From a virus (Duplodnaviria > Heunggongvirae > Uroviricota > Caudoviricetes), in IMG/VR virus record IMGVR_UViG_3300049489_000540: 64,000 bases of DNA. One strand, written 5' to 3'. How positions within the stretch are numbered: position 1 is the stretch's first letter; each line of letters opens with the position of its first letter. This document shows, piece by piece, positions 1 to 64,000 of the stretch. Under the pieces are notes generated by a model that saw nothing but the letters and a program-made list of their open reading frames with translations, did no database searches and was not told where the DNA came from. The position numbers and the translations under genes are program-made.

Positions 1-26
1 GTATAAATAGTAGTAGGTAAAATTAC

Positions 27-2111
27 ATGCCACAGCTTCCTTCGTATAAAGACGGTCAATGGAATGTTCAGCTTATAAATGTTTACACATTTAGCGCAAA
101 TGATATTCAGCTTATCGGTGGACCTGGCTTCGACTCTGGTTGGATAGGACCACCAAACGGTCCACAAACACGCACCGTCATTAGTAAAATATCGTCAAAG
201 TGCAATATTCAGAAATGTTTTGAAGGTCTATCAAGCAACTCAAGTATCTCAAGCAAATCGAGCAACTCAAGCTCATGGTCATCGTCCAGTAAATCGTCGC
301 AATCGGGCTTTTCAATATCTTCTCTTTCGTCACCAAGTTCAGTTTCCTCACCTAGTTCCTTTTCGTCACCGAGTTCACTTTCATCACCAAGTTCAAAATC
401 GTCTACATCGTCATCAAGTTTCTCAAGTAAATCCAGTAGCTCAAAGTCGAGTAGCTCAAAATCTTCAAGTAGCTCATCTGGACCACAGATTAACGGATAT
501 ACGGTATCTGGTTCGTGTGTTGATGGTCTATTTGTCCAAGCTGGTTACGGTGAATGGAATGGTTCATTTATTTTTGGCGGTAGCTTCCCATACTACACCA
601 GCACACTAGATCCTAATTTCGCTATATTTTTTCATTCGGGCGCTGGTTGTTGGGTTTTAGATTATTACTTGTCATATGCTGGTGATTGTCCATATTGTGG
701 TTACAGTTGTACATATGCATTTACACCACCAGAAGGAACATGGTCATCGTGTGGAATTGGATCCCCGACTGTTACAGCATACCCACCACCGCCACCCCCA
801 CCTCCTGTTGTTGGCTATACGGTAGTTGGATCGGACTCCTGTGATGGTACATATTTGGCGGCTGGATATGGTTATATACAAAGTTGGTCATATTCTTTCA
901 TTCCTGGCGGAACATATCAATACTTTGTCAACCAAGCGAATCCTAATCAAGCAATCATATATGTGCCAGATTGGGGATGCTGGTACATCGACAACTATCT
1001 CTCGTTTACTGCTAATTGTGCATGTGGTTATGATTGCAGTTATTCTCAGACCCCATACTCAGGTATGTGGTATTCGTGTGGAATGGGTTATCCAACCGTA
1101 ACACAAATAACTGATAATAATTCATCAAGCTCCTCAAGTAGCACGTTACAGCAACAGTCATCAAGCAACTCATCCAGTTCATCGTCATCAAGCTCATCAA
1201 GCTCTTCGTCATCAAGCTCATCCAGTTCATCATCAAGTTCACTTGATAATGATGTTATGATCGTTGAATACCGCAACTTTAATGGTTGCGATTTGATTAC
1301 AAAAACATTGTTACCAAACGGTGCTGATGTTGGTTGGTCATGTGGATACACAGGAACATGCGCTTCTCTCACAACCATACCAGTTTCGGCATGTGTTTCT
1401 ATTGATCAAGTATCTATAGACATGAATTGCTTAAGGACAACAGATCCTTCTGGAAGAATATATCTCAATGCATGCTGGGGAACAACCGTTTCACCAAGCT
1501 CGTTTAAGATTGATGTTTGGTGGAATAGCGTTCATCAGACAATCAATGTCACAACACCATTGCAGATGATAACATGCTGTGATAACCAAGTCGCATATAT
1601 CGATTACTACGCAAACGATGTTTACAATCTTGTAAAGCTTAACAGAAAGCCACACATTTCCAATGGACCAACGAATGCTATAGTTACTGCAACACCATCA
1701 GCATACCCAACACAAGATGTCGATGTCATATTAGCACCAACATTTGAATTACCAAACATTTCGATATATGTACCATATCTCGTTGTTGGTGGTTCCTTTG
1801 AAAATGCACTTCCAACATACGATCCTAATATTCTTGTATACGATGAAGAATTTACAGTCAACATATCAGGCAGTAACTATGGAGATTGGATACTTCCTTC
1901 GTATGTGGTTGGTGCTTCCGGTCAGTTTATAAATGCACCAGTTGTTTCTGGACCATATATCGTACCTGATTACGACATCATTATTGAGGTACTTGACCTC
2001 CATCCCGATAATGATTTCGTTATTGATATAAGCACATCGAGCAACTCAAGCTCAAGCGATTCAAGCTCAAGTGATTCAAGCAGTTCGAGTAATTCAAGTT
2101 CATCTAGTTAA
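27..2111 (+). CDS. Ser-rich putative structural/adhesin protein with two tandem ~95-aa Cys/aromatic-rich domains separated by a poly-Pro (P9) linker
   Basis: 694-aa ORF with ATG at 27; poly-Ser low-complexity linkers at both ends; internal duplication GYTVSGSCVDG...CGIGSPTVTAY vs GYTVVGSDSCDG...CGMGYPTVTQI; no catalytic motif seen. Confidence 0.55.
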   Translation: MPQLPSYKDGQWNVQLINVYTFSANDIQLIGGPGFDSGWIGPPNGPQTRTVISKISSKCNIQKCFEGLSSNSSISSKSSNSSSWSSSSKSSQSGFSISSLSSPSSVSSPSSFSSPSSLSSPSSKSSTSSSSFSSKSSSSKSSSSKSSSSSSGPQINGYTVSGSCVDGLFVQAGYGEWNGSFIFGGSFPYYTSTLDPNFAIFFHSGAGCWVLDYYLSYAGDCPYCGYSCTYAFTPPEGTWSSCGIGSPTVTAYPPPPPPPPVVGYTVVGSDSCDGTYLAAGYGYIQSWSYSFIPGGTYQYFVNQANPNQAIIYVPDWGCWYIDNYLSFTANCACGYDCSYSQTPYSGMWYSCGMGYPTVTQITDNNSSSSSSSTLQQQSSSNSSSSSSSSSSSSSSSSSSSSSSSSLDNDVMIVEYRNFNGCDLITKTLLPNGADVGWSCGYTGTCASLTTIPVSACVSIDQVSIDMNCLRTTDPSGRIYLNACWGTTVSPSSFKIDVWWNSVHQTINVTTPLQMITCCDNQVAYIDYYANDVYNLVKLNRKPHISNGPTNAIVTATPSAYPTQDVDVILAPTFELPNISIYVPYLVVGGSFENALPTYDPNILVYDEEFTVNISGSNYGDWILPSYVVGASGQFINAPVVSGPYIVPDYDIIIEVLDLHPDNDFVIDISTSSNSSSSDSSSSDSSSSSNSSSSS

Positions 2112-2138
2112 TAAATATAAATAGTCATAGGAGTTATT

Positions 2139-4394
2139 ATGGCAGACTTCGTAAATTATAGAGGTGTCAGTCACCAAGTTGTATATGTTGACCCAACATT
2201 AGGTTCGGGTCTTAATGACGGAACGACAACGGCTGACGCATTTCAGCAACTTCCACACACGGTTTCCTTGTCTGGAAATGCTCTCTATTTACTTCGTCGT
2301 TCAAATACTCCAGTAATAGCACAAAAAGGTAATTGTCCAAATAGCCACGTTTTGGTTGTCGGTATGCCAGCAACCTCTGGACAAATGTTCTTTACCGATT
2401 TACCAGCAACTGTCAGAAATACATGGGGTCTTGATAGCGAACCTAGTGTTACTGTATTTGTGAGTGGAGCCGCCGCAAATACACCTTGGCGTTTTGGTTT
2501 GTCTGATTCAAACGCTGGTTATGGTTTATTTAATTTGTTCATTCATACATCACCAACCATAAATCAAAAATATGGAATGGTTCACATTTATGGACCAAAT
2601 GTTACTGTTGATAGCTGCACATTTACGATATCTGGAACGCCAATTTCTGGAAATGCATCGTCATCCTTGACTGAATGGACCGGTTTACATATAAGTAATG
2701 GTGATGGCTGTTCCATTAATAATATAGATACTATTTCATATGGTTATGGAGATAGTTATTCGGACCCAAACAGCTATCAAATGCCTAGTGCTTTATTCGT
2801 TGAAAACTACTACTCTGGTGGCATGTCAAATGCATGTATATCAAACTCAACCTTCAGATGCATAACGAACCCATCAGTTAACTCAAGAACATATGGATTG
2901 AATATAAGAGGCTGGTCATATGCCAGTGTATTCAAAAACTTAAAGTTCTACACAAACTTATCGTATACGGGAAATAGTAACTCTTACACACTCATGCGCC
3001 TTGGAAGTATTTCAAATGCATGTGTCGTTGACGGTATTTCTGGATGGTGTGGATTCAATCATAAAAATCCCGCACAGAACCAAACTGGATATGGCATATA
3101 TGTCGATTATGGTGTTAACGCAACAAGCGAAAGCTACATGCACAGAAAAGTTTCAAAGCACACATTTAAAAATATCTACTTCGATGACCAATCAGATTAC
3201 TACGGATGTTTCTGTGGTATTCGTTTAGGTGATTACTGGCAAGATTGCACATTTGATAACATAAAGCTATATTCACCAAATGCATCAAATCTTTTAGGAA
3301 CTCCTATATTTTCTATCGGTGCATACACAAACCATCTTACATTCGATAACATAGATTTAGACGCTGGAAGTAACTTATCACAGCCTATTCCAAATAATAA
3401 CAACATTCATGGTTTATACATTGGTGGTGATATAAACCAGCAAAGATCAGCTAAGAGCTACCTGAAAAATTCAAGAATAAAGTCCAGCAAGTTAGGAATT
3501 TATTCTCTAGGAAGTCTGGATATCAGCAACACATCGGTAACTGGTGGTGTATATGTGTATGGTGATGCTGTAGAATTAAATACTTTGGCAGCACCTCTAT
3601 CAAGCGGAAGATTCTCGTCAGCACCAAATCTTCTATACCATATTGGTGGCTCTGGTGACGAAAGATGGGCAACAAATTCGGTCATAAAAATTAATGAATT
3701 AGTTAATAGAAGTATAATTGGACACTCTATTAATTTCGGATCAGCATTAGTTGCTGTTGAATGTATGTCGGCTGCTGGCGTTTTAAATTCAATTGGCGGT
3801 CCAACATACGATACAACTGTTCCAAATGCTGGTGCAATATATGTGAACAATTTCCCACAAGATGGATACTGGCTTGGTCAAAATGCATGGCATCGCTTTA
3901 GCACATCAGTTGTACAATTTACAACGGCAAATAGCGTAAATTCTGGATTTAGTCTTGAATACATGCAAATTACATCATCGAACTTTACTGGCGCGGTCGA
4001 ACAAGCATTTGAAATATCCCCACCGCCATACAAAGGAAATGAAGTTTCGACCACAACATTAGCAGCACAAAGACAATATAAAGCTGTCTTGTATTTCGCA
4101 ACAAAATACGCTACAGCAGTAACCAGCAGCGAATTGTGGTTCGAGATAGAGATACCAAGTGGAGTTTCTGGAACAGACACCAGAATCATGACCACCAGAG
4201 GAATGCTTGATGGTGTGCAAGTTGATAATACAGGAACCGTATGGCTTGGTGAATCACCACTAAGTATTTACAGGATCGTGTTACCATTCATTCTTGATCG
4301 TCAAGAAAGCATATACACAAGAATATTCTGGAACAAGACATTCGGACCACCGGGCAAGGCATTCATTGCTCCAAGAATAATTATCGAAGAGTAG
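2139..4394 (+). CDS. putative tail spike/fiber-like protein (Asn/Gly/Ser-rich, beta-helix-like repeats)
   Basis: 751-aa ORF 27 nt after the previous gene; many short N/G/S/I-rich repeats consistent with a right-handed beta-helix; function inferred from composition only. Confidence 0.5.
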   Translation: MADFVNYRGVSHQVVYVDPTLGSGLNDGTTTADAFQQLPHTVSLSGNALYLLRRSNTPVIAQKGNCPNSHVLVVGMPATSGQMFFTDLPATVRNTWGLDSEPSVTVFVSGAAANTPWRFGLSDSNAGYGLFNLFIHTSPTINQKYGMVHIYGPNVTVDSCTFTISGTPISGNASSSLTEWTGLHISNGDGCSINNIDTISYGYGDSYSDPNSYQMPSALFVENYYSGGMSNACISNSTFRCITNPSVNSRTYGLNIRGWSYASVFKNLKFYTNLSYTGNSNSYTLMRLGSISNACVVDGISGWCGFNHKNPAQNQTGYGIYVDYGVNATSESYMHRKVSKHTFKNIYFDDQSDYYGCFCGIRLGDYWQDCTFDNIKLYSPNASNLLGTPIFSIGAYTNHLTFDNIDLDAGSNLSQPIPNNNNIHGLYIGGDINQQRSAKSYLKNSRIKSSKLGIYSLGSLDISNTSVTGGVYVYGDAVELNTLAAPLSSGRFSSAPNLLYHIGGSGDERWATNSVIKINELVNRSIIGHSINFGSALVAVECMSAAGVLNSIGGPTYDTTVPNAGAIYVNNFPQDGYWLGQNAWHRFSTSVVQFTTANSVNSGFSLEYMQITSSNFTGAVEQAFEISPPPYKGNEVSTTTLAAQRQYKAVLYFATKYATAVTSSELWFEIEIPSGVSGTDTRIMTTRGMLDGVQVDNTGTVWLGESPLSIYRIVLPFILDRQESIYTRIFWNKTFGPPGKAFIAPRIIIEE

Positions 4395-4398
4395 TAAG

Positions 4399-5814
4399 TT
4401 ATATAAAAGCACTTACGGTTGGGTCACACGCATAGCTGTACCATTCGAAACCAGCGTCATACCTATAATGTTGTAATGATGCTCCACCGGCAACTGGTTG
4501 ACTAAAATAAGTCGTGACTACACGCGAACTTGTAAAACCAATCTTCATAATTTGGAATACAGTTATTTGATATGTCCAACCAGCGGGTAATGTGCCGCTA
4601 AAACATACACAATTAGAGTTCGGTCCATATGTTTGTACGGGTGGACATGGTGCTAAGTTTGTGTTGTTACAGTAAAGAGAAACACTAATAGTACCACGGT
4701 AATTATTTTCCCATGGGGCATTTTCGAATACGGTATAAGAACCAGAATTGTTGTTCATTTCTATTCCAAATGTTCCGTTCATTCGTGGATCGTATTCACT
4801 AGATCCAGCCGTATTAATAGTTACCGATACATAACCAATTGGTGGCATCGACGGACATACTGCTGGTGGAGTAGATGTTGGCGAACATGTTAAGCATGTT
4901 TGGCTAGGCGCAACTGCTGGTTCTCCACATGATCCGGTCGCCCCCGGTCCACTACCAGAATTCCTTGTTAACCAATATATCTTATCATCGGCACATGTTT
5001 CTACATTATTCCAATCTTTTAATGGTTGCTTATTTAAAAGTGGTCCAAGTGGGGCTGATTGATAAACATCCCATATAACCGTCGATCCGCTGCACGCAAC
5101 ACCAGCATTACAAGCAACACGATAGTAATCACAGCAACCTTCACCCGGAGAAATTGTTGGATCAGCCTCGGAAGGAATTGTACAATCACCATCAACCAAA
5201 CACGCAGATCCTTTAACCACTTTAGTTGCTTGACAAGGTGATCCGTCAATTTGCCAACCATGGATCGTGTGGGCATTATCTAGGTCACATGATTTCGTCG
5301 GCACTCCTTGAGTCCATACCGAAGAATTACAATCATATGTTGCCGTATAGAAGTACCAGCATACCAAACCATCACTTGATGGACTACTTGGGTTTGGACT
5401 GCTCGAACTGCTTGGACTACTTGGGCTATTTGGTGATTCACTTTGTGATAAGCTCATCGATTCACTTGGCGACATGCTCTGTGAAATACTTTCACTTGGC
5501 GACATGCTCTGTGAAATACTTTCACTTGGTGATTCGCTTTGTGATTCGCTTTGTGATAAACTTTCACTCTCGGATTGTGAGCTATTACTTGACTCTTGTG
5601 TTCGTCTCCACACATAGACGCAGTAGCAGCAACAACCGTCCGTGTTTTCTGGATGGTCAAAAGGTATATCTGGACATGCTTCCGTATAAATTGGATCTGG
5701 TGGTACAACGGTCCTTGTATAAACACAATTTCCACCAACCCATCCCGTATCAGTACCAGGAACGACTTGATGAGGCTTGACTTTTCTAACAACCAGCTTC
5801 CTAATCCATGCCAT
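4399..5814 (-). CDS. Cys-rich putative adhesin/structural protein with Ser/Glu-rich repeat linker
   Basis: 471-aa ORF convergent with the previous gene; >40 Cys; central linker SESESLSQSESQSESPSESISQSMSPSESISQSMSPSE encoded by tandem DNA repeats. Confidence 0.5.
   Translation of the reverse strand: MAWIRKLVVRKVKPHQVVPGTDTGWVGGNCVYTRTVVPPDPIYTEACPDIPFDHPENTDGCCCYCVYVWRRTQESSNSSQSESESLSQSESQSESPSESISQSMSPSESISQSMSPSESMSLSQSESPNSPSSPSSSSSPNPSSPSSDGLVCWYFYTATYDCNSSVWTQGVPTKSCDLDNAHTIHGWQIDGSPCQATKVVKGSACLVDGDCTIPSEADPTISPGEGCCDYYRVACNAGVACSGSTVIWDVYQSAPLGPLLNKQPLKDWNNVETCADDKIYWLTRNSGSGPGATGSCGEPAVAPSQTCLTCSPTSTPPAVCPSMPPIGYVSVTINTAGSSEYDPRMNGTFGIEMNNNSGSYTVFENAPWENNYRGTISVSLYCNNTNLAPCPPVQTYGPNSNCVCFSGTLPAGWTYQITVFQIMKIGFTSSRVVTTYFSQPVAGGASLQHYRYDAGFEWYSYACDPTVSAFI
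5461..5553. repeat. perfect 30-nt tandem repeat x2 (plus partial third copy) followed by 12-nt x2 repeat, inside the 4399..5814 CDS
   Basis: ttcacttggcgacatgctctgtgaaatact at 5461-5490 and 5491-5520, partial 5521-5529; tgattcgctttg x2 at 5530-5553; in-frame, encodes the Ser-rich linker. Confidence 0.85.
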
Positions 5815-5831
5815 ATCACTATTTATAAAAA

Positions 5832-6266
5832 CTAATTATTTTTCTTAATACTTTTCAAAATCTTCATAGTGTCTTCTATTTCTTTTTTATCTTCAAAAAC
5901 CCACTGATCGCCGTAGGACATCTGTGTTGTGTACTTCACAGGAGAATATGGAACGATTAACATTCCTGTTATACAAAAATACTTAAAGTCAAATCCATCT
6001 TTTTCAAATCTCTTTTTGAAATCTTTTCTAAAACTACTCCAGTGTCTTTTTAAATGCTTGCATGCTTCAAGGCTGTCACGAAATTGAAGGTCATCGGTCC
6101 ATGGCACACCAATAAGATGACCATTAACCCGCATGAATAGGGCAATAGAATAAGATTTCTGCCGACCCAACAGATCGCTGTAGTGTTCATTTAGTTTTTG
6201 TGATTCAGCAAGAAGAGCTTGTAGCTCTTCATTCTGCTTCTCGATATCCTCGACATACTTACTCAT
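5832..6266 (-). CDS. family-1 small protein (conserved N-terminal LE-x3-EELQE-x-LA motif)
   Basis: N-term MSKYVEDIEKQNEELQALLAESQ from the internal Met at 6266; the longer ORF start at 6302 precedes the motif. Confidence 0.65.
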   Translation of the reverse strand: MSKYVEDIEKQNEELQALLAESQKLNEHYSDLLGRQKSYSIALFMRVNGHLIGVPWTDDLQFRDSLEACKHLKRHWSSFRKDFKKRFEKDGFDFKYFCITGMLIVPYSPVKYTTQMSYGDQWVFEDKKEIEDTMKILKSIKKNN

Positions 6267-6456
6267 GCGACCGTTCCTCGTCGCACATGTCTTGGATATC
6301 ACCTATACATGATCCACACCGAGTTCCAGCGGGACAATGCTTTTGAACATCTTTATAGGTTACACACTTATGTTTTCGAATGACCTCTTGAATATCAATA
6401 TATGGAATATTCAAACAGACACATAAACGAGGCACTTCTAGTGGTATCATGACCAC
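6259..6456 (-). CDS. small Cys-rich (CxxC-type, Zn-binding-like) protein
   Basis: 65 aa; CPAGTRCGSCIGDIQDMC; tightly packed between family-1 genes. Confidence 0.4.
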   Translation of the reverse strand: MVMIPLEVPRLCVCLNIPYIDIQEVIRKHKCVTYKDVQKHCPAGTRCGSCIGDIQDMCDEERSHE

Positions 6457-6472
6457 TAGATTATATCATAAA

Positions 6473-6880
6473 TTATCTTTTATCTAATGAGTGTTCGAAA
6501 AATTCTGGCTCTTTTTCTAAGTAGCCCGCCTCTTTTATGGCATATACGACCGCATCACGAATATCACCTACATAGCGTCCAGTTTTCGTCCGTCTGTCTG
6601 TAAACGGTTTGCCTTCCTCATACTCAGCACCATACAATATCTGCCACGCTTTTCCCATGCGGTGGATAACACACAAACCGATAGATTTGGCGTTGTCGCC
6701 AGTATACATGCCCTTGGAATTATGATATTTCGCATACAAGTAGATAACGGCGAACTTAGGTTCATTTTTTAAATTATAAATCGCCGCCACCAGGCTGATC
6801 TGGTGTTCGTAGGCTAGGACTTTTTCTTGGAGAATCTCACAACGTTCTTCAAGTTCTTCAATATACTTCTTAGTGTCCAT
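6473..6880 (-). CDS. family-1 small protein
   Basis: N-term MDTKKYIEELEERCEILQEKVLAYEHQ; overlaps the upstream gene's 3' end by 67 nt. Confidence 0.6.
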   Translation of the reverse strand: MDTKKYIEELEERCEILQEKVLAYEHQISLVAAIYNLKNEPKFAVIYLYAKYHNSKGMYTGDNAKSIGLCVIHRMGKAWQILYGAEYEEGKPFTDRRTKTGRYVGDIRDAVVYAIKEAGYLEKEPEFFEHSLDKR

Positions 6881-7482
6881 GGTGACGATTCTACAGGCTT
6901 TTCTGATTTTGCAACGAATTTTTTCATGTTGTCTATTACTTCATCTGTGAAAATTTCATTGAATTTCTTAAGATTTACAAGGTTTTTACCAAGTTCATCA
7001 TATGACATCGAATCAGCTTGTGAATTGGAAGTAATACTGATATTCCCATATGTCGTAAAAGAACCACTTGAATCTGAATACGCTAACAATCCTTTAAGCA
7101 TATTGTGATCTGTTTTAGCTTTGACATCTTTGGACGTTGTATATCCAAGTGCTGCAAGACCAGTATACTCCATAGCGTACTGGATAACTTCATCGTAGCT
7201 ACATTCTTTTACAACTTCTGTAGTATCTTTTGTATCATTTTGAAAATATATATGCCACTTTTTATCTGGATTTTTAATGGTACATGCGGTATTCTTATAA
7301 CCTAATCTACGAGAAGCATCACTAAAAAAGCTCATACTTATGGTAATTTCATCTACTGTTGTCTCGTCCGATTCATATATGGTATACACATGAACATGAA
7401 CAAACTTTCCAATATTGGCATACGATGCTAATTTTTCTTCTAGTTCTTCACAGCGTTTTTCCAACTCATGTACATATGTCAT
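6814..7482 (-). CDS. family-1 protein (222 aa)
   Basis: N-term MTYVHELEKRCEELEEKLASYANIG. Confidence 0.65.
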   Translation of the reverse strand: MTYVHELEKRCEELEEKLASYANIGKFVHVHVYTIYESDETTVDEITISMSFFSDASRRLGYKNTACTIKNPDKKWHIYFQNDTKDTTEVVKECSYDEVIQYAMEYTGLAALGYTTSKDVKAKTDHNMLKGLLAYSDSSGSFTTYGNISITSNSQADSMSYDELGKNLVNLKKFNEIFTDEVIDNMKKFVAKSEKPVESSPWTLRSILKNLKNVVRFSKKKS

Positions 7483-7838
7483 CGTAGTATCTCCACCTTA
7501 TAGGTAATGCCCGTCATGTGCATTATATCTAATATTTTTTCAATATAATACTGCACGGGTTGATTGTCTTTTATATCTTTTTCCACCTGACCAAATGCAT
7601 CCGTTGAGAATACCCATTTCCTATTGCTTTTTGCCAATGAAGCCAAATACAAACTATCATCCAGAGCGGCTTCGTGTCCCATCATAAAGCTGATATCTTT
7701 TACTTTATTATTATGAACTTTACATACGAAACTAAATGTTACTTTTTTATAAACTTCTAATAAACGCTCTGTGCATGCAAGCTGCTCTTGAAGCTCTTCG
7801 ATGTTCTTTTCCAATGATGCCGTATACGAAATACTCAT
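7479..7838 (-). CDS. family-1 small protein
   Basis: N-term MSISYTASLEKNIEELQEQLACTERLL; ATGA overlap with upstream gene. Confidence 0.65.
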   Translation of the reverse strand: MSISYTASLEKNIEELQEQLACTERLLEVYKKVTFSFVCKVHNNKVKDISFMMGHEAALDDSLYLASLAKSNRKWVFSTDAFGQVEKDIKDNQPVQYYIEKILDIMHMTGITYKVEILR

Positions 7839-8170
7839 GCTTTAAAAGAATATCTAACCTTGATGCCACGCAAGTTATAGGATTCTAAAATCTTCTCTAC
7901 AACATCTTGGATAGTCAGCCTCCTATCATAATACTTATCTTTTTTACTGGTCATGGTCCACACCCAAACAGGCTTTTCATCAAGTGTCGTATCAATAATG
8001 GTAAATAGCGGCTCTATATGACTTTCAAACAACGACATAGTTAATTCACATCTATATACCTTGCCGCTTTTTGTGATAACAGCAGAAAACATGGAACGCA
8101 ACGAAGCCGCTTCCATAAGCTGCTCTTGTAATTCCTCGCAGCGTTTTTCAAGCTCCGTCACATAGCTCAT
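7835..8170 (-). CDS. family-1 small protein
   Basis: N-term MSYVTELEKRCEELQEQLMEAASLRS; ATGA overlap. Confidence 0.65.
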   Translation of the reverse strand: MSYVTELEKRCEELQEQLMEAASLRSMFSAVITKSGKVYRCELTMSLFESHIEPLFTIIDTTLDEKPVWVWTMTSKKDKYYDRRLTIQDVVEKILESYNLRGIKVRYSFKA

Positions 8171-8760
8171 TATCGTTTAGCTTTTTCAACGGTTATTGGT
8201 GGTTGGTTTGCATTGACAACCATGACAACACCAGCGGTGTATACGAAGAGTACAAACAAACATGCCGCTACATATCCCAAGATTTTGGCGATATGCTTTC
8301 TAGCGTTCCACGAAACAATAATATATTCTTCATTGTTATTGTCGTATCTTATCCAAAATTTCCGTCTTTTTAGCTCTTTTAAAACTTGTTTTTGTGCGCC
8401 TGGTGAAAGCGTCTGTAAAGACACCCATGCTTCAAACTCTCCACGAAGCGAACATTTTGCAATGTAGGTGCAAATAGCATCCATACACTTTTTATAATCA
8501 TCGGGATCGTATGTATATTTAATACGACATGATTCTTTAAAGGCATCTTCGGCAGTAAACGAATCTGGATTGACTTCGACTTCTTTCGGCTTCATATCTT
8601 TTAAAAGAGCTTCGGCTTCTTTCTCTTTTAATTTTTGTAGACGAATTTCTTCCATTCGTGCTGTATAGGGATCGATATTCGAAGCCCCATTTTTCAGCAT
8701 TTTAGACCATGCATCGTAGTTTCTGCGTATATCGTCGGTTGACATTGCCATAATACGCAA
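8170..8760 (-). CDS. hypothetical protein with coiled-coil and C-terminal transmembrane helix
   Basis: 196-aa ORF; C-term ILGYVAACLFVLFVYTAGVVMVV hydrophobic segment. Confidence 0.5.
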   Translation of the reverse strand: MRIMAMSTDDIRRNYDAWSKMLKNGASNIDPYTARMEEIRLQKLKEKEAEALLKDMKPKEVEVNPDSFTAEDAFKESCRIKYTYDPDDYKKCMDAICTYIAKCSLRGEFEAWVSLQTLSPGAQKQVLKELKRRKFWIRYDNNNEEYIIVSWNARKHIAKILGYVAACLFVLFVYTAGVVMVVNANQPPITVEKAKR

Positions 8761-8790
8761 AGTATAAGAATGAATTAATATTATTCAATA

Positions 8791-8825
8791 GACGAGCGGC
8801 TGGTCTAAAAAACCAGCCGCTCGTC
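8791..8825 (-). terminator. 13-bp perfect hairpin downstream of rIIB (likely bidirectional)
   Basis: gacgagcggctgg-tctaaaaaa-ccagccgctcgtc; AT/T-rich on both flanks. Confidence 0.55.
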
Positions 8826-8847
8826 GTAGCATCACCGCACGGTGTTT

Positions 8848-9786
8848 TTAGTGCTTACGGATGAAGTGCCCGTGAGCATCGCGGGGCTGCCGCAGATGGT
8901 TCTTGTCGGTCGGACGGTGACCATCGGCGCGGAGCCGCCGCGCACCCACCTTGTCAGCGACCGCACTATCACCAAGCACGAAGAGCGGCTGTTCCTCGGG
9001 CGTCTTTTGCGCTTCCGCCTGGTTATCGACACCAGCATTGTAGACGGGCTTGGTGATGGGCTTGCTCACATCCACCATGACTTCCAGAACATCGTACCCA
9101 CAAGTACGCATCTTGGTCATGTTGTAGTCGGGCGGGATCGCGCACACATTCTTCGGATGGACCTTGATGGCGATCAGCACACCACAGCCGCTCTGGTACT
9201 GGTCACGCGCATATTCCAGCGAAGCGACATGCAGACCACGCGAACAAGTGTTCTTCGGATTGCAGTCAACCTCGTTGCGAGGCATGGACGGACTTACACC
9301 CACGGAGTTGTCGATGGTGCCCGTATAGTGGTCGGTGAAGTTATCACGGACACGCTTGTAGGCGATGAAGCAGCCATCATCGGTGATCGGATGCTGGCGA
9401 CGATCAAGGAAGGTATACAGATCCTTCACAGCGACGGGATCGGGATTCATCTTGATGTTCGCCCACAGCGCGAGCAGCGGTCGGACATTCAGACCAAGAT
9501 CCGCCATTTCCAGCGCCCGCTTGGCGAAGAGGTCGGGAGTGCGCTCACCGTTGATGTAGACGCCGCCATTGCAGACATCGAACAGACCGCACGCATGCGC
9601 CTTGATACGCATGGACGGGTCGAGGAAGGTCAGAATTTCCTCAGTCGTGGCGGGATTGTCCTCGCGCAGCATTTCGATCAGCTTGGGGAAAGCCGCATCG
9701 GTTCGTGCCACCGTCTTGGTAACCGTACCGAAGTAGACGGCGATGGGACCATTGGAAGTCAAGATGAAGTAAGGCTTGATAGCCAT
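8848..9786 (-). CDS. rIIB: rIIB-like protein
   Basis: 312 aa (same length as T4 rIIB), immediately downstream of and co-oriented with the rIIA-like gene; ~50% GC island. Confidence 0.8.
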   Translation of the reverse strand: MAIKPYFILTSNGPIAVYFGTVTKTVARTDAAFPKLIEMLREDNPATTEEILTFLDPSMRIKAHACGLFDVCNGGVYINGERTPDLFAKRALEMADLGLNVRPLLALWANIKMNPDPVAVKDLYTFLDRRQHPITDDGCFIAYKRVRDNFTDHYTGTIDNSVGVSPSMPRNEVDCNPKNTCSRGLHVASLEYARDQYQSGCGVLIAIKVHPKNVCAIPPDYNMTKMRTCGYDVLEVMVDVSKPITKPVYNAGVDNQAEAQKTPEEQPLFVLGDSAVADKVGARRLRADGHRPTDKNHLRQPRDAHGHFIRKH

Positions 9787-9843
9787 GGGTTGCTCCTTGC
9801 GTATGGGTTTGATGTTAGCTTGGTTTCTCGGAATGTCAATCTT

Positions 9844-11991
9844 TTACTTAAGTCCGTTCGCAGCATCGACTAGCATGATGTAGTTGAGCAGGTCTTTCGT
9901 GGCGACCTTATCTAGCGTAAGGTACTTCATCATGGGATAGGTGCTGGTGACTTGATTGTGGAAGCGCACAACCTCATGTTGGGGGGTGGTCGTTTCATTG
10001 ATCACCTTCACCCTCTTGAGGTTTGCAATGGCTGCGGTGCAGCACGAACCATCCACATACAGCGTACCCAGCGCCAACTTATTCTGCTTGAATTTGATAA
10101 CAGCCTCCAGCCACAGCCGCATGGGCGAATCGGCATGAAGAGCATTTGGATCAATCTTGATGTATGTGTTGTCAACAGCAGTATCAACACCATTACTTCC
10201 TCTGGTCGCCTGATATGTTTCGATATCATTCATAACATCGTCATTATCAACGATTTCGTGCAGCGGCTTCCAGTTTTTTGGATTCAGAAACTTGACATTA
10301 CCAGGCGCGACACCGACAATCTGAATCTTGAATGCGCTCTGCACATCATGCATACTACGGTTATCCATGGTGCGACCATTTCCGAGAATCGCATTCGAAT
10401 GATCATTCTTTTTATCATACAAGAAGTAATAGCCGTGATCGTCATTATTATCGTAATCGAATTCACCACAGACTTCAAACTTCCGACGCCACGAATTCGA
10501 AGCCTTCCACTTATTGATCGTCTTGGTGGGTCTGACATACTGACCCTTCACCCGCTTTGCCTTGACATATCCGCATGTATCGATATCGAACATGGTCGGA
10601 ATGACTTCTTCCAAGTTATTATCACTCAGGAAGCTATCAACATTGTGTCTAGCACCCTTGAAGATAACCATCTGCTGGTTGCGCCAATTCAGACCCAGCT
10701 TGCTGAACGCAAACTTGATGCATGCGACATCGTAGGTCTTGGAAGTATAGAAAACGGGAATGTTAGCCTTCTTCATGTTGACGAACATTTCGATTTGTGC
10801 GGAATCATACTTCTTGCCACACATCTTGTTGTCATAGTCGATAGCGAAGGTCATGCATGACACGGGCATCTTTTTCTTGTCGTATGCATCACCAAAAGCA
10901 TTGCACTTGGGTGCCGAGACGCTGTATACGATCCTTACACCGTTCCATGTCACATCAGTATGGCTATCAAGCCAATTCGCATCACGCAGCAGCTTGACAT
11001 AATTCCATGCGTCAAGGTAGGTCTTTTGCGAATCGATGATGCGGAACAGATGTTCCTTGATGGTCGCAAGTGCCTCATTGAATCGATTGTTGATCTTGAT
11101 CTTCGCATCATCATCGATCTGGAGCGATTCGCGGTTCAGTGTCGGCAGCAATTCACCGATACCGAAGTGAAGGAAGATATTTCCAGCAAACGCCTTGTTG
11201 TTGATGACACTGGAATGGATGGGATACTTGATGCCGTTCACAACGGCATATAGCTCTGATTCGTAGCATCGGCTTGACATGACGAAATCAAACGCCTCAC
11301 AGCGGTGCATCCAATTGCGCTCAGGATACGTCAGTTCATTTTCAGCAGCACCCGTAATGGTCGGGCGAACCTTCCAGAATTCGGTCTTGGCAAGGACGGC
11401 ATTCCGTACTTCACCGAAATCCTCGGGCTTGACGGGAATGGTGATGGAAGTGCCAGTGTGCTGATCACCCTCGGGATCGGATGAATTCACGATATGCGGC
11501 TCACCGAGTTCAAGCAGCTTGATGGAGAAGTCATCCCGCTTCACCACAGCATAAAGGCGGCGAACCAGATTGTCATCTTCACGAACGACCGTCTTGACGG
11601 TAAACTGATCAGTGTAGGCGAGGGGGATTTTCGAACCGATGCCGAATGTACCATCGCTCTTATCATCCTCACGCTTCGTGGAATTACCAATCAGCACGAA
11701 CACCGTATGCATACGGTGCGGTGAGATACCAATGCCATGGTCGGAAATGATAAGGTTATTGTCGAGTGTGCTTGGCACTTGGATCTGAATAGGAACATCG
11801 GGATTACCAGACTCCACATTCGCATCGCGGGCATTGCTTGCGATTTCCTGCACCATCGTGATTTTCGGATACTGATAAACACTCTTCACAAGGTGATGGA
11901 TGATGATGCGCGGATCACCGACTCCCATATCGGTTTCAACCATTTCACCGCCGCCCACGAACAGGTCATTGATTTTGAGGGACATCTTCAT
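9844..11991 (-). CDS. rIIA: rIIA-like protein with N-terminal GHKL (histidine-kinase-like) ATPase domain
   Basis: 715 aa; GHKL motifs EIASNARDA (N-box), DHGIGIS (G1), GTFGIGSK (G2); IQVP...LD pattern as in T4 rIIA. Confidence 0.9.
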   Translation of the reverse strand: MKMSLKINDLFVGGGEMVETDMGVGDPRIIIHHLVKSVYQYPKITMVQEIASNARDANVESGNPDVPIQIQVPSTLDNNLIISDHGIGISPHRMHTVFVLIGNSTKREDDKSDGTFGIGSKIPLAYTDQFTVKTVVREDDNLVRRLYAVVKRDDFSIKLLELGEPHIVNSSDPEGDQHTGTSITIPVKPEDFGEVRNAVLAKTEFWKVRPTITGAAENELTYPERNWMHRCEAFDFVMSSRCYESELYAVVNGIKYPIHSSVINNKAFAGNIFLHFGIGELLPTLNRESLQIDDDAKIKINNRFNEALATIKEHLFRIIDSQKTYLDAWNYVKLLRDANWLDSHTDVTWNGVRIVYSVSAPKCNAFGDAYDKKKMPVSCMTFAIDYDNKMCGKKYDSAQIEMFVNMKKANIPVFYTSKTYDVACIKFAFSKLGLNWRNQQMVIFKGARHNVDSFLSDNNLEEVIPTMFDIDTCGYVKAKRVKGQYVRPTKTINKWKASNSWRRKFEVCGEFDYDNNDDHGYYFLYDKKNDHSNAILGNGRTMDNRSMHDVQSAFKIQIVGVAPGNVKFLNPKNWKPLHEIVDNDDVMNDIETYQATRGSNGVDTAVDNTYIKIDPNALHADSPMRLWLEAVIKFKQNKLALGTLYVDGSCCTAAIANLKRVKVINETTTPQHEVVRFHNQVTSTYPMMKYLTLDKVATKDLLNYIMLVDAANGLK

Positions 11992-12081
11992 GGTTGTTGT
12001 TCCTTATGCCCGTACATTAGCAGCGTATTCGAAAAATGAAAGAGTATGTGTTGGTTGGTAAGATGCGTGTATCACACAGAC

Positions 12082-12510
12082 TTAGATGCCACCCTTGACC
12101 ATATCAGCGCAAATCTCTAAAGCCATGTCGTATGTCAGCTTATACTTGGTTCTTTTCATCGTCCATGCCTCAAAAATGCCAGTCGGATATAGGAAGATTT
12201 TCCGTTGCATGACCAATTCGCTGATTTCCGACATATGTACTTCATTTAAGTTTTCGTCTTCATTGATTTTAAGATACTCGTAAATATCAGAACCCATTAA
12301 AACATTAAATTCGCCTGGATTGAATGCGAAGAATTCAATCAAATGATGTGTTAGAATCTCGGTATCAAGAAAACGTTTATGGGCGATGATCATGGTAGCC
12401 AAATAATCTGTATCTGGAACACCATCTCTATCAGACAGACTAAAATCTTTCCGCCGCCGCCTATGAACAGCTTCAATTTCTTTTTTCAACTTCTTGTGTA
12501 TCAGGTCCAT
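12082..12510 (-). CDS. hypothetical protein
   Basis: 142-aa ORF upstream of rIIA, same strand. Confidence 0.5.
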   Translation of the reverse strand: MDLIHKKLKKEIEAVHRRRRKDFSLSDRDGVPDTDYLATMIIAHKRFLDTEILTHHLIEFFAFNPGEFNVLMGSDIYEYLKINEDENLNEVHMSEISELVMQRKIFLYPTGIFEAWTMKRTKYKLTYDMALEICADMVKGGI

Positions 12511-12932
12511 AAGTATTTTCTCAGTGCTATGAGTCGAGTGAGTTTTTCGTTTTCTATATCATAAGTTTCATACATACCCTTTTTTTGAAACTCAGGATAT
12601 TCCTTTTTCCACCAATCATATAGTGCCATGATTTCTTTTAAATCATTATTTTCTTTTGTAAAACTAACCTCGTCACCAGGAATGGTCGCATCATTCATGT
12701 CACGGAACGGTGGGTTATTATGCCACTCCCCCTCTACAAATTCGACCAGTATGGCGAAACTCGCATGTAGTAATGCATAGTCACGATCACAGAAACCAGG
12801 CTCAAGTGTCGGCACTTTTATAGTATGGTGACTTTCAAACCCCATGATGATGTCTTGTAATTCCTCGCAACGAATTTCCAATTCTTTTATATACAAATCC
12901 TTATTCATGCGACTGACAAGCATATCAGCCAC
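12501..12932 (-). CDS. family-1 protein (motif slightly internal)
   Basis: ...DLYIKELEIRCEELQDIIMGFESHH near N-terminus. Confidence 0.55.
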   Translation of the reverse strand: MADMLVSRMNKDLYIKELEIRCEELQDIIMGFESHHTIKVPTLEPGFCDRDYALLHASFAILVEFVEGEWHNNPPFRDMNDATIPGDEVSFTKENNDLKEIMALYDWWKKEYPEFQKKGMYETYDIENEKLTRLIALRKYLWT

Positions 12933-12956
12933 ATCATAGATATCAAATAAAAGCTT

Positions 12957-13904
12957 TTAGAGCGTCTTTACATGTTGAAACATGGTGTCAATGGTATCAC
13001 TGACATCAAAACGCCGCATGTCTGTCGATGATTTGGCGTATTTCTTTTCAATGGCATCGACATACATGGTGAATTGTCCATCGTCACCCATATAAAAAGA
13101 GTCCCATTCGTCTTGTAAAAGCATACGACGGACTTTGAGTTGCTGAATTGCCAAGTTATCGAACGACACGACTTTAAATTCGCGCCGAATCCACGGCAGC
13201 ATATCGTACATGTCTTTCATGCGCTGATCTACTTCGGCATTGTGATAGGAAGCACCACGCCGAATATCCTTATAGCCCAATATAAGGATCTTGCGTCCAT
13301 ACAGTGGTTCAAGATCCTTTGGATCGACTACGCCGTTGATAACATGGAAAACCACATTATCTGATTCAATGACATTGATCACATCCTTTTTACCAAAGTA
13401 TGAAATACCAAGTCCTCGAATCAGATTCTCACGCATCAGCTTGTTGATGATGGATGGTTTCAAGGAATTTTGATGCATGGTCAAGTTGCACAACACACCT
13501 TGATCCTTCATATCATTCAGAAATTGAAAGATATGGGGATGGAGCATCGGATTTCCACCACCAATAGCTAGCTCTGTGCCTGGTCGTAGAGTCTTGAAGA
13601 ACGGTAGATGTAAATCTCCGTGTTTTCCAGTTGGAACGGAGCCTTCATGACAGAAATGACATGCCTGCTCACACGCATTGGTGATTTTCACATCAATGTT
13701 TTCTGGAAACGCTACATTGAAGTTGCTATCATTTGTCTGACGGATCTTCGTACCATCAGCATAAATCGTAATAACACTGTTTCCGTTTTCGTAGGTACGA
13801 ATGACGGGACTAGTGGTTATCGTTGTCGATAACGATGGTGTACTTCCGATTGAAGATAAGCTCTCCGATGTCATTCTTGAAATCTTCATCGGTTTTTCCT
13901 TCAC
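12957..13904 (-). CDS. radical SAM domain protein
   Basis: CxxxCxxC cluster (NACEQACHFCHEG) and Gly-rich SAM motif AIGGGNP; 315 aa. Confidence 0.7.
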   Translation of the reverse strand: MKEKPMKISRMTSESLSSIGSTPSLSTTITTSPVIRTYENGNSVITIYADGTKIRQTNDSNFNVAFPENIDVKITNACEQACHFCHEGSVPTGKHGDLHLPFFKTLRPGTELAIGGGNPMLHPHIFQFLNDMKDQGVLCNLTMHQNSLKPSIINKLMRENLIRGLGISYFGKKDVINVIESDNVVFHVINGVVDPKDLEPLYGRKILILGYKDIRRGASYHNAEVDQRMKDMYDMLPWIRREFKVVSFDNLAIQQLKVRRMLLQDEWDSFYMGDDGQFTMYVDAIEKKYAKSSTDMRRFDVSDTIDTMFQHVKTL

Positions 13905-14373
13905 TCAAATAGTCGCTTAATGTGTCATGAGATTGGTGGTCAATGTAACCATATGGATGGTAGCCTTGAAGCTTTTGTAAATTGACGCTCAATCCAGTGA
14001 AGTCAGCAACGACTTCCTTTACGAGCCGATACTGGCGATTATTTTCAACATCGCTTATTTCTGGAGTATCATTCATATGACTGATGATACTAGTCACAAC
14101 ATAAGAAAGCTTGGAATCCCACGATTCACATGTGTCTGGACCCCAGCCAAATTCACCACATGTAAGGGTAAATTCTCTGTCTTTTCCCTTGGTCTTGAAC
14201 GAAACATATCCGTCTTGCTCGACACTCATGGAAATGGAATGTACGGAGCTAGAATTTGTTTCAAAAACATTCTTTCTTATAACGGTCTTCATATATGCGT
14301 CCTTTGTAGATAGGATAATAGCACAAGTTTCGGGAAAGTAAACTACTTTTCGCTTAGACGCTTTTCGACCCAT
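13810..14373 (-). CDS. hypothetical protein
   Basis: 187-aa ORF; 3' end overlaps the radical-SAM ORF start region so one of the two boundaries is uncertain. Confidence 0.45.
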   Translation of the reverse strand: MGRKASKRKVVYFPETCAIILSTKDAYMKTVIRKNVFETNSSSVHSISMSVEQDGYVSFKTKGKDREFTLTCGEFGWGPDTCESWDSKLSYVVTSIISHMNDTPEISDVENNRQYRLVKEVVADFTGLSVNLQKLQGYHPYGYIDHQSHDTLSDYLSEGKTDEDFKNDIGELIFNRKYTIVIDNDNH

Positions 14374-14615
14374 GCCATAGCGTCTTTTTTGCTTTTAAAA
14401 TCACTAACTGTCTTACCATCATCAATTTGCATTGTTAAGACGGCTCTCCAGGTTGATGCCTTTATTTTATTAACAAAGGCTACTTTGATTTTATAGATAC
14501 CAAAGTACCACAAGCCATCACCTTCATGCCACTGTAAGTACCAGCGTTCCGTGGTGGCTAGCCGCTCTTGCAATTCCTCGTTATGTTTTTCCAATTCTTC
14601 GCTATATTTTCCCAT
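14343..14615 (-). CDS. family-1 small protein
   Basis: N-term MGKYSEELEKHNEELQERLATTERWYLQW. Confidence 0.65.
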   Translation of the reverse strand: MGKYSEELEKHNEELQERLATTERWYLQWHEGDGLWYFGIYKIKVAFVNKIKASTWRAVLTMQIDDGKTVSDFKSKKDAMAWVEKRLSEK

Positions 14616-14931
14616 TGTTCTCGTTTCTTAGGTAAAGGTCATGTGAAATAACTGAAAAAATAACCGATGGTTTGAGTGTACATGCAAGCATAAAAGCTAA
14701 AAAGATGCGCCAATCACCAGCCACTCTACGGCATTGCTGTATATATCTCCATACGGGTTTGCGTGCCGTCATTGGTGGTATATCATCCTTGAGTTTATAG
14801 GTAATCCAGATGATGTTATCAATAAAATCGTGGACGCCGCGCCGATACACAAACACATACAAGGTCAGAATGATTGGTCCAGTGGATATATAAATGCCGA
14901 TGATAATCAGGAAGCAATATAAAAATATCAT
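14602..14931 (-). CDS. small integral membrane protein
   Basis: 109 aa; N-terminal hydrophobic helices FLYCFLIIIGIYISTGPIILTLYVFV; ATGA overlap with upstream RHH gene. Confidence 0.5.
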   Translation of the reverse strand: MIFLYCFLIIIGIYISTGPIILTLYVFVYRRGVHDFIDNIIWITYKLKDDIPPMTARKPVWRYIQQCRRVAGDWRIFLAFMLACTLKPSVIFSVISHDLYLRNENNGKI

Positions 14932-15071
14932 TTTCTCTTGGTTCGTTTAATGTGTTTGTTTAATAGCTTAACGATTAGAGCATTAAGGGTGATCCGCCGC
15001 TCATGTGCCATCAGCGCCAATTTAAGCAGCAAATCATCGTCAATATCAATCGTTATGGTGACTTGTTTCAT
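14928..15071 (-). CDS. small ribbon-helix-helix (CopG/Arc-like) DNA-binding protein, not in ORF track
   Basis: 47 aa MKQVTITIDIDDDLLLKLALMAHERRITLNALIVKLLNKHIKRTKRK; ATGA overlaps at both ends (15068-15071 and 14928-14931). Confidence 0.55.
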   Translation of the reverse strand: MKQVTITIDIDDDLLLKLALMAHERRITLNALIVKLLNKHIKRTKRK

Positions 15072-15769
15072 TTCACTTTCACCTTCACTTTGTTACTTTT
15101 GACTTTTTTGAAGTAATCGTGTAAAAACTTACTTGCCACAAATTCATCGTCCCACAAGAATGCTGCTGCTGGCGGTGATGTATTATTGTTGAATCCATTT
15201 AGTACATACTGTAAATCCAAATATGCATACGGATATGTATCTACTGAATGTGTATAGATGCACCACTTACTAGAAGTCTTGTGTTTGTGAATGGTAAACG
15301 CATATTTGCTATATGCAGCAGTTGGTTCGATAATCACATAATTCAAGTTAACGATTTTTTTGATATGATCAGCTAACGTAAATGGTTTCTTCTTTTTGTG
15401 CTTCTTCGTCACATCTTCCAATTTCTTGGCTTCAAGAAGATTACCATCCAAAAATTTGAATTGAAGTGTAATTGAACGGGTTACGCGGGAATCACCATTC
15501 TTGTATGTTTTTAATGTCTGGTAATCGTAGATTTCAACGATGCCAGTATGGTTACAAAAGACCCAACGATCAGGCAATGTCGGTGTTACATCCTCATTGG
15601 ATGTTTCCAATCGCATCAATTTACGGGTTGCGCTAATTTTATACTGCCACAGCAAATTTTCTAATGACTTCGTTTGATAGTCGTATTTACTGTATGTATT
15701 AAGCAGCTTTCCCATGTCATCTGCGATGACCAAAGGTGGCTCTATGGTAACTGAATCAAACATACCCAT
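15068..15769 (-). CDS. hypothetical protein
   Basis: 233-aa ORF; Lys-rich tail; translationally coupled to the RHH gene. Confidence 0.5.
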   Translation of the reverse strand: MGMFDSVTIEPPLVIADDMGKLLNTYSKYDYQTKSLENLLWQYKISATRKLMRLETSNEDVTPTLPDRWVFCNHTGIVEIYDYQTLKTYKNGDSRVTRSITLQFKFLDGNLLEAKKLEDVTKKHKKKKPFTLADHIKKIVNLNYVIIEPTAAYSKYAFTIHKHKTSSKWCIYTHSVDTYPYAYLDLQYVLNGFNNNTSPPAAAFLWDDEFVASKFLHDYFKKVKSNKVKVKVK

Positions 15770-15770
15770 G

Positions 15771-16103
15771 TTACTGTATCTCTAAAAATCTTGGTGAAAT
15801 CAACGCAATATCTTCTGGTGTTGGCGGCACACCTTGAGTGATTAGATCGTATTTTTTTAATTCCTTATGAGGAATAACTTCAAGAATATACGAATCGTTT
15901 TCCATTCTTTTCATAAGTACATCACCAGGATACATCTTACAAACAATGAGGTCATCGTCGCAAATATAGATGACTTCTGACGAATGACCACTATCATGGT
16001 GGGTTACCGTATATTCGTCGCTTACAAATTCACTGATATTTTCACTATGTCCAGATATAAACATTTCAGCATCATATGTTTGGTTAGGACGGATCTTAAG
16101 CAT
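15771..16103 (-). CDS. hypothetical protein
   Basis: 110-aa ORF, 1-nt spacing to next gene. Confidence 0.5.
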   Translation of the reverse strand: MLKIRPNQTYDAEMFISGHSENISEFVSDEYTVTHHDSGHSSEVIYICDDDLIVCKMYPGDVLMKRMENDSYILEVIPHKELKKYDLITQGVPPTPEDIALISPRFLEIQ

Positions 16104-16171
16104 GGTCCCAATTCTAGGTGTTTTTTTAATAAGTCAATGAATATTCTACTTGATTATTTTTAGATACTTAT

Positions 16172-16510
16172 ATGATGGTCGCTATGGCAAAGAACGATCC
16201 AGTTGACTCGTCCGATGAATACAAGGTATTTCGAGTACATCTTTTTGACTATAATAGGCTTACCCAGCCACAAAAGAACTTCCTTCAAGAGTATGAAACT
16301 ATTGAGTTTTATCCGAATGGTCGTAAACACGGAAAGAAAATTGATAAAGTGAAAGAGTTACTTGCCAGAAACAAAGAGCGGCTACGCATACAGAAGAAAA
16401 ACAAAAACAAAGAAAGTAACGAAGAATGCATATGCGTCTCGATTATGTTAGAATTAATGGAGCGCATGCTTCTAAAAGATTTTAGGCGCATACACATATC
16501 AGGAAAGTAA
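16172..16510 (+). CDS. hypothetical basic protein
   Basis: 112-aa ORF, Lys/Arg-rich centre. Confidence 0.45.
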   Translation: MMVAMAKNDPVDSSDEYKVFRVHLFDYNRLTQPQKNFLQEYETIEFYPNGRKHGKKIDKVKELLARNKERLRIQKKNKNKESNEECICVSIMLELMERMLLKDFRRIHISGK

Positions 16511-16924
16511 ATGAATCCAAATTTTCAACATGAATTGTTCAGCCAATTTCCACAGTTATATCGGCATCGTATTTTGCCCGATACGGAGTCTCGTATGTGT
16601 GAGGGATTCTGTTGTGGTGATGGCTGGTATAAGCTGCTGTATGGTTTGTCAGAAACCATAGACAGGATCTGTCAACAATATAACTTGCGTGGCGAGACAT
16701 ACCCTACGGTTTTCCAGGTGAAAGAGAAGTATGGTGGTCTGCGTTTCTACATAGATACACACAAGAAAACACCAAAGGCGGCGTACCTTGCCATTCGAGA
16801 AGCCGTACACTATATCGAAATAAAGTCAGAAGAAACATGTGAAGTATGTGGTGCCAAGGGTCGCATTGTCGAAGTCAGGAATTGGATCTTCACCCGATGT
16901 GACCAACACATTCCAGCCGAGTAA
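16511..16924 (+). CDS. hypothetical Cys-rich protein
   Basis: 137 aa; CEGFCCGDGW and CEVCG...RCDQH; abuts previous gene. Confidence 0.5.
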   Translation: MNPNFQHELFSQFPQLYRHRILPDTESRMCEGFCCGDGWYKLLYGLSETIDRICQQYNLRGETYPTVFQVKEKYGGLRFYIDTHKKTPKAAYLAIREAVHYIEIKSEETCEVCGAKGRIVEVRNWIFTRCDQHIPAE

Positions 16925-16927
16925 TAC

Positions 16928-17167
16928 TTACTCAACAGAAATTGATATTTTGAGCTTATTTGTCCCATTAAAAAATACATGTGGGTAAATCAGCATATAG
17001 TCTTGTTTGATGTAGGGTAGTCCAGATTCTTGGGCAAGTATCTGCTGATAGTCAATTTCAGCGTCATATGCCTTTTTACCCATAAGTGCAATGTATGTTT
17101 CTTTATCGACTTTGAAACAAAAACATTCGCCGTCACCAGAAGGTATAGCTTCGAATTTATAATGCAT
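16928..17167 (-). CDS. hypothetical protein
   Basis: 79-aa ORF. Confidence 0.4.
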   Translation of the reverse strand: MHYKFEAIPSGDGECFCFKVDKETYIALMGKKAYDAEIDYQQILAQESGLPYIKQDYMLIYPHVFFNGTNKLKISISVE

Positions 17168-17168
17168 G

Positions 17169-17462
17169 TTAATTCCTTAAGCGAAAAACTTCGCGTTGAT
17201 GATCGAGAGATACTTCGAATTTCGTGCGTTCATCACTTGTCATGGCTACAATCGCATCACCAATAATGACATTGAATATAATCAAATCAACTGGAGTGAT
17301 GAATTTCTCTCGCAGAAGAATATCATAGGCTTCCATGAACAGCAGCTTGGATTTCAACTCATCGGGTTCGTCCAATGACTTCTGTAGACTCTTCACAAAC
17401 ACATCCGGTATACCAGGCTTGGAATACGCTGTAACTATTTTTTGAAGATTATCGTGCCACAT
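17169..17462 (-). CDS. hypothetical protein
   Basis: 97-aa ORF, 1-nt gap to previous. Confidence 0.45.
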   Translation of the reverse strand: MWHDNLQKIVTAYSKPGIPDVFVKSLQKSLDEPDELKSKLLFMEAYDILLREKFITPVDLIIFNVIIGDAIVAMTSDERTKFEVSLDHQREVFRLRN

Positions 17463-17715
17463 TGAAAATACTCACTTGAGAAAAATATCTGCGATCTGGT
17501 CGGTGTGTTAATACAGCATATACATTTGTTCTTCCGTTACCCACAAATTCAAAACCAGGGATGCGTTGAAGGTCGCAAAAATTTTCCAGATGCTTTTCGT
17601 TTTTAAACTTGTATCCCGCGACAACAATAGGACCATCATTTATAAAAATAGTCCAGTCATCAAAATGCTTTTTTAAATCATCTGGTATTGGCGAGTATTT
17701 TGGCTCGGTAACCAT
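17449..17715 (-). CDS. hypothetical protein
   Basis: 88-aa ORF. Confidence 0.45.
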   Translation of the reverse strand: MVTEPKYSPIPDDLKKHFDDWTIFINDGPIVVAGYKFKNEKHLENFCDLQRIPGFEFVGNGRTNVYAVLTHRPDRRYFSQVSIFNVAR

Positions 17716-17750
17716 ACACGAATTATATCTTTGGATTTATAAATGCAATA

Positions 17751-17777
17751 TTGATTTCATAAAACAGTCTATATAAT
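17751..17777 (+). promoter_or_regulatory. sigma70-like promoter TTGATT-N15-TATAAT
   Basis: ttgatttcataaaacagtctatataat; the -10 overlaps the annotated ATG at 17776, so the gene may be translated leaderless from the in-frame GTG at 17785 (MPTYVHELEQ). Confidence 0.4.
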
Positions 17778-18267
17778 GGCTACGGTGCCTACCTATGTTC
17801 ATGAATTGGAGCAGCGAGTTGACGAATTGGAAAATTTGTTAGGTCATCTTTCAAAAAGACACGAAGACTTACAAAATCGATATGCTCTATTAGACGAGTA
17901 TTCAAAGCAATGGTGTGCGTTTCTAAAAGCCGATAATTCATATATAAATTACACACAATTTGAATATCATACAATAAAGGCGGCTAGTTTATGTAATATG
18001 CTGCGAAAGCTCGGTTGTTGGCGAAAGAAAAGTGAGACATTAGCTTTAACCATCGGTAAACGGGGTGTGCCATGTTGGCATGTTATATTTGTGAAAGTGA
18101 GAGATAAAAAAACACGCGACATATGGACATATGAGTTAACTATATTCGGTGATAAAGATGTTACGCCATTACCTAGAAAATATGTAAAAACCGGTGAGGT
18201 ATCATGGAGACAAATTATAGCATGGGCTAAAAAACGTTGGTTAAATCGAGACGGAGTATTACCATGA
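17776..18267 (+). CDS. family-1 protein
   Basis: N-term MATVPTYVHELEQRVDELENLL; ATGA overlap with next gene at 18264-18267. Confidence 0.65.
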   Translation: MATVPTYVHELEQRVDELENLLGHLSKRHEDLQNRYALLDEYSKQWCAFLKADNSYINYTQFEYHTIKAASLCNMLRKLGCWRKKSETLALTIGKRGVPCWHVIFVKVRDKKTRDIWTYELTIFGDKDVTPLPRKYVKTGEVSWRQIIAWAKKRWLNRDGVLP

Positions 18268-18614
18268 CCTACACACATGATCTTGAAAAGCATGTCGAAG
18301 AGTTACAAGAAAAGCTAGCAGAGGCTGAATTGTATATATCGTCAGTTAAAAATTTACATATTCGTTTAAAACCATCTAGTTTCGCATACGGTACAAAAGA
18401 AATTATTGGATATAAATTTATGATTGGACGATTTGAAGTTGGATCTATCTGCCAACATAATAACAAGTCTAAGAGATGGTTTGGAAATTTATATGTTGGA
18501 CAACGATTCTTAGAACTAGGTGGCGGCGCGGTGTATGGTCGTGGTCACAACACACCACAAGAAGCTATGAACGAGCTTGAACAACTGCTATCGTTCAATC
18601 CTTCAGAAGCTTGA
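18264..18614 (+). CDS. family-1 small protein
   Basis: N-term MTYTHDLEKHVEELQEKLAEAELYIS; ATG at 18264 overlaps previous TGA. Confidence 0.7.
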   Translation: MTYTHDLEKHVEELQEKLAEAELYISSVKNLHIRLKPSSFAYGTKEIIGYKFMIGRFEVGSICQHNNKSKRWFGNLYVGQRFLELGGGAVYGRGHNTPQEAMNELEQLLSFNPSEA

Positions 18615-18867
18615 AAAATTCAGTCAACTCTCTGATTTCGCGTTCTTCGCTATGATCACCAGAATCAACCCATTCGATAGTATGGGCTATTTCAGCCACC
18701 TTGCGCATATGATCAACAAATTTTTGCCGCATATCTAGATGCTCTTTCGTATAGCCAGGCGACCAATCACCTTTTTCGGGATTTCTAAAATTGGCTATTT
18801 CATGATCCATTTCGTCACACAATTCCATGACTTTGAAAGATTTATAGTCGTAGTGTCCACCGCTCAT
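18595..18867 (-). CDS. hypothetical acidic protein
   Basis: 90-aa ORF, ATGA overlap with the upstream family-1 gene. Confidence 0.45.
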   Translation of the reverse strand: MSGGHYDYKSFKVMELCDEMDHEIANFRNPEKGDWSPGYTKEHLDMRQKFVDHMRKVAEIAHTIEWVDSGDHSEEREIRELTEFFKLLKD

Positions 18868-19154
18868 ACAAACTCCTTTTCGTATTTCTTTTTATATGTA
18901 TCTTTTACACTGAAAATTTCTTGCATGATTGTAAATGCAGCAAAATTCGCTTGTCTACGAGTTTTTATAAATTTTCCATCTATTAACGACATGGCGATAT
19001 TACAGTGAAATGTCCACGCATAGTCTGGATCTTTATCTAATCGTTCGCATAAATTGATATATGGATTGGACAATTTAGCAAGGGTCGTTTCCGCTTGAGT
19101 CAGTTTCTCTTGCAGTTCTTCAACATGCTGTTCAAGTGACTCGTTATATTTCAT
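18864..19154 (-). CDS. family-1 small protein
   Basis: N-term MKYNESLEQHVEELQEKLTQAETTLAKL. Confidence 0.65.
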   Translation of the reverse strand: MKYNESLEQHVEELQEKLTQAETTLAKLSNPYINLCERLDKDPDYAWTFHCNIAMSLIDGKFIKTRRQANFAAFTIMQEIFSVKDTYKKKYEKEFV

Positions 19155-19534
19155 TCTGGATTTTTCCTGACGAGATTAAGATACTCCAACAGAACAGACT
19201 CCAAAAATTCCGAAAAAGCTTCATAATTATCGGATGAAAGCGGCATATGGTAATGTCGAAGATTGGTCGCTGGTAACGGTGTTTTCCCCCAATATTCATC
19301 TACAACTTTTCTACAACCAATATTTTCAATATATTGAACAAATGGTACTATATATTTACCAGATAAATCTTTTTTCGCGTTTTTATGGTACTGGTCGGCA
19401 AAATACATGAGGATGAAATCGCGGACAAGTAGATTTGAAGCATGTGTAGATTCAACTTCCTTTTCCTTTTCAGCCAACCGCTCCATCAATTCTTCATTCT
19501 GCTTTTCTAACTCATGTGTATATTTTCTTTTCAT
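19151..19534 (-). CDS. family-1 small protein
   Basis: N-term MKRKYTHELEKQNEELMERLAEKEKEVE. Confidence 0.65.
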   Translation of the reverse strand: MKRKYTHELEKQNEELMERLAEKEKEVESTHASNLLVRDFILMYFADQYHKNAKKDLSGKYIVPFVQYIENIGCRKVVDEYWGKTPLPATNLRHYHMPLSSDNYEAFSEFLESVLLEYLNLVRKNPE

Positions 19535-20145
19535 TCTTTATTCTTCTCCAAAAATTCTTCTATTTCCTCCCGGTTCCACAAACCTTGTATCTTGGGTGCG
19601 AACCATGCGACATAGGGAAAGATCAGTCCCGAATCAATCGCTTTACGATATTTCATCCATACGAAGTTGATGAGACGATCTTTACCTTCATCTGTACATG
19701 GGCAGCCAATATGTCCTCCACCCATTCCAAATCCCCTGTCTGTTATGATATAACCCATCTTTACAAGGTCTTTGGATACTTGGGCAATAACTCCATTGCT
19801 TGAGTATTCTGTGAATTTTTGCGGATCATCAAGTAAAAGTTGTAGTTTATTGATGACCACATCTTCATCTTCGTCGCCACATTCTATAGGCTTGCCGAAA
19901 GGTATCTCTGATCCGAATCGTATATCAACCATCCATGGTGACATGATATGACGCAAATGTGGAGTGGAATAAATGTACTTACCGATCTTTTCCAGATCAT
20001 GTTCAATAGTTTTTGTAATGATGTTAGCGTTTTCATCTTGTGTATCCGGCGAACAACATCCACCACCACCATTCTTGTCGTACATATTCAGCAACTCCAG
20101 GCGCTTTTTCGCCCACATGATACGAGCTTGTAATTCAGTGATCAT
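19531..20145 (-). CDS. hypothetical protein (weak family-1-like N-terminus)
   Basis: 204 aa; N-term MITELQARIMWAKKRLELL; Gly/Cys-rich segments GGGGCC, GGGHIGCPC. Confidence 0.5.
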   Translation of the reverse strand: MITELQARIMWAKKRLELLNMYDKNGGGGCCSPDTQDENANIITKTIEHDLEKIGKYIYSTPHLRHIMSPWMVDIRFGSEIPFGKPIECGDEDEDVVINKLQLLLDDPQKFTEYSSNGVIAQVSKDLVKMGYIITDRGFGMGGGHIGCPCTDEGKDRLINFVWMKYRKAIDSGLIFPYVAWFAPKIQGLWNREEIEEFLEKNKE

Positions 20146-20588
20146 TTGTGAGGCTCCTTCTCTTCGGGTTCGGTATTGCGTATGATAATGCGTCCAAGTA
20201 TATTGATACCGTTTTGCATGGTTGCTTCCAGATGCTTGGCGTACTTATCAAGATCCTCTGGATTATCGAAATTCAACTTGTCGGCTTGCATCCTCTTGCT
20301 GTCACCCAAAAAGCGAATGAAGTCACCAAGTAAGTTGGCATTGTATTGGGCGGTCGATTCTTGCTTATAACCAATAGCTTCCTTAGCGATATCTCGCTCG
20401 ATACGAAGCTGATTGTTCAGTGACAGTTGCTTACGATACTCAAGAGTAGCTTCTTCAAGCTGCTGGTGTTGAACAGCTAATTCTGCTTGCAATTTGGTAA
20501 TTTTTATAGCTAGCATCGAAACGACTATGCCACCCACAAACGAAAAACATATAAGAAGGAGTAAAAAACTTCGTTCGGGTTTGTGCAT
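20142..20588 (-). CDS. type-II membrane protein with periplasmic coiled coil (i-spanin-like)
   Basis: 148 aa; N-terminal TM FLLLLICFSFVGGIVVSMLAI followed by long coiled coil KLQAELAVQHQQLEEATLEYRKQL. Confidence 0.45.
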   Translation of the reverse strand: MHKPERSFLLLLICFSFVGGIVVSMLAIKITKLQAELAVQHQQLEEATLEYRKQLSLNNQLRIERDIAKEAIGYKQESTAQYNANLLGDFIRFLGDSKRMQADKLNFDNPEDLDKYAKHLEATMQNGINILGRIIIRNTEPEEKEPHK

Positions 20589-20633
20589 AGAATCCTCAAG
20601 CCACGGATTCTACATTGCAATTTTTATACGCAA

Positions 20634-21260
20634 CTATATTTTTATATCTAAAACTTTTGGAAACTTATCGGGATTTGCATAGCACATGATTTTATTGGCA
20701 CCATCTTCTGGATCATGCACAAGCTTTACAACAACACTATAATCCCGATCCCGTGTGAAATCATTTGGAGCAGTACCATCACTCCACCTATTCGCATTCG
20801 GTTTATATTGAAGTAGCTCATAAAACTTTTCAACGGCTGCTGTCATCTTCTCAACCAATGCCTTTTTATCCAGCAATATGACGCGATTATCAATAGTCTT
20901 TACGGAGTAGTATCGAGCTTGACTCAATAGATCACGACCAGGCTTCTTGGTTTTGTAGTCTTTATAGAATTCAAAAATGATGTCTTTACCAGTTTTCTTG
21001 TCTAGGCGACTTTTTAAAGTTACGGACAAGCGTTTATCATCGGACAGAATGATCCAGCCATCGATTTTTTGTTTATGATCTTCGGCATGTGAGCTATGGA
21101 CAACATTTTTAATCTTGCCTGGAAACTTCGCTTGTAAGCCTTTGCGCAAAGCATGTAGGATGACTTCTTCATCACGATTGCCGATACCCGTGGCGTCGAT
21201 GAATCCCGCTTCAAGTGCAAGATAAGCCTCTTGGAGTTGGCGGAATAATATGTCACTCAT
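20634..21260 (-). CDS. hypothetical protein; N-terminus resembles the family-2 C-terminal motif
   Basis: 208 aa; starts MSDILFRQLQEAYLALEAG (compare SQLEAAYLALERI). Confidence 0.5.
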   Translation of the reverse strand: MSDILFRQLQEAYLALEAGFIDATGIGNRDEEVILHALRKGLQAKFPGKIKNVVHSSHAEDHKQKIDGWIILSDDKRLSVTLKSRLDKKTGKDIIFEFYKDYKTKKPGRDLLSQARYYSVKTIDNRVILLDKKALVEKMTAAVEKFYELLQYKPNANRWSDGTAPNDFTRDRDYSVVVKLVHDPEDGANKIMCYANPDKFPKVLDIKI

Positions 21261-21269
21261 GTAACATAT

Positions 21270-21788
21270 TTATATTTTATAACCGTATCTCCTTAAAAAT
21301 TTATTGTATGGTGCAATGGGGTGGGATGCCCAATTCGGGCTGGTGCAGATAACCAATTTATCAATGTGATCCAAGTTGAGTTTCGCAATGGTTTCCAGTT
21401 TTGTATACTTCACATGCGTTATCTTAGGCACGGCTCGATTGCCTATACATATGCCTTCTCTGCGGCGTATACACTCGGTCTTGTCGGGGTATATCCATAC
21501 GAATTCTTTGACAGCTTTTGGAATGAAGTTGCCCCATGTTCCTTCATTCAAATCCAGAGTCGGATCAACATCAACTACATCATTATGAAAATCGATGTTA
21601 TAAATGATTTCAGTATCTTTTGGAATAAGCCGCTTGGTCACAACATGATGGTGATAGCGCACCACCCGAGATACTTTTGAAATTTCTATAAGATACTCTA
21701 GATAATTCGTATGCGCTTTGTCGTACTCGTTTAAAATCGTCCAGTAATCCAGATCAATCGTCACGAAATTTTTTCTCATAAGGCGCAT
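21270..21788 (-). CDS. hypothetical protein
   Basis: 172-aa ORF. Confidence 0.5.
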   Translation of the reverse strand: MRLMRKNFVTIDLDYWTILNEYDKAHTNYLEYLIEISKVSRVVRYHHHVVTKRLIPKDTEIIYNIDFHNDVVDVDPTLDLNEGTWGNFIPKAVKEFVWIYPDKTECIRRREGICIGNRAVPKITHVKYTKLETIAKLNLDHIDKLVICTSPNWASHPIAPYNKFLRRYGYKI

Positions 21789-21833
21789 GAGTGTATGCGC
21801 CTGGTATGTGATGTAAAGAAATATGTATAAAAA

Positions 21834-22613
21834 TTACATCATTACGGTAAGTGTGGTTCCGTCGATGTGTACAGCCTTGTCGGAAAATATCTCCAACAGC
21901 TTCGCAAAAATTCTTTTAGTGTTTTCGACGCTGTAGGTTGATGTCAGACGAAAGGTATTTCCGTGCCAAGCATACGATATGCCACCCGAATCTGGCTGAA
22001 TCAACAGACCCAATTTCCGTTGAGCATAGACGATAATATCCTGTCGAACGCGCCAATCATCGACAGTAGGAACCCTGTCGTTACACTCTTTCATAAAATG
22101 ATTGAATTCTGTTTCGGACAAGGACTTTGTTTCCTTCTCACATATGAATATGTCGTATTTAAAAATATAGAGATTATCTTTCAAGTCCCATGCTGGCGTT
22201 GATGCCACTTGAAACCTGTGCCGCAGTAATATGTTGCGCAGCTTAGACAATATCACATGAAAAATAACATTATCATCAGTCGATATGCGACAATGATGAA
22301 AGCCGCTCGTCTTAAAATGATCGGTATGTTCTAAAATGTCATATTTTGGTATGTTAGATATGTTCTTATCATGTATCGAGCAGAAATCTGATGCATGAAT
22401 AGACCATGTTCCCTTTTGATATGTGACTGACGCGGCGTACTCACCAAGCACATCCCGTAACTCACACAAGGCGGCTACGAGTGTCTTCTTATCATGTTCT
22501 TTTAATTGTATTTGCGCTTTGGCGTTGATGTGGCTCTCATCATCACTCTTCTTAACCGCTATGTGCATCAATGACTCCGACTTACAACTATATTCTTCAT
22601 TTTTAGAACGCAA
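21834..22613 (-). CDS. hypothetical protein
   Basis: 259-aa ORF. Confidence 0.5.
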   Translation of the reverse strand: MRSKNEEYSCKSESLMHIAVKKSDDESHINAKAQIQLKEHDKKTLVAALCELRDVLGEYAASVTYQKGTWSIHASDFCSIHDKNISNIPKYDILEHTDHFKTSGFHHCRISTDDNVIFHVILSKLRNILLRHRFQVASTPAWDLKDNLYIFKYDIFICEKETKSLSETEFNHFMKECNDRVPTVDDWRVRQDIIVYAQRKLGLLIQPDSGGISYAWHGNTFRLTSTYSVENTKRIFAKLLEIFSDKAVHIDGTTLTVMM

Positions 22614-22689
22614 TCCATATATTTATGAGTACCTTGTAAATATGTTAGAACGCCCATTCTATGTAAAAAGTCACATATGTCAATACCCA

Positions 22690-22716
22690 TTGACTTTTAT
22701 GGCTGATTGTTAGACT
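22690..22716 (+). promoter_or_regulatory. sigma70-like promoter TTGACTT-N15-TAGACT
   Basis: ttgacttttatggctgattgttagact; same consensus as the GC-rich-module promoters; -10 ends 8 nt before the ATG at 22725. Confidence 0.5.
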
Positions 22717-22724
22717 GCATGCCT

Positions 22725-23153
22725 ATGGCATCATACGCACAAGGATTAGAAGAGCAAATTGAGGTTTTACAAGAGAAACTTGCTAACTCTGAAATGACTA
22801 CGCAAGTTATTGCTAAGATGCTTCTAAAATTACATGAAAGTCTTGTGCTAGCCAACAACGGAACACTTCGATTAAATGCCCCATTACAATTCAACAAACA
22901 AGAAGTAGATAATATTTTAAAACAAATGAATGATGAATGGAAACCGATTTTTAAAAAATCGTTCGATGATCTACAGAAAAAGATAGAAAAGAGTCCATCG
23001 CCACCTTGGAAGATGCCTTCTCCATCTCCATCAGTACCAACACAAGCAGAAATTGCGAAAAAATATTTTGATCACATATCCCAATACACAGCAGACAAAA
23101 ATGAACAATTTCGTAAGATAGAACAATTCCGTAAGATTTTCTTACAGCCCTAA
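22725..23153 (+). CDS. family-1 protein
   Basis: N-term MASYAQGLEEQIEVLQEKLANSE; start moved from the TTG at 22707 to the ATG at 22725 after the promoter, so possibly leaderless; ATG 22719 is the alternative. Confidence 0.55.
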   Translation: MASYAQGLEEQIEVLQEKLANSEMTTQVIAKMLLKLHESLVLANNGTLRLNAPLQFNKQEVDNILKQMNDEWKPIFKKSFDDLQKKIEKSPSPPWKMPSPSPSVPTQAEIAKKYFDHISQYTADKNEQFRKIEQFRKIFLQP

Positions 23154-23750
23154 CTGCGAACGAATCTTATCTCGGAATTCGTCTATCTTCTTTTTCTTAT
23201 CAACTTTCTTGTCATTGATAAGGTTCTGAATTTTTGCTATTTTAGCGTCAACAGAACCGTGATCATTGAAGCCAACCACTTGCTTGCCACCATTTTTGGT
23301 AATCAATTCAAAGACCAAACCATAGAAACCATACTCAGCAAGTATATCTTTAATGGTTCTGATTTGTGCGTCAGTGAGTGTCAGACCACCACTAAATGCA
23401 TCGGTTTCTGGTGACCAACGCACCCAGCCTGTTGCCTTATAAAAATCATCAAGGCGACGGAAGCCGGTATAGCCCATTTCATGCACAGATTGGTCGTGTC
23501 CCATTCCACCAATTTCAATAATCTTTCCTTCAGGATCAATGAATCCTCGACGATCACGGTATGGTTTGACATCGGCTCCACCCAAGTCAGGAGCCTTAGA
23601 CCGGTTATACTGCACTTCAAATTCATTTGATTTGCGCAATGCTTCTAAATCTTCTGGCGACATGCCACCAAGGTAATCACCTGGATCATCATATTCAACA
23701 ATATCAGCTTCGACAAATAGCTTGCGTAGGGAGTTAGTGCGGTCACTCAT
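23142..23750 (-). CDS. hypothetical protein
   Basis: 202-aa ORF. Confidence 0.5.
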   Translation of the reverse strand: MSDRTNSLRKLFVEADIVEYDDPGDYLGGMSPEDLEALRKSNEFEVQYNRSKAPDLGGADVKPYRDRRGFIDPEGKIIEIGGMGHDQSVHEMGYTGFRRLDDFYKATGWVRWSPETDAFSGGLTLTDAQIRTIKDILAEYGFYGLVFELITKNGGKQVVGFNDHGSVDAKIAKIQNLINDKKVDKKKKIDEFRDKIRSQLGL

Positions 23751-23795
23751 ATTATCTTATTTATAAGCTCTTGCTTTTTAAAAACTCACGATAAC

Positions 23796-24179
23796 ATGTC
23801 CTACGGCATGACTGTATATACTGAGGAATTGGAAAAGACCGTTAATGAGCTACAAGACAGGCTGACACAAGCTGCTTGTTGGGAGCCTCAGTGGGTGCGT
23901 GATAAGAAAAACCATTTAAAAGTAGAGCCATGGTTTCAAGATAAAGAATGCCGTATACATTATTACATGTCACAGTACATCATATATGCATATGTGATGC
24001 CCGTGGTCAGAGATAACGATAATGGAAAATCTGTATTAATATACGCAGCAAACACTATTCAAGCAGTTACTGATTTTCAGAAGTCACCCCATAGGCAATT
24101 TACGGACATGCTTCAAGCTATGTCGTGGGTGGAAACACATATGAAAACAATGTTTTCAGGTATTACAATACAGTATTAA
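23796..24179 (+). CDS. family-1 protein
   Basis: N-term MSYGMTVYTEELEKTVNELQDRLTQAACWEPQW. Confidence 0.65.
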   Translation: MSYGMTVYTEELEKTVNELQDRLTQAACWEPQWVRDKKNHLKVEPWFQDKECRIHYYMSQYIIYAYVMPVVRDNDNGKSVLIYAANTIQAVTDFQKSPHRQFTDMLQAMSWVETHMKTMFSGITIQY

Positions 24180-24181
24180 CT

Positions 24182-24709
24182 ATGCCGACATACATTGAAG
24201 AATTAGAGAAACAAAATGAAGAATTGCAAGAGAAGCTTGCAATAGCCGAAAAGTTTATTGCGGAACACAACATATGCATCGAAAATGGTGATGGTAAGCC
24301 GTATGCACCTTCATCAACAGAAATCGTTCGTGGTTGGCATTTACATGATATCAAACGCACATGCTACGAATGGGGCGTAGTCATTACTTGTAAAAAATCT
24401 TCTAAGACCTGGCTGGGCAAGACTAATGTTTCTTTATATTCGTTTGTATGTAAAATAAAGTTTGCTGCCAATACGACAAATTTTTCTGTCACCTATGCCA
24501 CATATCCTTCAAACGAATCCATATATCTAACACATGAAGAAAAATTCTGTGAATCAATGTTTGAAATGGCTCGACACAATCGCTTTGTGTTCATTGGAAC
24601 GATAAATAGTAAATCCACTGTTTTAGATTATGTTCAAATTGAAAAAAATGGAAAAACTTTTCACCGATGTCTTGAAAACGGTATAATACGATTAAAGTTA
24701 CCTTCATGA
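24182..24709 (+). CDS. family-1 protein
   Basis: N-term MPTYIEELEKQNEELQEKLAIAEKFIAEH from the ATG at 24182; the longer ORF from 24125 precedes the motif. Confidence 0.65.
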   Translation: MPTYIEELEKQNEELQEKLAIAEKFIAEHNICIENGDGKPYAPSSTEIVRGWHLHDIKRTCYEWGVVITCKKSSKTWLGKTNVSLYSFVCKIKFAANTTNFSVTYATYPSNESIYLTHEEKFCESMFEMARHNRFVFIGTINSKSTVLDYVQIEKNGKTFHRCLENGIIRLKLPS

Positions 24710-25260
24710 ACTATACACGGCAGTTAGAGCAACATGTCGAAGAGCTTCAAGAGAAGCTTACACATGCACATGATGTGATACATATGCATGAGAATAAAGA
24801 AAAGTTGCTAAAGAATTCATACATGTATTGTCCGTTTTATGTGCGTGTGGTACGATTCGATCAAGTTGCAAGTAAATTAGACACCAAGGAAGAAAGATAC
24901 GGTTGCATAGATTCTTTATTGTTAAATTTATCATTTTTAACACTTGATAAACGAGTGGTAGCTATACATATAACCAAATATGGTTTATTCAGTAAATTAG
25001 TATTTCATACGCTAGCTTTTCCACCAGAAGTTGCATTGCTCTCAACATCCATGTTATCATCTACGGAGAAGAAATGTAATCATAAAACATTTGCGTTTTA
25101 TGTGAAATATTCTGGTGATCCCATTCTAGATGCCATGGGTGGCAAATATATACATATATTAGACCACAATCCAACAGCCCACACCGTAACGCATTTTATT
25201 GATTTACATGAGATTTTGAAGAAGCGTTACCAGAGGCGAGGCGATCCTCTATCTCTTTAA
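24706..25260 (+). CDS. family-1 protein
   Basis: N-term MNYTRQLEQHVEELQEKLTHAHDVIHMHE; ATGA overlap with previous gene. Confidence 0.65.
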   Translation: MNYTRQLEQHVEELQEKLTHAHDVIHMHENKEKLLKNSYMYCPFYVRVVRFDQVASKLDTKEERYGCIDSLLLNLSFLTLDKRVVAIHITKYGLFSKLVFHTLAFPPEVALLSTSMLSSTEKKCNHKTFAFYVKYSGDPILDAMGGKYIHILDHNPTAHTVTHFIDLHEILKKRYQRRGDPLSL

Positions 25261-25459
25261 TGACCAACATCGTCATGGCATGCATATAGAAAAATTCTTG
25301 AATTGAAACGACTTTGTTAAGTGTTGGATCAAAAACGGTACGCTGCGGATTGCAGCGCATATCACGAATGACATGACGCTGAACAATGATCGATTCATCG
25401 TCAGTCGGGCATGGTATTTCTTCACCATCACTTTGACCATCGGGATAACGGACGATCAT
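25196..25459 (-). CDS. hypothetical protein
   Basis: 87-aa ORF; 3' end overlaps the convergent family-1 gene by 65 nt. Confidence 0.35.
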   Translation of the reverse strand: MIVRYPDGQSDGEEIPCPTDDESIIVQRHVIRDMRCNPQRTVFDPTLNKVVSIQEFFYMHAMTMLVIKEIEDRLASGNASSKSHVNQ

Positions 25460-25710
25460 AATTGTTTAAATTCTAAAAAAGTATCGTACATATCCTTGTC
25501 CATATGATTCCACCATCGACAAAAACAATGTGGGCATTCCCTGGCTATAACAGCGTACCCATTCCAATCATAGAATCCAATGACATACTCGATATGGCAC
25601 GCATCATATGCACATTCAGGACACGCAGAAACAAGTATATTACTGCGTAGACTAGGTACTATACCAAGTCTGTATTTTTTATCAATATCAATATACAGTA
25701 TCATATTCAT
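25456..25710 (-). CDS. small Cys/His-rich (zinc-finger-like) protein
   Basis: 84 aa; CPECAYDACH...CPHCFC; ATGA overlap. Confidence 0.45.
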   Translation of the reverse strand: MNMILYIDIDKKYRLGIVPSLRSNILVSACPECAYDACHIEYVIGFYDWNGYAVIARECPHCFCRWWNHMDKDMYDTFLEFKQL

Positions 25711-26204
25711 CGTTTAGGATGCGTTCGTATAATATACGAATCTACTTCAACATCCTCAAGTCGCTCGAAGTAGCCGATCCATGAACACCATATTTTCCCA
25801 TCATATGGCGTTTTCGGTGTGAATGAATATGACTCTTTTCTATTCTTCCTGGTGTCGTAGTGTTTTTCTATCTCTCTTGCCAATTCCTTCGCCATGTCAT
25901 AGGTATCATAACATGCAACGAACACAAATTTTCCGCTGGTGGTTCCGAATGTGCTTCCCGTCTGATACCGTGCTGTGACGAGATAGCCATCATCACCAAC
26001 TTTAGGCTCAAAAAACGCCTTGACTTCCTCGGCGTAATTGTCCTTTTCGGTGTATAGATGTTTAATCGTCAAGTCAATATATTCGGGTTCGTGGCTTGCC
26101 CATGGACCATCATCCATGGCTTCGCCACCACGCCGAGATTCAGAATAATTGACATACAATGGGTGTACGATCATAGCAAAGATCCAATAAACATCATCTG
26201 CCAC
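25707..26204 (-). CDS. hypothetical protein
   Basis: 165-aa ORF. Confidence 0.5.
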   Translation of the reverse strand: MADDVYWIFAMIVHPLYVNYSESRRGGEAMDDGPWASHEPEYIDLTIKHLYTEKDNYAEEVKAFFEPKVGDDGYLVTARYQTGSTFGTTSGKFVFVACYDTYDMAKELAREIEKHYDTRKNRKESYSFTPKTPYDGKIWCSWIGYFERLEDVEVDSYIIRTHPKR

Positions 26205-26228
26205 ACTTGAAGTATGACAGATGATAGG

Positions 26229-26891
26229 TTAAACGGGCGCAGTAACGGGCGCTACTTCGACCGGCACTTCGACCGGCTTGGTTGCCACTTCGACCGGCAC
26301 GGTCGGAGCCGCCGTAGGAGCCTCGTCCAGCCAGCCGCGACCGCCGCGCTTACGAAGCGGAAGGTCCACTCCACGCTGACGCAGACGGTGTACCTTCTGG
26401 ATGACGGTGCCCTCGGTGGTCTTGAGCGCCTTGGCGATTTCCAAGTACGAAGCGCCAGCATTCCACATTTCGATCAGGCGCTCTTCCTTGCGCTTCGTCT
26501 TTTCCGATCTGATGCGTAGTGCGACCTCGCGCCGATCAACTTCGACGCCCATGATCTGGCGCAGCTTGAATACCTCGTCGTAGCCAAGGTTCAGACCGCC
26601 CTCATACAGCTTCGCCTTCAATTCCTCTTGGGTCAGCCCGAGACGGAGGCACACGCCTTCCAGATAGAATTTGCGCTTGTCACTGATGATGGTGTCGTGC
26701 TGCCGTTCAACCTCCAAGTGGCGGCAGTAGCGGTCTATGACCCACCACTCAAGCCCAAGACGCTCACGGCATTCCGTGGCGAGGCGGTTGCGGGCAGCTT
26801 CAACGCTATCGACATTCAAGGTCTTAAGTGCCTCGGCAATGTTGCGACTGCGCGTATCAGGGGTATTACTCATAGTATTCCTACCTTTCAC
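26229..26891 (-). CDS. DNA-binding regulator with sigma-70 region-4/LuxR-type HTH (paralog of 46841..47749)
   Basis: 220 aa; HTH IEMWNAGASYLEIAKALKTTEGTVIQKVHRLRQRG; N-terminal region alignable with the 47749 paralog; GC-rich; Pro/Val/Ala-rich tail. Confidence 0.65.
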   Translation of the reverse strand: MKGRNTMSNTPDTRSRNIAEALKTLNVDSVEAARNRLATECRERLGLEWWVIDRYCRHLEVERQHDTIISDKRKFYLEGVCLRLGLTQEELKAKLYEGGLNLGYDEVFKLRQIMGVEVDRREVALRIRSEKTKRKEERLIEMWNAGASYLEIAKALKTTEGTVIQKVHRLRQRGVDLPLRKRGGRGWLDEAPTAAPTVPVEVATKPVEVPVEVAPVTAPV

Positions 26892-26986
26892 TGGTCATAT
26901 TACCAGCCTAGCCAACGAATGCAAGCACTTCTTTCTACCATCAACTTGGACAACATGTAACCTCTTATATGGGCTATCTTTAAAAC

Positions 26987-27019
26987 GGCATAAGCGGAGC
27001 CAAAAGCCCCGCTTATGCC
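26987..27019 (-). terminator. 11-bp hairpin downstream of the SPFH gene
   Basis: ggcataagcgg-agccaaaagcc-ccgcttatgcc followed on the minus strand by GTTTTAAAG. Confidence 0.5.
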
Positions 27020-27039
27020 CGTGCGACATGTCCGACTAC

Positions 27040-27999
27040 TTACTTGGAAGTTTTAGTCGGAGTTTTTGGTTCCACGATATTCGGTGGATTCTCTATCCCA
27101 TCGCCCATGTGAAGCAGCGGAACGGGGTACTGTCCCTTGTTGTCGATGAAGAACAGCTTGTGGGCTGGGTTCTTGCTCAACTCGTTCAGCGTCTCCAGTG
27201 CCTTAAGCTGCACATAGACGGGCGATGATGCCGCAGCTTCATTCAGCGTCTTGATCTTATATGCCTCGGCATCGGCTTCGATTCGCATACGAAGTGCGGC
27301 TTGTTCGGCTGCTGTCTTTTCTGCGGTAGCTTGTGCGACCTTCTGTTGCTGTTCGACAGTGAATCGCTGCAATTCAGCCTCTTGTCTGACGGCTGCTTGT
27401 TCGCGTTCTTTCTTCTGCTGCACAGCGGTCGAAATGACGGGTGGCAGCTTGATATCGCGCACCAGCACTTCGCTGATAGTGATGCCCATCGGTTCAAGTG
27501 TCTTCAATTCCGTTTCGATGAAATTCTGTAACTTTGTCTGTGTTTCATTGGTCATGTAATCTTCGGCACGATCAATCGTCTTGGTTGCTTCACGCAGCGC
27601 AGAACGCAACTTTGGTTGTAGAACAATAGCCTTCACACGTTCAATATCTCCAATTTCCTTGAGAATCTTGGGTGCCAGTGCTGGGTTGAGCGTGTATTGA
27701 ACGCTGACATCCAACTGGCTTTGAAGCTGATCGCGGCTCGGAACCGCAACATCATCTTCGGTGTGTGATTGTTGGCGAATATCAAATTCCACGACATGGC
27801 TCATGGGATTGATAGCATGCATGCCTTCACGCAGCGCCTGTTCATTGACGCTACCAAAGGTGACTTGAACACCAGCATGTCCGGGTTCAATGACGGTACA
27901 TGACTTGACCCCAAGGATCAAGAATGCTACGACGATGACCAAGAGAACGATCATGATGACGATATTGCCTTCGGTGAAGGCTCTGCGACTGTGATTCAT
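27040..27999 (-). CDS. SPFH/band-7 (stomatin/prohibitin/HflK-C-like) membrane protein
   Basis: 319 aa; N-terminal TM IVIMIVLLVIVVAFLILGV then VIEPGHAGVQVTFG band-7 start and long Ala/Gln/Glu coiled-coil tail. Confidence 0.7.
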   Translation of the reverse strand: MNHSRRAFTEGNIVIMIVLLVIVVAFLILGVKSCTVIEPGHAGVQVTFGSVNEQALREGMHAINPMSHVVEFDIRQQSHTEDDVAVPSRDQLQSQLDVSVQYTLNPALAPKILKEIGDIERVKAIVLQPKLRSALREATKTIDRAEDYMTNETQTKLQNFIETELKTLEPMGITISEVLVRDIKLPPVISTAVQQKKEREQAAVRQEAELQRFTVEQQQKVAQATAEKTAAEQAALRMRIEADAEAYKIKTLNEAAASSPVYVQLKALETLNELSKNPAHKLFFIDNKGQYPVPLLHMGDGIENPPNIVEPKTPTKTSK

Positions 28000-28002
28000 G
28001 GG

Positions 28003-28104
28003 TTAGTTTTCCTTTTTATTTTGTCCGGCAGTATAGCCAAGACGGTAGGCGACATAAAGCAGACCTGACACGATGATGACGCTGAGTGCGCCGAGAATAA
28101 ACAT
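28003..28104 (-). CDS. tiny single-TM protein directly upstream of the SPFH gene (NfeD/YbbJ-like partner position), not in ORF track
   Basis: 33 aa MFILGALSVIIVSGLLYVAYRLGYTAGQNKKEN; RBS aaggagaagcct; stop 3 nt before the SPFH ATG. Confidence 0.45.
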   Translation of the reverse strand: MFILGALSVIIVSGLLYVAYRLGYTAGQNKKEN

Positions 28105-28160
28105 AGGCTTCTCCTTGTGGATGGGTACTCTACCGATGATTTTTAAACATCAAGATCATT

Positions 28161-28544
28161 TTATATGCAGCCAACAAGCTTCTCAACCATGGCTTTTTCG
28201 ATGATCTTTTTAGAGATTGACAGATGGGGATGGGTCTTGTTCCAATCGAGCATGCCTTCCAGATCGTTTTCACTGATCAACTTCTGGCGCACCACCGCCT
28301 GGTGGTTTGGATCTGATGTGGCTTCGGCTGTCAGCGACCGTTTCTTCAAGATACGGTTTTTGATGGTGTCTTGCACCGCCTTTTCTTCTGGTCGGTACCG
28401 TGGAGAACTGGTCAGATGAAAGTCGCCGCAGCTTGGGCATGCGTACCAATACAATGACTGTCCACGAATTCCCTCGTACAGCAGAGCAGCAGTCGCAACC
28501 GAGTTTTCATCTCGGTAGCCTTGCTTACCGTGACACATGTGCAT
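28161..28544 (-). CDS. hypothetical protein with CxxC motif
   Basis: 127 aa; YACPSCGDFH. Confidence 0.45.
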   Translation of the reverse strand: MHMCHGKQGYRDENSVATAALLYEGIRGQSLYWYACPSCGDFHLTSSPRYRPEEKAVQDTIKNRILKKRSLTAEATSDPNHQAVVRQKLISENDLEGMLDWNKTHPHLSISKKIIEKAMVEKLVGCI

Positions 28545-28643
28545 GGTAACCTTTCGTTACTGGTTTAGGTCATAGTACCATGTGGGGACGAAAATCAATA
28601 AAAATCCATAAGATACAATCTTGTAAGGGTTTGGGTGTTTAAT

Positions 28644-28671
28644 TTGACAATAGCTCAATGATTGCTAGTAT
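28644..28671 (+). promoter_or_regulatory. sigma70-like promoter TTGACA-N16-TAGTAT
   Basis: ttgacaatagctcaatgattgctagtat, then SD aggag 7 nt before the ATG at 28690. Confidence 0.55.
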
Positions 28672-28689
28672 ACCCACTAGGAGTAATAT

Positions 28690-29106
28690 ATGGCAAAAGA
28701 ATTCCATACTGGCGATCTGGTCTGGGTCGATAAAAAGAAAGTGCCATCACATTTTACTGGTGATTGTTATGCACTGGTGTTGGAGAAGTCCAATCATTTA
28801 GATGATTATTCTTTAATGTTACATGGCACGGATTTTCATGCGTGGTATCCAGCCGAATGTCTTGAATTGATTCAAGAGGGTAATTTCCAACTGTTGCAGC
28901 AAAAAGAAAAAGAGTTGAAAGCTGCTAACGAAAAACCATACATCAGCCATGTTGTTGTCTCGACGGAACAAAGATACAATCCCGAATATGGGGATGAACG
29001 CATTTGCACATGTGGTCATGTCTATCGTCGCCACTTCGATACCTACGATAATATGGCAGCTATTGGCTGCAAATATTGCCAGTGCCGTACATTCGTTGAG
29101 GCTTAA
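28690..29106 (+). CDS. hypothetical protein with C-terminal Cys cluster
   Basis: 138 aa; CTCGHVYRRHFDTYDNMAAIGCKYCQC. Confidence 0.5.
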   Translation: MAKEFHTGDLVWVDKKKVPSHFTGDCYALVLEKSNHLDDYSLMLHGTDFHAWYPAECLELIQEGNFQLLQQKEKELKAANEKPYISHVVVSTEQRYNPEYGDERICTCGHVYRRHFDTYDNMAAIGCKYCQCRTFVEA

Positions 29107-29111
29107 CACCG

Positions 29112-29285
29112 ATGATTAAAACATTTGAAGATTTCATCAAGTACGCCAACAAAACTCCAGAATTACTATCATTGCTCTATGATTTGGGGCTTATGCCTGA
29201 GCAACTCAATACTCCCGAAGAAAAGCGAGCATTCTTGGCATGCTGCATTGGCTATGCGTTGGGGAAGGGCGGGAAGGATGAATAA
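29112..29285 (+). CDS. small hypothetical protein (alternative to the track ORF 29125..29316)
   Basis: 57 aa MIKTFEDFIKYANKTPELLSLLYDLGLMPEQLNTPEEKRAFLACCIGYALGKGGKDE reads as a real protein whereas the overlapping-frame track ORF is low-complexity. Confidence 0.35.
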   Translation: MIKTFEDFIKYANKTPELLSLLYDLGLMPEQLNTPEEKRAFLACCIGYALGKGGKDE

Positions 29286-29290
29286 AACCA

Positions 29291-29635
29291 TTACGGCATT
29301 AAATAGAAAACAGTAAGTTGTTTTTCAACATGCTGTTGAGCATCTTCTTTCGTTTTGAACATACCTATTTCAAGTGTTAATACGGCATGGTGATCATCAA
29401 TGTGTGGCATCGGTCGCCCCAACCAATAATCGCCGCGCCTGGTTACAGATCCATGTACATTACCAAGATTCGATGTTGGGCGTATTACCAAATAATACAG
29501 ATCATCTGTATCTTTGACCCACCGCAACATCAAATGCTCGCGTTTTCTAAACTGGTCTACTGTTTTTTCAGCAGCGGCAAGTAGCTCTTGTAATTCTGCA
29601 TTCTGCTTTTCTAGCTGTTCAATGTACTTATTCAT
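29291..29635 (-). CDS. family-1 protein
   Basis: N-term MNKYIEQLEKQNAELQELLAAAEK from the internal ATG at 29635; 8-nt overlap with upstream gene. Confidence 0.6.
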   Translation of the reverse strand: MNKYIEQLEKQNAELQELLAAAEKTVDQFRKREHLMLRWVKDTDDLYYLVIRPTSNLGNVHGSVTRRGDYWLGRPMPHIDDHHAVLTLEIGMFKTKEDAQQHVEKQLTVFYLMP

Positions 29636-29942
29636 TTTTGAGTTTTCGTAAAATAACATTAAACATGACTTTTTCGACATGTTCTTTACATTGTGACAAC
29701 GACTTACCTCTGGTCCCTTCCATGATAATGCCTGTTTCTGTATCGGAAACCAAAACATGCACACCATATGAGATATTATAATTTTTATCAACTTTATATA
29801 TCTGTGCAAGGTGAATACCCATGAAAATATAGGCTCCATTTGACCATCGTGGAGTATATACATGTTGCTTCGTCAACTCATTGGACAGTTGCTCTTGCAA
29901 CTCTTCACACCGCTTCTCAAGCTGCTCTGTGTATTTACTCAA
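29628..29942 (-). CDS. family-1 protein, probable TTG start
   Basis: (M/L)SKYTEQLEKRCEELQEQLSNELTKQ; TTG at 29942 preceded by GAAGGA SD; the track ORF start at 30047 is also TTG and lies upstream of the motif. Confidence 0.5.
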   Translation of the reverse strand: MSKYTEQLEKRCEELQEQLSNELTKQHVYTPRWSNGAYIFMGIHLAQIYKVDKNYNISYGVHVLVSDTETGIIMEGTRGKSLSQCKEHVEKVMFNVILRKLKNE

Positions 29943-30747
29943 AGCGTATCCTTCTAAAGTATCTTGGAGTATATTCGTCAGAACATAGTGCCCGATTGTC
30001 TCCACACGATACAACAGTAGCACCACAATCATTGCCTTTACTTCCAATGTATGTTATCAATGCTGTTTTTTCCGATGTCATTTTCGAATCTACAATGAAA
30101 GAAAATCTGCCTCTTTGCATACTGGAAAATCTGCTATTCACACTAAACTTATGAATATCATTTGTTATGATAGAACTATTATCATATTTAATTATATCAT
30201 CCCAAAGATGTGAGCTTACTAGACATACATTTCCAGCCCCCCTTCTCGTATCTCTGGCAATTTTATTTGACTCAATAACAAATAAGGTCAATGCGTCAGG
30301 TAATTTTGCTAATGGATATGCAGTTAATTCTCCGAAGTTCCAAAATTGTTTGTATACATCAAATGGATTTATGTTTGGTTTAAGAGTACATGCTATTTTG
30401 TGTATTGTAAGTCCCATGTAATTAGTAGTAGCACCATTATTATCATAGACATAACGCAAAAAATAAGCATGCGCCTCCGTGACATCCTTTTGATCTATAA
30501 CTTGTTGAGGTATTATTTTATATACCTCTGCGTGCAATTGATACAAATATGTATCCCATTCCATCAGAAGACTATCAAGGTATTCTATACCAGTTTCGTA
30601 ATGGCTGAATGAACCATCGTGCTGTGGTTGTATGACACCTGTAAATTGTGTGTCTATTGACTTAATGTTGTTTAAGAGTGTTTCTGCACGAAACACTCGT
30701 TGCTGATAAGCCTCTTTCAATTCATGTAAATATTGTTCTTTATACAC
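29935..30747 (-). CDS. hypothetical protein (270 aa; weak family-1-like N-terminus)
   Basis: N-term MYKEQYLHELKEAYQQRVFRAETLL. Confidence 0.5.
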   Translation of the reverse strand: MYKEQYLHELKEAYQQRVFRAETLLNNIKSIDTQFTGVIQPQHDGSFSHYETGIEYLDSLLMEWDTYLYQLHAEVYKIIPQQVIDQKDVTEAHAYFLRYVYDNNGATTNYMGLTIHKIACTLKPNINPFDVYKQFWNFGELTAYPLAKLPDALTLFVIESNKIARDTRRGAGNVCLVSSHLWDDIIKYDNSSIITNDIHKFSVNSRFSSMQRGRFSFIVDSKMTSEKTALITYIGSKGNDCGATVVSCGDNRALCSDEYTPRYFRRIRFE

Positions 30748-31051
30748 GGCGACCTCTTAATTGCTTCATGACTTCTCTTTCAACCCATTCCTTAGCTGTT
30801 TCAACATTGGCATATATATTCGTCACAAACTGATGTACCGCACTGTATCCCATTGCGATATGTCCAGCACGATAGGTATTTTCTTCACACATCAGGTCAT
30901 TGACGTATCCATATGTGCAGACACCATTCGTGTAATCCCACGCATGACCATCTTGATTACACACCCATCGAGGAACCCACATAGCTTGCTCGATGCACAA
31001 CGACTCTAGCTGTTCGCATCGTTTCTCTAGCTGTTCTACATATTCGCTCAT
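30740..31051 (-). CDS. family-1 protein
   Basis: MSEYVEQLEKRCEQLESLCIEQAMWVPRW from the ATG at 31051; ATGA overlap with upstream gene at 31048. Confidence 0.6.
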   Translation of the reverse strand: MSEYVEQLEKRCEQLESLCIEQAMWVPRWVCNQDGHAWDYTNGVCTYGYVNDLMCEENTYRAGHIAMGYSAVHQFVTNIYANVETAKEWVEREVMKQLRGRRV

Positions 31052-31494
31052 GTTGGCTCTTCTGGCATCCATAGGTAAATATTTTTTGGTGGTGTGATTG
31101 GAATTGGAGCCATATATCTAGATCCAGGGACTACCATGCAGGTTCTAGCATCCATAACCTGACACAATACTGCCATTTCTATGAAAAAACTAATTCTTAC
31201 AATTGTATGTGATTCCATGATAAATCGTAATGCAGATGATTCGTTTTTAAAGTATTCAAGTCCTTTAAGTTTGAGTAATTTTATCGTATCTCGAAATTCT
31301 GGTCGAGTCAAACTGAATGTTACACGGTTATATGTACGCACATCTTCCATTTCGACACGCATTGTGTATAAAAAACACCTATTACGCCTACGCCGGTTTT
31401 CATTATCCGAAATATTGATATATGTTAGAGCATCTGCAAGTAGCTCTTGCAACTCGGCATTCTGCTTCTCTAGTTGTTCACAATAGTTAGCCAA
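31048..31494 (-). CDS. family-1 protein
   Basis: N-term MANYCEQLEKQNAELQELLADALTYINIS. Confidence 0.65.
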   Translation of the reverse strand: MANYCEQLEKQNAELQELLADALTYINISDNENRRRRNRCFLYTMRVEMEDVRTYNRVTFSLTRPEFRDTIKLLKLKGLEYFKNESSALRFIMESHTIVRISFFIEMAVLCQVMDARTCMVVPGSRYMAPIPITPPKNIYLWMPEEPT

Positions 31495-31813
31495 GGAATA
31501 TTTTCCTTATAATTAACTTTTCCATAACTCGTTCAACATGATTTTTACATTGAGTCAATGATTTTCCTTTCGTTCCCCCTCTTATAGTACCGGCATTCAA
31601 ATCTTTGGTTTTTAATGGTATACCATATACAATAGTGAAGCTATCTCCATTCGGTAGGATTTCAGCCAGCGATATATCTAAAAATACATAGTGGTGATGA
31701 TTGGCAGTTTTTCTCCATATAGGCACATATTTGCTGTGTTTCGTCATTAATTCTGACAGTTGCTCCTGCAACTCGTCACACCGCTTCTCTAATTCATCAA
31801 CATATATACTCAT
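31487..31813 (-). CDS. family-1 protein
   Basis: N-term MSIYVDELEKRCDELQEQLSELMTKH. Confidence 0.65.
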   Translation of the reverse strand: MSIYVDELEKRCDELQEQLSELMTKHSKYVPIWRKTANHHHYVFLDISLAEILPNGDSFTIVYGIPLKTKDLNAGTIRGGTKGKSLTQCKNHVERVMEKLIIRKIFLG

Positions 31814-31821
31814 AATTTCCT

Positions 31822-32304
31822 TTAAGTCATAACCACGATAGGATGCTTATTTCGTATTATCGAATACAGATGTTGAAAGACTCTATCTTCGTCAATAGTA
31901 TTTAAAAAATTATCAAGCAAATAAAGTTTATATACGACATTTATTCTTTGAAATTCCGAGAATGTTTTCATACCCGGTATAAGTCGTTTCATGCCAGGAA
32001 AAGCCGTACAGAGCAGCGTATTCTCTGGATCCGATGTGTATATGTTTTTTAGGGCTGTCGTATGCCCCTCTCGTCGCCCCATATTAAGTCGAATTGTAAA
32101 CAATTCGCGGACGCGATTTTGATCAATGGAATATGTAGTATTAGTGACAATCTTATCGATACTTTTACGCTTCATGTCGATAGCCATGCGCAGTATATTC
32201 TCAAGCGACGGTTCACGCCGTGCCAATTCAGCTTCTAGCTGCGCTTGTTTCTCTTCTAGCTGCTCAACATGCTGTTCAAGTTGTTCGATATACTTCACGA
32301 TCAA
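31822..32304 (-). CDS. family-1 protein
   Basis: N-term MIVKYIEQLEQHVEQLEEKQAQLEAELARREP. Confidence 0.65.
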   Translation of the reverse strand: MIVKYIEQLEQHVEQLEEKQAQLEAELARREPSLENILRMAIDMKRKSIDKIVTNTTYSIDQNRVRELFTIRLNMGRREGHTTALKNIYTSDPENTLLCTAFPGMKRLIPGMKTFSEFQRINVVYKLYLLDNFLNTIDEDRVFQHLYSIIRNKHPIVVMT

Positions 32305-32629
32305 GTCTCTCTAAGGTTTTAAAATAAAATTTTTGTACGGCATCCATCGCATCGTTGATACATTTATAATCGGATCTTATTGCGCCACCACACCAAAAAT
32401 TTGTTAAGTTACAACTATGTTCGTTCTCTATTACAACTGTAGCGATAAGATTTCCGACACTATTTGTAGCAATATATTTGACACCCATGGGATTTTCTTC
32501 TTTTCGCCAGTGGACACTAGACATCATTTGTCTATATGGCGACAAATCCTCGACCATTTTATGACTGATCGCCAATTCCTCTTCAAGATCATGAATATGC
32601 TGTTCGAGCGCGTTCACATATGACGGCAT
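32276..32629 (-). CDS. family-1 protein
   Basis: N-term MPSYVNALEQHIHDLEEELAISHKMVEDL. Confidence 0.65.
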   Translation of the reverse strand: MPSYVNALEQHIHDLEEELAISHKMVEDLSPYRQMMSSVHWRKEENPMGVKYIATNSVGNLIATVVIENEHSCNLTNFWCGGAIRSDYKCINDAMDAVQKFYFKTLERLDREVYRTT

Positions 32630-32740
32630 CGTGATAGCTTATCTATATATAAAAATTAGCAAGAAGATTATAAAGACATACAACACAAGTCATTAAGCAA
32701 GACATTGACAATATAGAATGATAATGTAATATGCGTCCGC

Positions 32741-33172
32741 TTGCATAGTTATACTACCAATCTTGAGCAGCATGTTGAGCAACTTCAAGAGTTGCTTGCA
32801 GCCGAACAAGCTGCGCACGCTCATACTAAAGTCTGGTCTGATCAGCGTATTGTACTATCATATAAAGCGTACTATATAATCATAACGACACTTAAATCAC
32901 GCATACGATCCAGAGAACTAACACGGGCTGGCGCAAAAGAATGTTTCCGCAACAGAAGATTTACATTATCCGATCAATTGAAAATTATAGGAAGATATTA
33001 CGATGCCAATTTCTATGCCTTTATAAACAGTCTCGATGATGTCTTAAATATACAACTTTCAATATCCAATGTAAAACCCATAAAAAGTTCAGATGGAATT
33101 CATTATAATTACACCGTATCAAATTACACAGAAATATATCTCTACATGAAATCACATGCCGTATACACATGA
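32741..33172 (+). CDS. family-1 protein
   Basis: N-term MHSYTTNLEQHVEQLQELLAAEQAAHAHTKVW. Confidence 0.65.
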   Translation: MHSYTTNLEQHVEQLQELLAAEQAAHAHTKVWSDQRIVLSYKAYYIIITTLKSRIRSRELTRAGAKECFRNRRFTLSDQLKIIGRYYDANFYAFINSLDDVLNIQLSISNVKPIKSSDGIHYNYTVSNYTEIYLYMKSHAVYT

Positions 33173-33551
33173 TCTAGAAAAGCATATTGACGAGTTGCAA
33201 GAGTTGCTTGCAGCCGAACAAGAGCGTTCCAAGTGGCTGGAAGCCTGGGCGGATCAACGAGTCAATTATGGTAAGAAATTTTACTCGATGGTCGCAAACG
33301 TTGGCTACATGCACATACAATCCGCATATTTTACAAAATCCATTGCTAGGTCGTTTTTTTCGCCGGAATTACCACCACCAAGTAATCGTTTATCGACACT
33401 ATTGTCTACATATTTTACTGCTTCGATAAGTGAGAAAAATCTTGTGTCACTTCATTTGATTATAGGCTACCAGAAAATATTCCGTAGAGTTAACCGTCCT
33501 ACATATATTGAAACAAAATCAAAAGAAATATTGCTGTACAAGAAATTTTAA
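33156..33551 (+). CDS. family-1 protein
   Basis: N-term MPYTHDLEKHIDELQELLAAEQERSKWLEAW. Confidence 0.65.
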   Translation: MPYTHDLEKHIDELQELLAAEQERSKWLEAWADQRVNYGKKFYSMVANVGYMHIQSAYFTKSIARSFFSPELPPPSNRLSTLLSTYFTASISEKNLVSLHLIIGYQKIFRRVNRPTYIETKSKEILLYKKF

Positions 33552-33967
33552 GTCGATTGATTTATGTTTTTGATATGAGTATGAATAAGTTTTCTGGTGA
33601 GTTTCGGACACCAATGTATCATGGCAGCTTCGAATTCTTCCTCAATATACTTCTTCATTGAACGAATATCATGTGATTCAACTATGTCTTTCATTGGATT
33701 GATGCTGTTCAAATAAAAAGACTTAATTCTGCATTTACCAGTTCTTTTTTCTTCTGCTAAAATAGCAAATGTACAAACCGATGATTTGAAAATATGTTGA
33801 ACGCTTGGTCTTTCAAAGTCTGGTGATGGTGAAAATGTATCTGGTCCCACATACCATTCAGGTAGCAGCGCCCCAAGCAAGAAAGCATATTCTTCACATA
33901 ATGTGGACTTTTCTTGAAGTTCCTCAATATGACTTTCAAGTTGCTGAATATACGCATCTTTTGACAT
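33548..33967 (-). CDS. family-1 protein
   Basis: MSKDAYIQQLESHIEELQEKSTLCEEY from an internal Met; ATGA overlap with the convergent gene end. Confidence 0.55.
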   Translation of the reverse strand: MSKDAYIQQLESHIEELQEKSTLCEEYAFLLGALLPEWYVGPDTFSPSPDFERPSVQHIFKSSVCTFAILAEEKRTGKCRIKSFYLNSINPMKDIVESHDIRSMKKYIEEEFEAAMIHWCPKLTRKLIHTHIKNINQST

Positions 33968-34085
33968 GGTAAGCATCCTAGCATCTTTGTCGCACATATC
34001 AAGCGTGTCATCCACTATCGGCTTTAAAAAACTTTATGGTGGCTATTTCAGAATATGATGATAAGGTCCGCAGCACGGAGGACGT

Positions 34086-34400
34086 ATGGCAAATATTCAA
34101 TTGAAGTCGATTGGTGAAATCGTCGCATTGGTTAAACAGAAGGCTGAATTACCTGATGAAGTCATCGAAAAGCTGAATACCATGCTATTCAATGCGACCT
34201 ACAATGCCAACACTGACCATGGCATGCAGTACCTTTCCATTCATGCGGAAGACCTCAAACCGGCAAAGAATGTTCCACTTCCACTTATCGCAGCGATTCT
34301 ATGCAATGCTGGCTGGAGCGCCAAGTTCGAATCGTGTCAGCGGGATGGTTCGTGGGTTCATGTCGATCTGCCGCTGATCCCATTGGCAAAGTTAAAGTAA
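34086..34400 (+). CDS. hypothetical protein
   Basis: 104-aa ORF, GC-richer island. Confidence 0.5.
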   Translation: MANIQLKSIGEIVALVKQKAELPDEVIEKLNTMLFNATYNANTDHGMQYLSIHAEDLKPAKNVPLPLIAAILCNAGWSAKFESCQRDGSWVHVDLPLIPLAKLK

Positions 34401-34410
34401 GGACCGCACC

Positions 34411-34617
34411 ATGCTCTATGCTCTTGATCCCGTGAAGGTGCGTGCCACTCCTGAATGCAGAGCAAGCACAGCCATTGCCGAAGCAAAGGCTCTATCATAT
34501 ACGCTCGGTACATGTATTGTTCATTTGTATATACCTGGATCGGGATTGCATATCATCGAAGGTGATAGTGTGAAAATGCAATCAAATCTCAAGTCAAGTG
34601 AGGATTCGGGATTATGA
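34411..34617 (+). CDS. hypothetical small protein
   Basis: 68-aa ORF, ATGA overlap with next. Confidence 0.4.
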   Translation: MLYALDPVKVRATPECRASTAIAEAKALSYTLGTCIVHLYIPGSGLHIIEGDSVKMQSNLKSSEDSGL

Positions 34618-35039
34618 ATTACAATGATTACAAGCTGCATGCTATTCTCTATGCCAAGGGGCATTACAAGCAAGATCGTAAGATGACGGGTCTGCGTATC
34701 ATTGTTGGGCATTATGCATGTATGGATCCCCAACATATTGATGATGAACACTTGATGCATTTCGCACTCATGCTGCTGGAAGAATTCACCCCCGCTTCTA
34801 AAAAGAATGTGAGCGATGTCATATTCGCTACATTCAAAGATTGCTGGATGTGGCGACCACGCCGCAGAGTCTTCAATAGGATTCATCACATCAATCGGCT
34901 GGACATCGTGCAAGGCGTCTTAATGGTGCTGCGCCACATCATGGTCAAGGATCTTCCACCACTTCCGGTTGCTGATGAAAAAGTTGCGCCACTCAAGGTT
35001 AAGGTCAAGTATCCTTTACCAAACAAGGATGTTGATTGA
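34614..35039 (+). CDS. hypothetical protein
   Basis: 141-aa ORF. Confidence 0.5.
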   Translation: MNYNDYKLHAILYAKGHYKQDRKMTGLRIIVGHYACMDPQHIDDEHLMHFALMLLEEFTPASKKNVSDVIFATFKDCWMWRPRRRVFNRIHHINRLDIVQGVLMVLRHIMVKDLPPLPVADEKVAPLKVKVKYPLPNKDVD

Positions 35040-35142
35040 CCATTCAGATCATACAAACCCATTCCAACACACACATTACAAAATCCTCTTGATTCTTTCT
35101 TGATCGTGTTATTATATAGGTCACCCGCCAGAAAGGCATAAT

Positions 35143-35586
35143 ATGAGTACCATTACGGAAACCATCAACGAAATCAGCCAAGCCGCCAAGCCGCGCCAGG
35201 AAATGCGCGTCATCAAGTCGATCCAGCCAGGGCAGATGATCCGCCAAGGCGACATCTATCTCGTCTGCATCAGCGGCATGACGGACATCAAGGTGTTCGA
35301 CAACATCAAGGTCACCGTCGCTGAATACACCAAGCCCGTCAAGACCAACAAGAAGCATCACCAGCTTGTGCCTGGCTCCACCATGGGCAGCCGCCACATG
35401 GTCGATTCCAAGGTCATGATGTCGCTCAACCCCACCAACAAGAGCAGCCTCGTCGGTCCCATCTTACGCTCGGTCGAAGCGTTCGAAGTGACCCACCCCG
35501 AACACGCTCACTTCCGCATGCCCGCTGGTGAATACCTCGTCTGCTACCAGTTGAACGACAAGACGAAGGAACGGGTCAAGGACTAA
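35143..35586 (+). CDS. hypothetical protein (GC-rich)
   Basis: 147-aa ORF, ~55% GC. Confidence 0.55.
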   Translation: MSTITETINEISQAAKPRQEMRVIKSIQPGQMIRQGDIYLVCISGMTDIKVFDNIKVTVAEYTKPVKTNKKHHQLVPGSTMGSRHMVDSKVMMSLNPTNKSSLVGPILRSVEAFEVTHPEHAHFRMPAGEYLVCYQLNDKTKERVKD

Positions 35587-35625
35587 TCGGTTCAAACGCA
35601 GCATCATAGACGCTAAAGGAAAACC

Positions 35626-36540
35626 ATGATCCAGAAGCTGACCGTTGAGCAAATCAACTTGTTCCCCCATTATGTTGAAAAGTGGACCAAGCACGGCTAC
35701 GACACTTCACCACTTGATCCCGTAGCCGTGAAGTCAGCTATCGAAAAGCTGTACACATGCGGCGGCTTGAAGCCACCCGAAAAGATTGTGTTGTGTCGCG
35801 GTCCAATCGAAGCGATCCTCACCGTCAACATGTACTTCTTCAAGAAGGAAAATCCGAAGGCGACGAAGAAGGAAATCATCGCTTTCGCCAAGAAAAACAG
35901 CGTATTCACATCATGTGGCTATGGAAGCTTCGACGCTAGCTGGGTCAGCTTCTATGATTTCTTCCAGAACGAAACCGATATCGGCAATCTGGATATCATC
36001 AATGGTATCAAGGAAACCACGCTTGCGTGTGGCTGGTATTGGGCATATTCTGATATCTGCTTCGTCAGCGAAAAGCCGTACATTCTCAAGGTCAATGATG
36101 TGAATATGCTGCATTGCGAAGATGGTCCAGCCCTGGCATATCACGACGGCACCGAATTGTATTTTTACAACGGTGTTATGATGGACAAGGAAACCATCTG
36201 CAATCACGCTTCGATCACGCCCGAGTCGATCAACAACACCGACAACGAAGAACAGAAGCGCATCAAGATCGAAATCTACGGCGTCAACAAGTACCTCGAA
36301 GATATCAAGGCTGATGTGATCGACATGGATATGGTCAAGATCAACAGCTACGACAAGGACTCCGACGCCATTCCTCGCGCACTGATCAAGGACAAGGACG
36401 GCAACCACTACCTCGTCGGCACGGACGGATCCACGGAACGCACGTACTACATGAACGTGCCGAACACCGTCAAGACTTGTGCCGCAGCCCACAACGCTAT
36501 CGCACCGCTTAAAGAGAGCAACTGCATAGCCTCGTCGTAG
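35626..36540 (+). CDS. hypothetical protein (GC-rich)
   Basis: 304-aa ORF. Confidence 0.55.
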   Translation: MIQKLTVEQINLFPHYVEKWTKHGYDTSPLDPVAVKSAIEKLYTCGGLKPPEKIVLCRGPIEAILTVNMYFFKKENPKATKKEIIAFAKKNSVFTSCGYGSFDASWVSFYDFFQNETDIGNLDIINGIKETTLACGWYWAYSDICFVSEKPYILKVNDVNMLHCEDGPALAYHDGTELYFYNGVMMDKETICNHASITPESINNTDNEEQKRIKIEIYGVNKYLEDIKADVIDMDMVKINSYDKDSDAIPRALIKDKDGNHYLVGTDGSTERTYYMNVPNTVKTCAAAHNAIAPLKESNCIASS

Positions 36541-36547
36541 TGGTCAG

Positions 36548-36817
36548 ATGAAACGCAAAAAATGCTTTCAGAACCGTCTCTGTGATGCTAGTGTCATGGA
36601 GACGGTTTATACAAAACAACTTGATAGCTGTTATGCGAAAAGGCATGATGCTGGATATATTGCTTGGATCCCAGCGAGAGATAATATTTTACACAATGTT
36701 GGAACAAATCTATGGGAAAATATCGCAGAACATATACGCAATAAAGTTTCAGCACATATACTAAAGGATATATACACAAAGTCACAGCTTGAAGCAGCTT
36801 ACGGTAACTTATTATGA
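36548..36817 (+). CDS. family-2 mini-protein (divergent body, conserved C-terminal helix)
   Basis: ends ...TKSQLEAAYGNLL; ATGA overlap with next gene. Confidence 0.6.
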   Translation: MKRKKCFQNRLCDASVMETVYTKQLDSCYAKRHDAGYIAWIPARDNILHNVGTNLWENIAEHIRNKVSAHILKDIYTKSQLEAAYGNLL

Positions 36818-37062
36818 TGATAGTGAGCGATAATGTTTGGTGTAAAATAGCACACGATATTTCGCTTCGTCTTGCTGATATTTTATCAAAAAGGGATATT
36901 GAACATTCTGCTCAATACGATGTTATTAATAATGTCAGGACATTGGTTCATAACAATGTTATAGATAATGTTAAAGACCATGTTAGTACATATGCCAGTT
37001 GTTACACAAAACCAACCAGATCACAGCTTGAAGCAGCTTACAAGGTCTTGGGGCAGATATGA
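36814..37062 (+). CDS. family-2 mini-protein
   Basis: V-x-x-N/H tetrapeptide repeats; ends TRSQLEAAYKVLGQI; ATGA overlap. Confidence 0.65.
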   Translation: MMIVSDNVWCKIAHDISLRLADILSKRDIEHSAQYDVINNVRTLVHNNVIDNVKDHVSTYASCYTKPTRSQLEAAYKVLGQI

Positions 37063-37313
37063 AACTTGTTAGCGTTTATGAAGATGTTAGTGCGAATGTT
37101 TACCAGAATGTCATGACCGCTGTCTGGGATAATATCAGGACTAATGTCAAGGATAATGTCTGGAATACTGTCAGAAATAATGTCTGGAATAATATCTGGA
37201 ATAATATCTGGAATAATACCAAGATTAATGTTGAGGATAATGTCAGGAATACTATCAGAAATGATGTCGTTGCTGATTCGCAGCTTGAAGCAGCTTACGG
37301 TAACTTGTTGTAG
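37059..37313 (+). CDS. family-2 mini-protein
   Basis: VWDNIRTNVKDNVWNTVRNNVWNNIWNNIWNN tetrapeptide repeats; ends DSQLEAAYGNLL. Confidence 0.65.
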   Translation: MKLVSVYEDVSANVYQNVMTAVWDNIRTNVKDNVWNTVRNNVWNNIWNNIWNNTKINVEDNVRNTIRNDVVADSQLEAAYGNLL

Positions 37314-37627
37314 CTCGATCGCGTCTTAAGATACATGATCACCAATAGACCAAGAGCCATTGGTGTAGAAAGCCACCATGGCATCCAATTGTTGCTGATG
37401 ATTTGGATATATTGTTCTTTACCAATAATATCTTGATTTATACTTATTGCGAGTATTCCCACAATTGTTCCAGCATCAAATCCTCGCATGTAGTCTTCTT
37501 GTACTTTTGCGGCTTTGAAGAAGAAATGTCGAAGAATAACAAATATCACAAGAAGTGTTACTATATACATATTATCACTCCTTCGGCTTTTCGACTGATG
37601 CTTTTGGTGTGTATGGCATGATGCCAC
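37295..37627 (-). CDS. small integral membrane protein
   Basis: 110 aa with 3 hydrophobic segments. Confidence 0.45.
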   Translation of the reverse strand: MASCHTHQKHQSKSRRSDNMYIVTLLVIFVILRHFFFKAAKVQEDYMRGFDAGTIVGILAISINQDIIGKEQYIQIISNNWMPWWLSTPMALGLLVIMYLKTRSSYNKLP

Positions 37628-37850
37628 CAGCGGAAGTCATCAAGAATTGCTGTCCTTGTGGATCAGTTAAAAGATATACTTTAGGAGCAGCCACCTTTGG
37701 AATAAGGTCAGTTGTGCATGACCAATCAGGCTGGATTGGTTTTGTTTGCGTTGTTGGTTCTCCTTGCAACATTAATGCCGAAAGGATAACCACGACACAT
37801 GCAGCGACAACGCCAATGGCAATCGCAGCGTCTTTTGTAATTAATGTCAT
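37575..37850 (-). CDS. single-TM protein, paralog of 44091..44369
   Basis: N-terminal TM AIAIGVVAACVVVILSAL; shared C-terminal motif GQQFLM...MPYTPKA versus GQQFMV...LPYTVPA. Confidence 0.5.
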   Translation of the reverse strand: MTLITKDAAIAIGVVAACVVVILSALMLQGEPTTQTKPIQPDWSCTTDLIPKVAAPKVYLLTDPQGQQFLMTSAGGIMPYTPKASVEKPKE

Positions 37851-37988
37851 GGTGATTCCTTGGTTATTTGAATACTATCGAAGTGTTTCTTAGCGGTGTA
37901 TACATGTATTCCGATAACGATACAACTTACCAGGCACACGACAAAAAGCGCATATGCTGATATAAGTACCATTTTCTCATACGGACTC

Positions 37989-38267
37989 TTAAGATGCATC
38001 ATTCTCTTTTTCCTTTAAAAGTTTTGCATACAACATATCTGCATGTCGTATGGCTTGAACCATATTCTTACCATAATCAGCAACAGCAATCTTGGGTCCG
38101 TAGATATGACATATCCAGCCATCTATATAGCGGCGACACCGTACCTTTTTTTTAATTTGCTGGGGGTTTATCGGTCTTGACATGTGCTTCAAATCACGGA
38201 GCATGTTGGAAACAGCCCATTCCATGTCTCGCATTTTGTGAAGCCTTCGACAGTACGCTTGATGCAT
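37989..38267 (-). CDS. hypothetical basic protein
   Basis: 92-aa ORF. Confidence 0.4.
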   Translation of the reverse strand: MHQAYCRRLHKMRDMEWAVSNMLRDLKHMSRPINPQQIKKKVRCRRYIDGWICHIYGPKIAVADYGKNMVQAIRHADMLYAKLLKEKENDAS

Positions 38268-38335
38268 AGTTGTAGTATCCTATCGTCATTTTATAGCTCT
38301 GCAACACTTTAATTATCTGCTATTAATAGCAACCA

Positions 38336-38626
38336 TTAATCACCGAAAATCATTTTCTCAACATACTTTTTTGCTTCTTCAATATCAACAAATCGTATTT
38401 CATCATCATTAAATTTTAAAACACTTTCCAATCGAGGAATGAAATACCCATCTATCGTTTCAATACTGGCAATGTATGCACGACCAATCGCATAGTGCCA
38501 GGTTCCAGCTTGTGTGAGTTCTCGAAGCCACTCTGGCTTATATCGGCTCAATTCTGTTTGAGCAACGGCAAGAGCGTCTTGCAGTTCTGTATTTTGCTTC
38601 TCTAGAGAATCGGTATATTCGCTCAT
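38336..38626 (-). CDS. family-1 protein
   Basis: N-term MSEYTDSLEKQNTELQDALAVAQTELSRYKPEW. Confidence 0.65.
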   Translation of the reverse strand: MSEYTDSLEKQNTELQDALAVAQTELSRYKPEWLRELTQAGTWHYAIGRAYIASIETIDGYFIPRLESVLKFNDDEIRFVDIEEAKKYVEKMIFGD

Positions 38627-38958
38627 GCGTATCGTTTAAGTATTTCTTCTTCAAAGGCTTTCATAGCTTCTGCTGGGGTATCATATACTTTATTATGAGA
38701 TATGTTATCTATGGGTTCATCATCGCGTTTTTTGAAAAAAAGATTATATTTCCTATCTTTTTCTCGTAACCAAACCGACCCAAACGAATAATATCTTTTT
38801 CCATATAGCACATTTGTTGTGACGAATTCATAGTTTTCATCTTTGCATCGTACAGTTTTTATCCACTTGGGTTTCCATTTCGACAAGTCATGTTCAGTCT
38901 CGGCAAGCCGCTGTTCCAGTTCAAGAACATGCTGCTCTAGTGACTCGGTGTAAACCAT
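38623..38958 (-). CDS. family-1 protein
   Basis: N-term MVYTESLEQHVLELEQRLAETEHDLSKWKPKW; ATGA overlap. Confidence 0.65.
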   Translation of the reverse strand: MVYTESLEQHVLELEQRLAETEHDLSKWKPKWIKTVRCKDENYEFVTTNVLYGKRYYSFGSVWLREKDRKYNLFFKKRDDEPIDNISHNKVYDTPAEAMKAFEEEILKRYA

Positions 38959-38997
38959 AAGCAGCTATCCTATACCCTATATGCAGTTTTTCAACAA

Positions 38998-39354
38998 CTA
39001 TTTTTTAGATGTATACGGTACAACAGTACGACCATGGGCATAATTCCTCAACATATCAATGTCATAAATGGACCCACAAGGATTACAACGGTCTTTAACT
39101 GACTTATATAGTCTGCTACTGCTATATGGCGTTGGCGACGATAATGGAACCACATAAACAACGTCCAGCATCGGAACAACCACCAAATCAGCAGTAATAT
39201 TCAAAGCAGCTTCTCTAGAAACATTACCATCACAAATAACAACGAATCGTGTATTGTTTTGTAAATCTTCAACTGTCTTTTGTTGAATAGCAAGCTGCTC
39301 TTGCAGTTCCTCGATGTGTAATTCCAATTGGCGGGTATAGGATTTATGCTGCAT
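38998..39354 (-). CDS. family-1 protein
   Basis: MQHKSYTRQLELHIEELQEQLAIQQKTVEDL from an internal Met; 11-nt overlap with upstream gene. Confidence 0.55.
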   Translation of the reverse strand: MQHKSYTRQLELHIEELQEQLAIQQKTVEDLQNNTRFVVICDGNVSREAALNITADLVVVPMLDVVYVVPLSSPTPYSSSRLYKSVKDRCNPCGSIYDIDMLRNYAHGRTVVPYTSKK

Positions 39355-39667
39355 ATTTAGGTCCAAATAGCACTTCGACATGCGCTTTCGCCTCTTCAAT
39401 CGAAGTAAAAAATTTCTGCACAGGAGGACTCATATCAACATGATATTTACTGTCATCGGTTATTGATTGCCGTATGGTAGCTAAACAGATACCGTTGATC
39501 ATATATTTTGTGTACCAACTGAAAATTGCTCTTGGTGGCTGTGCAGCATCTTCCCATCGCGGAACCAATCGTTGTAGTGCTTCAACTTTAGCTTCCGATA
39601 CTGCAAGCTGCTCTTGCAGTTCTTCAATGTGCTGTTCTAGGTCCAACACATAACTCACAAAACACAT
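39344..39667 (-). CDS. family-1 protein
   Basis: N-term MCFVSYVLDLEQHIEELQEQLAVSEAKVEALQRL. Confidence 0.65.
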   Translation of the reverse strand: MCFVSYVLDLEQHIEELQEQLAVSEAKVEALQRLVPRWEDAAQPPRAIFSWYTKYMINGICLATIRQSITDDSKYHVDMSPPVQKFFTSIEEAKAHVEVLFGPKYAA

Positions 39668-40062
39668 CCTTTGAATAACACGATTTCTTTAAATGTTTCT
39701 TGCATGTACACGGTCCCATCTTCATCTTTTGCCACGCGAGTAAACCCTTGAACACGGATACACGCATGTGCAATCATGAATCCTTGTTGTATGTTTTCTG
39801 CATGCGTCACAAACATATACCATGGGAGATAGTTTGGCAATTCTGGCATATCAACTGTAAATTTACGCTTAATAAGATCATGGGCTACGGATCTTGTTAT
39901 CTCTTCACGCAATCCTGTTATTCCATGTTCTTTGGTGTAATTAATATGAAGTTCGTAGTAATACCGTGGTCTATGCCACAGCCAATCATTGGTTGCTTGC
40001 TCTTTAGCAAGCAACTCTTGTAGCTGCTCAATATGCTCTTCAAGTTGCTTCGAGTAGCTCAT
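39655..40062 (-). CDS. family-1 protein
   Basis: N-term MSYSKQLEEHIEQLQELLAKEQATNDWLW. Confidence 0.65.
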   Translation of the reverse strand: MSYSKQLEEHIEQLQELLAKEQATNDWLWHRPRYYYELHINYTKEHGITGLREEITRSVAHDLIKRKFTVDMPELPNYLPWYMFVTHAENIQQGFMIAHACIRVQGFTRVAKDEDGTVYMQETFKEIVLFKGCVL

Positions 40063-40424
40063 CGGTGTAGCTCATACATAATTTTTATATTTGTTGTTTT
40101 TGCACTCATTCCGTCAAACTCGTCATGGTTATGGTAAGGAAGAGCAACCAATGTGAGCATGAATGTTCTTATATGCTTTTTTGGAAACATAGCCATGAGA
40201 AGGAAATCTATTCCATTCTCTTTAATACTTTTCAGCATGCGAGTCATATGACTTCGAACGATGAATCGCCGTTGAGATTCTTCATCCGTTTCATGAAGCA
40301 TAACATAGTAAAAGTGTAATCTTTGCCTTTCTTTCCAGGCAATGAATGCCCGAGCCTCACTAAGCAACTCTATAAGCTGCTCGTTCTGCTTTTCCAGAGA
40401 TTCAGTGTAGGCTTTAGAGTTCAC
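40059..40424 (-). CDS. family-1 protein
   Basis: N-term MNSKAYTESLEKQNEQLIELLSEARAFIAWKE; ATGA overlap. Confidence 0.65.
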   Translation of the reverse strand: MNSKAYTESLEKQNEQLIELLSEARAFIAWKERQRLHFYYVMLHETDEESQRRFIVRSHMTRMLKSIKENGIDFLLMAMFPKKHIRTFMLTLVALPYHNHDEFDGMSAKTTNIKIMYELHR

Positions 40425-40698
40425 TTGTCTCTTTATTGGTATTACGATTAGCTATACCATAACTCGCCTCTTCGCTCCGTCGATACCGCGCCAGGTACGC
40501 ACCATATAGCCGACCTCGTTCATCTGGACTGTGTGTTGATAGTTTCCGACCCTTAATACGATCCGACAATCGACACCATTCTTCGTAGGTCATCGGTGGC
40601 AATCGTTTCAACAACGGATCATTCTTACGGTATTTAACTACCTTGACCGATCCAAGTCCCCTGGTAGCTCCTACAAAGTTGTGTGAGTGTATGCCCAT
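40414..40698 (-). CDS. hypothetical basic protein
   Basis: 94-aa ORF, Arg/Lys-rich. Confidence 0.4.
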   Translation of the reverse strand: MGIHSHNFVGATRGLGSVKVVKYRKNDPLLKRLPPMTYEEWCRLSDRIKGRKLSTHSPDERGRLYGAYLARYRRSEEASYGIANRNTNKETSEL

Positions 40699-40709
40699 AA
40701 GTTATATCT

Positions 40710-41072
40710 TTATATGTATTTTTCTTTGTACTCTTTATGAACCATATCCATAGCCTTGAAAATTTTCTCCATATGTTGTTTCACTTCGTCAAATGTTCTG
40801 AAATCACTAAATTTAAACTCCCATTTATCATCCGAAAATACTTTATATAAGTCTTCCGAGTAAGAAATACAAAATTTACTACTGGCATGTTGTCGAGTCA
40901 CAGAACAGAGAATTATTGTGGACATATATAATTTTGCTTCAAATACATTGTGTCGTGGTTTTGGATTTATGAACCACTCTGGTGTCCACCTTTCGGCTAC
41001 TGCCAGGCGCTCCGTCAAATCCTCATTCCGCCTTTCTAATTCGGCTACATACTGTTGCATGGGGGTCGGCAT
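40710..41072 (-). CDS. family-1 protein
   Basis: N-term MPTPMQQYVAELERRNEDLTERLAVAERWTPEW. Confidence 0.6.
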   Translation of the reverse strand: MPTPMQQYVAELERRNEDLTERLAVAERWTPEWFINPKPRHNVFEAKLYMSTIILCSVTRQHASSKFCISYSEDLYKVFSDDKWEFKFSDFRTFDEVKQHMEKIFKAMDMVHKEYKEKYI

Positions 41073-41075
41073 ATG

Positions 41076-41348
41076 TTATTTTCCAGAACGCTGCCGCCTC
41101 GGCTTCACGGTACCCCAGCGTGTCTTGTCCCGATCCGGCAGCGTCTTTCGTCCCTTGATCGACACAAACTGCGCCTTGTCAGGAAAGTCAGCGACTCCAA
41201 GATACAAGTGCCGTATGGTATTCAACATAGGATACTTGTCCACATCAAGGTCCATATAATGCAGATACTCACATACCCGCATAAAGGCTATGAATTCCTT
41301 GGTGTCTTTACACTGAATATGCATGGTGAGCCACATGCTACATAACAC
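41076..41348 (-). CDS. hypothetical protein
   Basis: 90-aa ORF. Confidence 0.4.
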   Translation of the reverse strand: MLCSMWLTMHIQCKDTKEFIAFMRVCEYLHYMDLDVDKYPMLNTIRHLYLGVADFPDKAQFVSIKGRKTLPDRDKTRWGTVKPRRQRSGK

Positions 41349-41384
41349 ATGCCATTTTTCAAGACATATTCTAAAAACAGCAGC

Positions 41385-41412
41385 TTGACTATTTCCTAAA
41401 GCCTATTAGTAT
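41385..41412 (+). promoter_or_regulatory. sigma70-like promoter TTGACT-N16-TAGTAT upstream of the + family-2 array; near-duplicate of 43786..43813
   Basis: cttgactatttcctaaagcctattagtatcaacc versus cttgactattttttaaaacctactagtatcacc. Confidence 0.55.
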
Positions 41413-41460
41413 CAACCATGTGTCATTTTATAGGTACTGTGAATTACTCAAAGGATTGAC

Positions 41461-41742
41461 ATGAACATTGTTAAATACAATGCTTGTAGAGACATTTGCC
41501 TTTATCATGTCATGGATAGTGTTAAGAATGATGTTGGCATGCTTATGCATAACGAAATAGAACACAACATTACGAAGTTCGTTACCAGCCTCGTTTTCGA
41601 TAATATTGAAACTCACGTTGAGTCTTCCGTAGACGATAATGTATGGGAACCTGTATGGGATAGTATGTTCAGTAATGTTGTATGTAAAATATTTACGGAT
41701 TCACAGCTTGAAGCGGCATTTGCAGCACTGGAGCGGATATGA
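41461..41742 (+). CDS. family-2 mini-protein (array 2, gene 1)
   Basis: SD aaagga; V-x-x-x-V-x-x-N octad/tetrad repeats; ends DSQLEAAFAALERI; ATGA overlap. Confidence 0.65.
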   Translation: MNIVKYNACRDICLYHVMDSVKNDVGMLMHNEIEHNITKFVTSLVFDNIETHVESSVDDNVWEPVWDSMFSNVVCKIFTDSQLEAAFAALERI

Positions 41743-42005
41743 AATCCATTATTAACGATGTTTGCGATACTCTGGATAAGTTAGATAATGTTGAAGGTAT
41801 CAGAATATATATTCAGGAGCATGCTTCGGTGCGTGCATATAATCCAGTCTGGGACATTGTTCAGTTAACTGTCTGGGATAATGTCTGGGAGAATGTGTTA
41901 AACCATCTTGATGCTGAAATTACAAGCACATTTTGTCATATGAAATATAAAAGATTCACCAAATCACAGCTTCAAGCCGCTTACCAGGCACTGGAGCAGC
42001 TATGA
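41739..42005 (+). CDS. family-2 mini-protein
   Basis: ends KSQLQAAYQALEQL; ATGA overlap. Confidence 0.65.
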   Translation: MKSIINDVCDTLDKLDNVEGIRIYIQEHASVRAYNPVWDIVQLTVWDNVWENVLNHLDAEITSTFCHMKYKRFTKSQLQAAYQALEQL

Positions 42006-42253
42006 AGGATAATGTGAGGGTCCGTATATGGGTTGATGTTCGTAGCAACATCATAGATAATGTTTGGAGTATTCTCAAACGGATCATTAGGGAACATACT
42101 GGTGTTAACGTCAGAAATAGTGTATGGGATAATATTCCAGAGCGCACTACGGATGACATGGAGGGTCTTACGAAGCCACATATCATGCATCATCTATGTA
42201 AGTCAACGGACCAACAGCTTGAAGCTGCTTACTTAGCACTGGAGCGGATATGA
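42002..42253 (+). CDS. family-2 mini-protein
   Basis: ends DQQLEAAYLALERI; ATGA overlap. Confidence 0.65.
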   Translation: MKDNVRVRIWVDVRSNIIDNVWSILKRIIREHTGVNVRNSVWDNIPERTTDDMEGLTKPHIMHHLCKSTDQQLEAAYLALERI

Positions 42254-42513
42254 ACCAGAGCCATCATAGAGATATTGTGATACGCCATGAAATAAAGGAT
42301 TATGTTGGTAGTATTGTCAGAAGTAAAGTTATAAGTCGTTGTGTAGACAAAGTAAAAGCTAATACCTTGGGTAATGTGTATGCTGATGCTACATCACATA
42401 TTCGTGATAATGTTAGGAGTTTTATTGATACAAATACTATAGCTAATGTTGGAAAAAGATCATGTACAGATTCACAGCTTGAAGCAGCTTACCAGTCACT
42501 GGAGCAGATATGA
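42250..42513 (+). CDS. family-2 mini-protein
   Basis: ends DSQLEAAYQSLEQI; ATGA overlap. Confidence 0.65.
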   Translation: MNQSHHRDIVIRHEIKDYVGSIVRSKVISRCVDKVKANTLGNVYADATSHIRDNVRSFIDTNTIANVGKRSCTDSQLEAAYQSLEQI

Positions 42514-42767
42514 TCGAGGATTATATAAAAGATTCTGTCTTGGAAACTATTCGGTCAACAACCAGTAACCGTTTAGATTCTATTATCATGGATAAGGCTT
42601 ATGACATTATGGATATTGTCAGAGAGAATGTTTGGGATCATCTTGATGGCAGTATATGGTCTAATGTCGATATGAATGTTAGGAATCAAATATGTCATGT
42701 TGCCCGTTATCAGTTGTTCACTCATTCACAGCTTGAAGCAGCTTATACCGTATTGGAGCAGATATGA
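42510..42767 (+). CDS. family-2 mini-protein
   Basis: ends HSQLEAAYTVLEQI; ATGA overlap. Confidence 0.65.
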   Translation: MIEDYIKDSVLETIRSTTSNRLDSIIMDKAYDIMDIVRENVWDHLDGSIWSNVDMNVRNQICHVARYQLFTHSQLEAAYTVLEQI

Positions 42768-43015
42768 GTAATGCAAAAAATGAAGAAATTTTATGGTGTA
42801 AACTCTGGAATAAGATCAAACAACGAAGCTGGAGTGTTGTCGCAAATAGTAATAGGGTTCACAATGTTCATGCTCATATCTGGACCAATGTTGATAATAG
42901 GATTGATTCGTGGCTCATGAGACATATACGGTCGGAAGTTAAGGAGACTATTCGTGATCGTAGATATGCTGAATTGCAACTTGAGGCAGCTTACCAGGCA
43001 CTGGAGCAGATATGA
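42764..43015 (+). CDS. family-2 mini-protein
   Basis: ends ELQLEAAYQALEQI; ATGA overlap. Confidence 0.65.
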   Translation: MSNAKNEEILWCKLWNKIKQRSWSVVANSNRVHNVHAHIWTNVDNRIDSWLMRHIRSEVKETIRDRRYAELQLEAAYQALEQI

Positions 43016-43263
43016 AACGTATATATATCCAAGTCAACGAAAAGGTTTGGGATGCGGTTAAGAAAGCAACAGATAGGCATATAAAACAGACATTTAAATA
43101 TGGTGTAGATCCCGTCAGCAGGCATGTTGATGATGTTGTCTACGATAATGTTTGGAATAATGTCTTGATGCATATTCGTATACGAGTAAACCATTCCAAC
43201 ATACGCAGATTATATACTGATTCGCAGCTTGAAGCCGCTTATGAGTCGCTGGAGGGATTATGA
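43012..43263 (+). CDS. family-2 mini-protein
   Basis: ends DSQLEAAYESLEGL; ATGA overlap. Confidence 0.65.
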   Translation: MKRIYIQVNEKVWDAVKKATDRHIKQTFKYGVDPVSRHVDDVVYDNVWNNVLMHIRIRVNHSNIRRLYTDSQLEAAYESLEGL

Positions 43264-43505
43264 ACCGATGTGAAAATACAGCCATCAATGATGTTTGGGA
43301 TAATATCTTATACAAAGCGCGGGAAGCCGTTAGATTCAGCATCGATAATGAATTATTTGAATTTGTTGAACTTCATATCGATATGAGAGTCCACAGTAGT
43401 GTGTGGAGTAACATCGGTGCCCCGACTTTTAACATGAATTTTAAACATATAATATGCACAGATTCGCAGCTTGAAGCCGCTTACCAGGCACTGGAGCAGT
43501 TATGA
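43260..43505 (+). CDS. family-2 mini-protein
   Basis: ends DSQLEAAYQALEQL; ATGA overlap. Confidence 0.65.
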   Translation: MNRCENTAINDVWDNILYKAREAVRFSIDNELFEFVELHIDMRVHSSVWSNIGAPTFNMNFKHIICTDSQLEAAYQALEQL

Positions 43506-43789
43506 TACTGGATGATATTTTCGCGGCTACTACGAATACTTCTGAGGGTACAATTAGACATGGTGTTGCGTCCATTGCCAAGACGAGAATCAAAGATAAT
43601 GTCGATGAGAATGATTATTGGAGCGTGTGGAACAGTGTGTTGGTTAGTAGTAGGAGTAATGTTATGGATAATGTCAATGAACATATCGCTAATAATACTT
43701 TGCGCAAATTCAAATACTTTTTCAGAGATGCGTCAATTACTGATTCGCAGCTTGAGGCTGCATATGCTGCTTTAAAAACTACAACTTGA
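43502..43789 (+). CDS. family-2 mini-protein (last of array; modified C-terminus)
   Basis: ends DSQLEAAYAALKTTT; stop overlaps the duplicated promoter. Confidence 0.6.
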   Translation: MILDDIFAATTNTSEGTIRHGVASIAKTRIKDNVDENDYWSVWNSVLVSSRSNVMDNVNEHIANNTLRKFKYFFRDASITDSQLEAAYAALKTTT

Positions 43790-43813
43790 CTATTTTTTAA
43801 AACCTACTAGTAT
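43786..43813 (+). promoter_or_regulatory. sigma70-like promoter TTGACT-N16-TAGTAT (duplicate of 41385..41412)
   Basis: -10 ends 10 nt before the ATG at 43824, so a near-leaderless transcript. Confidence 0.5.
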
Positions 43814-43823
43814 CACCAGTGTA

Positions 43824-43985
43824 TGACGCTTATCATTAGCACTATCATCGCCTTTATTCTCGTTCGATTCGTTATCTATCTGTTTAGCGATGATGAACAA
43901 ACATCATGCCCGACATGCGACGATGCTCGCTTTCAGAGCAACGATGACAAATGCCCTGTATGCCGCAAGCCTCGCCACCGATAAT
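43824..43985 (+). CDS. small membrane protein with C-terminal zinc ribbon, not in ORF track
   Basis: 53 aa MTLIISTIIAFILVRFVIYLFSDDEQTSCPTCDDARFQSNDDKCPVCRKPRHR. Confidence 0.4.
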
Positions 43986-44090
43986 GCTAAGGAATCTTAT
44001 GATTGGTTTCGTGCTTATTTCAGCATGCTTTATTTTTCTAATCGTCGCTATTCTCTTTATCCTATTTAAATCTGATAGGCAATAACGGGA

Positions 44091-44369
44091 TCAAAATCCC
44101 TTGTGCGGCTCGATCCCAGCGGGCACGGTATATGGCAGCACAACCACGCCCTGCGCCGTTCGCACGACCATGAATTGCTGCCCATAAGCATCAGCAATAA
44201 CCGTGACGAGGAAGTTGAATCCTACCTTATCATCTGAAATGATTTTGAATGCTGATGGGGCTACTTCAACGGGAGCTTCTGGTTTAGATGGGCTAAAAAT
44301 CATATAAATCCAAAAGATAACCACCGACACTATCGCAATCGCTATCAAACAATCAGCGAGGAACCTCAT
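44091..44369 (-). CDS. single-TM protein, paralog of 37575..37850
   Basis: N-terminal TM LIAIAIVSVVIFWIYMIF; C-term GQQFMVVRTAQGVVVLPYTVPAG. Confidence 0.5.
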   Translation of the reverse strand: MRFLADCLIAIAIVSVVIFWIYMIFSPSKPEAPVEVAPSAFKIISDDKVGFNFLVTVIADAYGQQFMVVRTAQGVVVLPYTVPAGIEPHKGF

Positions 44370-44419
44370 AGTTTATTTCTCCGTGCATATTATAGTTGTA
44401 TATGTATAAAGTCAATGGT

Positions 44420-44674
44420 CTACGGTGACTCTTCCATAACTCTGTAAGCTGCTTGAAGTTGTGATTCTGTAAATGATGCGTATTCGAAATGAGCAATAGT
44501 AATAGCTCTAATGTTCCATCCAACATTATTCCAAACATTAATTCCAGTATTATCATCTATATGATCTCCGACTAAAATCCAATCATCCTCACCGACATGA
44601 GTTCTGACAGCACCGTAGCTTTTAACTCTGATACTTATCCCAACATCAGGATCTACATTATGTAGGATTTTCAT
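44420..44674 (-). CDS. family-2 mini-protein (minus array, last gene)
   Basis: ends ESQLQAAYRVMEESP. Confidence 0.6.
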   Translation of the reverse strand: MKILHNVDPDVGISIRVKSYGAVRTHVGEDDWILVGDHIDDNTGINVWNNVGWNIRAITIAHFEYASFTESQLQAAYRVMEESP

Positions 44675-44922
44675 ATCCGCTCAGTCGCTTCATAAGATGC
44701 TCGAAGCTGTGAATCAGTGAACGATGTATATCCGACAGTATCATGAACATTATTCCAGACATTGCGTTTGATATTAATCCATATATTATCATGAATATTA
44801 GCTCTGATATAAGCTCCGACATAAGTTAATGCAATAGTTTCAGCACCACGCCCGATAATACCATGTGCATTGCTCCATATATCAGCCTTGACAGTTTCCA
44901 AGACACTATTTTTAACTCTCAT
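44671..44922 (-). CDS. family-2 mini-protein
   Basis: ends DSQLRASYEATERI; ATGA overlap. Confidence 0.65.
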   Translation of the reverse strand: MRVKNSVLETVKADIWSNAHGIIGRGAETIALTYVGAYIRANIHDNIWINIKRNVWNNVHDTVGYTSFTDSQLRASYEATERI

Positions 44923-45158
44923 ATCCGCTCCAATGCTTCAAATGCCGCTTCAAGTTGTGATTCGACATTCTTTTTACTAATGAATGTAGACGAAACCACA
45001 TGTCCGATATTGCGTCTGACATGATCTATGACATTAGCACTGACATTATTAAATATATTATTCGTGACAATGTGCATGATGTCAGCACCAACATGATTCT
45101 CGGCATTATCAAAGCCATTTTGTAAGATCCGGTTTTTGACAAGATTCCTGACATTCAT
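44919..45158 (-). CDS. family-2 mini-protein
   Basis: ends VESQLEAAFEALERI; ATGA overlap. Confidence 0.65.
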   Translation of the reverse strand: MNVRNLVKNRILQNGFDNAENHVGADIMHIVTNNIFNNVSANVIDHVRRNIGHVVSSTFISKKNVESQLEAAFEALERI

Positions 45159-45394
45159 ATCTGCTCCAATGCTGCATAAGCACCTTCAAGCTGCGAATTG
45201 GTACATGAATTTCTTTTAAACCTAGTCTTGACCGTATCTCTAACATTCATATAGAAATTGGTTCTGACATTGGCTCTGACATGAAACCAGACCTTACCTT
45301 GAAGATTATTTCTGACATTATTCTTGATATAAGACCATGTACTGTCTCTGACATCACTTCTAATATCTTTTGTAATACCTAGCATAATACTCAT
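45155..45394 (-). CDS. family-2 mini-protein
   Basis: ends TNSQLEGAYAALEQI; ATGA overlap. Confidence 0.65.
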   Translation of the reverse strand: MSIMLGITKDIRSDVRDSTWSYIKNNVRNNLQGKVWFHVRANVRTNFYMNVRDTVKTRFKRNSCTNSQLEGAYAALEQI

Positions 45395-45672
45395 ATTTTC
45401 TCCATTGCTGCATACGCTGCTTCAAGCTGCGAATACATGTGTGGTAGTCCGCGTCCGTAGTTGAATCTATTTCTGACATCCTCCCAAACACGATCACCCA
45501 CATTAGCCCATACATTGACTCTGACAGTATTTCTAACATTCATAAAAATAAGAGCAATATTACCATTATTATTTTTATCTATACAAATATCAGCTTTATA
45601 TCGGGCAAGCTTTAAGACAGTATAATCGACACTACCCCAAATATTATCCCAGACATATTCATCTGTACTCAT
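45391..45672 (-). CDS. family-2 mini-protein
   Basis: ends MYSQLEAAYAAMEKI; ATGA overlap. Confidence 0.65.
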   Translation of the reverse strand: MSTDEYVWDNIWGSVDYTVLKLARYKADICIDKNNNGNIALIFMNVRNTVRVNVWANVGDRVWEDVRNRFNYGRGLPHMYSQLEAAYAAMEKI

Positions 45673-45914
45673 ATCCGCTCCAATGCTGCATAAGCGGCTT
45701 CAAGTTGCGAATCATCATGTAGTGATTTGAATGCGAAATTATCTACAGTATCATAATAAACATGACTACCGACATTAGCCCATACGGTATCTCTGACAGT
45801 ATTTCTGATATTAATATAAACATCATTAACATATTCACACTTATCAGCTTTAGATCGAGCAACACCAAAGACATTATCTCTGACATCTTTCCAGCAATTA
45901 TGTCCAAACATCAT
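45669..45914 (-). CDS. family-2 mini-protein
   Basis: ends DDSQLEAAYAALERI; ATGA overlap. Confidence 0.65.
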   Translation of the reverse strand: MMFGHNCWKDVRDNVFGVARSKADKCEYVNDVYINIRNTVRDTVWANVGSHVYYDTVDNFAFKSLHDDSQLEAAYAALERI

Positions 45915-46162
45915 AGCTGCTCCAGTGCTTCGTAAGCTGCTTCAAGCTGCTGGTTTGTATATACTTTACGAATAGTATAACTTTTAACATACATTCTGGC
46001 ATTACTCCTGACATTATCGGAGACATTGGTACTGACAAATGCTAAAATATAATCCACAGCATCGGCTCTGACGCCAATCTCAACATTACTCGCAGAATTT
46101 ATCCTGGCTTGAGCCTTAATACTATCCCAGACATAAGCCAAAACAGATTTATCTACTCTCAT
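45911..46162 (-). CDS. family-2 mini-protein
   Basis: ends NQQLEAAYEALEQL; ATGA overlap. Confidence 0.65.
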   Translation of the reverse strand: MRVDKSVLAYVWDSIKAQARINSASNVEIGVRADAVDYILAFVSTNVSDNVRSNARMYVKSYTIRKVYTNQQLEAAYEALEQL

Positions 46163-46476
46163 ATTTGCTCCAGTGACTTGTAAGCGGCTTCAATCTGCGA
46201 ATCACATTCACATTCAATTTTATATTCAAGATTGGTGTCAACATGTTTAGCCACATGAGCATAAATGTGAGCCTCAACACCAAGCCAAACATTTCTTTCA
46301 ACACGCTCCCAAATATTACTCTCAACAAGGTTGAAGATAGATAGCTTGGTTTGTTTAAAAACAACAGCCTTAGCGGTATGTCCAATGTCAGACCAGACAT
46401 TGACCCGAACATCGTTACGGACAACATGCATGTTGCTACACCTATCGTTGCATTTAAGCTTACGAGTATTCTTCAA
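46159..46476 (-). CDS. family-2 mini-protein (true start may be the internal Met at 46431)
   Basis: ends CDSQIEAAYKSLEQI; NVWxxV repeats. Confidence 0.6.
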   Translation of the reverse strand: MKNTRKLKCNDRCSNMHVVRNDVRVNVWSDIGHTAKAVVFKQTKLSIFNLVESNIWERVERNVWLGVEAHIYAHVAKHVDTNLEYKIECECDSQIEAAYKSLEQI

Positions 46477-46535
46477 AAAGTCAACAATGACTTTTTAAAG
46501 TACCTATGAATGTAAACACATGCAGCTAAAGGTGT

Positions 46536-46844
46536 TTATTCCAATGCGGCATAAGCAGCTTCGAGTTGACTTTCGATATTTGGTGTGTTGAGGAAATTAC
46601 CTCTGATATTTCCGTCAACATTATTACTGACATTTTCAATAACATTATCCCAAACATTCCTATTTACATGAATCTTAACATTATCAAAAACACGAACATT
46701 GGTATTATTCTTGACATGATTCCTGGTACGATTCTTGACACTATCCCAAACCTTTGTCATGACATCGTTCCAGACAGCATTTTTGACATGAAGCCTGGTA
46801 CTGATCTTCATGACATCGTTCCAGACAGCATTTTTGACACTCAT
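46536..46844 (-). CDS. family-2 mini-protein (first gene of minus array; internal 31-nt duplication)
   Basis: ends IESQLEAAYAALE; the VKNAVWNDVM segment appears twice because of the direct repeat catgacatcgttccagacagcatttttgaca; ATGA overlap with the regulator gene. Confidence 0.6.
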   Translation of the reverse strand: MSVKNAVWNDVMKISTRLHVKNAVWNDVMTKVWDSVKNRTRNHVKNNTNVRVFDNVKIHVNRNVWDNVIENVSNNVDGNIRGNFLNTPNIESQLEAAYAALE

Positions 46845-47749
46845 ATCTGCTCACCTTCGACTTCGCGGACATAGGGAATGAGGTCGGGATGCCGCTTACG
46901 CCACCCATACACCAGCGCATGGAAACTCTGTATTTTATCTTCCTTACCAAACGACCTGGCAATATCTGAAATGGATTCACCATTGCGCATGCGCCGACCA
47001 ATATTCTCTGGTGTATATCCTTCGGGGCGAACCCAGCCATATGGCTGACGCTTCGGCATATCAATGCCACGCTTCCGTAAACGGTTCACATGTTGTATGG
47101 CACTACCGATAGAACATTTCATTGCCAGAGCGATTTCTTCGTAGGTCTTGCCTTCATGCCACAGTGCGATCAATCGCTTCTCACGACTAATGGTGCTGAT
47201 TCCTCTGGTCGCCATGCGATACCGAATACGATCAAATTTTACACCCAATGTTTCACGCATGAGAGTTGATTTGTTTGGATCATCGTCCACACACAAATAC
47301 TCCAATCGACGCTTCAATTCTTCCACGCCGATATGCAGCCGCGCACAGACTTCCTTCACAGCAGCTTCACCTTTCTCTCGCTGCCGCTCGACGAACAGAT
47401 CCTTCACATTCATGTCGAATATGCCGCGCAATTCACCAGCCAAGTATCGTGTCAGACCAGCAGGAGCAGGATCTTTCACATGCTCTCGCAATTGATCCTC
47501 AGTCATACCCAGCATCTTGCAGCATCCTTGGACTCGCTTTTCGTTTTGAAATTCCCGCTTGTCCATGAGCCTGGCTGTCTCGTCGGACAGAAAACCATAT
47601 GCTCGTTGTAATGCATGAAAGGTAGCACAGTCGATACCTAGCCGCTGGTTGCACTTGGTCTGTAACAGTCGGATGACAGCAGATGTGTCGGCTGCTCCCG
47701 TATGAGCAGCAATCTTCCGCATCCATGTATCTTTTTTGTCTTTGTTCAT
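46841..47749 (-). CDS. DNA-binding regulator with sigma-70 region-4/LuxR-type HTH (paralog of 26229..26891), first gene of the family-2 minus-array operon
   Basis: 302 aa; HTH LIALWHEGKTYEEIALAMKCSIGSAIQHVNRLRKRG; ~50% GC; stop overlaps the ATG of 46536..46844. Confidence 0.65.
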   Translation of the reverse strand: MNKDKKDTWMRKIAAHTGAADTSAVIRLLQTKCNQRLGIDCATFHALQRAYGFLSDETARLMDKREFQNEKRVQGCCKMLGMTEDQLREHVKDPAPAGLTRYLAGELRGIFDMNVKDLFVERQREKGEAAVKEVCARLHIGVEELKRRLEYLCVDDDPNKSTLMRETLGVKFDRIRYRMATRGISTISREKRLIALWHEGKTYEEIALAMKCSIGSAIQHVNRLRKRGIDMPKRQPYGWVRPEGYTPENIGRRMRNGESISDIARSFGKEDKIQSFHALVYGWRKRHPDLIPYVREVEGEQI

Positions 47750-47770
47750 GTGGGTATTTCTTGCTTATTA

Positions 47771-48010
47771 CTACTGAATGACTGATAGAATCTCGTTCCA
47801 CTGATTATCGGGAATTCGTAGTTGCTTTCCAGCGTGTCGTTCAATTTCTTTAACCAGTGATCGCAACAAGGACACATCGCTGTAACCTGGACCAATATCA
47901 GGATTTGCGTCATCATCGCTTTTCTTATATTTGAGAGCGACTTTGAGCATTGCTAATTCCGTAGGAGTTAGTGCATCATCGTCTTCAACTTCTCCTGCCG
48001 ACATAATCAT
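47771..48010 (-). CDS. small acidic protein
   Basis: 79-aa ORF. Confidence 0.4.
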   Translation of the reverse strand: MIMSAGEVEDDDALTPTELAMLKVALKYKKSDDDANPDIGPGYSDVSLLRSLVKEIERHAGKQLRIPDNQWNEILSVIQ

Positions 48011-48116
48011 GCTCCTTGAGCCACCACTCTACAGACCCCATGCTATTTTTCAAGTGCGTATTTTCGCTTGCTTTTTTAAAGACTTCTCTAACATATAGGG
48101 CTGAAGGGGCACTATC

Positions 48117-48356
48117 ATGGCTACCAATAAGCATGAGCGGAATTACCTGAGATTTGTCGAAGCTCAACAGAACGAGGTCATCAATGAACGGAACCGATTC
48201 CAGACCCAGCTAACGCTGTCGATTTACGATCTGGAAACCATCATCTGCCTTCTGCCGCCCGGCAGACTCAGTGCCAAACTCCAAGGTGCGCTCAAGCATG
48301 CTGAACAACAGTTCAAAATACGAGATGTCGATTTCGGTGATTTGAAAGAGGACTGA
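48117..48356 (+). CDS. hypothetical small protein
   Basis: 79 aa; stop overlaps the next gene's ATG at 48356. Confidence 0.45.
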   Translation: MATNKHERNYLRFVEAQQNEVINERNRFQTQLTLSIYDLETIICLLPPGRLSAKLQGALKHAEQQFKIRDVDFGDLKED

Positions 48357-48640
48357 TGAAGTCCTATACGCAGCAGCTTGAGGAACATATTGAGCAGCTA
48401 CAACAGTCGCTTGCCAAGACGCAAGCACATTCGTTACAGTGGTATAAGGTTTCACCACGACTATACGAATTCCGTGTAGGTGCATATGCCATTGGTAAAG
48501 TCGAAAAATACAATGATCATTGGGTAGCTATGATCATTGCAAAAGGATTCAATAACGGATCGGGTGGATTCTGCGTACATCAGACGCCGGAAGCCGCCAA
48601 GATGGATGTAGAGGAAACCATATTCAGTACCATACCATGA
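48356..48640 (+). CDS. family-1 protein
   Basis: N-term MKSYTQQLEEHIEQLQQSLAKTQAHSLQWYKV. Confidence 0.65.
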   Translation: MKSYTQQLEEHIEQLQQSLAKTQAHSLQWYKVSPRLYEFRVGAYAIGKVEKYNDHWVAMIIAKGFNNGSGGFCVHQTPEAAKMDVEETIFSTIP

Positions 48641-49149
48641 GCGAATACACCACAAAACTAGAGAACCATATCGAGCAACTGGAAGAGCAGCTTGCCGATG
48701 CTGAACGGAAACTTGCCAAGTTTCCATCCATCAATAAACGAGATATCAATCCCGAGTATATGACCAGCCCCATGTATCCATTCTTGCAAAAGCTGCATGC
48801 GCTGCCAGGAATCATGGTTGATTGGGTACATCCACATGCACCTATTATTGAAAGTTTTGCAATTAAAATAGGTTTTACAGCAATACCATGTTATGACAAT
48901 ATTGGTCTATGGATCTTTCTGCGTGCCATAAACCAGAGATATTGGAATTATGCTGATGATTGGATGTTAGAATCAGCCATAGATGATGTCAGTATCCGCA
49001 CGCGGTTCGTGTTCCTTTCGAAAAAACCATATAAAGAAGCCAAATCCGAATTAGATAATCTTGGACGGCAAATAGATTTCATAGTCAATCATCCGAATTT
49101 ATCTCAAGATTTTGGCATCACCAAAGAACGATTACATGAACCCGTATGA
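48637..49149 (+). CDS. family-1 protein
   Basis: N-term MSEYTTKLENHIEQLEEQLADAERKLAKF; ATGA overlap. Confidence 0.65.
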   Translation: MSEYTTKLENHIEQLEEQLADAERKLAKFPSINKRDINPEYMTSPMYPFLQKLHALPGIMVDWVHPHAPIIESFAIKIGFTAIPCYDNIGLWIFLRAINQRYWNYADDWMLESAIDDVSIRTRFVFLSKKPYKEAKSELDNLGRQIDFIVNHPNLSQDFGITKERLHEPV

Positions 49150-49472
49150 GCAGCTACACACAACAACTAGAAGAACACATCGAGCAGCTACAAGAGAAAC
49201 TTACCCGTGCTGAAACATTACTGCATGCATCTGTTGTCTTAACATGGTATCGACTGCCTAAAAATGAAAACCGATGGGATTTGATGATCATAGGAATTCC
49301 AAATACGCATATTGCGACAATATTACGATTTCAAGATTATTATCAATTATCATGGGCAGGAACAAACCCAATATATATTCCATCGAATTATCCGTCGCTT
49401 AAACAAGCACAAGACGAAGCACGGGAAATTCTCAAGGTACGCGCCGAGTCATACATTAAAATCGCATTGTGA
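49146..49472 (+). CDS. family-1 protein
   Basis: N-term MSSYTQQLEEHIEQLQEKLTRAETLLHAS; ATGA overlap. Confidence 0.65.
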   Translation: MSSYTQQLEEHIEQLQEKLTRAETLLHASVVLTWYRLPKNENRWDLMIIGIPNTHIATILRFQDYYQLSWAGTNPIYIPSNYPSLKQAQDEAREILKVRAESYIKIAL

Positions 49473-49480
49473 TTGTGGCT

Positions 49481-49762
49481 TTACTGCTTATGATCAATAG
49501 ACCATTCAGCTAACAAAGCCATGACCGCATCATGACACCGATGTATGTCCATTTTCGTTACATACCAGTCAAGTTTCCTATTCTGTAGACCATAGAACAA
49601 TTCAATCCAATCCAGACCGCCCCGCTGCGCCAGTTGTTCAAGCGTCTGCCCATGGTTCGATTCAATGCGTGCCCGCGCTGGCTCAACAAATGCCCACGGA
49701 ACCGCCCGCAGCCAGATGTTCTTGTTATATCGCCACGGCGTGAGTATGGGAAACGAACGCAT
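49481..49762 (-). CDS. hypothetical protein
   Basis: 93-aa ORF. Confidence 0.45.
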   Translation of the reverse strand: MRSFPILTPWRYNKNIWLRAVPWAFVEPARARIESNHGQTLEQLAQRGGLDWIELFYGLQNRKLDWYVTKMDIHRCHDAVMALLAEWSIDHKQ

Positions 49763-49763
49763 G

Positions 49764-50222
49764 CTATTTTCGATGTGCTATTTGATCAGCAACTTCGCCA
49801 GTAGCATTTTTGAGAGCCTCGATCTTGATTCCCAGCTTGGTGGATATCTCTTGTAAGTATGCACTCATGCTCACGACCGTTTCACGACCGTCCACCGTAT
49901 AGATCATAACCATATTGGCAGTTGCATACATAGGAAACTCTTGGCTCGCAATTACCCGCAATGCAGCGATTCCCAACATGTCCACACACGGATCATCACG
50001 AACCAATATCACACCACGGATCTTCGCATTCCCCGTAGACTTATGGATGAAACCTAAACAGAGAACCCGCATATCGGAACCATCAGGAGAACCATGCATA
50101 CCATCAATGGAATAGAATTTATGCCTATATGCAGGATCAGCAATCTCTTGGCTCACATGCGAATGCAAGCGAGCGTCCATAACAGCCGTGTACTCGGTGA
50201 GCGGAATGTTGGTGTAGAGCAT
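49764..50222 (-). CDS. hypothetical protein
   Basis: 152-aa ORF, 1-nt gap to previous. Confidence 0.5.
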   Translation of the reverse strand: MLYTNIPLTEYTAVMDARLHSHVSQEIADPAYRHKFYSIDGMHGSPDGSDMRVLCLGFIHKSTGNAKIRGVILVRDDPCVDMLGIAALRVIASQEFPMYATANMVMIYTVDGRETVVSMSAYLQEISTKLGIKIEALKNATGEVADQIAHRK

Positions 50223-50225
50223 GGT

Positions 50226-50501
50226 TCAAACGACCTTGACCGTATAGGTTTTCTGGACTTGAACCTTAACGGGTTTCAGAGCATGGTAACGACAATAGAC
50301 GCATTGCTTGATCCAATCCCTGACTGATTGACGGGTATCCCATATGGCTGCACTTTGAATACGATCCGTGAATTGCAGTCCAGTATATCCATGGTCAGTT
50401 GTAAGCTGCTCATAGAACTTACCACAGTCACTACGGATAGCCCACATGTAGTCCGTTTCGACCGTCGAGTAGACCCAGGCATTGTTCACGGTGCGTTTCA
50501 T
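50226..50501 (-). CDS. hypothetical protein
   Basis: 91-aa ORF. Confidence 0.45.
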   Translation of the reverse strand: MKRTVNNAWVYSTVETDYMWAIRSDCGKFYEQLTTDHGYTGLQFTDRIQSAAIWDTRQSVRDWIKQCVYCRYHALKPVKVQVQKTYTVKVV

Positions 50502-50554
50502 AGGGCACTCCTTGTGCCACTATACTAGCAGCCGTTTTTCAAAACGCAAGAGGC

Positions 50555-50830
50555 TTATTTTTCAGTAACTATTTTATAAGCTGCTTCAAGCTGCGAATCC
50601 GTGAACAATTCATTACTAACATACCCACTGACGCAAGCCCAAACAATGGTCCCAATAATATCCCATACTCTACCTCCAATATTCCTTCGAATATTCGCAC
50701 CAACCAGATCGACAATATCGTTCTCGACACGATACATAACACAATTATACGCCATATCACCGCACTGGTTCCGCACATCACAACCAACATTAAGAACATT
50801 TACAAACACATCCGTTCGTAATTGCTTCAT
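50555..50830 (-). CDS. family-2 mini-protein
   Basis: ends FTDSQLEAAYKIVTEK. Confidence 0.6.
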   Translation of the reverse strand: MKQLRTDVFVNVLNVGCDVRNQCGDMAYNCVMYRVENDIVDLVGANIRRNIGGRVWDIIGTIVWACVSGYVSNELFTDSQLEAAYKIVTEK

Positions 50831-51102
50831 AGCTGCTCCAGTGACTCATAAGCTGCTTCAAGCTGTGAATCCGTATGTGTGTTAGCTTTGATATTATTCC
50901 AAACATGAACATAGACCCTATCCTTGACACTACGTTTGATATTGGTCAACGTATGATCCCGCATATGAGTCAAAGCATAATTCCAAACAGCAGCCTTGGA
51001 ATTACTTTTGACGGCATTCCAGCCGCTGTCCCCGACATATTTCCTGACTAATAAATGAATAGGCGCACTACAAATCATGTCTTCAATAAAGTCACTACTC
51101 AT
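50827..51102 (-). CDS. family-2 mini-protein
   Basis: ends HTDSQLEAAYESLEQL; ATGA overlap. Confidence 0.65.
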   Translation of the reverse strand: MSSDFIEDMICSAPIHLLVRKYVGDSGWNAVKSNSKAAVWNYALTHMRDHTLTNIKRSVKDRVYVHVWNNIKANTHTDSQLEAAYESLEQL

Positions 51103-51401
51103 AGCCGCTCCAATGCCATATATGCTGCTTCAAGCTGCGACTTGGTTACTCTCGCTTCCATATCTTCCACACCAATGTCCCAAATATCATCCCTGATAGC
51201 ATCAATACGCTCGGTAGCATTCCAGACGTTCTCCACAACGAGATTCCAAACAATATTCGTAACATTCTTACCAATATGACTATGGAACGTATTCTTGACT
51301 TTGCGTATAACGCCATCCTCAACGTGATCCCATATACGATCATTGACTCTATCAAGAGTACGCATGCCGTTATACATTACTGTCATCTTTAAAAAGAGCA
51401 A
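51099..51401 (-). CDS. family-2 mini-protein
   Basis: ends TKSQLEAAYMALERL; ATGA overlap. Confidence 0.65.
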   Translation of the reverse strand: MLFLKMTVMYNGMRTLDRVNDRIWDHVEDGVIRKVKNTFHSHIGKNVTNIVWNLVVENVWNATERIDAIRDDIWDIGVEDMEARVTKSQLEAAYMALERL

Positions 51402-51404
51402 GTG

Positions 51405-51671
51405 CTATTTTCGAGGGGCTTTTCTGGCTTGCTCGTAGAGCTTATGGGTTATTTTGCCGCACTCAGACTTCAGTTCACAGTCATTGCAGCCTTGGATGTA
51501 AGCCATTTCGCCACCTTGGGGCTGCGTGCCATAGCAGTCAGGACAGGTATCAATGGTATAGTGCCGTTCGATGGGCTTGAAGTTCTTGACCGCTTGCTTG
51601 GCAAGTTTCTTCCAGCGTTTACAATGGGCAAGGATTGTGTCTGCCATGGTCGGGTTCTCCTTCCATGTCAT
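51405..51671 (-). CDS. small zinc-ribbon protein
   Basis: 88 aa; CPDCYG...CNDCELKSEC. Confidence 0.45.
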   Translation of the reverse strand: MTWKENPTMADTILAHCKRWKKLAKQAVKNFKPIERHYTIDTCPDCYGTQPQGGEMAYIQGCNDCELKSECGKITHKLYEQARKAPRK

Positions 51672-51701
51672 ACTAGCAACGACTTACTGAAAGTCAATGG
51701 T

Positions 51702-53006
51702 CTATTTTAGAGGGTCTATTAAGACCCTCTTTAGCTCTTGTTTTATTTCTTCCCATGTTTGTTTATAGGTAAAATAGAGAAGCTGATATCCATTGTCAGC
51801 AGCCCATGCTTTCTTAATAGCATCATGTCGTTGCCGTTCTTCAAAATTCAATTGAGCATCTTCAGTGGATGAACCAAACACTGGTCTAAAATGCTGCTCA
51901 CCTTGATACTCAATAAGCAACTTGCGCTGATCAATATAAAAATCAAATGGTAACGGTCGAATGTTTCTACATTCTTCAAACTTCTTCTGGTGTACATATG
52001 TAATTTTATGCCTATCTAAAAACTCAAATATGTTCTGCTCTCCTAATGATGACGCACATCGAGGACAACCATATCCTTGTAAAATACTAGTTGGACAAGT
52101 CACCCATTCATGCCCATCAATTAAACACTTCCATGCTATTTTTATTCCAGAATTAACAACATTACCAAGCCGCCGAATGTGCATATCAGCAATTCTCTCA
52201 TCTACACGCTCATTCGTTAGTGGAAGATTACCAGCACACTTCGGACATCCACTTTTATACGATACACTACTTGGAGTAGCCATCCACTCATGCCCATCCA
52301 CTAAACATCTAAATAAAATTCTACTACCAGAATTTATAATGTTACCAAGCCGCTGAATCTGCTTATCCTTAAGCCGCTCGTCCATAATCTCGTTCGTTAT
52401 TGGAAGTTTACCAGCACACTTCGGACATCCTTTACCTTTCGATATATCATTTGGTCGAGCCATCCACTCAAGACCATCAATCGTACATTTCCATAATACG
52501 CATGTTTCTGTATCAACAACCTCACCAAGACGCACGATAGGTCGATTCTTAATCCTCTTGTCCATAATCTCATTTGTTAGCCGCCGTGCTTGTGAGGCTT
52601 GCTTACGCATTAACTTACCACATTTCGGACATCCCTTACCCATCGATATATCATTTGGACTTGCCATCCATTCATGTCCATCAATCGTACACTTCCATAG
52701 TACCTTTGTTTTGCTTGTCGTAACATCACCAAGCCGCTGAATTGGTCTATCCTTAAGCCGCTCATCCATGATTTCGTTCGTTACATGAGCCGTACCAGCA
52801 CACTTCGGACAACCATGACCTTTTGAAACTTCGGATGGTGTAGTCATCCATTCATAACCATCAATTAAACATTTAAATAAAGTCTTTGCCTTACCATGAG
52901 TAACATCACCAAGCCGCTGAATAGGTCTACCTTTAAGTCGTGTATCGATTATCTCATTGGTTAGCTTCCTCATCCATGTATTATAGGAAACCGTCCTAGG
53001 TTTCAA
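51702..53006 (-). CDS. putative endonuclease: five tandem ~55-aa zinc-ribbon repeats plus C-terminal restriction-endonuclease-like (PD-(D/E)xK-type) domain
   Basis: 434 aa; repeat unit TNEIMDERLKDRPIQRLG...W(K/R)C.IDGHEW...GCPKCAG x5; C-term PFDFYIDQRKLLIEYQGEQHF; homing-endonuclease-like architecture inferred. Confidence 0.55.
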   Translation of the reverse strand: MKPRTVSYNTWMRKLTNEIIDTRLKGRPIQRLGDVTHGKAKTLFKCLIDGYEWMTTPSEVSKGHGCPKCAGTAHVTNEIMDERLKDRPIQRLGDVTTSKTKVLWKCTIDGHEWMASPNDISMGKGCPKCGKLMRKQASQARRLTNEIMDKRIKNRPIVRLGEVVDTETCVLWKCTIDGLEWMARPNDISKGKGCPKCAGKLPITNEIMDERLKDKQIQRLGNIINSGSRILFRCLVDGHEWMATPSSVSYKSGCPKCAGNLPLTNERVDERIADMHIRRLGNVVNSGIKIAWKCLIDGHEWVTCPTSILQGYGCPRCASSLGEQNIFEFLDRHKITYVHQKKFEECRNIRPLPFDFYIDQRKLLIEYQGEQHFRPVFGSSTEDAQLNFEERQRHDAIKKAWAADNGYQLLYFTYKQTWEEIKQELKRVLIDPLK

Positions 53007-53041
53007 TACACCAGCTTATTTTTTAATGGCTATTCTTTCAG

Positions 53042-53165
53042 CTATCAAACCGTCTATTTTTTAGAGTCTATTTTGTAGCTGCTTATTTTGTAGCCTTCTA
53101 TTTTGATACATCTATTTTCGCTCGTCTATTTTGAGCCTTCTATTTTCAGCTTACTATTTTTAGAG
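53042..53165. repeat. array of ~9 direct 12-14-nt repeats TCTATTTT(G/T)(A/T)GCC (iteron-like)
   Basis: gtctatttttt agagtctattttgtagc tgcttattttgtagcc ttctattttgataca tctattttcgctcg tctattttgagcc ttctattttcagc ttactattttt; non-coding, at the AT-rich/GC-rich boundary. Confidence 0.7.
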
Positions 53166-53299
53166 AACTATATCTAGTACCCTTCCAAACACTATTCTAT
53201 ATATGGTATGTTCTTATTTATAAAAGATCCCGTGGTTTTTATAAGAGTGCAACTGCCAGCTACTTACAACTACTTGCAACTACCATTATCCCATACCAG

Positions 53300-54040
53300 G
53301 CAATAGACGAAAGAGAGAGGCACTAGAAAGGGCTTGTTCAGTTCCATAGGAAGGCTCATAGATAAAAGAAATAGAACATGCCTCTGGTCGAGTCAGAGAG
53401 GTTACTTCATAGGTCGCTGGATAGGCTGCTGATAGGCTGCTGGTGAAGCTGCTTGTCAAGTTGCTGGATAGGCTGCTGGATAAGCCGCTGGCATAGCTAC
53501 GAACCAAGCTGCTTCTTTCTCGTAAGTATACCTCAAGCAGCTTATACGCCCCTTCCGAGTAACTGAAAAATCCGCCAGGAAATCGGACCAGCAGCTTTAT
53601 AGGGGTCCAAAAGAACCCCTTATGAGCCGCTTGAAGTGATTTCGAGTCCTTGAAAAATCGGAAGGACTTGTCAAGCGGCTTTTCCAGTGTATGACACAGC
53701 CGCTTGGACCAGCAACGTGTAGTGTACCTGGCGGGCGGAACTTTGCAAGCGACTTCCCTGCCGCTCGAAAGCTGCTGTGTGACACACTCGCCCAGGTCCA
53801 TGACACAGCGGACACGCCGGTCCAGGCTGCTCTTGAGAGCAGACTAAGCCACTTACCATGCTCTTGCGAGCAGCTATGCAGTCCCCGTATAGCCGCTTGC
53901 TAGTCCCTCCAAGGACTTACAGGAAATAACACAATACCTGCTATCGGACAAATCGACTGTCAAGCCGCTCGGAAGGGAATGGAAAACTGCTCGGAAGCTG
54001 CTGGCAGAGTGACACACCGGATACGCCCGCCTGGACCTGG
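53300..54040. repeat. non-coding GC-rich zone dense in AAGC(N)GCTT / TCAAGCGGC motifs in both orientations (iteron-like; relics of the family-2 junction repeat)
   Basis: e.g. caagcagcttatacg 53531, gagccgcttgaag 53622, tgtcaagcggctt 53668, cagccgcttgg 53697, tagccgcttgc 53887, tgtcaagccgct 53957; the track ORFs here translate to low-complexity junk. Confidence 0.55.
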
Positions 54041-54050
54041 AATCTCGATG

Positions 54051-54077
54051 TTGACTTTCTACAAAGCATGGTAGGAT
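54051..54077 (+). promoter_or_regulatory. promoter TTGACTT-N15-TAGGAT (early-module consensus)
   Basis: gttgactttctacaaagcatggtaggat; SD aaggag precedes the ATG at 54096. Confidence 0.55.
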
Positions 54078-54095
54078 GATGGGTACAAGGAGCCA

Positions 54096-54545
54096 ATGAC
54101 CATGGGCTACTGCATCGAGATGGATGTCAACGACCTCATCATTCCGCAGAAGCACATGGCAAAGGCTCTCAGTGACATCAATGCGCTGCACAAGGACCAG
54201 GCGACCATCATCAAGAACCATGGTGGCGGCATGTCCACTTGTGGCGGCAAGACCACTTACAGCTACTCCTGGGTCGATCAGCCGCCCGAAGGTGGTTTCA
54301 AGACGCTGGTGGAAGCGTTCGATGCGTGGCGATACGAAGCTCGCATCACCGAGAACGGTGATTGCCTGGTCGATGCGTTCCAAGGTGAGAAGCTGGGTGA
54401 TTGCCATGTGCTGTGGTCGGCAGTCGCCAAGTACGTCAATCCCAAGGCATGGATTCATGTCAAGGGTGAGGACGGTGACCAGTGGAAGTGGGAGTTCAAG
54501 AAGGGGAAGTTCAAGGAGTTCAAGGGCAAAGTTTCTTTCCGTTGA
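54096..54545 (+). CDS. hypothetical protein (GC-rich early-module gene)
   Basis: 149 aa MTMGYCIEMDVNDLIIPQKH... Confidence 0.55.
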   Translation: MTMGYCIEMDVNDLIIPQKHMAKALSDINALHKDQATIIKNHGGGMSTCGGKTTYSYSWVDQPPEGGFKTLVEAFDAWRYEARITENGDCLVDAFQGEKLGDCHVLWSAVAKYVNPKAWIHVKGEDGDQWKWEFKKGKFKEFKGKVSFR

Positions 54546-54569
54546 CTTTCATCCGAAGTCTGATAGAGT
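54542..54569 (+). promoter_or_regulatory. promoter TTGACTT-N16-TAGAGT
   Basis: gttgactttcatccgaagtctgatagagta; SD aaggaa before the ATG at 54598. Confidence 0.55.
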
Positions 54570-54597
54570 ACAAACACAACCAAGGAATCCTTTTCCC

Positions 54598-55092
54598 ATG
54601 AGTACCCGCTCGAACATCGGCTACAAGCATCCCGTCACCGGCAAGTACCACTACTGCTACTGCCATTGGGACGGCTACATGTCATGGAACGGTCGCATCC
54701 TGCGCGACAACTACAAGTCGCTCCAGAAGGTCAAGATGCTGGTCAATCTGGGGGACATTTCGGTTCTCAAGAAGAATGTGCGTCCTCCGAAGAAGCCGAT
54801 GTATGAGGACTACACCAAGCGGGTCGGGAACAAGCGGGTCTATGTGCCCGTGGAGAAGCATTCCTTCGAGACGCCCGACCGCAATACGGTCATCGCGTAC
54901 CATCGGGACCGTGGTGAGCCGCTGAACAAGCCCAAGGTCAGTGACGAATTCCCCGTGGAGCAGGAATGGGCGTACTGCTTCATCGACGGTCGCTGGTTCT
55001 TCAAGTGGGGTCGGATGAAGGAGTGGCACAACATGCCCTCTGGTGACCAGAAGGCATTGCAGGCATTCGAAAAGAACTTATACGGAGACTAG
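54598..55092 (+). CDS. hypothetical protein
   Basis: 164 aa from MSTRSNIGYKHPVTGKYHYCYCHWDGYMSWNG; the upstream part of track ORF 54124..55092 is a spurious alternative frame of gene 54096..54545. Confidence 0.55.
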   Translation: MSTRSNIGYKHPVTGKYHYCYCHWDGYMSWNGRILRDNYKSLQKVKMLVNLGDISVLKKNVRPPKKPMYEDYTKRVGNKRVYVPVEKHSFETPDRNTVIAYHRDRGEPLNKPKVSDEFPVEQEWAYCFIDGRWFFKWGRMKEWHNMPSGDQKALQAFEKNLYGD

Positions 55093-55295
55093 TGCGCTCC
55101 GACCGCATACCGTTACATCCAGGCACCCATCTCTCTGACATGGGGGCACTGGTCAAGCTGCGGGACAAGTGGCTGCACTCGTCCCCAGCGGAGCGGCTTG
55201 CCATAGTGCAAAACATCTGGTACGAGATAGATACCTTCGGGGACATCTATCGCATGGATTTAGAAGGAGACGATGATGGACCAGGCACAGATTGA
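55092..55295 (+). CDS. hypothetical small protein (GTG start; may start at a later ATG)
   Basis: 67-aa ORF, start overlaps the previous stop. Confidence 0.35.
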   Translation: MRSDRIPLHPGTHLSDMGALVKLRDKWLHSSPAERLAIVQNIWYEIDTFGDIYRMDLEGDDDGPGTD

Positions 55296-55548
55296 TCGCA
55301 TCCATGATGCCACGAAGCATGCACGATCCTATGAGCGGTATGGTATGGTTGGCTGGGTTCGAAGTATTACATATCTGTTGAAGTATTTTTCCGAAATTCA
55401 GACAACGAAGATCATGAAATCGCAGTTTCCTCGATGGGCAGCCCAGATCCATATGACTGACAAGCCTTTACGAGAAGACGCACTGGAGTATTACATTGAA
55501 ACGGAAAGCATACGGCACGAATTGCCGTTGATCTTCCCAGACAGTTGA
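55273..55548 (+). CDS. hypothetical protein
   Basis: 91-aa ORF. Confidence 0.45.
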   Translation: MMDQAQIDRIHDATKHARSYERYGMVGWVRSITYLLKYFSEIQTTKIMKSQFPRWAAQIHMTDKPLREDALEYYIETESIRHELPLIFPDS

Positions 55549-55572
55549 CATTCTCGAAGATCCTGGTAGGAT
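55545..55572 (+). promoter_or_regulatory. promoter TTGACA-N16-TAGGAT, 6 nt before the ATG (leaderless)
   Basis: cagttgacattctcgaagatcctggtaggat gtgggc ATG. Confidence 0.5.
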
Positions 55573-55578
55573 GTGGGC

Positions 55579-56148
55579 ATGAACATCGATGAGATCCGTG
55601 CCCACCTCTCCTACCTGGATCGGGAGTTTCCCGACCGTGGGGACTTCAACGAAGCGGTCGGCTGGGACTTTCCCGAGATGGGCGGCGGTCTGTTCCGCAC
55701 CGTCTACGATGCTGGTCCGTATGTGGTCAAGCTGCTGAACACGGTTGGTGAGTTCGAGCGGCATAACATGTTCCATGACCGCCGGGAACTGCATCGTGCC
55801 AATACGCAGGAGTTGAAGGCATGGAAGCAGATCGAACGGAAGTATCCGAGTCTGCTGCCGTTCTTGCTTGAGCCGCATCTGTGGAAGGGTATGTTCAACG
55901 ATGCGATCATCATGGAGAAGGTCGATGTGTTGAAGTATGCGTCCAGCGGTGGTCTGGAGAAGATCAAGCCGCTCTGGTCGGAGCGCATGAAGAAGCAGTA
56001 CAAGTTCATCGAACAGCACTTTGCCGACACCCATGTGGGTAACATCGGCTGGTCGATTGAGCGTGATCGGGTCTGGTTGATCGACTTCAACATGCATTGG
56101 GACGATTACACAACCGAGTGTCTGGAGGAAGCGAAGCTCGTCGCTTGA
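55579..56148 (+). CDS. putative small protein-kinase-like/phosphotransferase-fold protein
   Basis: MNIDEIRAH...; catalytic-loop-like HVGNIGWSIERD and DFG-like LIDFN; start placed at the ATG 6 nt after the -10, whereas the track start 55573 is GTG. Confidence 0.45.
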   Translation: MNIDEIRAHLSYLDREFPDRGDFNEAVGWDFPEMGGGLFRTVYDAGPYVVKLLNTVGEFERHNMFHDRRELHRANTQELKAWKQIERKYPSLLPFLLEPHLWKGMFNDAIIMEKVDVLKYASSGGLEKIKPLWSERMKKQYKFIEQHFADTHVGNIGWSIERDRVWLIDFNMHWDDYTTECLEEAKLVA

Positions 56149-56171
56149 CTTTCCAAATAGCTTGCTAGAAT
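56145..56171 (+). promoter_or_regulatory. promoter TTGACTT-N15-TAGAAT, 6 nt before the ATG (leaderless)
   Basis: gcttgactttccaaatagcttgctagaat acattc ATG(56178). Confidence 0.5.
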
Positions 56172-56177
56172 ACATTC

Positions 56178-56762
56178 ATGATACGACACGACACCCCTTA
56201 CGGTGACCTGATCCAGCGGCTGGAAGAGAAGCTGGTGAGCTTCGGCTACAAGCTGGATCTGGAACTGTGGACGATCGAGATGGATCCACGGCAGCGCACC
56301 AAGGGTGGTTGTTGCTCCGTCAACTTCCACTTCGGCACGGTTCGGCTGCGGCTGAATGAGCGGCTGTTCAAGACGCTGACCGATGAGGAACGCTGGAACA
56401 TTCTGGCGCATGAGGCAGCGCACGGTGTCTGCTTCAAGACGGGTGCTTGGAAGGACGGGCATGGTCCGATCTGGAAGGTGTGGCATCGGCGGCTGGGTGG
56501 TACTGCCGAGCGGTGCCATGATCATGAGGTCAAGCACAATCTGGTGAAGCGGTACATTCTGACGGATCGGACTCGTCCTGGCGTCCACTACTCGGTGAGC
56601 AGCCAGAAGGCACGGAAGTATCTGGCATGGAACGCCATACGCTTCACGCTCGTCGGCATCACTCTCTGTGATCGCAACACCATGACATGGCGCTGGGAAA
56701 AGCTCTACGATGCCAACATGCGTGAGGCTGCGATCTTCACCAAGCTGCGGAGGATTGAATAA
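56178..56762 (+). CDS. SprT-like zinc metalloprotease domain protein
   Basis: 194 aa; HExxH motif NILAHEAAHGV, size and context typical of the SprT family. Confidence 0.55.
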   Translation: MIRHDTPYGDLIQRLEEKLVSFGYKLDLELWTIEMDPRQRTKGGCCSVNFHFGTVRLRLNERLFKTLTDEERWNILAHEAAHGVCFKTGAWKDGHGPIWKVWHRRLGGTAERCHDHEVKHNLVKRYILTDRTRPGVHYSVSSQKARKYLAWNAIRFTLVGITLCDRNTMTWRWEKLYDANMREAAIFTKLRRIE

Positions 56763-56763
56763 C

Positions 56764-57018
56764 ATGTGTGATAATCCCTTCGAACTGTACGCTTCGATGC
56801 CGGGTGTATGTGGTGCTACTCGCTCCATCAAGGCTGCGATCAAGCGGGCGCAGCACAAGGTGATCGAAGGCATGCCTGCCCAGATGGCATATAAGGAGGT
56901 CCGCAAGGTGCTGGACCGCTACACGCACCTGGGTGCGGGCGACTCCGAGCCACGCTGGCATGCTGCCAAGCTGTTCGCTCAAGGCTGCGGTCTGGATCCC
57001 GACGATTTCTACTGCTAG
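56764..57018 (+). CDS. hypothetical small protein
   Basis: 84 aa MCDNPFELYASMPGVCGATRSIKAAIKRAQHK... from the internal ATG of the track ORF. Confidence 0.45.
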   Translation: MCDNPFELYASMPGVCGATRSIKAAIKRAQHKVIEGMPAQMAYKEVRKVLDRYTHLGAGDSEPRWHAAKLFAQGCGLDPDDFYC

Positions 57019-57026
57019 CCGCTGGG

Positions 57027-57060
57027 AAAGCCACTCGTCAAGAGTGGCTTTCTTGGTTTT
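57027..57060 (+). terminator. rho-independent terminator
   Basis: aaagccactc-gtcaa-gagtggcttt cttggtttt. Confidence 0.65.
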
Positions 57061-57112
57061 ATTCGAGAGAGTGATACAGCGGATACGCCAGCCGCCTGGT
57101 CAAGAAACGACA

Positions 57113-57150
57113 AAAGCCACTCCGAAGAGTGGCTTGTCGGTTTGCTTATT
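57113..57150 (+). terminator. second near-identical hairpin, 86 nt downstream (tandem or bidirectional terminator)
   Basis: aaagccactc-cgaa-gagtggctt gtcggtttgctt. Confidence 0.55.
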
Positions 57151-57159
57151 CAGCCGCTA

Positions 57160-57396
57160 TCAGCCTACTGGTTCCAGCTTGAGAACGCTTTCTTGAAGGA
57201 TCTTGCTGGAAATGTAGATCGCAGCACCTTCACGCGCAAACTTGATGTAGGTGGTTTTACCCGCCGCGCCCATGGCAAGCATGTCTTTCAGTTCCTTGAT
57301 TTCATCTGCCGTATGCTCGTTGGGGTCCGAGTAGTAGGTCGAACCTGACGGCAGATGATGAACGACGATGCGGTGTCTGGTCACGGTCGCCATCAA
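57160..57396 (-). CDS. hypothetical protein
   Basis: 78-aa ORF. Confidence 0.45.
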   Translation of the reverse strand: MMATVTRHRIVVHHLPSGSTYYSDPNEHTADEIKELKDMLAMGAAGKTTYIKFAREGAAIYISSKILQESVLKLEPVG

Positions 57397-57590
57397 GCCA
57401 TCTCGCTCAACAGCTTGAGGGCGGTGACCGCCTTGTGCTTCTTGAGGACGCGCTCGACCTTGAACGCCTTGACCTTGCTGGACGGGCGACCGCGCTTGCC
57501 CGTGTGGGAGAGAGCCTTCAGGTGTGGCACGACATCGGGATCGACGGCGCAGACCTTGATGACTTCGTTGAGGTTGAGGATTCGGCTCAT
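57393..57590 (-). CDS. small basic, possibly DNA-binding protein
   Basis: 65 aa, Lys/Arg-rich (GKRGRPSSKVKAFKVERVLKKHK); ATGA overlap. Confidence 0.45.
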   Translation of the reverse strand: MSRILNLNEVIKVCAVDPDVVPHLKALSHTGKRGRPSSKVKAFKVERVLKKHKAVTALKLLSEMA

Positions 57591-57621
57591 GGTATTCCCT
57601 TTCTTGGGATGTTGTGAATTT

Positions 57622-57648
57622 AATTTACCGTAAATTTGAAGAAGTCAA
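57622..57648 (-). promoter_or_regulatory. promoter TTGACTT-N15-TAAATT (minus strand)
   Basis: minus strand reads ttgacttcttcaaatttacggtaaatt; SD aaaggga before the ATG at 57590. Confidence 0.45.
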
Positions 57649-57656
57649 TAGTGTTT

Positions 57657-57989
57657 TTAGAGGCACTTCAGATTTTTGGTATCCCAGCGATCTTCCACGA
57701 TGATGGAATCAATTTCATCGGGAGTCGGGAACTGATTCTGAGCGAGCGACAGATCGATGAAATTGAACGGGATGCCGCGATTCGTCTCGAAGTAGTCGGC
57801 ATTGTGGCGCATGAACTTCGAGAACAGAATCCATTCCGTCTGAGCGACCGAGTAGCGCATGAGCAGCTTCTGGACGCAGCGCCTCCACAGCTTCTCACCG
57901 TAGCGGTCGCGGCTGTAGGCGTCCTCAGTGCGATCCATAATGGACTGCACGATCTGCTTGCCGATCTGGGCATCAAGGCTGTTGCTCAT
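57657..57989 (-). CDS. hypothetical protein
   Basis: 110-aa ORF. Confidence 0.5.
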   Translation of the reverse strand: MSNSLDAQIGKQIVQSIMDRTEDAYSRDRYGEKLWRRCVQKLLMRYSVAQTEWILFSKFMRHNADYFETNRGIPFNFIDLSLAQNQFPTPDEIDSIIVEDRWDTKNLKCL

Positions 57990-57995
57990 GGTTGT

Positions 57996-58023
57996 ACTCT
58001 ACCTTGGTTTTGTAGGAAGTCAA
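57996..58023 (-). promoter_or_regulatory. promoter TTGACTT-N16-TAGAGT, 6 nt before the ATG (leaderless)
   Basis: minus strand reads ttgacttcctacaaaaccaaggtagagt acaacc ATG(57989). Confidence 0.55.
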
Positions 58024-58472
58024 CGATGAATCTTGGGACGGGGCTTCATGCCCTCATCCGTGGATTCGTAGATGCCAGGCACGGTGCAGTTGATACCCGA
58101 CGCATGCAGTTCTGCCACGCTCACATCGGATAGTTCCGACCACATCAATTCCAATTCCCGCTTGCCAATGATCGGATTGCGGAAGGTCGGATTGGCGACT
58201 TGAATGGCACCGAATTCATCGGCAGCGACGATCAGACAGTGACCATGCTGCTGGTGCTTGTCATTGTCACCAGATTCGCCAGCGACTCCCGTGAGCCTCC
58301 AGACACGCAAGGCACCAGGCAGCTTGGAATCGTCCTTGGTCTTGGACGCATCGACCTTGGGCAGCGGCTCACCAGCCATCATGGCACAGACCCACAGCGG
58401 CTTGCGCCCACGCTTGCCGCTGGTCCAGACTTCGCCCGTTTCGGGATGCGTGAGGCTGATGGGGTCAGCCAT
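58020..58472 (-). CDS. hypothetical protein
   Basis: 150-aa ORF. Confidence 0.5.
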   Translation of the reverse strand: MADPISLTHPETGEVWTSGKRGRKPLWVCAMMAGEPLPKVDASKTKDDSKLPGALRVWRLTGVAGESGDNDKHQQHGHCLIVAADEFGAIQVANPTFRNPIIGKRELELMWSELSDVSVAELHASGINCTVPGIYESTDEGMKPRPKIHR

Positions 58473-58656
58473 GGGTGTACATGTCCTTCAAGATGTCATC
58501 GATCAGCGACTGTGCCGACTTGGTAGTATCGACAAAGCCTTCGCGGGTAAGATTTGAAATCTGTGCGCTGTCGGCAGCCTTGATCGTGGCTTCCACCACG
58601 GCAGCCAGAGCCGCCAGTTCCTTGGCGCGAATCTCACGTTCTTGTATGGTTGGCAT
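58465..58656 (-). CDS. hypothetical small protein
   Basis: 63-aa ORF. Confidence 0.45.
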   Translation of the reverse strand: MPTIQEREIRAKELAALAAVVEATIKAADSAQISNLTREGFVDTTKSAQSLIDDILKDMYTHG

Positions 58657-58663
58657 GGTTATT

Positions 58664-58691
58664 ACTCTACCAGAGGTTTCGAGGAAGTCAA
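58664..58691 (-). promoter_or_regulatory. promoter TTGACTT-N16-TAGAGT, 7 nt before the ATG (leaderless); the -35 lies in the 16-bp palindrome GAAGTCAATTGACTTC
   Basis: minus strand reads ttgacttcctcgaaacctctggtagagt aataacc ATG(58656); palindrome at 58684-58699 gives a TTGACTTC on both strands. Confidence 0.55.
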
Positions 58692-58969
58692 TTGACTTCT
58701 GAAAGCGCCATCTTTTTGCGCCGAGCCGCTTCGTTTATCAACTCCGTTTTCATTTTCAGAACGACCAAGCTGACGCGAATGGTATTTGCCATGTCACCAT
58801 TGGCACATGAAGCTGCGCCGATCATCATCACTTGCCAGATCACAGCGCCTTCGGGTAGACTCTTGCAGAGCCGAGCGCAGACCTTCACGATGCGACGGGC
58901 ATATACCCGCTGCTGCTCGTCTTGCTTCTTGAGCATATTACCGAAGGCGAGCAACATGCAGAAGAGCAT
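58688..58969 (-). CDS. hypothetical protein (start uncertain)
   Basis: C-terminal ~93 aa of track ORF 58688..59185 (MLFCMLLAFGNMLKKQDEQQ...); the upstream part overlaps 58984..59220 and looks like an alternative frame. Confidence 0.3.
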   Translation of the reverse strand: MLFCMLLAFGNMLKKQDEQQRVYARRIVKVCARLCKSLPEGAVIWQVMMIGAASCANGDMANTIRVSLVVLKMKTELINEAARRKKMALSEVN

Positions 58970-58983
58970 GTAGTCTTTGAGCG

Positions 58984-59220
58984 TCACTTGCACCGCTCCC
59001 AGAACTTCTTGACGCCTTCCTCTTCGGTCTTGCAGTAGCTGCCATTCTCGTAAGCCCAGCCGCCATTGTACTCGTAGGCGTTGTGGACCACGAAGGGATG
59101 GTAGCCGTCGCACTTGTGCAGCACGGTCTTGACGCGAGTGCGGTAGCCATCGCCAGCAGGGATCACTCCACTGTGGAGAATCCAATCGGCAGGGATGGCG
59201 GGGATGGTGATCGTGTTCAT
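58984..59220 (-). CDS. hypothetical small protein
   Basis: 78 aa from MNTITIPAIPADW; the longer track start at 59280 would overlap its own promoter. Confidence 0.45.
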   Translation of the reverse strand: MNTITIPAIPADWILHSGVIPAGDGYRTRVKTVLHKCDGYHPFVVHNAYEYNGGWAYENGSYCKTEEEGVKKFWERCK

Positions 59221-59227
59221 GTTGGTC

Positions 59228-59255
59228 ACTTTACCACGATCACACCAGAAGTCAA
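59228..59255 (-). promoter_or_regulatory. promoter TTGACTT-N16-TAAAGT, 7 nt before the ATG (leaderless)
   Basis: minus strand reads ttgacttctggtgtgatcgtggtaaagt gaccaac ATG(59220). Confidence 0.5.
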
Positions 59256-59368
59256 TAGAGAGTTTATCACCCATGGGCACATGCTACCAAGGACTATAAA
59301 AATTACAAGAGAGTGATACACCAGAAACGCCGCCCGAATTCAAAATACACTCTAGACTTTTTTCAAAC

Positions 59369-59731
59369 ATGTGCTATGATATTGGCATGAAGACAGCATC
59401 GAAATCTGATCCATCCACCGATCTGCTCAAGCTCAGTGACTTCTGCTGCATCATCAATGCCATAGAGGGAATGGATGCGCTGAATGATGATCGCCCAGCC
59501 AACTGTGGTGATGAAGCGGTCGATGCCTACCATACCAGGCGGCGGAAGCGTCGGACGAACCTGGAACGGCAGCGGCAGATGATCTACGATCTGATGATCG
59601 CCCATGCCAACAAGCTGGTCGCCGCCCAAGTGCCGCTCCCACAACTCGATGCAGCTATTCATGCTGCTGGCTGGACCGATCAGCACTTCATTGCCGATGC
59701 TCGTCCCTCCGTCACGATTGTTGAGAATTGA
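59369..59731 (+). CDS. hypothetical protein
   Basis: 120-aa ORF. Confidence 0.5.
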   Translation: MCYDIGMKTASKSDPSTDLLKLSDFCCIINAIEGMDALNDDRPANCGDEAVDAYHTRRRKRRTNLERQRQMIYDLMIAHANKLVAAQVPLPQLDAAIHAAGWTDQHFIADARPSVTIVEN

Positions 59732-59925
59732 TGCCTATTACGATTGATCGCATCGAGCGGCTGGAAAAGCTGCTGACCCGCACCGATCTTCCCGTCCAGA
59801 AGAAGCAGGGTTTCGACCGCAACATCAATCGCGTCCAGTGGTTGAAGGACAACTTCGATGTACGGAACAAGGATCATCCCAAGCGGGATGAAATTATGAA
59901 ACTGATCGATGATATCTTAAGTTGA
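59728..59925 (+). CDS. hypothetical small protein
   Basis: 65 aa, ATGA overlap. Confidence 0.45.
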   Translation: MMPITIDRIERLEKLLTRTDLPVQKKQGFDRNINRVQWLKDNFDVRNKDHPKRDEIMKLIDDILS

Positions 59926-59945
59926 AAGTTTTTGAAAATAGATGA

Positions 59946-59972
59946 TTGACCTCTAAAAAGGTTTGCTATTAT
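59946..59972 (+). promoter_or_regulatory. promoter TTGACC-N15-TATTAT
   Basis: ttgacctctaaaaaggtttgctattat; SD aggaga before the ATG at 60011. Confidence 0.5.
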
Positions 59973-60010
59973 GAGTGTCTCAATATGCGGCACAGCCGCA
60001 GGAGACACGG

Positions 60011-60352
60011 ATGAAGAAGGCTACAGCTACAAAAGAGAAAACAACTAAAAAGGAACAGGCGGAACCAAAAGCCACGCCGCGTGCCTATACGTTCTACGAT
60101 GTTTTTAGTAAACAGCGTGGATACCTCTGTTCATGTATAGATGAAAATGCTGTACATAAAACGCTCTATGCACTGTTCCGAGAAAATGAAAAGTATTGGC
60201 ACCGTGATCGTTCAGAGGGCAAGAAGTCACGGGCGTTCGATTGCTACGGTATTGCCAGGTGCGGTAACTCCAGTCGTATCATCGAGTTGATGTTCGAGGA
60301 AGAAACCGAAACCGATACCTATGATGATGTGGTGGAGCAGTCGAACAAATGA
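60011..60352 (+). CDS. hypothetical protein
   Basis: 113 aa MKKATATKEKTTKKEQAEPK...; the track ORF starts at the GTG at 59975. Confidence 0.5.
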   Translation: MKKATATKEKTTKKEQAEPKATPRAYTFYDVFSKQRGYLCSCIDENAVHKTLYALFRENEKYWHRDRSEGKKSRAFDCYGIARCGNSSRIIELMFEEETETDTYDDVVEQSNK

Positions 60353-60558
60353 TATATATCGGAATTGTTTCATCGAAAAGCCAGCAAGACGGTAGTGGCA
60401 CATTCAAAGCTATCTACCCCGAAGGGCAAATCGCCATCGTCAATGACAATGGTACCTACGGTGCATACGTTGCTGGGCGAACCGAAGGCATACGCATCGA
60501 AGGTTATCAGGTTTTTGAGAACGCTCAAGATGCATTATCATGGGTGATGCAAAAGTGA
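60349..60558 (+). CDS. hypothetical small protein
   Basis: 69 aa, ATGA overlap. Confidence 0.45.
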   Translation: MIYIGIVSSKSQQDGSGTFKAIYPEGQIAIVNDNGTYGAYVAGRTEGIRIEGYQVFENAQDALSWVMQK

Positions 60559-60610
60559 TTGACACGGTACGGATTTCGTTTACATTACTCCCCTCTCTAC
60601 AAGGAACCGC

Positions 60611-60988
60611 ATGAAGAAATCAGCAGGCAAAGGACACTTCACAGCAACACCACTTGAGTTCCAACTCGATGGTAAGACATATACTTATGCCGGTCGTGGG
60701 CGCTGGTCAGTCCAGCTTGCGACCCGCATTGCCACCGACAAGAAGGCTCCTGTCAAGGCAGAAGATGGAACTTGGACCTGGCGTGATGCCACACCGTCCG
60801 AACTCGCATCGGCTGAGAAGCTGACTGCCAAGGTCGCCAAGTCGTTGGAGGACAAGGCTGCGAAGGCTACTGCCCGCATCGCTCGTAAGGCTGCCAAGGG
60901 TCGCAAGAAGGCGACCGAGGAAGTGCCCGTCGAAGCTGCTGCCGAAGTAGCCGAAGCCGCTCCCGAAGCCGCCAAAGCTGGGGCTTGA
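60611..60988 (+). CDS. hypothetical protein with Ala/Lys-rich (histone-H1-like) C-terminal tail
   Basis: 125 aa; tail AKVAKSLEDKAAKATARIARKAAKGRKKATEE. Confidence 0.5.
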   Translation: MKKSAGKGHFTATPLEFQLDGKTYTYAGRGRWSVQLATRIATDKKAPVKAEDGTWTWRDATPSELASAEKLTAKVAKSLEDKAAKATARIARKAAKGRKKATEEVPVEAAAEVAEAAPEAAKAGA

Positions 60989-61019
60989 TATTTTCTGATG
61001 GTGTGTTAGACTACGCATG

Positions 61020-61320
61020 TCAACATTCCGATAAGCAATGACCGCCGAGTGGGATCAGCCCGCTAGGTCGCTAGAGGATGGCGAACAAGCCCATCGGTCC
61101 ATTAGACTTTAGATCCGGTCGATGTTGACGCTCTTTTTCAACCCAAGGCTAGGTTCAGCAAATCCTAAAATAAAGGACGCCGTAAGGGCACAACGGTCTT
61201 CGATTTCTCCGTGGGCAACGCCAGGAAACTGGTAAAAGCCCTAAATGAAGTAGGCAACTAGCCTGTTTTTCTCTCTCATAAGAATCCGTCAGCAATCCCG
61301 CTCATAGCGGATTCTGTTAA
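61020..61320 (+). ncRNA. candidate structured non-coding RNA in the 350-nt ORF-free gap upstream of the vWA/TROVE-like gene
   Basis: no ORF; long-range complementarity catgtcaacat (61027) with atgttgacg (61121) and local hairpin aatcccgct-cat-agcggatt (61296-61316); strand and extent not determined. Confidence 0.25.
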
Positions 61321-61338
61321 CAAAGGAATATACTACCT

Positions 61339-62709
61339 ATGAGTATCAAGACTGTTACTGCCAATGGCGCTGCTACCTTCAAGTCCACGGGTGATGCGCT
61401 CGTCAACCTCTTCTTCCAGATCGGCGCGAGCCGCAACAATCCAGACGCTGCCAAGCGTCTGTTCGATGCTGCGATGGCTGATGATCTGCTCAAGGCAACC
61501 GCCATTCTCTGCTGGGCGCGTGACGCTCGCGGTGGTGCTGGTGAGCGTAATATCTTCCGTGTGCTGGTGAAGGAGCTTGTCGATTCCGACGAGTCGCTGG
61601 CTCGCAAGGTCGTGAACCTTGTGCCGCGCATCGGTCGTTTCGATGACCTCACCGTGTTCTACGGCACCAAGGTGGAAGCCGACGCCATCAATGTGTGGGT
61701 CGGTGCGCTTCGTTCCGACAATGCGCTCGCTGCGAAGTGGGCGGATCGTAAGGACAAGAAGCTCCAGCGTGCGCTGCGCATGAACGAGGCTGCGCTGCGT
61801 AAGTTCCTGTCGAACATGCGCAAGCACACCATCGTGGAAAACGCGATGTGCCAGAACGAGTGGTCCAACATCGAGTACGGCAAGCTGCCGTCCGTCGCTG
61901 GCATGCGCTACTCCAAGGCGTTCAAGAAGCACGATGAAACCCGCTATGCGGAGTTCATGGGCAACAAGAACACCAAGGTCAATGCTGGTGTCGCGTACCC
62001 ATACGATGTGTACCGTCTGCTCATGGCTGGTCAGAGCGATGCAACCGTGGTCGCAGCGGCTACCAAGTATTGGGAGAATCTGAACAAGCTGTCGGTGGCT
62101 GGCAACATCCTCTGCATGGCTGACGTTTCGGGTTCGATGGCTGGTGCGATAGCATCGGGTTCCGTCACATGCATGGATGTGTCGATTTCCTTGTCCGTGT
62201 TCTTGTCGCAACAGATCAAGGGCGCGTTCAACGGCAAGCTGATGACATTCAGTGAGTCCCCGACGCTGGTGAATCTGCCGTCCAAGGGCAATCTGCTTGA
62301 TCTGTTCCAGTTCACCAGCCGCATGAATTGGGGCATGAACACGAACCTTGAGGCAGCGTTCGCTGCGATTCTCAAGGAGGCGGTGCGCTTCAAGGTCAAG
62401 CCAGCCGACATGCCGACCATGCTGCTGGTTCTCTCCGACATGGAGTTCGACCGTGCGGCTGGTGGAGCGACCCTGAGCGATTCCATGAAGGCGCAGTACA
62501 AGGCTGCTGGCTACGAGCCGCCGAAGATGTGCTGGTGGAATCTGAATGGCAGCGGAAAGAATTTCCCTGTCATGAAGAACGAGAAGGGTTCCTGTCTGGT
62601 GTCTGGTTTCAGCCCGAAGGTGCTGGAAGCGGTCATCGCTGCCAAGGAATTCACGCCGATCAGCGTGGTTGAGGAAGCGATCAAGCCGTACCTTGACCTC
62701 TTGAAGTGA
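61339..62709 (+). CDS. vWA-domain protein (MIDAS motif DxSGS) with N-terminal alpha-helical domain, possibly TROVE/Ro60-like
   Basis: 456 aa; MIDAS CMADVSGSMAG near residue 264; SD aaaggaa. Confidence 0.55.
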   Translation: MSIKTVTANGAATFKSTGDALVNLFFQIGASRNNPDAAKRLFDAAMADDLLKATAILCWARDARGGAGERNIFRVLVKELVDSDESLARKVVNLVPRIGRFDDLTVFYGTKVEADAINVWVGALRSDNALAAKWADRKDKKLQRALRMNEAALRKFLSNMRKHTIVENAMCQNEWSNIEYGKLPSVAGMRYSKAFKKHDETRYAEFMGNKNTKVNAGVAYPYDVYRLLMAGQSDATVVAAATKYWENLNKLSVAGNILCMADVSGSMAGAIASGSVTCMDVSISLSVFLSQQIKGAFNGKLMTFSESPTLVNLPSKGNLLDLFQFTSRMNWGMNTNLEAAFAAILKEAVRFKVKPADMPTMLLVLSDMEFDRAAGGATLSDSMKAQYKAAGYEPPKMCWWNLNGSGKNFPVMKNEKGSCLVSGFSPKVLEAVIAAKEFTPISVVEEAIKPYLDLLK

Positions 62710-62714
62710 TCGTT

Positions 62715-62752
62715 GCAGCTACGATGGGCAACTGTCGTAGCTGCTTCGTTTA
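62715..62752 (+). terminator. rho-independent terminator after the vWA gene
   Basis: gcagctacga-tgggcaact-gtcgtagctgc ttcgttt. Confidence 0.6.
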
Positions 62753-62753
62753 T

Positions 62754-62839
62754 GCCCTTGTGGCGGAATGGTATACGCAAAAGTTTTAAAAACTTTCGGG
62801 GGAAACCCCATGTCGGTTCGAGTCCGACCACCGGCACCA
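62754..62839 (+). tRNA. tRNA-Leu: tRNA-Leu(UAA)-like gene (type II, long variable arm); acceptor stem has two mismatches
   Basis: anticodon stem aaagt/acttt with loop TTTAAAA (anticodon TAA); variable arm ggggg-aaa-cccc; T-arm gtcgg-TTCGAGT-ccgac; 3' caccggc-A-CCA; 5' strand gcccttg pairs only 5/7. Confidence 0.55.
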
Positions 62840-62848
62840 TTTCGTCTA

Positions 62849-62875
62849 TTGACTTCTCCTAGATCATGGTAGAGT
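62849..62875 (+). promoter_or_regulatory. promoter TTGACTT-N15-TAGAGT, 6 nt before the ATG (leaderless)
   Basis: ttgacttctcctagatcatggtagagt acaccc ATG(62882). Confidence 0.55.
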
Positions 62876-62881
62876 ACACCC

Positions 62882-63175
62882 ATGATCGAAGATACCGACC
62901 TCTACAACACCCGCCGCGCCGGTTCCGAAAAGACCGAAGACGGTGATCGCTACTTCTCCTTCGAAGTTCGCGCTAAGGGTTTCGCTGGGGTTCGCGCCTT
63001 TCATGCCGCTGCTGATCGCTTCATTCGGGATTGGACCGCTTGCGGCGATGGCTGGCTCAAGGGCACCTACGGCATCCTGGTCGATGGGGCGGAAATCGCC
63101 ATCGAAGCTCGCAACGACGAGTGGGCTTCCCGTCAGCAGGAAATCGAAGATCACGCTCTCGGATACTGGAGATAA
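62882..63175 (+). CDS. hypothetical protein
   Basis: 97-aa ORF. Confidence 0.5.
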   Translation: MIEDTDLYNTRRAGSEKTEDGDRYFSFEVRAKGFAGVRAFHAAADRFIRDWTACGDGWLKGTYGILVDGAEIAIEARNDEWASRQQEIEDHALGYWR

Positions 63176-63178
63176 ACC

Positions 63179-63427
63179 ATGAGTACCAAATCCTCGATCG
63201 AGTCCGTCTACAAGGTCTATGATGACGGCGAAGGCGTTTCCATCAACGTCGAAAGCGACTGTGATGCGCTGGGATTTGTCCGCATCACAACCGCCGATAA
63301 TCCGAAGTCGGTCGAGTTTTGGGGCAAGATCGACTTCACCATGGCTCCCGAGATTGCTGAAAATCTCGCCAAGGCACTTCTCAAAAAGGTCAAGGACATT
63401 CGGGACGAGGAAAAGACCAATGGATGA
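63179..63427 (+). CDS. hypothetical protein
   Basis: 82-aa ORF. Confidence 0.5.
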   Translation: MSTKSSIESVYKVYDDGEGVSINVESDCDALGFVRITTADNPKSVEFWGKIDFTMAPEIAENLAKALLKKVKDIRDEEKTNG

Positions 63428-63641
63428 TAAAAACATTCTGGATTGGATTCAAGAGCATCTGACGGATTTCCGTGAGACGGTATATGATGGTGTGGATGAC
63501 GATGGAAAGAAAGTCAGCATCTACGATATGGGATGGTTGGACGATGATGGAGTCCATCACAGTGTCAGGGGTAGAAGCCTCCGCGATTGCGTCAAAATCG
63601 CCATCAACCAGAACCCGCCCGTGCCTCCGTGGCTGAAATAA
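63420..63641 (+). CDS. hypothetical small protein
   Basis: 73 aa from MDDKNILDWIQEHLTDF; 8-nt overlap with previous gene; the upstream part of track ORF 63219..63641 is an alternative frame. Confidence 0.45.
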   Translation: MDDKNILDWIQEHLTDFRETVYDGVDDDGKKVSIYDMGWLDDDGVHHSVRGRSLRDCVKIAINQNPPVPPWLK

Positions 63642-63647
63642 GACTCT

Positions 63648-63674
63648 TGACTTCCTTCAACACTCTGGTAGAGT
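63648..63674 (+). promoter_or_regulatory. promoter TTGACTT-N15-TAGAGT, 7 nt before the ATG (leaderless)
   Basis: cttgacttccttcaacactctggtagagt aacaacc ATG(63682). Confidence 0.55.
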
Positions 63675-63681
63675 AACAACC

Positions 63682-64000
63682 ATGACCACCACCCTCTCCC
63701 CCGCCCCTCTCGCCCCCATCGCCACCAAGTACAAGCTGCTCGTTCGCACCCGCAACGATGGCTACATCTACTTGGGTAACGACTTCAAGCTCTACTTCTG
63801 CGATCACAGCGGCGATGACCGCTGGGACAATCCGCAGGGTCCAGAGGCATGCGAGGATAAGCCGTCCCCGCTCGTCATCGAGTCGCTGACGAGGCACGCT
63901 GGCAAGGACTTCTGTGGTCCCATCACCGTCAAGCGTGAGGATGGCTACTCCACGATGCTCACGACCGATGTGTTCCGCCGCACGCTGGATCTGATCAAGC
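63682..64000 (+). CDS. hypothetical protein (3'-truncated by the window end)
   Basis: MTTTLSPAPLAPIATKYKLLVRTRNDGYIYLGN...; ORF still open at the window edge. Confidence 0.5.
   Translation, partial: MTTTLSPAPLAPIATKYKLLVRTRNDGYIYLGNDFKLYFCDHSGDDRWDNPQGPEACEDKPSPLVIESLTRHAGKDFCGPITVKREDGYSTMLTTDVFRRTLDLIK

What the first reader, a model, noticed from the sequence alone, without database searches (positions are those of the whole stretch)
53300..54040. A 0.75-kb non-coding GC-rich zone is packed with AAGC(N)GCTT / TCAAGCGGC motifs (iteron-like; relic junction repeats)
At least 8 copies of the 9-mer TCAAGCGGC / GCCGCTTGA and related AAGCAGCTT / AAGCTGCTT motifs occur in both orientations. The ORFs called here translate to low-complexity sequence containing fragments such as SLQAAH, EGAYKLLEVY and LSAAYPATYE, which echo the family-2 C-terminal motif SQLEAAYxALE. 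The zone lies between the AT-rich accessory block and the GC-rich promoter module. Candidate roles are a replication origin or iteron cluster, a recombination hotspot that seeds cassette arrays, or decayed cassettes.
Basis: seen in the sequence. Interest (0 to 1): 0.65.

Follow-up and report, generated by a model that had tools for sequence, protein, structure and literature searches.

The report
Conserved non-coding protein-binding repeat zone
A 1.1-kb gene-free stretch of an uncharacterised phage genome is packed with conserved, regularly spaced short DNA words that look like docking sites for a DNA-binding protein, most likely a replication origin or control hub and not the remains of decayed genes.

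Summary
The motif cluster is real. AGCNGCT occurs 13 times in 53300-54040, against 0.66 expected from shuffles, and this is the densest 740 bp of the window.

The whole interval 53007-54095 is non-coding. It lies between two diverging genes and is homologous, part by part, in the only relatives found (L042, L001, and more distantly L003). From left to right it holds:
- an AT-rich tract of about ten KCTATTTT repeats;
- a conserved TATAAATA block;
- a 12-bp lattice of 7-8 AGCNGCT units;
- about 14 dispersed AGCNGCT sites phased at about 10.7-11 bp;
- a core about 260 bp long that is visibly well conserved, ending at a sigma-70-like promoter.

Site cores are better conserved than spacers (89% against 74%), and the central N varies. 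No ORF is conserved. I found no RNA covariation, no Rfam match, and no similarity to the SQLEAAY cassette family beyond the 9-mer.

Best reading: a cis-acting array of protein-binding sites, most likely an iteron-type replication origin with an adjacent easily melted tract (confidence about 0.4). A transcription-control or centromere-like hub, or a terminal region like the T5 injection stop signal, remain live rivals. "Decayed cassettes" is not supported. This is a new member of a known kind and of moderate interest.

The parts
52980..53006 (-). Promoter-like site of the left-hand gene (51702-52973, minus strand; five DUF4379 zinc modules + CapR + DUF559). It reads TTGAAA (53006-53001), a 15-nt spacer, TATAAT (52985-52980), then ATG 6 nt downstream.
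   Evidence: Read from the sequence. The same TTGAAA-N15-TATAAT-N6-ATG arrangement is present in L042. The gene is syntenic in L042.
53017..53174 (+). AT-rich tract of about ten direct KCTATTTT repeats, mostly 14-15 nt apart. It is a candidate unwinding element or a second protein-binding array.
   Evidence: the repeat finder family D1 and TRF period 14. Six exact TCTATTTT copies lie here against 3 in the rest of the window. L042 keeps about 10 copies in the same orientation while the spacers have diverged. The tract is among the least stable duplex segments of the window (tied for first of 64 kb at the 300-bp scale, fourth at 200 bp) and of L042 (rank 1-2).
53205..53245 (-). Conserved block GGTAT..TTCTTATTTATAAAAG..GTTTTTATA. 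On the minus strand it contains TATAAATA (53222-53215), the T4-late-promoter word.
   Evidence: Conserved between the window and L042. TATAAATA occurs 6 times in the window. Five copies lie 5-17 nt upstream of gene starts in the correct orientation; the sixth is this one.
53415..53515 (+). Tandem array of 7-8 units of 12 nt (consensus GCYGCTKGnAnA). It places one AGCNGCT word every 12 bp.
   Evidence: TRF period 12, 6.4 copies. Site centres are 53427, 53438, 53450, 53462, 53474, 53486 and 53510; best period 11.9, R = 0.99. L042 has 8 units on an exact 12-bp lattice, R = 1.00.
53530..54005 (.). About 14 dispersed AGCNGCT (AAGCNGCT-T/G) sites. Some are composite: TGTCAAGCNGCT, and AGCNGCT followed by GTGTGACAC(AC). 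Seven of them (53751-53894) lie on an exact 11-bp lattice.
   Evidence: Site list. Spacings are 11, 11, 55, 22, 22, 22. Equivalent spacings in L001 are 11, 11, 54, 22, 22, 22. Best period is 10.7 bp in the window (R = 0.68), L001 (R = 0.80, P < 0.001) and L003 (R = 0.67). Site cores are 87-92% conserved against 71-77% for other columns (pooled Fisher P = 1e-5), and the central N is no better than background.
53797..54050 (.). Best-conserved core of the zone, immediately upstream of the right-hand promoter. The three-way alignment shows long invariant runs here; I judged identity at roughly 85-90% by eye and did not compute it for this interval.
   Evidence: Three-way alignments A4 and A5. In the window-L001 pairwise alignment, 50-nt blocks across this stretch are 76-92% identical. 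Divergence across the module is mosaic: neighbouring proteins are 50-53% identical (SprT-like, 191 aa, 164 aa), others 87-93%. There are frame-breaking 1-nt indels and no conserved ORF.
53801..53818 (+). Copy of the 18-nt directional element TGAYACASCGGAYACGCC.
   Evidence: Four copies in the window (53801, 54010, 57072, 59314), all on the plus strand and all intergenic, against 0.22 expected. L001 has exact copies at the positions that correspond to window 54010 and 57072.
54010..54027 (+). Second copy of the 18-nt element, 23 nt upstream of the -35 hexamer.
54051..54080 (+). Sigma-70-like promoter (TTGACT ... TGgTAGGAT/GATGAT) of the first plus-strand gene (54096-54545).
   Evidence: Promoter scan. 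GTTGAC is conserved in L001 and GTTGAA in L042. The word GTTGACTTTC recurs before downstream genes.

Best explanation
The interval 53007-54095 is a conserved, non-coding, cis-acting DNA element. It consists of arrays of short words that serve as binding sites for one or more sequence-specific proteins.

The main word is the 7-bp odd palindrome AGCNGCT, usually AAGCNGCT followed by T or G. There are 18-28 copies per genome. They are laid out first on a 12-bp lattice and then on a phase of about 10.7-11 bp, which would put successive sites on roughly one face of the helix. That geometry suits cooperative assembly of a large nucleoprotein complex.

Directly beside it lies an easily melted AT-rich tract of about ten KCTATTTT repeats. 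The whole element sits where transcription diverges and where cumulative GC skew turns.

I take it most likely to be a replication origin of the phage, or one of several, that works like an iteron origin. An initiator would coat the phased AGCNGCT arrays, and the stress would open the neighbouring AT-rich tract for helicase loading.

Shown: the motif statistics, the non-coding status, the conservation of architecture and of site cores, the phasing and the low duplex stability. Inferred: that a protein binds, that binding is cooperative, and that the outcome is replication initiation.
For: Motif enrichment:
- 13 AGCNGCT against 0.66 in shuffles; the densest spot in 64 kb.

A selected element:
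- The same order of parts is present in L042 (full length) and L001 (right-hand part).
- Site cores are 144/162 identical against 702/953 for other columns (Fisher P = 1e-5), and the central N varies.
- Sites turn over while their number stays high: 18, 25 and 15 sites, 13 of them private to L042.
- L003, whose sequence has diverged strongly, still has 12 AGYNRCT sites in 376 nt.

Phasing:
- Exact 12-bp lattices (R = 0.99-1.00) and an exact 11-bp lattice of 7 sites, whose spacings are kept in L001.
- Best period is 10.7 bp in three loci.

Origin-like neighbourhood:
- The adjacent AT-rich repeat tract is among the least stable duplex segments of the window and of L042.
- Cumulative GC skew reaches its minimum for the window at about 53.3 kb.
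- Genes diverge from the zone.

Not coding, and no RNA evidence:
- No ORF is shared.
- RNAalifold gives a positive (penalising) covariation term on both strands. Most variable predicted pairs are broken.
- No Rfam family matches.

Sites do not look like simple operators:
- None overlaps either flanking promoter in the window. The nearest is about 50 bp upstream of the -35 of the right-hand promoter.
Against: - No initiator-type protein (Rep, O, DnaA-like or helicase-loader) was recognised among about 90 window proteins scanned. Most of them are ORFans, and only 64 kb of a 91-kb contig is visible.
- There are no DnaA boxes in the zone.
- The GC-skew turn coincides with the switch in gene orientation, so it is not independent evidence.
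- The stability ranking is a near-tie with several other AT-rich segments.
- Classical iterons are 17-22-bp direct repeats, not 7-bp palindromes.
- The same word classes recur in miniature in the convergent intergenic region at 57.02-57.16 kb: two AGCCGCT, two relaxed AGCCACT in hairpins, and the 18-nt element. That fits a multi-target regulator at least as well as a single origin.
- The conserved TATAAATA block suggests that transcription signals are part of the zone.
- The 11-bp lattice was picked out after looking at the data. For the window's dispersed sites as a whole, P is only 0.03.
Confidence: 0.4

Rival explanations
1. Transcription-control hub. The arrays would be binding sites for a phage regulator that organises the switch between the two diverging transcription units. 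It would act as a silencer, an enhancer or a clamp-loading site upstream of the early sigma-70 promoter, in the manner of the KorB global regulator of plasmid RK2.
For: - The zone lies between two promoters.
- The best-conserved core abuts the right-hand promoter.
- In L003 a palindromic site, GTCAAGCCACTTGAC, overlaps the -35 TTGACA of the first promoter.
- A miniature of the motif set recurs at 57.02-57.16 kb, and the 18-nt element recurs at 59.31 kb, suggesting several targets.
- The AGCSGCT core is the centre of the KorB operator TTTAGCGGCTAAA (PMC11790492).
- A TATAAATA late-promoter-like word is conserved inside the zone.
Against: - In the window, L001 and L042 no strict site overlaps a promoter hexamer.
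- 20-28 sites over 600 bp is far more than operators usually need.
- No HTH, ParB or RHH regulator was recognised in the window.
- The full KorB operator is absent even with 2 mismatches allowed.
Confidence: 0.25
2. Terminal or packaging-related untranslated region. Possibilities are a collapsed terminal repeat, a pac/cos region, or an injection-stop region like the T5 iss, placed ahead of the first genes to enter the cell.
For: - It is a large, conserved untranslated region, rich in repeats and palindromes, next to early-type genes with host-type promoters. The T5 iss region is described in the same terms (bioRxiv 10.1101/866236).
- Contigs of two relatives end inside the zone. L001 starts just after the 12-nt array, and L003, L004 and L005 all start at the same base.
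- Genes run outward on both sides.
Against: - The 91-kb contig of the window and the 24.6-kb contig of L042 both run straight through the zone.
- L003, L004 and L005 may be re-assemblies of the same data.
- Contig breaks are also expected where the variable accessory block begins.
- There are no DnaA boxes, unlike the T5 iss.
- No terminase gene is nearby.
- No part of the zone is repeated elsewhere in the window.
Confidence: 0.12
3. Centromere-like site. The 12-bp and 11-bp arrays of a short word would be coated by an adaptor protein of the ParR, TubR or ParB type, to position or segregate phage DNA.
For: - From my own knowledge of the literature: tandem short repeats on a 11-12-bp lattice are the hallmark of parC (R1, 11 bp) and tubC (12 bp) centromeres.
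- The palindromic core is shared with a ParB-family operator.
- Lattices are shown.
Against: - No ParA, ParM, TubZ or adaptor gene was recognised in the window.
- The genome looks virulent: it has rIIA/rIIB and no integrase or plasmid functions were seen.
Confidence: 0.08
4. A long non-coding RNA or 5' leader. The repeated AAGCNGCU words would be protein-binding sites on RNA, making the transcript a protein sponge.
For: - The core is conserved contiguously, including its spacers.
- Flanks of the word are biased to the plus strand: AA precedes it in 14-15 of 20 sites.
- The 18-nt element is strictly directional and could be a promoter.
- Both strands fold better than shuffles, z = -4.5 and -5.4.
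Against: - The low z-scores are expected from many self-complementary words.
- RNAalifold on three sequences gives positive covariation terms. On the plus strand there is 1 compensated pair against about 15 broken ones.
- No Rfam family matches, even at E of 5 or less.
- No promoter-terminator pair brackets the core.
- With only three close sequences the test is weak.
Confidence: 0.07
5. Decayed copies of the family-2 (SQLEAAY) cassettes, or a recombination site that seeds cassette arrays.
For: - AAGCNGCTT is shared with the 3' end of nearly every cassette.
- One 13-nt identity, AAGCAGCTTATAC (53535-53547 and 42736-42748), has E = 0.86.
- Inside the cassettes this word is under unusual synonymous constraint while its central N is free.
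Against: - Protein and DNA profiles of 24 cassettes find nothing in the zone (0.2 bits or less).
- The zone has a fixed architecture that is conserved in relatives. L042 keeps the zone although its neighbouring small genes lack the SQLEAAY motif.
- The flanks differ: C-AAGC in the zone, G-AAGC in the cassettes.
Confidence: 0.04

Closest known systems
Iteron-type replication origins (phage lambda ori with four dyad-symmetric O-binding sites plus an AT-rich region; plasmid iteron origins; the non-coding repeat region and RepA iterons of the Vibrio PLE satellite, PMC7145576)
   Same: Multiple copies of a short binding word, helically phased, next to an AT-rich easily melted tract, in a gene-free stretch. 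As in lambda, the word has dyad symmetry. As in PLE, several repeat families share one non-coding region.
   Different: The word is only 7 bp, against 17-22 bp for typical iterons, and there are 20-28 copies instead of 4-10. No initiator gene is adjacent or recognisable. There are no DnaA boxes. Replication from here is not shown.
KorB operator OB of IncP plasmid RK2 (TTTAGCGGCTAAA; ParB-family CTPase clamp) (PMC11790492)
   Same: The central seven bases, AGCSGCT, form the same odd palindrome. Several sites per genome lie in regulatory regions and can act at a distance from promoters.
   Different: The flanks differ (AAGC..GCTT, not TTTAGC..GCTAAA), and the 13-mer is absent even with 2 mismatches allowed. 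The central base is free here. Sites are clustered 20-fold rather than single. No ParB/KorB-like gene was seen in the window.
Plasmid and phage centromeres made of short tandem repeats (R1 parC 11-bp repeats; pBtoxis and phage c-st tubC 12-bp repeats). Recalled from memory, not checked here.
   Same: Tandem units of 11-12 bp that a dimeric adaptor could coat into a filament.
   Different: No adaptor or NTPase gene was found. The array continues into 500 bp of dispersed sites and a conserved core. The host genome looks virulent.
Injection stop signal (iss) region of T5-like phages (bioRxiv 10.1101/866236)
   Same: A large untranslated region in a virulent phage, crowded with direct repeats, inverted repeats and palindromes, conserved across relatives and adjacent to the first-expressed genes.
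   Different: The T5 iss is defined by its place in the terminal repeat and by eight DnaA boxes. No DnaA boxes occur here, and a terminal location is unknown.

Membership tests
Iteron-type replication origin | Several copies of an initiator-binding word, regularly spaced or helically phased | tested here: met
   13 strict and 21 relaxed AGCNGCT sites. There are 12-bp and 11-bp lattices, and the best period is 10.7 bp in three loci.
Iteron-type replication origin | Adjacent AT-rich, easily unwound region | tested here: met
   53000-53299 has 31-36% GC. It is tied for least stable of 64 kb at the 300-bp scale and is fourth at 200 bp. The equivalent tract in L042 ranks 1-2. Margins over other AT-rich segments are small.
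Iteron-type replication origin | Cognate initiator gene next to or overlapping the origin | tested here: inconclusive
   No Rep, O or helicase-loader family appeared among about 90 window proteins in Pfam or PHROGs. The neighbours are ORFans, and 27 kb of the contig is unseen. The 149-aa neighbour was modelled (pLDDT 79.6) and had no fold match in the PDB.
Iteron-type replication origin | Host factor sites (DnaA boxes) | tested here: not met
   TTATCCACA with up to 1 mismatch gives no hit in 53007-54095.
Iteron-type replication origin | Strand-compositional switch at the site | tested here: inconclusive
   The cumulative GC-skew minimum of the window is at about 53.3 kb. It coincides with the change of gene orientation, and the genome is incomplete.
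Iteron-type replication origin | Replication actually starts there | not testable with these tools
   Needs marker-frequency data, 2D gels or an autonomous-replication assay.
ParB/KorB-type operator or centromere | 13-16-bp palindromic site of the family (OB: TTTAGCSGCTAAA) | tested here: not met
   Only the 7-bp centre is shared. The 13-mer is absent at up to 2 mismatches. The extended palindrome GTCAAGCNGCTTGAC is never complete in the window; the best copies have 2 mismatches.
ParB/KorB-type operator or centromere | ParB-family protein (and ParA partner) encoded by the element | tested here: inconclusive
   None was recognised in the window. The rest of the genome was not available.
Short-repeat centromere (parC/tubC type) | Tandem 6-12-bp repeats bound by an RHH or wHTH adaptor, with a cognate NTPase operon alongside | tested here: inconclusive
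   The repeat lattice is present. No adaptor or NTPase operon is alongside.
T5-type injection stop / terminal untranslated repeat region | Location inside a terminal repeat; ordered DnaA boxes | tested here: not met
   There are no DnaA boxes. A terminal location cannot be tested, and two contigs read through the zone.
Family-2 (SQLEAAY) cassette genes, decayed | Residual similarity to the cassette profile at protein or DNA level | tested here: not met
   hmmsearch gave a best sequence score of 0.2 bits (E = 0.36) and a best domain of -2.1 bits. nhmmer gave -0.1 bits over 15 nt.
Structured non-coding RNA | Match to a known family, or covariation supporting a conserved fold | tested here: not met
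   Rfam gave no hit at gathering threshold. At E of 5 or less it returned only a chance CRISPR-DR hit. RNAalifold covariation terms are +2.9 and +6.7 kcal/mol, and broken pairs predominate. Power is low with 3 sequences.
Protein-coding gene | Open reading frame conserved in relatives | tested here: not met
   The 171-aa minus-strand ORF of the window is split into ORFs of 51, 63 and 55 aa in L042. 1-nt indels occur between relatives.

The most novel reading that the evidence does not exclude
The word AAGCNGCTT may be read at the DNA level in two places by one phage protein: in this control zone, and at the 3' junction of every family-2 cassette gene. In the 24 cassettes the codons that spell the word are fixed far beyond amino-acid needs (Leu CTT 22/23, Ser TCR 21/22, Glu GAA 18/20, second Ala GCT 18/23). 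The wobble base that corresponds to the central N is free. If one site-specific binding or recombination protein recognises both, the zone could be the organising site of a cassette-array system in a virulent phage, loosely comparable to an integron platform with its attC-like junctions.
Probability: 0.06. Interest if true: 0.85.

Novelty: new member of a known kind. Interest (0 to 1): 0.4.

Why it matters
This phage lineage has no close relative in reference collections, and most of its genes are ORFans. A sharply defined, conserved cis-element is therefore one of the few handles on how it replicates or schedules its genes.

The element gives a concrete bait for finding the cognate protein: AGCNGCT arrays on 12-bp and roughly 11-bp lattices. 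It also gives a testable position for an origin or for a terminus.

If the site proves to be an origin, it would extend iteron-type origins to very short palindromic words in high copy. If it proves to be a ParB/KorB-like loading site, it would place that mechanism in a lytic-type phage.

Tried and rejected
Searches for relatives:
- DNA and protein searches of reference phages found no DNA match. rIIA matches known phages at 30% identity or less.
- IMG/VR scans with two flanking proteins found nothing.
- IMG/VR scans with two more proteins returned only 32-35% relatives or nothing.
- Motif-pattern scans gave only chance hits: IMG/VR, JGI metagenomes (25 loci, only L017 = L004 real) and GTDB genomes.
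- The three searches of the large protein database show the lineage is known from only four groups of contigs.

Readings of the zone that I tested and rejected:
- Decayed cassettes: profiles of 24 cassettes against the zone gave nothing.
- A cluster of host-type promoters, as at the T7 left end: only one acceptable sigma-70 site, at 54051. TTGACA hexamers created by GCTTGACA have no -10 partner (read by eye).
- DnaA boxes and the KorB 13-mer: absent.
- nut-like boxA (TGCTCTT at 53828 and 53859): not conserved in L042 or L001.
- MotA-box, sigma-54, SP6-type promoter and Chi-like (GCTGG) readings of the words: considered by eye only. Matches are partial and the host is unknown, so none was adopted.

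Search for the trans-acting protein:
- Pfam and PHROGs on about 90 window proteins gave only rIIA/rIIB, SprT-like, DUF2828, a Zn-module endonuclease-like protein and weak HTH/GcrA hits.
- PDB sequence searches of four neighbours were empty.
- The AlphaFold model of the 149-aa neighbour (pLDDT 79.6) has no PDB fold match.
- One Pfam call failed on a wrong frame.
- Exact look-ups of the window's own proteins are not on record, so the remaining 27 kb of the contig could not be fetched.
Full report
**What the window is**

The 64-kb window comes from a phage. rIIA- and rIIB-like genes lie at 9844-11991 and 8848-9786 on the minus strand. There is a Ro/TROVE-like DUF2828 protein next to a tRNA-Leu. 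Most genes are ORFans.
- Reference phages share no DNA with it, and rIIA is at most 30% identical.
- The large protein database places the window on a 91-kb JGI contig.
- Relatives exist in only three other contig groups. L001 is 7.9 kb, with a neighbouring protein 76% identical. L042 is 24.6 kb, with a SprT-like protein 53% identical. L003, L004 and L005 are 7-8 kb, with a neighbouring protein 66% identical.

**Checking the observation**

The motif cluster is real.
- In 53300-54040, AGCNGCT occurs 13 times against 0.66 in 1000 dinucleotide-preserving shuffles of the zone. AAGCNGCTT occurs 4 times against 0.03, and CAAGCNGC in either orientation 8 times against 0.26.
- No other 740-bp stretch of the window is as dense.
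- Genome-wide, AAGCNGCTT is also enriched, 26 copies against 0.9. Outside the zone it is almost always coding: it is the codons GAA-GCN-GCT-T of the C-terminal S-Q-L-E-A-A-Y motif of about 83-aa tandem genes.

**Extent and anatomy**

The gene-free interval is 53007-54095, larger than the finding.
- On the left, a gene on the minus strand (51702-52973) carries five tandem DUF4379 zinc modules, CapR and a DUF559 endonuclease-like end.
- On the right, a plus-strand gene (54096-54545) sits behind a sigma-70-like promoter at 54051.

Between them, from left to right:
1. A promoter-like TTGAAA-N15-TATAAT-N6-ATG for the left gene.
2. An AT-rich tract of about ten KCTATTTT repeats at 14-15-nt spacing, 53017-53174.
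3. A block containing TATAAATA on the minus strand at 53215-53222.
4. A 12-nt tandem array at 53415-53515, whose unit junctions create one AGCNGCT every 12 bp.
5. About 14 dispersed AGCNGCT sites up to 54005. Some are composite: TGTCAAGCNGCT, and AGCNGCT followed by the second odd palindrome GTGTGACAC.
6. Two copies of an 18-nt directional element, TGAYACASCGGAYACGCC. It also occurs at 57072 and 59314, always on the plus strand and always intergenic.

**It is not coding**
L042 has no ORF above 72 aa in its zone, and L001 has different ORFs.
- The alignments contain 1-nt indels.
- A profile of 24 cassette proteins against the six-frame translation of the zone scores at most 0.2 bits. A DNA profile scores -0.1 bits over 15 nt.
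- SLQAAH, LSAAYPATYE and the like are therefore chance by-products of translating a GCNGCT-rich sequence.

**It is conserved as an element**

L042 has the same synteny: small genes, then the DUF4379 gene on the minus strand, then a 1.09-kb gene-free zone, then plus-strand genes including the SprT-like gene and DUF2828 with its tRNA-Leu. Its zone aligns with the window part by part:
- the KCTATTTT tract, with the same number and orientation of repeats but diverged spacers;
- the TATAAATA block;
- the 12-nt array, which is 8 units on an exact lattice in L042;
- the dispersed sites;
- a right-hand core (window 53797-54050) with long invariant runs in all three sequences, roughly 85-90% identical by eye.

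Divergence in this module is mosaic. SprT-like, 191-aa and 164-aa proteins are 50-53% identical, while DUF2828, 91-aa and 125-aa proteins are 87-93% identical. The core is thus about as conserved as the best-kept genes, not more so.

Within the zone, selection is visible at the level of the word.
- AGC/GCT core positions are identical in 144 of 162 comparisons, against 702 of 953 for other columns (Fisher P = 1e-5). The central N is no better than background.
- Sites also turn over. Thirteen are private to L042, while the total stays at 15-25.
- L003, whose zone can no longer be aligned base for base, still carries 12 AGYNRCT sites and 5-6 TGTGTGAGACAC words in 376 nt.

**Spacing**
- The array sites sit on a 12-bp lattice: R = 0.99 in the window and 1.00 in L042.
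- Seven window sites, 53751-53894, sit on an exact 11-bp lattice. The spacings 11, 11, 55, 22, 22, 22 are kept as 11, 11, 54, 22, 22, 22 in L001.
- The best period for the dispersed sites is 10.7 bp in the window (R = 0.68, P = 0.03), L001 (R = 0.80, P < 0.001) and L003 (R = 0.67, P = 0.06). L042 prefers local 12-bp steps.
- The sub-selection of the 11-bp run was post hoc. The agreement of three loci on a near-helical period is the stronger point.

**RNA or DNA?**
- Both strands of the zone fold better than shuffles (z = -4.5 and -5.4). That is expected from many self-complementary words.
- On three aligned sequences RNAalifold gives positive (penalising) covariation terms on both strands. Most variable predicted pairs are broken rather than compensated.
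- Rfam finds nothing.
- No promoter-terminator pair brackets the core.

I therefore read the element as acting at the DNA level. The RNA test has little power.

**Mechanism**

The features point to a platform on which a sequence-specific protein, probably dimeric, assembles cooperatively. Those features are many copies of a short palindrome, phased with the helix, with conserved cores, a free centre and a maintained copy number. Three further observations tilt me towards a replication origin:
- The flanking KCTATTTT tract is among the most easily melted stretches of both genomes. It is tied for first of 64 kb at the 300-bp scale and fourth at 200 bp in the window, and ranks 1-2 in L042.
- Cumulative GC skew reaches its window minimum at about 53.3 kb.
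- No site overlaps either flanking promoter in the window, so simple operator occlusion is unlikely.

Against this:
- No initiator gene was recognised.
- There are no DnaA boxes.
- The skew turn coincides with the switch of gene orientation.
- The stability ranking is a near-tie.
- A miniature of the motif set at 57.02-57.16 kb, and the extra copies of the 18-nt element, suggest a factor with several targets.

I put the origin reading at about 0.4, a transcription-control hub at 0.25, a terminal, packaging or injection-stop region at 0.12, a centromere-like site at 0.08, an RNA at 0.07 and cassette relics at 0.04.

**Comparison with known systems**
- The architecture works like an iteron origin: lambda ori has dyad-symmetric sites plus an AT-rich region, and the PLE satellite has a non-coding region with several repeat families and RepA iterons (PMC7145576). 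The word here is much shorter and far more numerous, and two defining features were not met or not testable: an adjacent initiator gene and demonstrated initiation.
- The 7-bp core equals the centre of the KorB operator TTTAGCGGCTAAA (PMC11790492). The operator itself is absent, and no ParB-family gene was seen.
- The T5 iss region is a good analogue as a conserved, repeat-crowded untranslated region of a virulent phage (bioRxiv 10.1101/866236). Its DnaA boxes are missing here, and a terminal position is unknown.

I therefore file the zone as a new member of the general kind [quoted passage not shown], not as a member of any named family.

**An unexplained side observation**

In the 24 family-2 cassettes the codons that spell AAGCNGCTT and its left flank are fixed well beyond amino-acid needs:
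- Leu CTT 22/23 against a 45% background;
- Ser TCR 21/22 against 25%;
- Glu GAA 18/20 against 55%;
- second Ala GCT 18/23 against 47%.

The first Ala wobble, which is the N of the word, is free. This could reflect translational coupling signals or concerted evolution. It leaves a small chance, about 0.06, that the word is read at the DNA level in both places.

**Verdict**

The "iteron-like" interpretation is plausible, and "decayed cassettes" is not supported. Interest is moderate at 0.4.

Noticed in passing
window 36548-37313, 41461-43789 (+); 44420-46844, 50555-51401 (-): 24 tandem genes of about 83 aa share a C-terminal SQLEAAYxALEQI motif, and each stop overlaps the next start (ATGA). The motif codons are synonymously constrained (Leu CTT 22/23, Ser TCR 21/22, Glu GAA 18/20, second Ala GCT 18/23) while the first Ala wobble is free, which spells AAGCNGCTT.
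   Followed up: partly
window 2-9, 2116-2123 (+); 5820-5827, 21267-21274, 23758-23765, 53215-53222 (-): TATAAATA, the T4 late-promoter word, occurs 6 times. Five copies lie 5-17 nt upstream of a gene start in the right orientation, including the three largest ORFs at the window start. The total count is not above chance, but the placement is striking.
   Followed up: partly
window 53801-53818, 54010-54027, 57072-57089, 59314-59331 (+): An 18-nt directional element, TGAYACASCGGAYACGCC (extended form AGAGTGAYACA..GCCnGCC), occurs four times against 0.22 expected. All copies are intergenic and on the plus strand. L001 has exact copies at the positions that correspond to window 54010 and 57072. 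Function unknown; it could be a promoter or regulator site.
   Followed up: partly
window 57017-57160: A convergent intergenic region holds two terminator-like hairpins (AAAGCCACTC..GAGTGGCTTT) that flank the 18-nt element, with AGCCGCT words at both edges. It is a miniature of the motif set of the main zone.
   Followed up: no
window 61339-62709 and 62754-62839; L042 13387-14745 and 14790-14875: A DUF2828/DUF7788 (TROVE/vWA-like) protein, labelled 'RNA-binding protein' in PHROGs, is followed 45 nt later by tRNA-Leu(TAA). The pair is conserved in L042. It is reminiscent of Ro60-like proteins encoded next to their RNA partners.
   Followed up: no
window 51702-52973 (-); L042 3465-5321 (-): An endonuclease-like protein has five tandem DUF4379 treble-clef zinc modules, CapR and a DUF559 end. 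It is syntenic with the zone in L042, where it is 618 aa and has more repeats. Its promoter TTGAAA-N15-TATAAT lies 6 nt from the ATG, which suggests a leaderless mRNA. A protein with tandem DNA-binding modules sits next to tandem DNA repeats.
   Followed up: partly
L003 1-24; L003/L004/L005 starts: Contig L003 begins with a Nextera transposase adapter (AGATGTGTATAAGAGACAG). L003, L004 and L005 all begin at the same base inside their motif zone. This is either an assembly break or a physical end, and the three may be re-assemblies of one data set.
   Followed up: no
window 8790-8825: A perfect hairpin, GACGAGCGGCTGGTCTAAAAAACCAGCCGCTCGTC, lies between the 8170-8751 gene (minus strand) and rIIB. 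It looks like a bidirectional terminator, and its stem contains AGCGGCT/AGCCGCT.
   Followed up: no
window 6814-8170, 38336-41072 (-), 48356-49472 (+): A second multigene family has an N-terminal motif M-S-x-Y-T-x-x-L-E-x-x-x-E-E-L-Q-E-Q-L-A. Its E-Q-L codons (GAG CAG CTT) account for many of the AGCAGCT words outside the zone.
   Followed up: no
whole window: Composition is mosaic. Blocks of about 50-57% GC (9-12 kb, 26-28 kb, 34-36 kb, 54-64 kb) alternate with ORFan blocks of about 35-42% GC that are rich in tandem paralogues. Divergence from L042 is equally mosaic, 50-93% protein identity within 10 kb.
   Followed up: no

What the first reader, a model, noticed from the sequence alone, without database searches (positions are those of the whole stretch)
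54040..63700. A regulon of at least 11 near-identical promoters (TTGACTT-N15/16-TAGAGT), most placed 6-7 nt before the ATG so the transcripts would be leaderless
The GC-rich block is cut into short transcription units on both strands. Each is headed by TTGACTT(C)...TGGTAGAGT(A), with TAGGAT, TAGAAT or TAAAGT as -10 variants. In at least seven cases (55545, 56145, 57996-, 58664-, 59228-, 62849, 63648) the -10 hexamer ends exactly 6-7 nt before the ATG and there is no Shine-Dalgarno, so the mRNAs would start at or next to the start codon. The other cases carry AAGGAG-type leaders. The same consensus recurs in the AT-rich part at 22690, 28644, 41385 and 43786. A uniform, strong, host-sigma70-type promoter set with a systematically leaderless design is a distinctive regulatory strategy for what look like early or host-takeover genes.
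Basis: seen in the sequence. Interest (0 to 1): 0.7.

Follow-up and report, generated by a model that had tools for sequence, protein, structure and literature searches.

The report
Phage promoters fused directly to start codons
A stretch of an uncultured large phage carries 14 host-type promoters in 10 kb, and eight of them sit so close to a gene's ATG that the mRNA would have no leader; the layout is real and conserved in related phages, but this kind of gene expression is already known.

Summary
Window 54051-63674 holds 14 sites of the form TTGAC(T/A)-N15/16-(TGn)TAnnnT. Thirteen score at least 14 bits against a matrix built from them, versus 0 in simulated sequence.

Eight sites end exactly 6-7 nt before an ATG that opens a real ORF. 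These eight have no Shine-Dalgarno and always a C at -1. In six sites the TGA inside the -35 box is the stop codon of the upstream gene, so a roughly 30-nt intergenic gap consists only of a promoter.

Eight related metagenomic contigs (128 kb, 53-86% protein identity) give 100 matrix hits versus about 3 expected. In 46 of them the first ORF-opening ATG lies 6 or 7 nt after the -10. None lie at 2-5, 8 or 10-14 nt.

The best reading is that a host primary-sigma RNA polymerase makes nested, co-terminal transcripts, about half of them leaderless.

The design is not confined to the GC-rich block. It is also a known kind: -10-adjacent leaderless genes occur in Deinococcus-Thermus and Actinobacteria, and leaderless transcripts in phage phiYS40 and Cluster O mycobacteriophages.

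Early timing and the host are not established. No transcript 5' ends were available.

The parts
54051..54077 (+). Promoter P1: TTGACT-15-TAGGAT with TG extension. Leadered: AAGGAG at 54087-54092, start ATG 54102 (147 aa).
   Evidence: 24.7 bits. The gene call in the identical contig L016 and the L017 ortholog both start MGYC.
54542..54569 (+). Promoter P2: TTGACT-16-TAGAGT. Leadered: AAGGAA at 54582-54587, ATG 54598. The TGA inside the -35 (54543-54545) is the stop of the upstream gene.
55545..55572 (+). Promoter P3: TTGACA-16-TGG-TAGGAT. Leaderless: ATG 55579 lies 6 nt after the -10 (gene 55579-56148, 189 aa). The -35 TGA is the stop of gene 55273-55548.
   Evidence: Orthologs L017 2038 and L018 7999 keep the 6-nt gap. 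The GTG at 55573 is not conserved (GCG in L017).
56145..56171 (+). Promoter P4: TTGACT-15-TGC-TAGAAT. Leaderless: ATG 56178, gap 6 (SprT-like protein, 56178-56762). The -35 TGA is the stop of gene 55579-56148.
   Evidence: Orthologs: L017 2635 (gap 6), L018 8593 (gap 7), L193 158 (gap 7).
57021..57057 (+). Intrinsic terminator closing the + strand unit that starts at P1-P4.
   Evidence: 16-bp stem, then T-run.
57114..57135 (-). Intrinsic terminator closing the - strand unit that starts at P5-P8.
   Evidence: 9-bp stem, then T-run.
57622..57648 (-). Promoter P5: TTGACT-15-TAAATT. Leadered: 31-nt leader with AAAGGGA, ATG 57590.
   Evidence: The leader is highly conserved in L017 and L018.
57996..58023 (-). 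Promoter P6: TTGACT-16-TAGAGT. Leaderless: ATG 57989, gap 6 (gene 57657-57989, 110 aa). The -35 TGA is the stop of gene 58020-58472.
   Evidence: L017 4250 keeps gap 6. The promoter and most of the gene are absent from L018.
58664..58691 (-). Promoter P7: TTGACT-16-TGG-TAGAGT. Leaderless: ATG 58656, gap 7 (gene 58465-58656, 63 aa). The -35 TGA is the stop of gene 58688-58987.
   Evidence: L017 4924 keeps gap 7.
59228..59255 (-). Promoter P8: TTGACT-16-TGG-TAAAGT. Leaderless: ATG 59220, gap 7 (gene 58984-59220, 78 aa).
   Evidence: In L017 this gene is missing and the promoter there is fused (gap 7) to the next gene, whose start is ATG instead of the window's GTG.
59353..59380 (+). Promoter P9: TAGACT-16-TGC-TATGAT, divergent from P8. 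Leaderless: ATG 59387, gap 6 (gene 59387-59731).
   Evidence: L017 5283 has gap 7.
59946..59972 (+). Promoter P10: TTGACC-15-TGC-TATTAT. Leadered: 38-nt leader, ATG 60011. An inverted repeat GTGTCTC/GAGACAC overlaps the GGAGA.
   Evidence: The same leader is present in L017 5874 and L018 12011.
60559..60586 (+). Promoter P11: TTGACA-16-TACATT, the weakest match. Leadered: AAGGAA, ATG 60611.
   Evidence: (9.3 bits). Orthologs: L018 12622 and L017 6478.
60985..61012 (+). Promoter P12: TTGATA-16-TGT-TAGACT. It heads a 326-nt non-coding stretch that contains a conserved element, then the DUF2828/DUF7788 gene 61339-62709. The -35 TGA is the stop of gene 60611-60988.
62715..62744 (+). Intrinsic terminator after the DUF2828 gene.
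   Evidence: 13-bp stem.
62849..62875 (+). Promoter P13: TTGACT-15-TGG-TAGAGT. Leaderless: ATG 62882, gap 6 (97-aa gene 62882-63175).
   Evidence: Orthologous genes keep gap 6-7 in L018, L193, L194, L196 and L197. In L195 and L198 the gene overlaps the end of the preceding called gene (10001 vs 9600-10004; 9142 vs 8870-9145) and has no promoter hit of at least 14 bits directly upstream.
63647..63674 (+). Promoter P14: TTGACT-16-TGG-TAGAGT. Leaderless: ATG 63682, gap 7. The gene runs off the window.
   Evidence: L018 15664 keeps gap 7.

Best explanation
The sites are promoters read by a bacterial RNA polymerase carrying a primary (sigma70/SigA-type) sigma factor, most likely the host's. Each has a -35 box TTGACT, a short 15-16 bp spacer, a TG extension and a -10 box TAnnnT.

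Four groups of promoters feed three strong terminators (the fourth unit runs off the window). This gives nested transcripts that share a 3' end.

At eight promoters the A of the ATG lies 7-8 nt after the last T of the -10 and is preceded by C. That is where such polymerases normally start (pyrimidine at -1, purine at +1). The transcript would therefore begin with AUG and be translated without a Shine-Dalgarno, by direct binding of the ribosome and initiator tRNA to the 5' AUG.

In six promoters the TGA inside TTGAC ends the upstream gene, so the roughly 30-nt gap between two genes is the promoter and nothing else. On a read-through transcript the downstream gene has no ribosome-binding site. 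Its own promoter is therefore what makes it translatable.

What is shown: the sequence geometry, its excess over chance, and its conservation. What is inferred: the transcription start points, the sigma factor involved, the leaderless translation and the timing in infection.
For: Excess over chance. 13 matrix hits in 10 kb versus 0 simulated. 5 exact matches versus 0 expected. 19 generic sigma70-like matches versus 6.3 +/- 2.5.

Two-peaked distance. In eight related contigs (128 kb) there are 100 hits versus 2-4 simulated. The first ORF-opening ATG lies at 6 nt in 23 cases and at 7 nt in 23 cases. There are none at 2-5, 8 or 10-14 nt, and a second cloud lies at 15-40 nt, where the cases inspected carry an SD. 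C is at -1 in 39 of 46 leaderless cases.

Conservation with sequence turnover. Examples: TAGAAT-acattc-ATG (window), acaaac (L017), TAAGAT-aacgcac (L018); TAGAGT-acaacc versus acacac.

Start codon choice. All eight window starts are ATG, none has an SD, none has an alternative downstream start with an SD, and four have the -10 TAG as an in-frame stop. The same gene (TLKDYMLF...) starts with GTG when it overlaps the previous gene's stop in the window. It starts with ATG when it sits 7 nt after a -10 in L017.

Transcription units. Terminators lie only at 57021-57057, 57135-57114 and 62715-62744.

Positive control. Thermus phage phiYS40, whose middle/late mRNAs are reported to be leaderless (PMC3594737), gives the same TGnTAnnnT-6/7-ATG peak: 9 and 5, against about 2 for other gaps.

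Experimental precedent. The -10-next-to-ORF pattern drives leaderless expression in Deinococcus radiodurans, and an added -35 box strengthens it (PMC12340547).
Against: No transcript 5' ends, no expression data and no host are available.

The 15-16 bp hexamer spacer is shorter than the 17 +/- 1 optimum reported for E. coli, B. subtilis and D. radiodurans (PMC12340547).

The relatives share ancestry, so the 46 leaderless cases are not 46 independent events.

A codon-position test on the first 15 codons was not decisive.

The matrix was trained on the block itself.

Only 64 kb of the phage was seen, so a phage-encoded sigma factor cannot be excluded.
Confidence: 0.75

Rival explanations
1. The promoters are real, but the genes placed 6-7 nt behind them are translated mainly from longer read-through transcripts. 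A 70S ribosome that has terminated at the TGA in the -35 box would scan the roughly 30 nt and re-initiate. In some cases the -10 itself (TAGGAT contains AGGA, 7-8 nt before the ATG) would serve as a weak ribosome-binding site.
For: No terminators lie between the nested promoters. The stop codon lies inside the -35 in 6 of 13 TTGA-type window sites and 44 of 100 sites in relatives. TAGGAT is among the commonest -10 forms (12 of 100). An AGGA lies at -11 before ATG 55579.
Against: This does not explain why the ATG sits at exactly 6-7 nt and never at 2-5, 8 or 10-14 nt. It does not explain why C is nearly fixed at -1. It does not explain why first genes of a unit with no upstream gene on the strand (59220-, 59387+, 62882+) have the same geometry. 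Most -10 forms (TAGAGT, TAGACT, TATACT) contain no SD-like core.
Confidence: 0.12
2. The motif is recognised by a phage-encoded sigma factor or polymerase rather than by the host enzyme. The sites would then be a phage-timed (middle or late) class, not host-read early promoters.
For: The motif is more uniform than a typical host promoter set: TTGACTTC and TGGTAGAGTA extend beyond the hexamers. The spacer is unusually short at 15-16 bp. Only part of the genome was seen.
Against: Both hexamers, the TG extension and the distance to the presumed start fit the primary-sigma consensus. No sigma factor or polymerase gene was found in the window by Pfam or PHROGs on the large ORFs and 93 small ORFs. 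The genes served are small ORFans, as in early regions of large phages.
Confidence: 0.08
3. The repeats are mainly recombination cassettes, like the PeSL elements of T4-type phages. Their uniformity would come from copying and gene shuffling, and the proximity to ATGs would be a by-product.
For: Gene content differs next to promoters. The 78-aa gene 58984-59220 is absent from L017. The 110-aa gene with P6 is absent from L018, with one breakpoint exactly at the start of the -35. The 97-aa gene is promoter-led in six genomes, while in two it overlaps the end of the preceding gene and has no strong promoter hit directly upstream.
Against: There is no stem-loop component and no AT-rich upstream arm. 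Only about 18 of 37 positions are shared between copies and the spacers are unrelated. That leaves too little homology for the roughly 100-bp PeSL-type exchange described in PMC2839356. The other breakpoint in L018 lies inside a gene. This reading is compatible with, not opposed to, promoter function.
Confidence: 0.05

Closest known systems
-10 region adjacent to ORFs / 'TA-led' leaderless genes of Deinococcus-Thermus and Actinobacteria (PMC12340547; PMC3160421)
   Same: A TANNNT box lies a few bases before the start codon and there is no SD. In that work the box acts as the classical -10 and gives leaderless mRNA, and a properly placed -35 raises expression. The distance peak matches.
   Different: Here nearly every site also has a strong -35 and a TG extension, while most Deinococcus cases lack a -35. 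The spacer is 15-16 rather than 17 bp. The elements are in a phage and are packed one per roughly 700 bp. Nothing is experimentally tested here.
Thermus thermophilus phage phiYS40 middle/late leaderless transcripts (Sevostyanova et al. 2007, as summarised in PMC3594737)
   Same: It is a large AT-rich phage (32.6% GC) that makes most of a transcript class without leaders. It shows the same TGnTAnnnT-6/7-ATG signature in my scan.
   Different: It is not related: only one of 137 window ORFs, the Fe-S oxidoreductase-like protein, hits phiYS40. From memory of that paper, its leaderless class lacks a -35, belongs to middle/late genes, and infection shifts IF2/IF3 levels. None of this is known here.
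Predicted SigA-like promoters of Cluster O mycobacteriophages (PMC4351075)
   Same: These are host-type -35/-10 promoters in a phage, several predicted to give leaderless mRNAs with +1 on the first base of the start codon. They include a divergent pair, as at 59228-59380 here.
   Different: There are 8-9 promoters per roughly 70-kb genome, three of them leaderless. Here there are 14 per 10 kb, eight of them leaderless. No stop-in-the--35 compaction is reported there. The host there is known.
PeSL (promoter-early stem-loop) cassettes of T4-type phages (PMC2839356; PMC4122927)
   Same: These are repeated strong sigma70-like promoters clustered among small ORFan genes in variable regions of a large phage that, like this one, has rIIA/rIIB-type genes. 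Gene indels occur next to them.
   Different: PeSLs carry a stem-loop terminator, an AT-rich upstream arm and a Shine-Dalgarno before the ATG. Here there is no stem-loop, the upstream arm is coding sequence, and 8 of 14 sites have no SD.
Leaderless cI mRNA from lambda P_RM and prophage regulators of E. coli (PMC4681348)
   Same: These are phage genes whose transcript starts at the AUG.
   Different: They are isolated regulatory genes in a host with only five leaderless mRNAs detected. Here the design is applied to about half of all predicted promoters.

Membership tests
Primary-sigma (sigma70/SigA-type) -35/-10 promoters | -35 hexamer close to TTGACA | tested here: met
   T1 14/14, T2 13/14, G3 14/14, A4 14/14, C5 13/14.
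Primary-sigma (sigma70/SigA-type) -35/-10 promoters | -10 hexamer TAnnnT with invariant T1, A2 and T6 | tested here: met
   T, A and final T in 14/14. TG extension in most sites.
Primary-sigma (sigma70/SigA-type) -35/-10 promoters | Hexamer spacer of 17 +/- 1 bp | tested here: inconclusive
   Spacer is 15 in 5 sites and 16 in 9 sites in the window. In relatives it is 15:16:17 = 59:38:3. Sixteen is within range, fifteen is not.
Primary-sigma (sigma70/SigA-type) -35/-10 promoters | Transcription starts 6-8 nt after the -10 in vivo or in vitro | not testable with these tools
   No transcript data are available.
Leaderless (-10-adjacent, 'TA-led') genes | -10 box ends about 6-7 nt before the start codon, more often than at other distances | tested here: met
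   8 of 14 window sites. 46 of 100 sites in relatives, with empty classes at 2-5, 8 and 10-14 nt.
Leaderless (-10-adjacent, 'TA-led') genes | No Shine-Dalgarno, and the ATG is the only plausible start | tested here: met
   N-termini align from that Met in orthologs.
Leaderless (-10-adjacent, 'TA-led') genes | mRNA 5' end at the start codon, and translation from it | not testable with these tools
   Needs 5'-end mapping and ribosome profiling or toeprinting.
PeSL cassettes of T4-type phages | Stem-loop terminator/attenuator within or next to the promoter | tested here: not met
   Strong terminator-like hairpins occur at only three places, none at a promoter.
PeSL cassettes of T4-type phages | Shine-Dalgarno and ATG at the 3' end of the cassette | tested here: not met
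   8 of 14 sites have no room for an SD.
PeSL cassettes of T4-type phages | Indels of ORFans bounded by the cassettes in close relatives | tested here: inconclusive
   Two or three indels were seen. One breakpoint lies at a -35, another inside a gene.
phiYS40-type leaderless middle/late promoters | Phage related to phiYS40 | tested here: not met
   One shared gene only.
phiYS40-type leaderless middle/late promoters | Extended -10 without a -35 (recalled from Sevostyanova 2007; paper not held) | tested here: not met
   All sites here have a strong -35.

The most novel reading that the evidence does not exclude
The host may belong to a group in which leaderless mRNAs are rare. The best rIIA and DUF2828 matches are to phages of Gammaproteobacteria, although only at 27-40% identity. 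In that case a phage clade that puts about half of its promoters directly on start codons would need to re-tune host translation initiation in its own favour. It could do so by changing IF2/IF3 balance, as reported for phiYS40, or by disabling SD-dependent initiation. The promoter-only 30-nt intergenic unit (stop codon in the -35, start codon at +1) would then be a dedicated takeover grammar, not a copy of host habits.
Probability: 0.12. Interest if true: 0.75.

Novelty: new member of a known kind. Interest (0 to 1): 0.42.

Why it matters
It gives a clean, comparatively supported example of how tightly a phage can pack expression signals. One 30-nt gap holds the stop of one gene, a full promoter and the start of the next.

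The two-peaked distance rule (6-7 nt, or 15 nt and more with an SD) is a practical aid for calling gene starts in this uncultured phage group. Automatic callers over-extended some of these genes, for example 96 versus 78 aa and 120 versus 114 aa in L016.

The rule also narrows the likely host to bacteria that translate leaderless mRNAs well. It does not reveal a new mechanism.

Tried and rejected
Relatives and identity.
- No near-identical phage is in the phage collection. Large ORF 2139-4394 has no phage homolog.
- An IMG/VR scan for the promoter pattern gave 15 single, chance-level hits.
- IMG/VR protein scans with two block proteins found nothing.
- IMG/VR scans for two conserved non-coding words found nothing.
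- A metagenome scan for a 17-mer of the conserved non-coding element gave 50 loci, none related by blastn.

Host.
- A genome-collection scan with the DUF2828 protein found nothing.
- The tRNA-Leu 3' half matches tRNA genes of many phyla over only about 30 nt, so it says nothing about the host.
- Pfam on 93 small ORFs gave only three weak hits and no WhiB.
- Sample identifiers are not in the paper library.
- An actinobacterial host was considered. The -10 form TAG(R)(R)T recalls the Streptomyces consensus of Strohl 1992, which I cite from memory. The rIIA hits with the best coverage are Streptomyces phages. I could not test this idea.

Other.
- Kinship with phiYS40 is rejected.
- Rfam has no match for the non-coding stretch before the DUF2828 gene.
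- A codon-position substitution test at the N-termini was uninformative.
- The Sevostyanova 2007 paper could not be read.

Full report
SETTING. The window comes from an uncultured large phage. It encodes rIIA (9844-11991, minus strand) and rIIB (8848-9786, minus strand) homologs. No near relative is in the phage collection, and the best protein identities there are 27-42%. Bases 1-54000 are 36-52% GC, mostly 38-42%. Bases 54001-64000 are 53-55% GC. An independent 15.9-kb assembly (L016) is identical across the AT/GC junction, so the junction is not an assembly artefact.

OBSERVATION.
- The exact string TTGACTT-N14-17-TAGAGT occurs five times, against 0.00 expected.
- The -35 positions are almost invariant: T 14, T 13, G 14, A 14, C 13 of 14. 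So are the T, A and last T of the -10.
- G precedes the -10 by two bases in 13 of 14 sites and T by three bases in 11 of 14, which is the TGn extension.
- The hexamer spacer is 15 bp in five sites and 16 bp in nine.
- A matrix built from the sites scores 13 of them at 14 bits or more, while simulated block sequence gives none.
- A generic sigma70 scan finds 19 sites against 6.3 +/- 2.5.
- Spacers between the boxes are not alike, so 'near-identical' applies to the core elements only.

LEADERLESS GEOMETRY.
- Eight sites end 6 nt (ATGs 55579, 56178, 57989-, 59387, 62882) or 7 nt (58656-, 59220-, 63682) before an ATG that opens an ORF.
- I scanned for TTGNNN-N15-17-TANNNT followed by any gap of 0-25 nt and an ATG opening at least 50 codons. 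Of the block's 14 matches, 8 fall in gaps 6 and 7. By my own binomial arithmetic that is about 2e-6.
- All eight have C at -1, which fits the usual pyrimidine(-1)/purine(+1) start preference (established knowledge).
- None has an SD-like core at a usable distance. The one exception is the AGGA inside TAGGAT before 55579.
- None has a later in-frame start with an SD.
- In four, the TAG of the -10 is an in-frame stop at -12, so the ATG is the only possible start.
- The six other promoters have 24-38-nt leaders with AAGGAG, AAGGAA, AAAGGGA or GGAGA. One of them (60985) heads a non-coding stretch.

COMPACTION. In six window sites (54542, 55545, 56145, 60985, 58691-, 58023-) the TGA inside TTGAC is the stop codon of the upstream gene. 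For 55545 and 56145 the whole intergenic gap is 30 and 29 nt: stop in the -35, start at +1.

TRANSCRIPTION UNITS. Strong terminators lie only at 57021-57057 (+), 57135-57114 (-) and 62715-62744 (+). The units are:
- P1-P4 running to the first terminator.
- P8-P5 running leftwards to the second terminator.
- P9-P12 running to the third terminator.
- A tRNA-Leu gene (62754-62839), then P13 and P14 running off the window.
P8 and P9 are divergent. Within a unit the transcripts would be nested and share a 3' end.

COMPARATIVE TEST.
- Protein searches found relatives only in metagenomes: L017 (81% identity) and L018/L019 (53%).
- Through the 97-aa protein 62882-63175 I also found L193-L198 (56-86% identity; 37-55% GC; different samples).
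- Orthologous promoters keep the boxes and the gap while the bases between the -10 and the ATG change. Examples are acattc / acaaac / aacgcac, and acaacc / acacac.
- In the eight relatives (128 kb) the window-trained matrix gives 100 hits against 2-4 in simulated sequence.
- The distance from the -10 to the first ORF-opening ATG is 6 nt in 23 cases and 7 nt in 23 cases. There are no cases at 2-5, 8 or 10-14 nt. A second cloud lies at 15-40 nt, where the cases I inspected carry an SD.
- C is at -1 in 39 of 46 leaderless cases. The -35 TGA is a gene's stop in 44 of 100 hits.
- Two natural experiments support use of the 5' ATG. First, the gene TLKDYMLF... starts with GTG overlapping the previous stop in the window, but with ATG 7 nt after a -10 in L017, where the intervening gene is missing. 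Second, the 97-aa gene is promoter-fused in six genomes, while in L195 and L198 it overlaps the end of the preceding called gene and has no promoter hit of at least 14 bits directly upstream.
- These cases share ancestry and are not all independent, but the empty distance classes are hard to explain otherwise.

NOT CONFINED TO THE BLOCK.
- The AT-rich 54 kb has 10 matrix hits of at least 14 bits against 2.7 simulated. Sites 41385 and 43786 match at hexamer level.
- With a looser -35, the AT part also peaks at gaps 6-8 (4, 6 and 6, against about 1.6). Examples are ATGs 52973-, 33967-, 32629-, 17715-, 16103- and 6880-.
- The block is therefore a dense cluster of a genome-wide promoter type, and leaderless placement is a general habit of this phage group. 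L197 shows the same grammar at 37% GC.

MECHANISM.
- Best-supported reading: a primary-sigma RNA polymerase starts at these sites, and at about half of them the transcript begins with AUG and is translated as a leaderless mRNA.
- On read-through transcripts a gene that follows a promoter-only gap has no ribosome-binding site, so its own promoter is what makes it translatable.
- The geometry, its statistics and its conservation are shown. The start sites, the sigma factor, the translation mode and 'early' timing are inferred.
- As a positive control, phiYS40 shows the same TGnTAnnnT-6/7-ATG peak in my scan. Its middle/late mRNAs are reported to be mostly leaderless (PMC3594737).

COMPARISON WITH WHAT IS KNOWN.
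- The -10 box next to the ORF has been shown experimentally to drive leaderless expression in Deinococcus radiodurans, with a -35 at 17 bp boosting it (PMC12340547).
- TA-led genes are predicted for about 19% of actinobacterial and 39% of Deinococcus-Thermus genes, but only about 4-7% in alpha-, beta- and gamma-Proteobacteria and Firmicutes (PMC3160421).
- In TSS mapping, S. coelicolor had 264 leaderless mRNAs and E. coli five (PMC4681348).
- Leaderless phage transcripts are known for phiYS40 and predicted for Cluster O mycobacteriophages (PMC4351075).
- Dense arrays of strong sigma70-like early promoters among ORFans are known as PeSLs in T4-type phages (PMC2839356). PeSLs have a stem-loop and an SD, which these sites lack, so I do not file them as PeSLs.
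- The phage is not related to phiYS40.
- This is a new, well-supported member of a known kind. Its particular features are a full -35 plus TG extension, a 15-16 bp spacer, and the stop-in-the--35 compaction.

OPEN POINTS.
- The host is unknown.
- The short spacer is unexplained.
- The block has a very different codon usage from the rest of the genome: GC3 is 0.69 against 0.40, and TTA makes up 2% against 20% of Leu codons. The only tRNA gene, tRNA-Leu(UAA), sits in the block.
- If the host turned out to be one in which leaderless mRNAs are rare, the finding would be much more interesting. I give that about 12%.

Noticed in passing
window 61143-61275 (+); L017 7114-7243; L018 13170-13323: A non-coding element lies between promoter 60985 and the DUF2828/DUF7788 'RNA-binding protein' gene (phrog_850). 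It is almost invariant in three phages whose proteins are only 53-81% identical. It has a closing stem AGGCTAG/CTAGCCT followed by TGTTTTT, a 27-nt hairpin insertion in L018, and one compensatory pair. There is no Rfam match. It may be a structured RNA partner of the protein (Y-RNA-like).
   Followed up: partly
window 62754-62839 (+); L018 14790-14875: The window's tRNA-Leu(UAA) has two adjacent mismatches in its acceptor stem (GCCCTTG against CACCGGC). The L018 copy (GCCGGTG) pairs perfectly, so the window copy may be impaired.
   Followed up: partly
window 54001-64000 versus 1-54000; L018 about 7000 onward: One phage genome shows two codon-usage regimes: GC3 is 0.69 against 0.40, and TTA is 2% against 20% of Leu codons. 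The jump is conserved in L018. The only tRNA gene, tRNA-Leu(UAA), lies in the GC-rich block although its codons are mostly in the AT-rich part.
   Followed up: partly
window 41461-43789 (+), 44420-46476 (-), 36814-37313 (+), 50827-51102 (-): There are tandem arrays of about 20 paralogous genes of 80-95 codons. Neighbours are joined by overlapping stop/start (ATGA), and the 3' ends are conserved (...cagcttgaagcagcttac...ctggagcagatATG).
   Followed up: no
window 59973-60013 (+); L017 5901-5940; L018 12038-12080: The leader of the gene starting at 60011 has an inverted repeat GTGTCTC...GAGACAC that overlaps the GGAGA ribosome-binding site. L017 has AGTCTC...GAGACT at the same place. This may be a translational control hairpin.
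   Followed up: no
window 58684-58699: A perfect 16-nt palindrome, GAAGTCAATTGACTTC, is formed by two back-to-back -35 boxes. Only the minus-strand box has a -10.
   Followed up: no
window 57560-58090 versus L018 9960-10270: L018 lacks promoter P6 and the first three quarters of the 110-aa gene but keeps its last roughly 70 nt. The left breakpoint is exactly at the first base of the -35 box.
   Followed up: partly
window 51702-53006 (-): A protein with five DUF4379 treble-clef zinc-finger repeats and a CapR homology domain sits next to the GC-rich block. Its start as called in L016 (ATG 52973) lies 6 nt after a TATAAT. The L018 ortholog is longer (618 aa).
   Followed up: no
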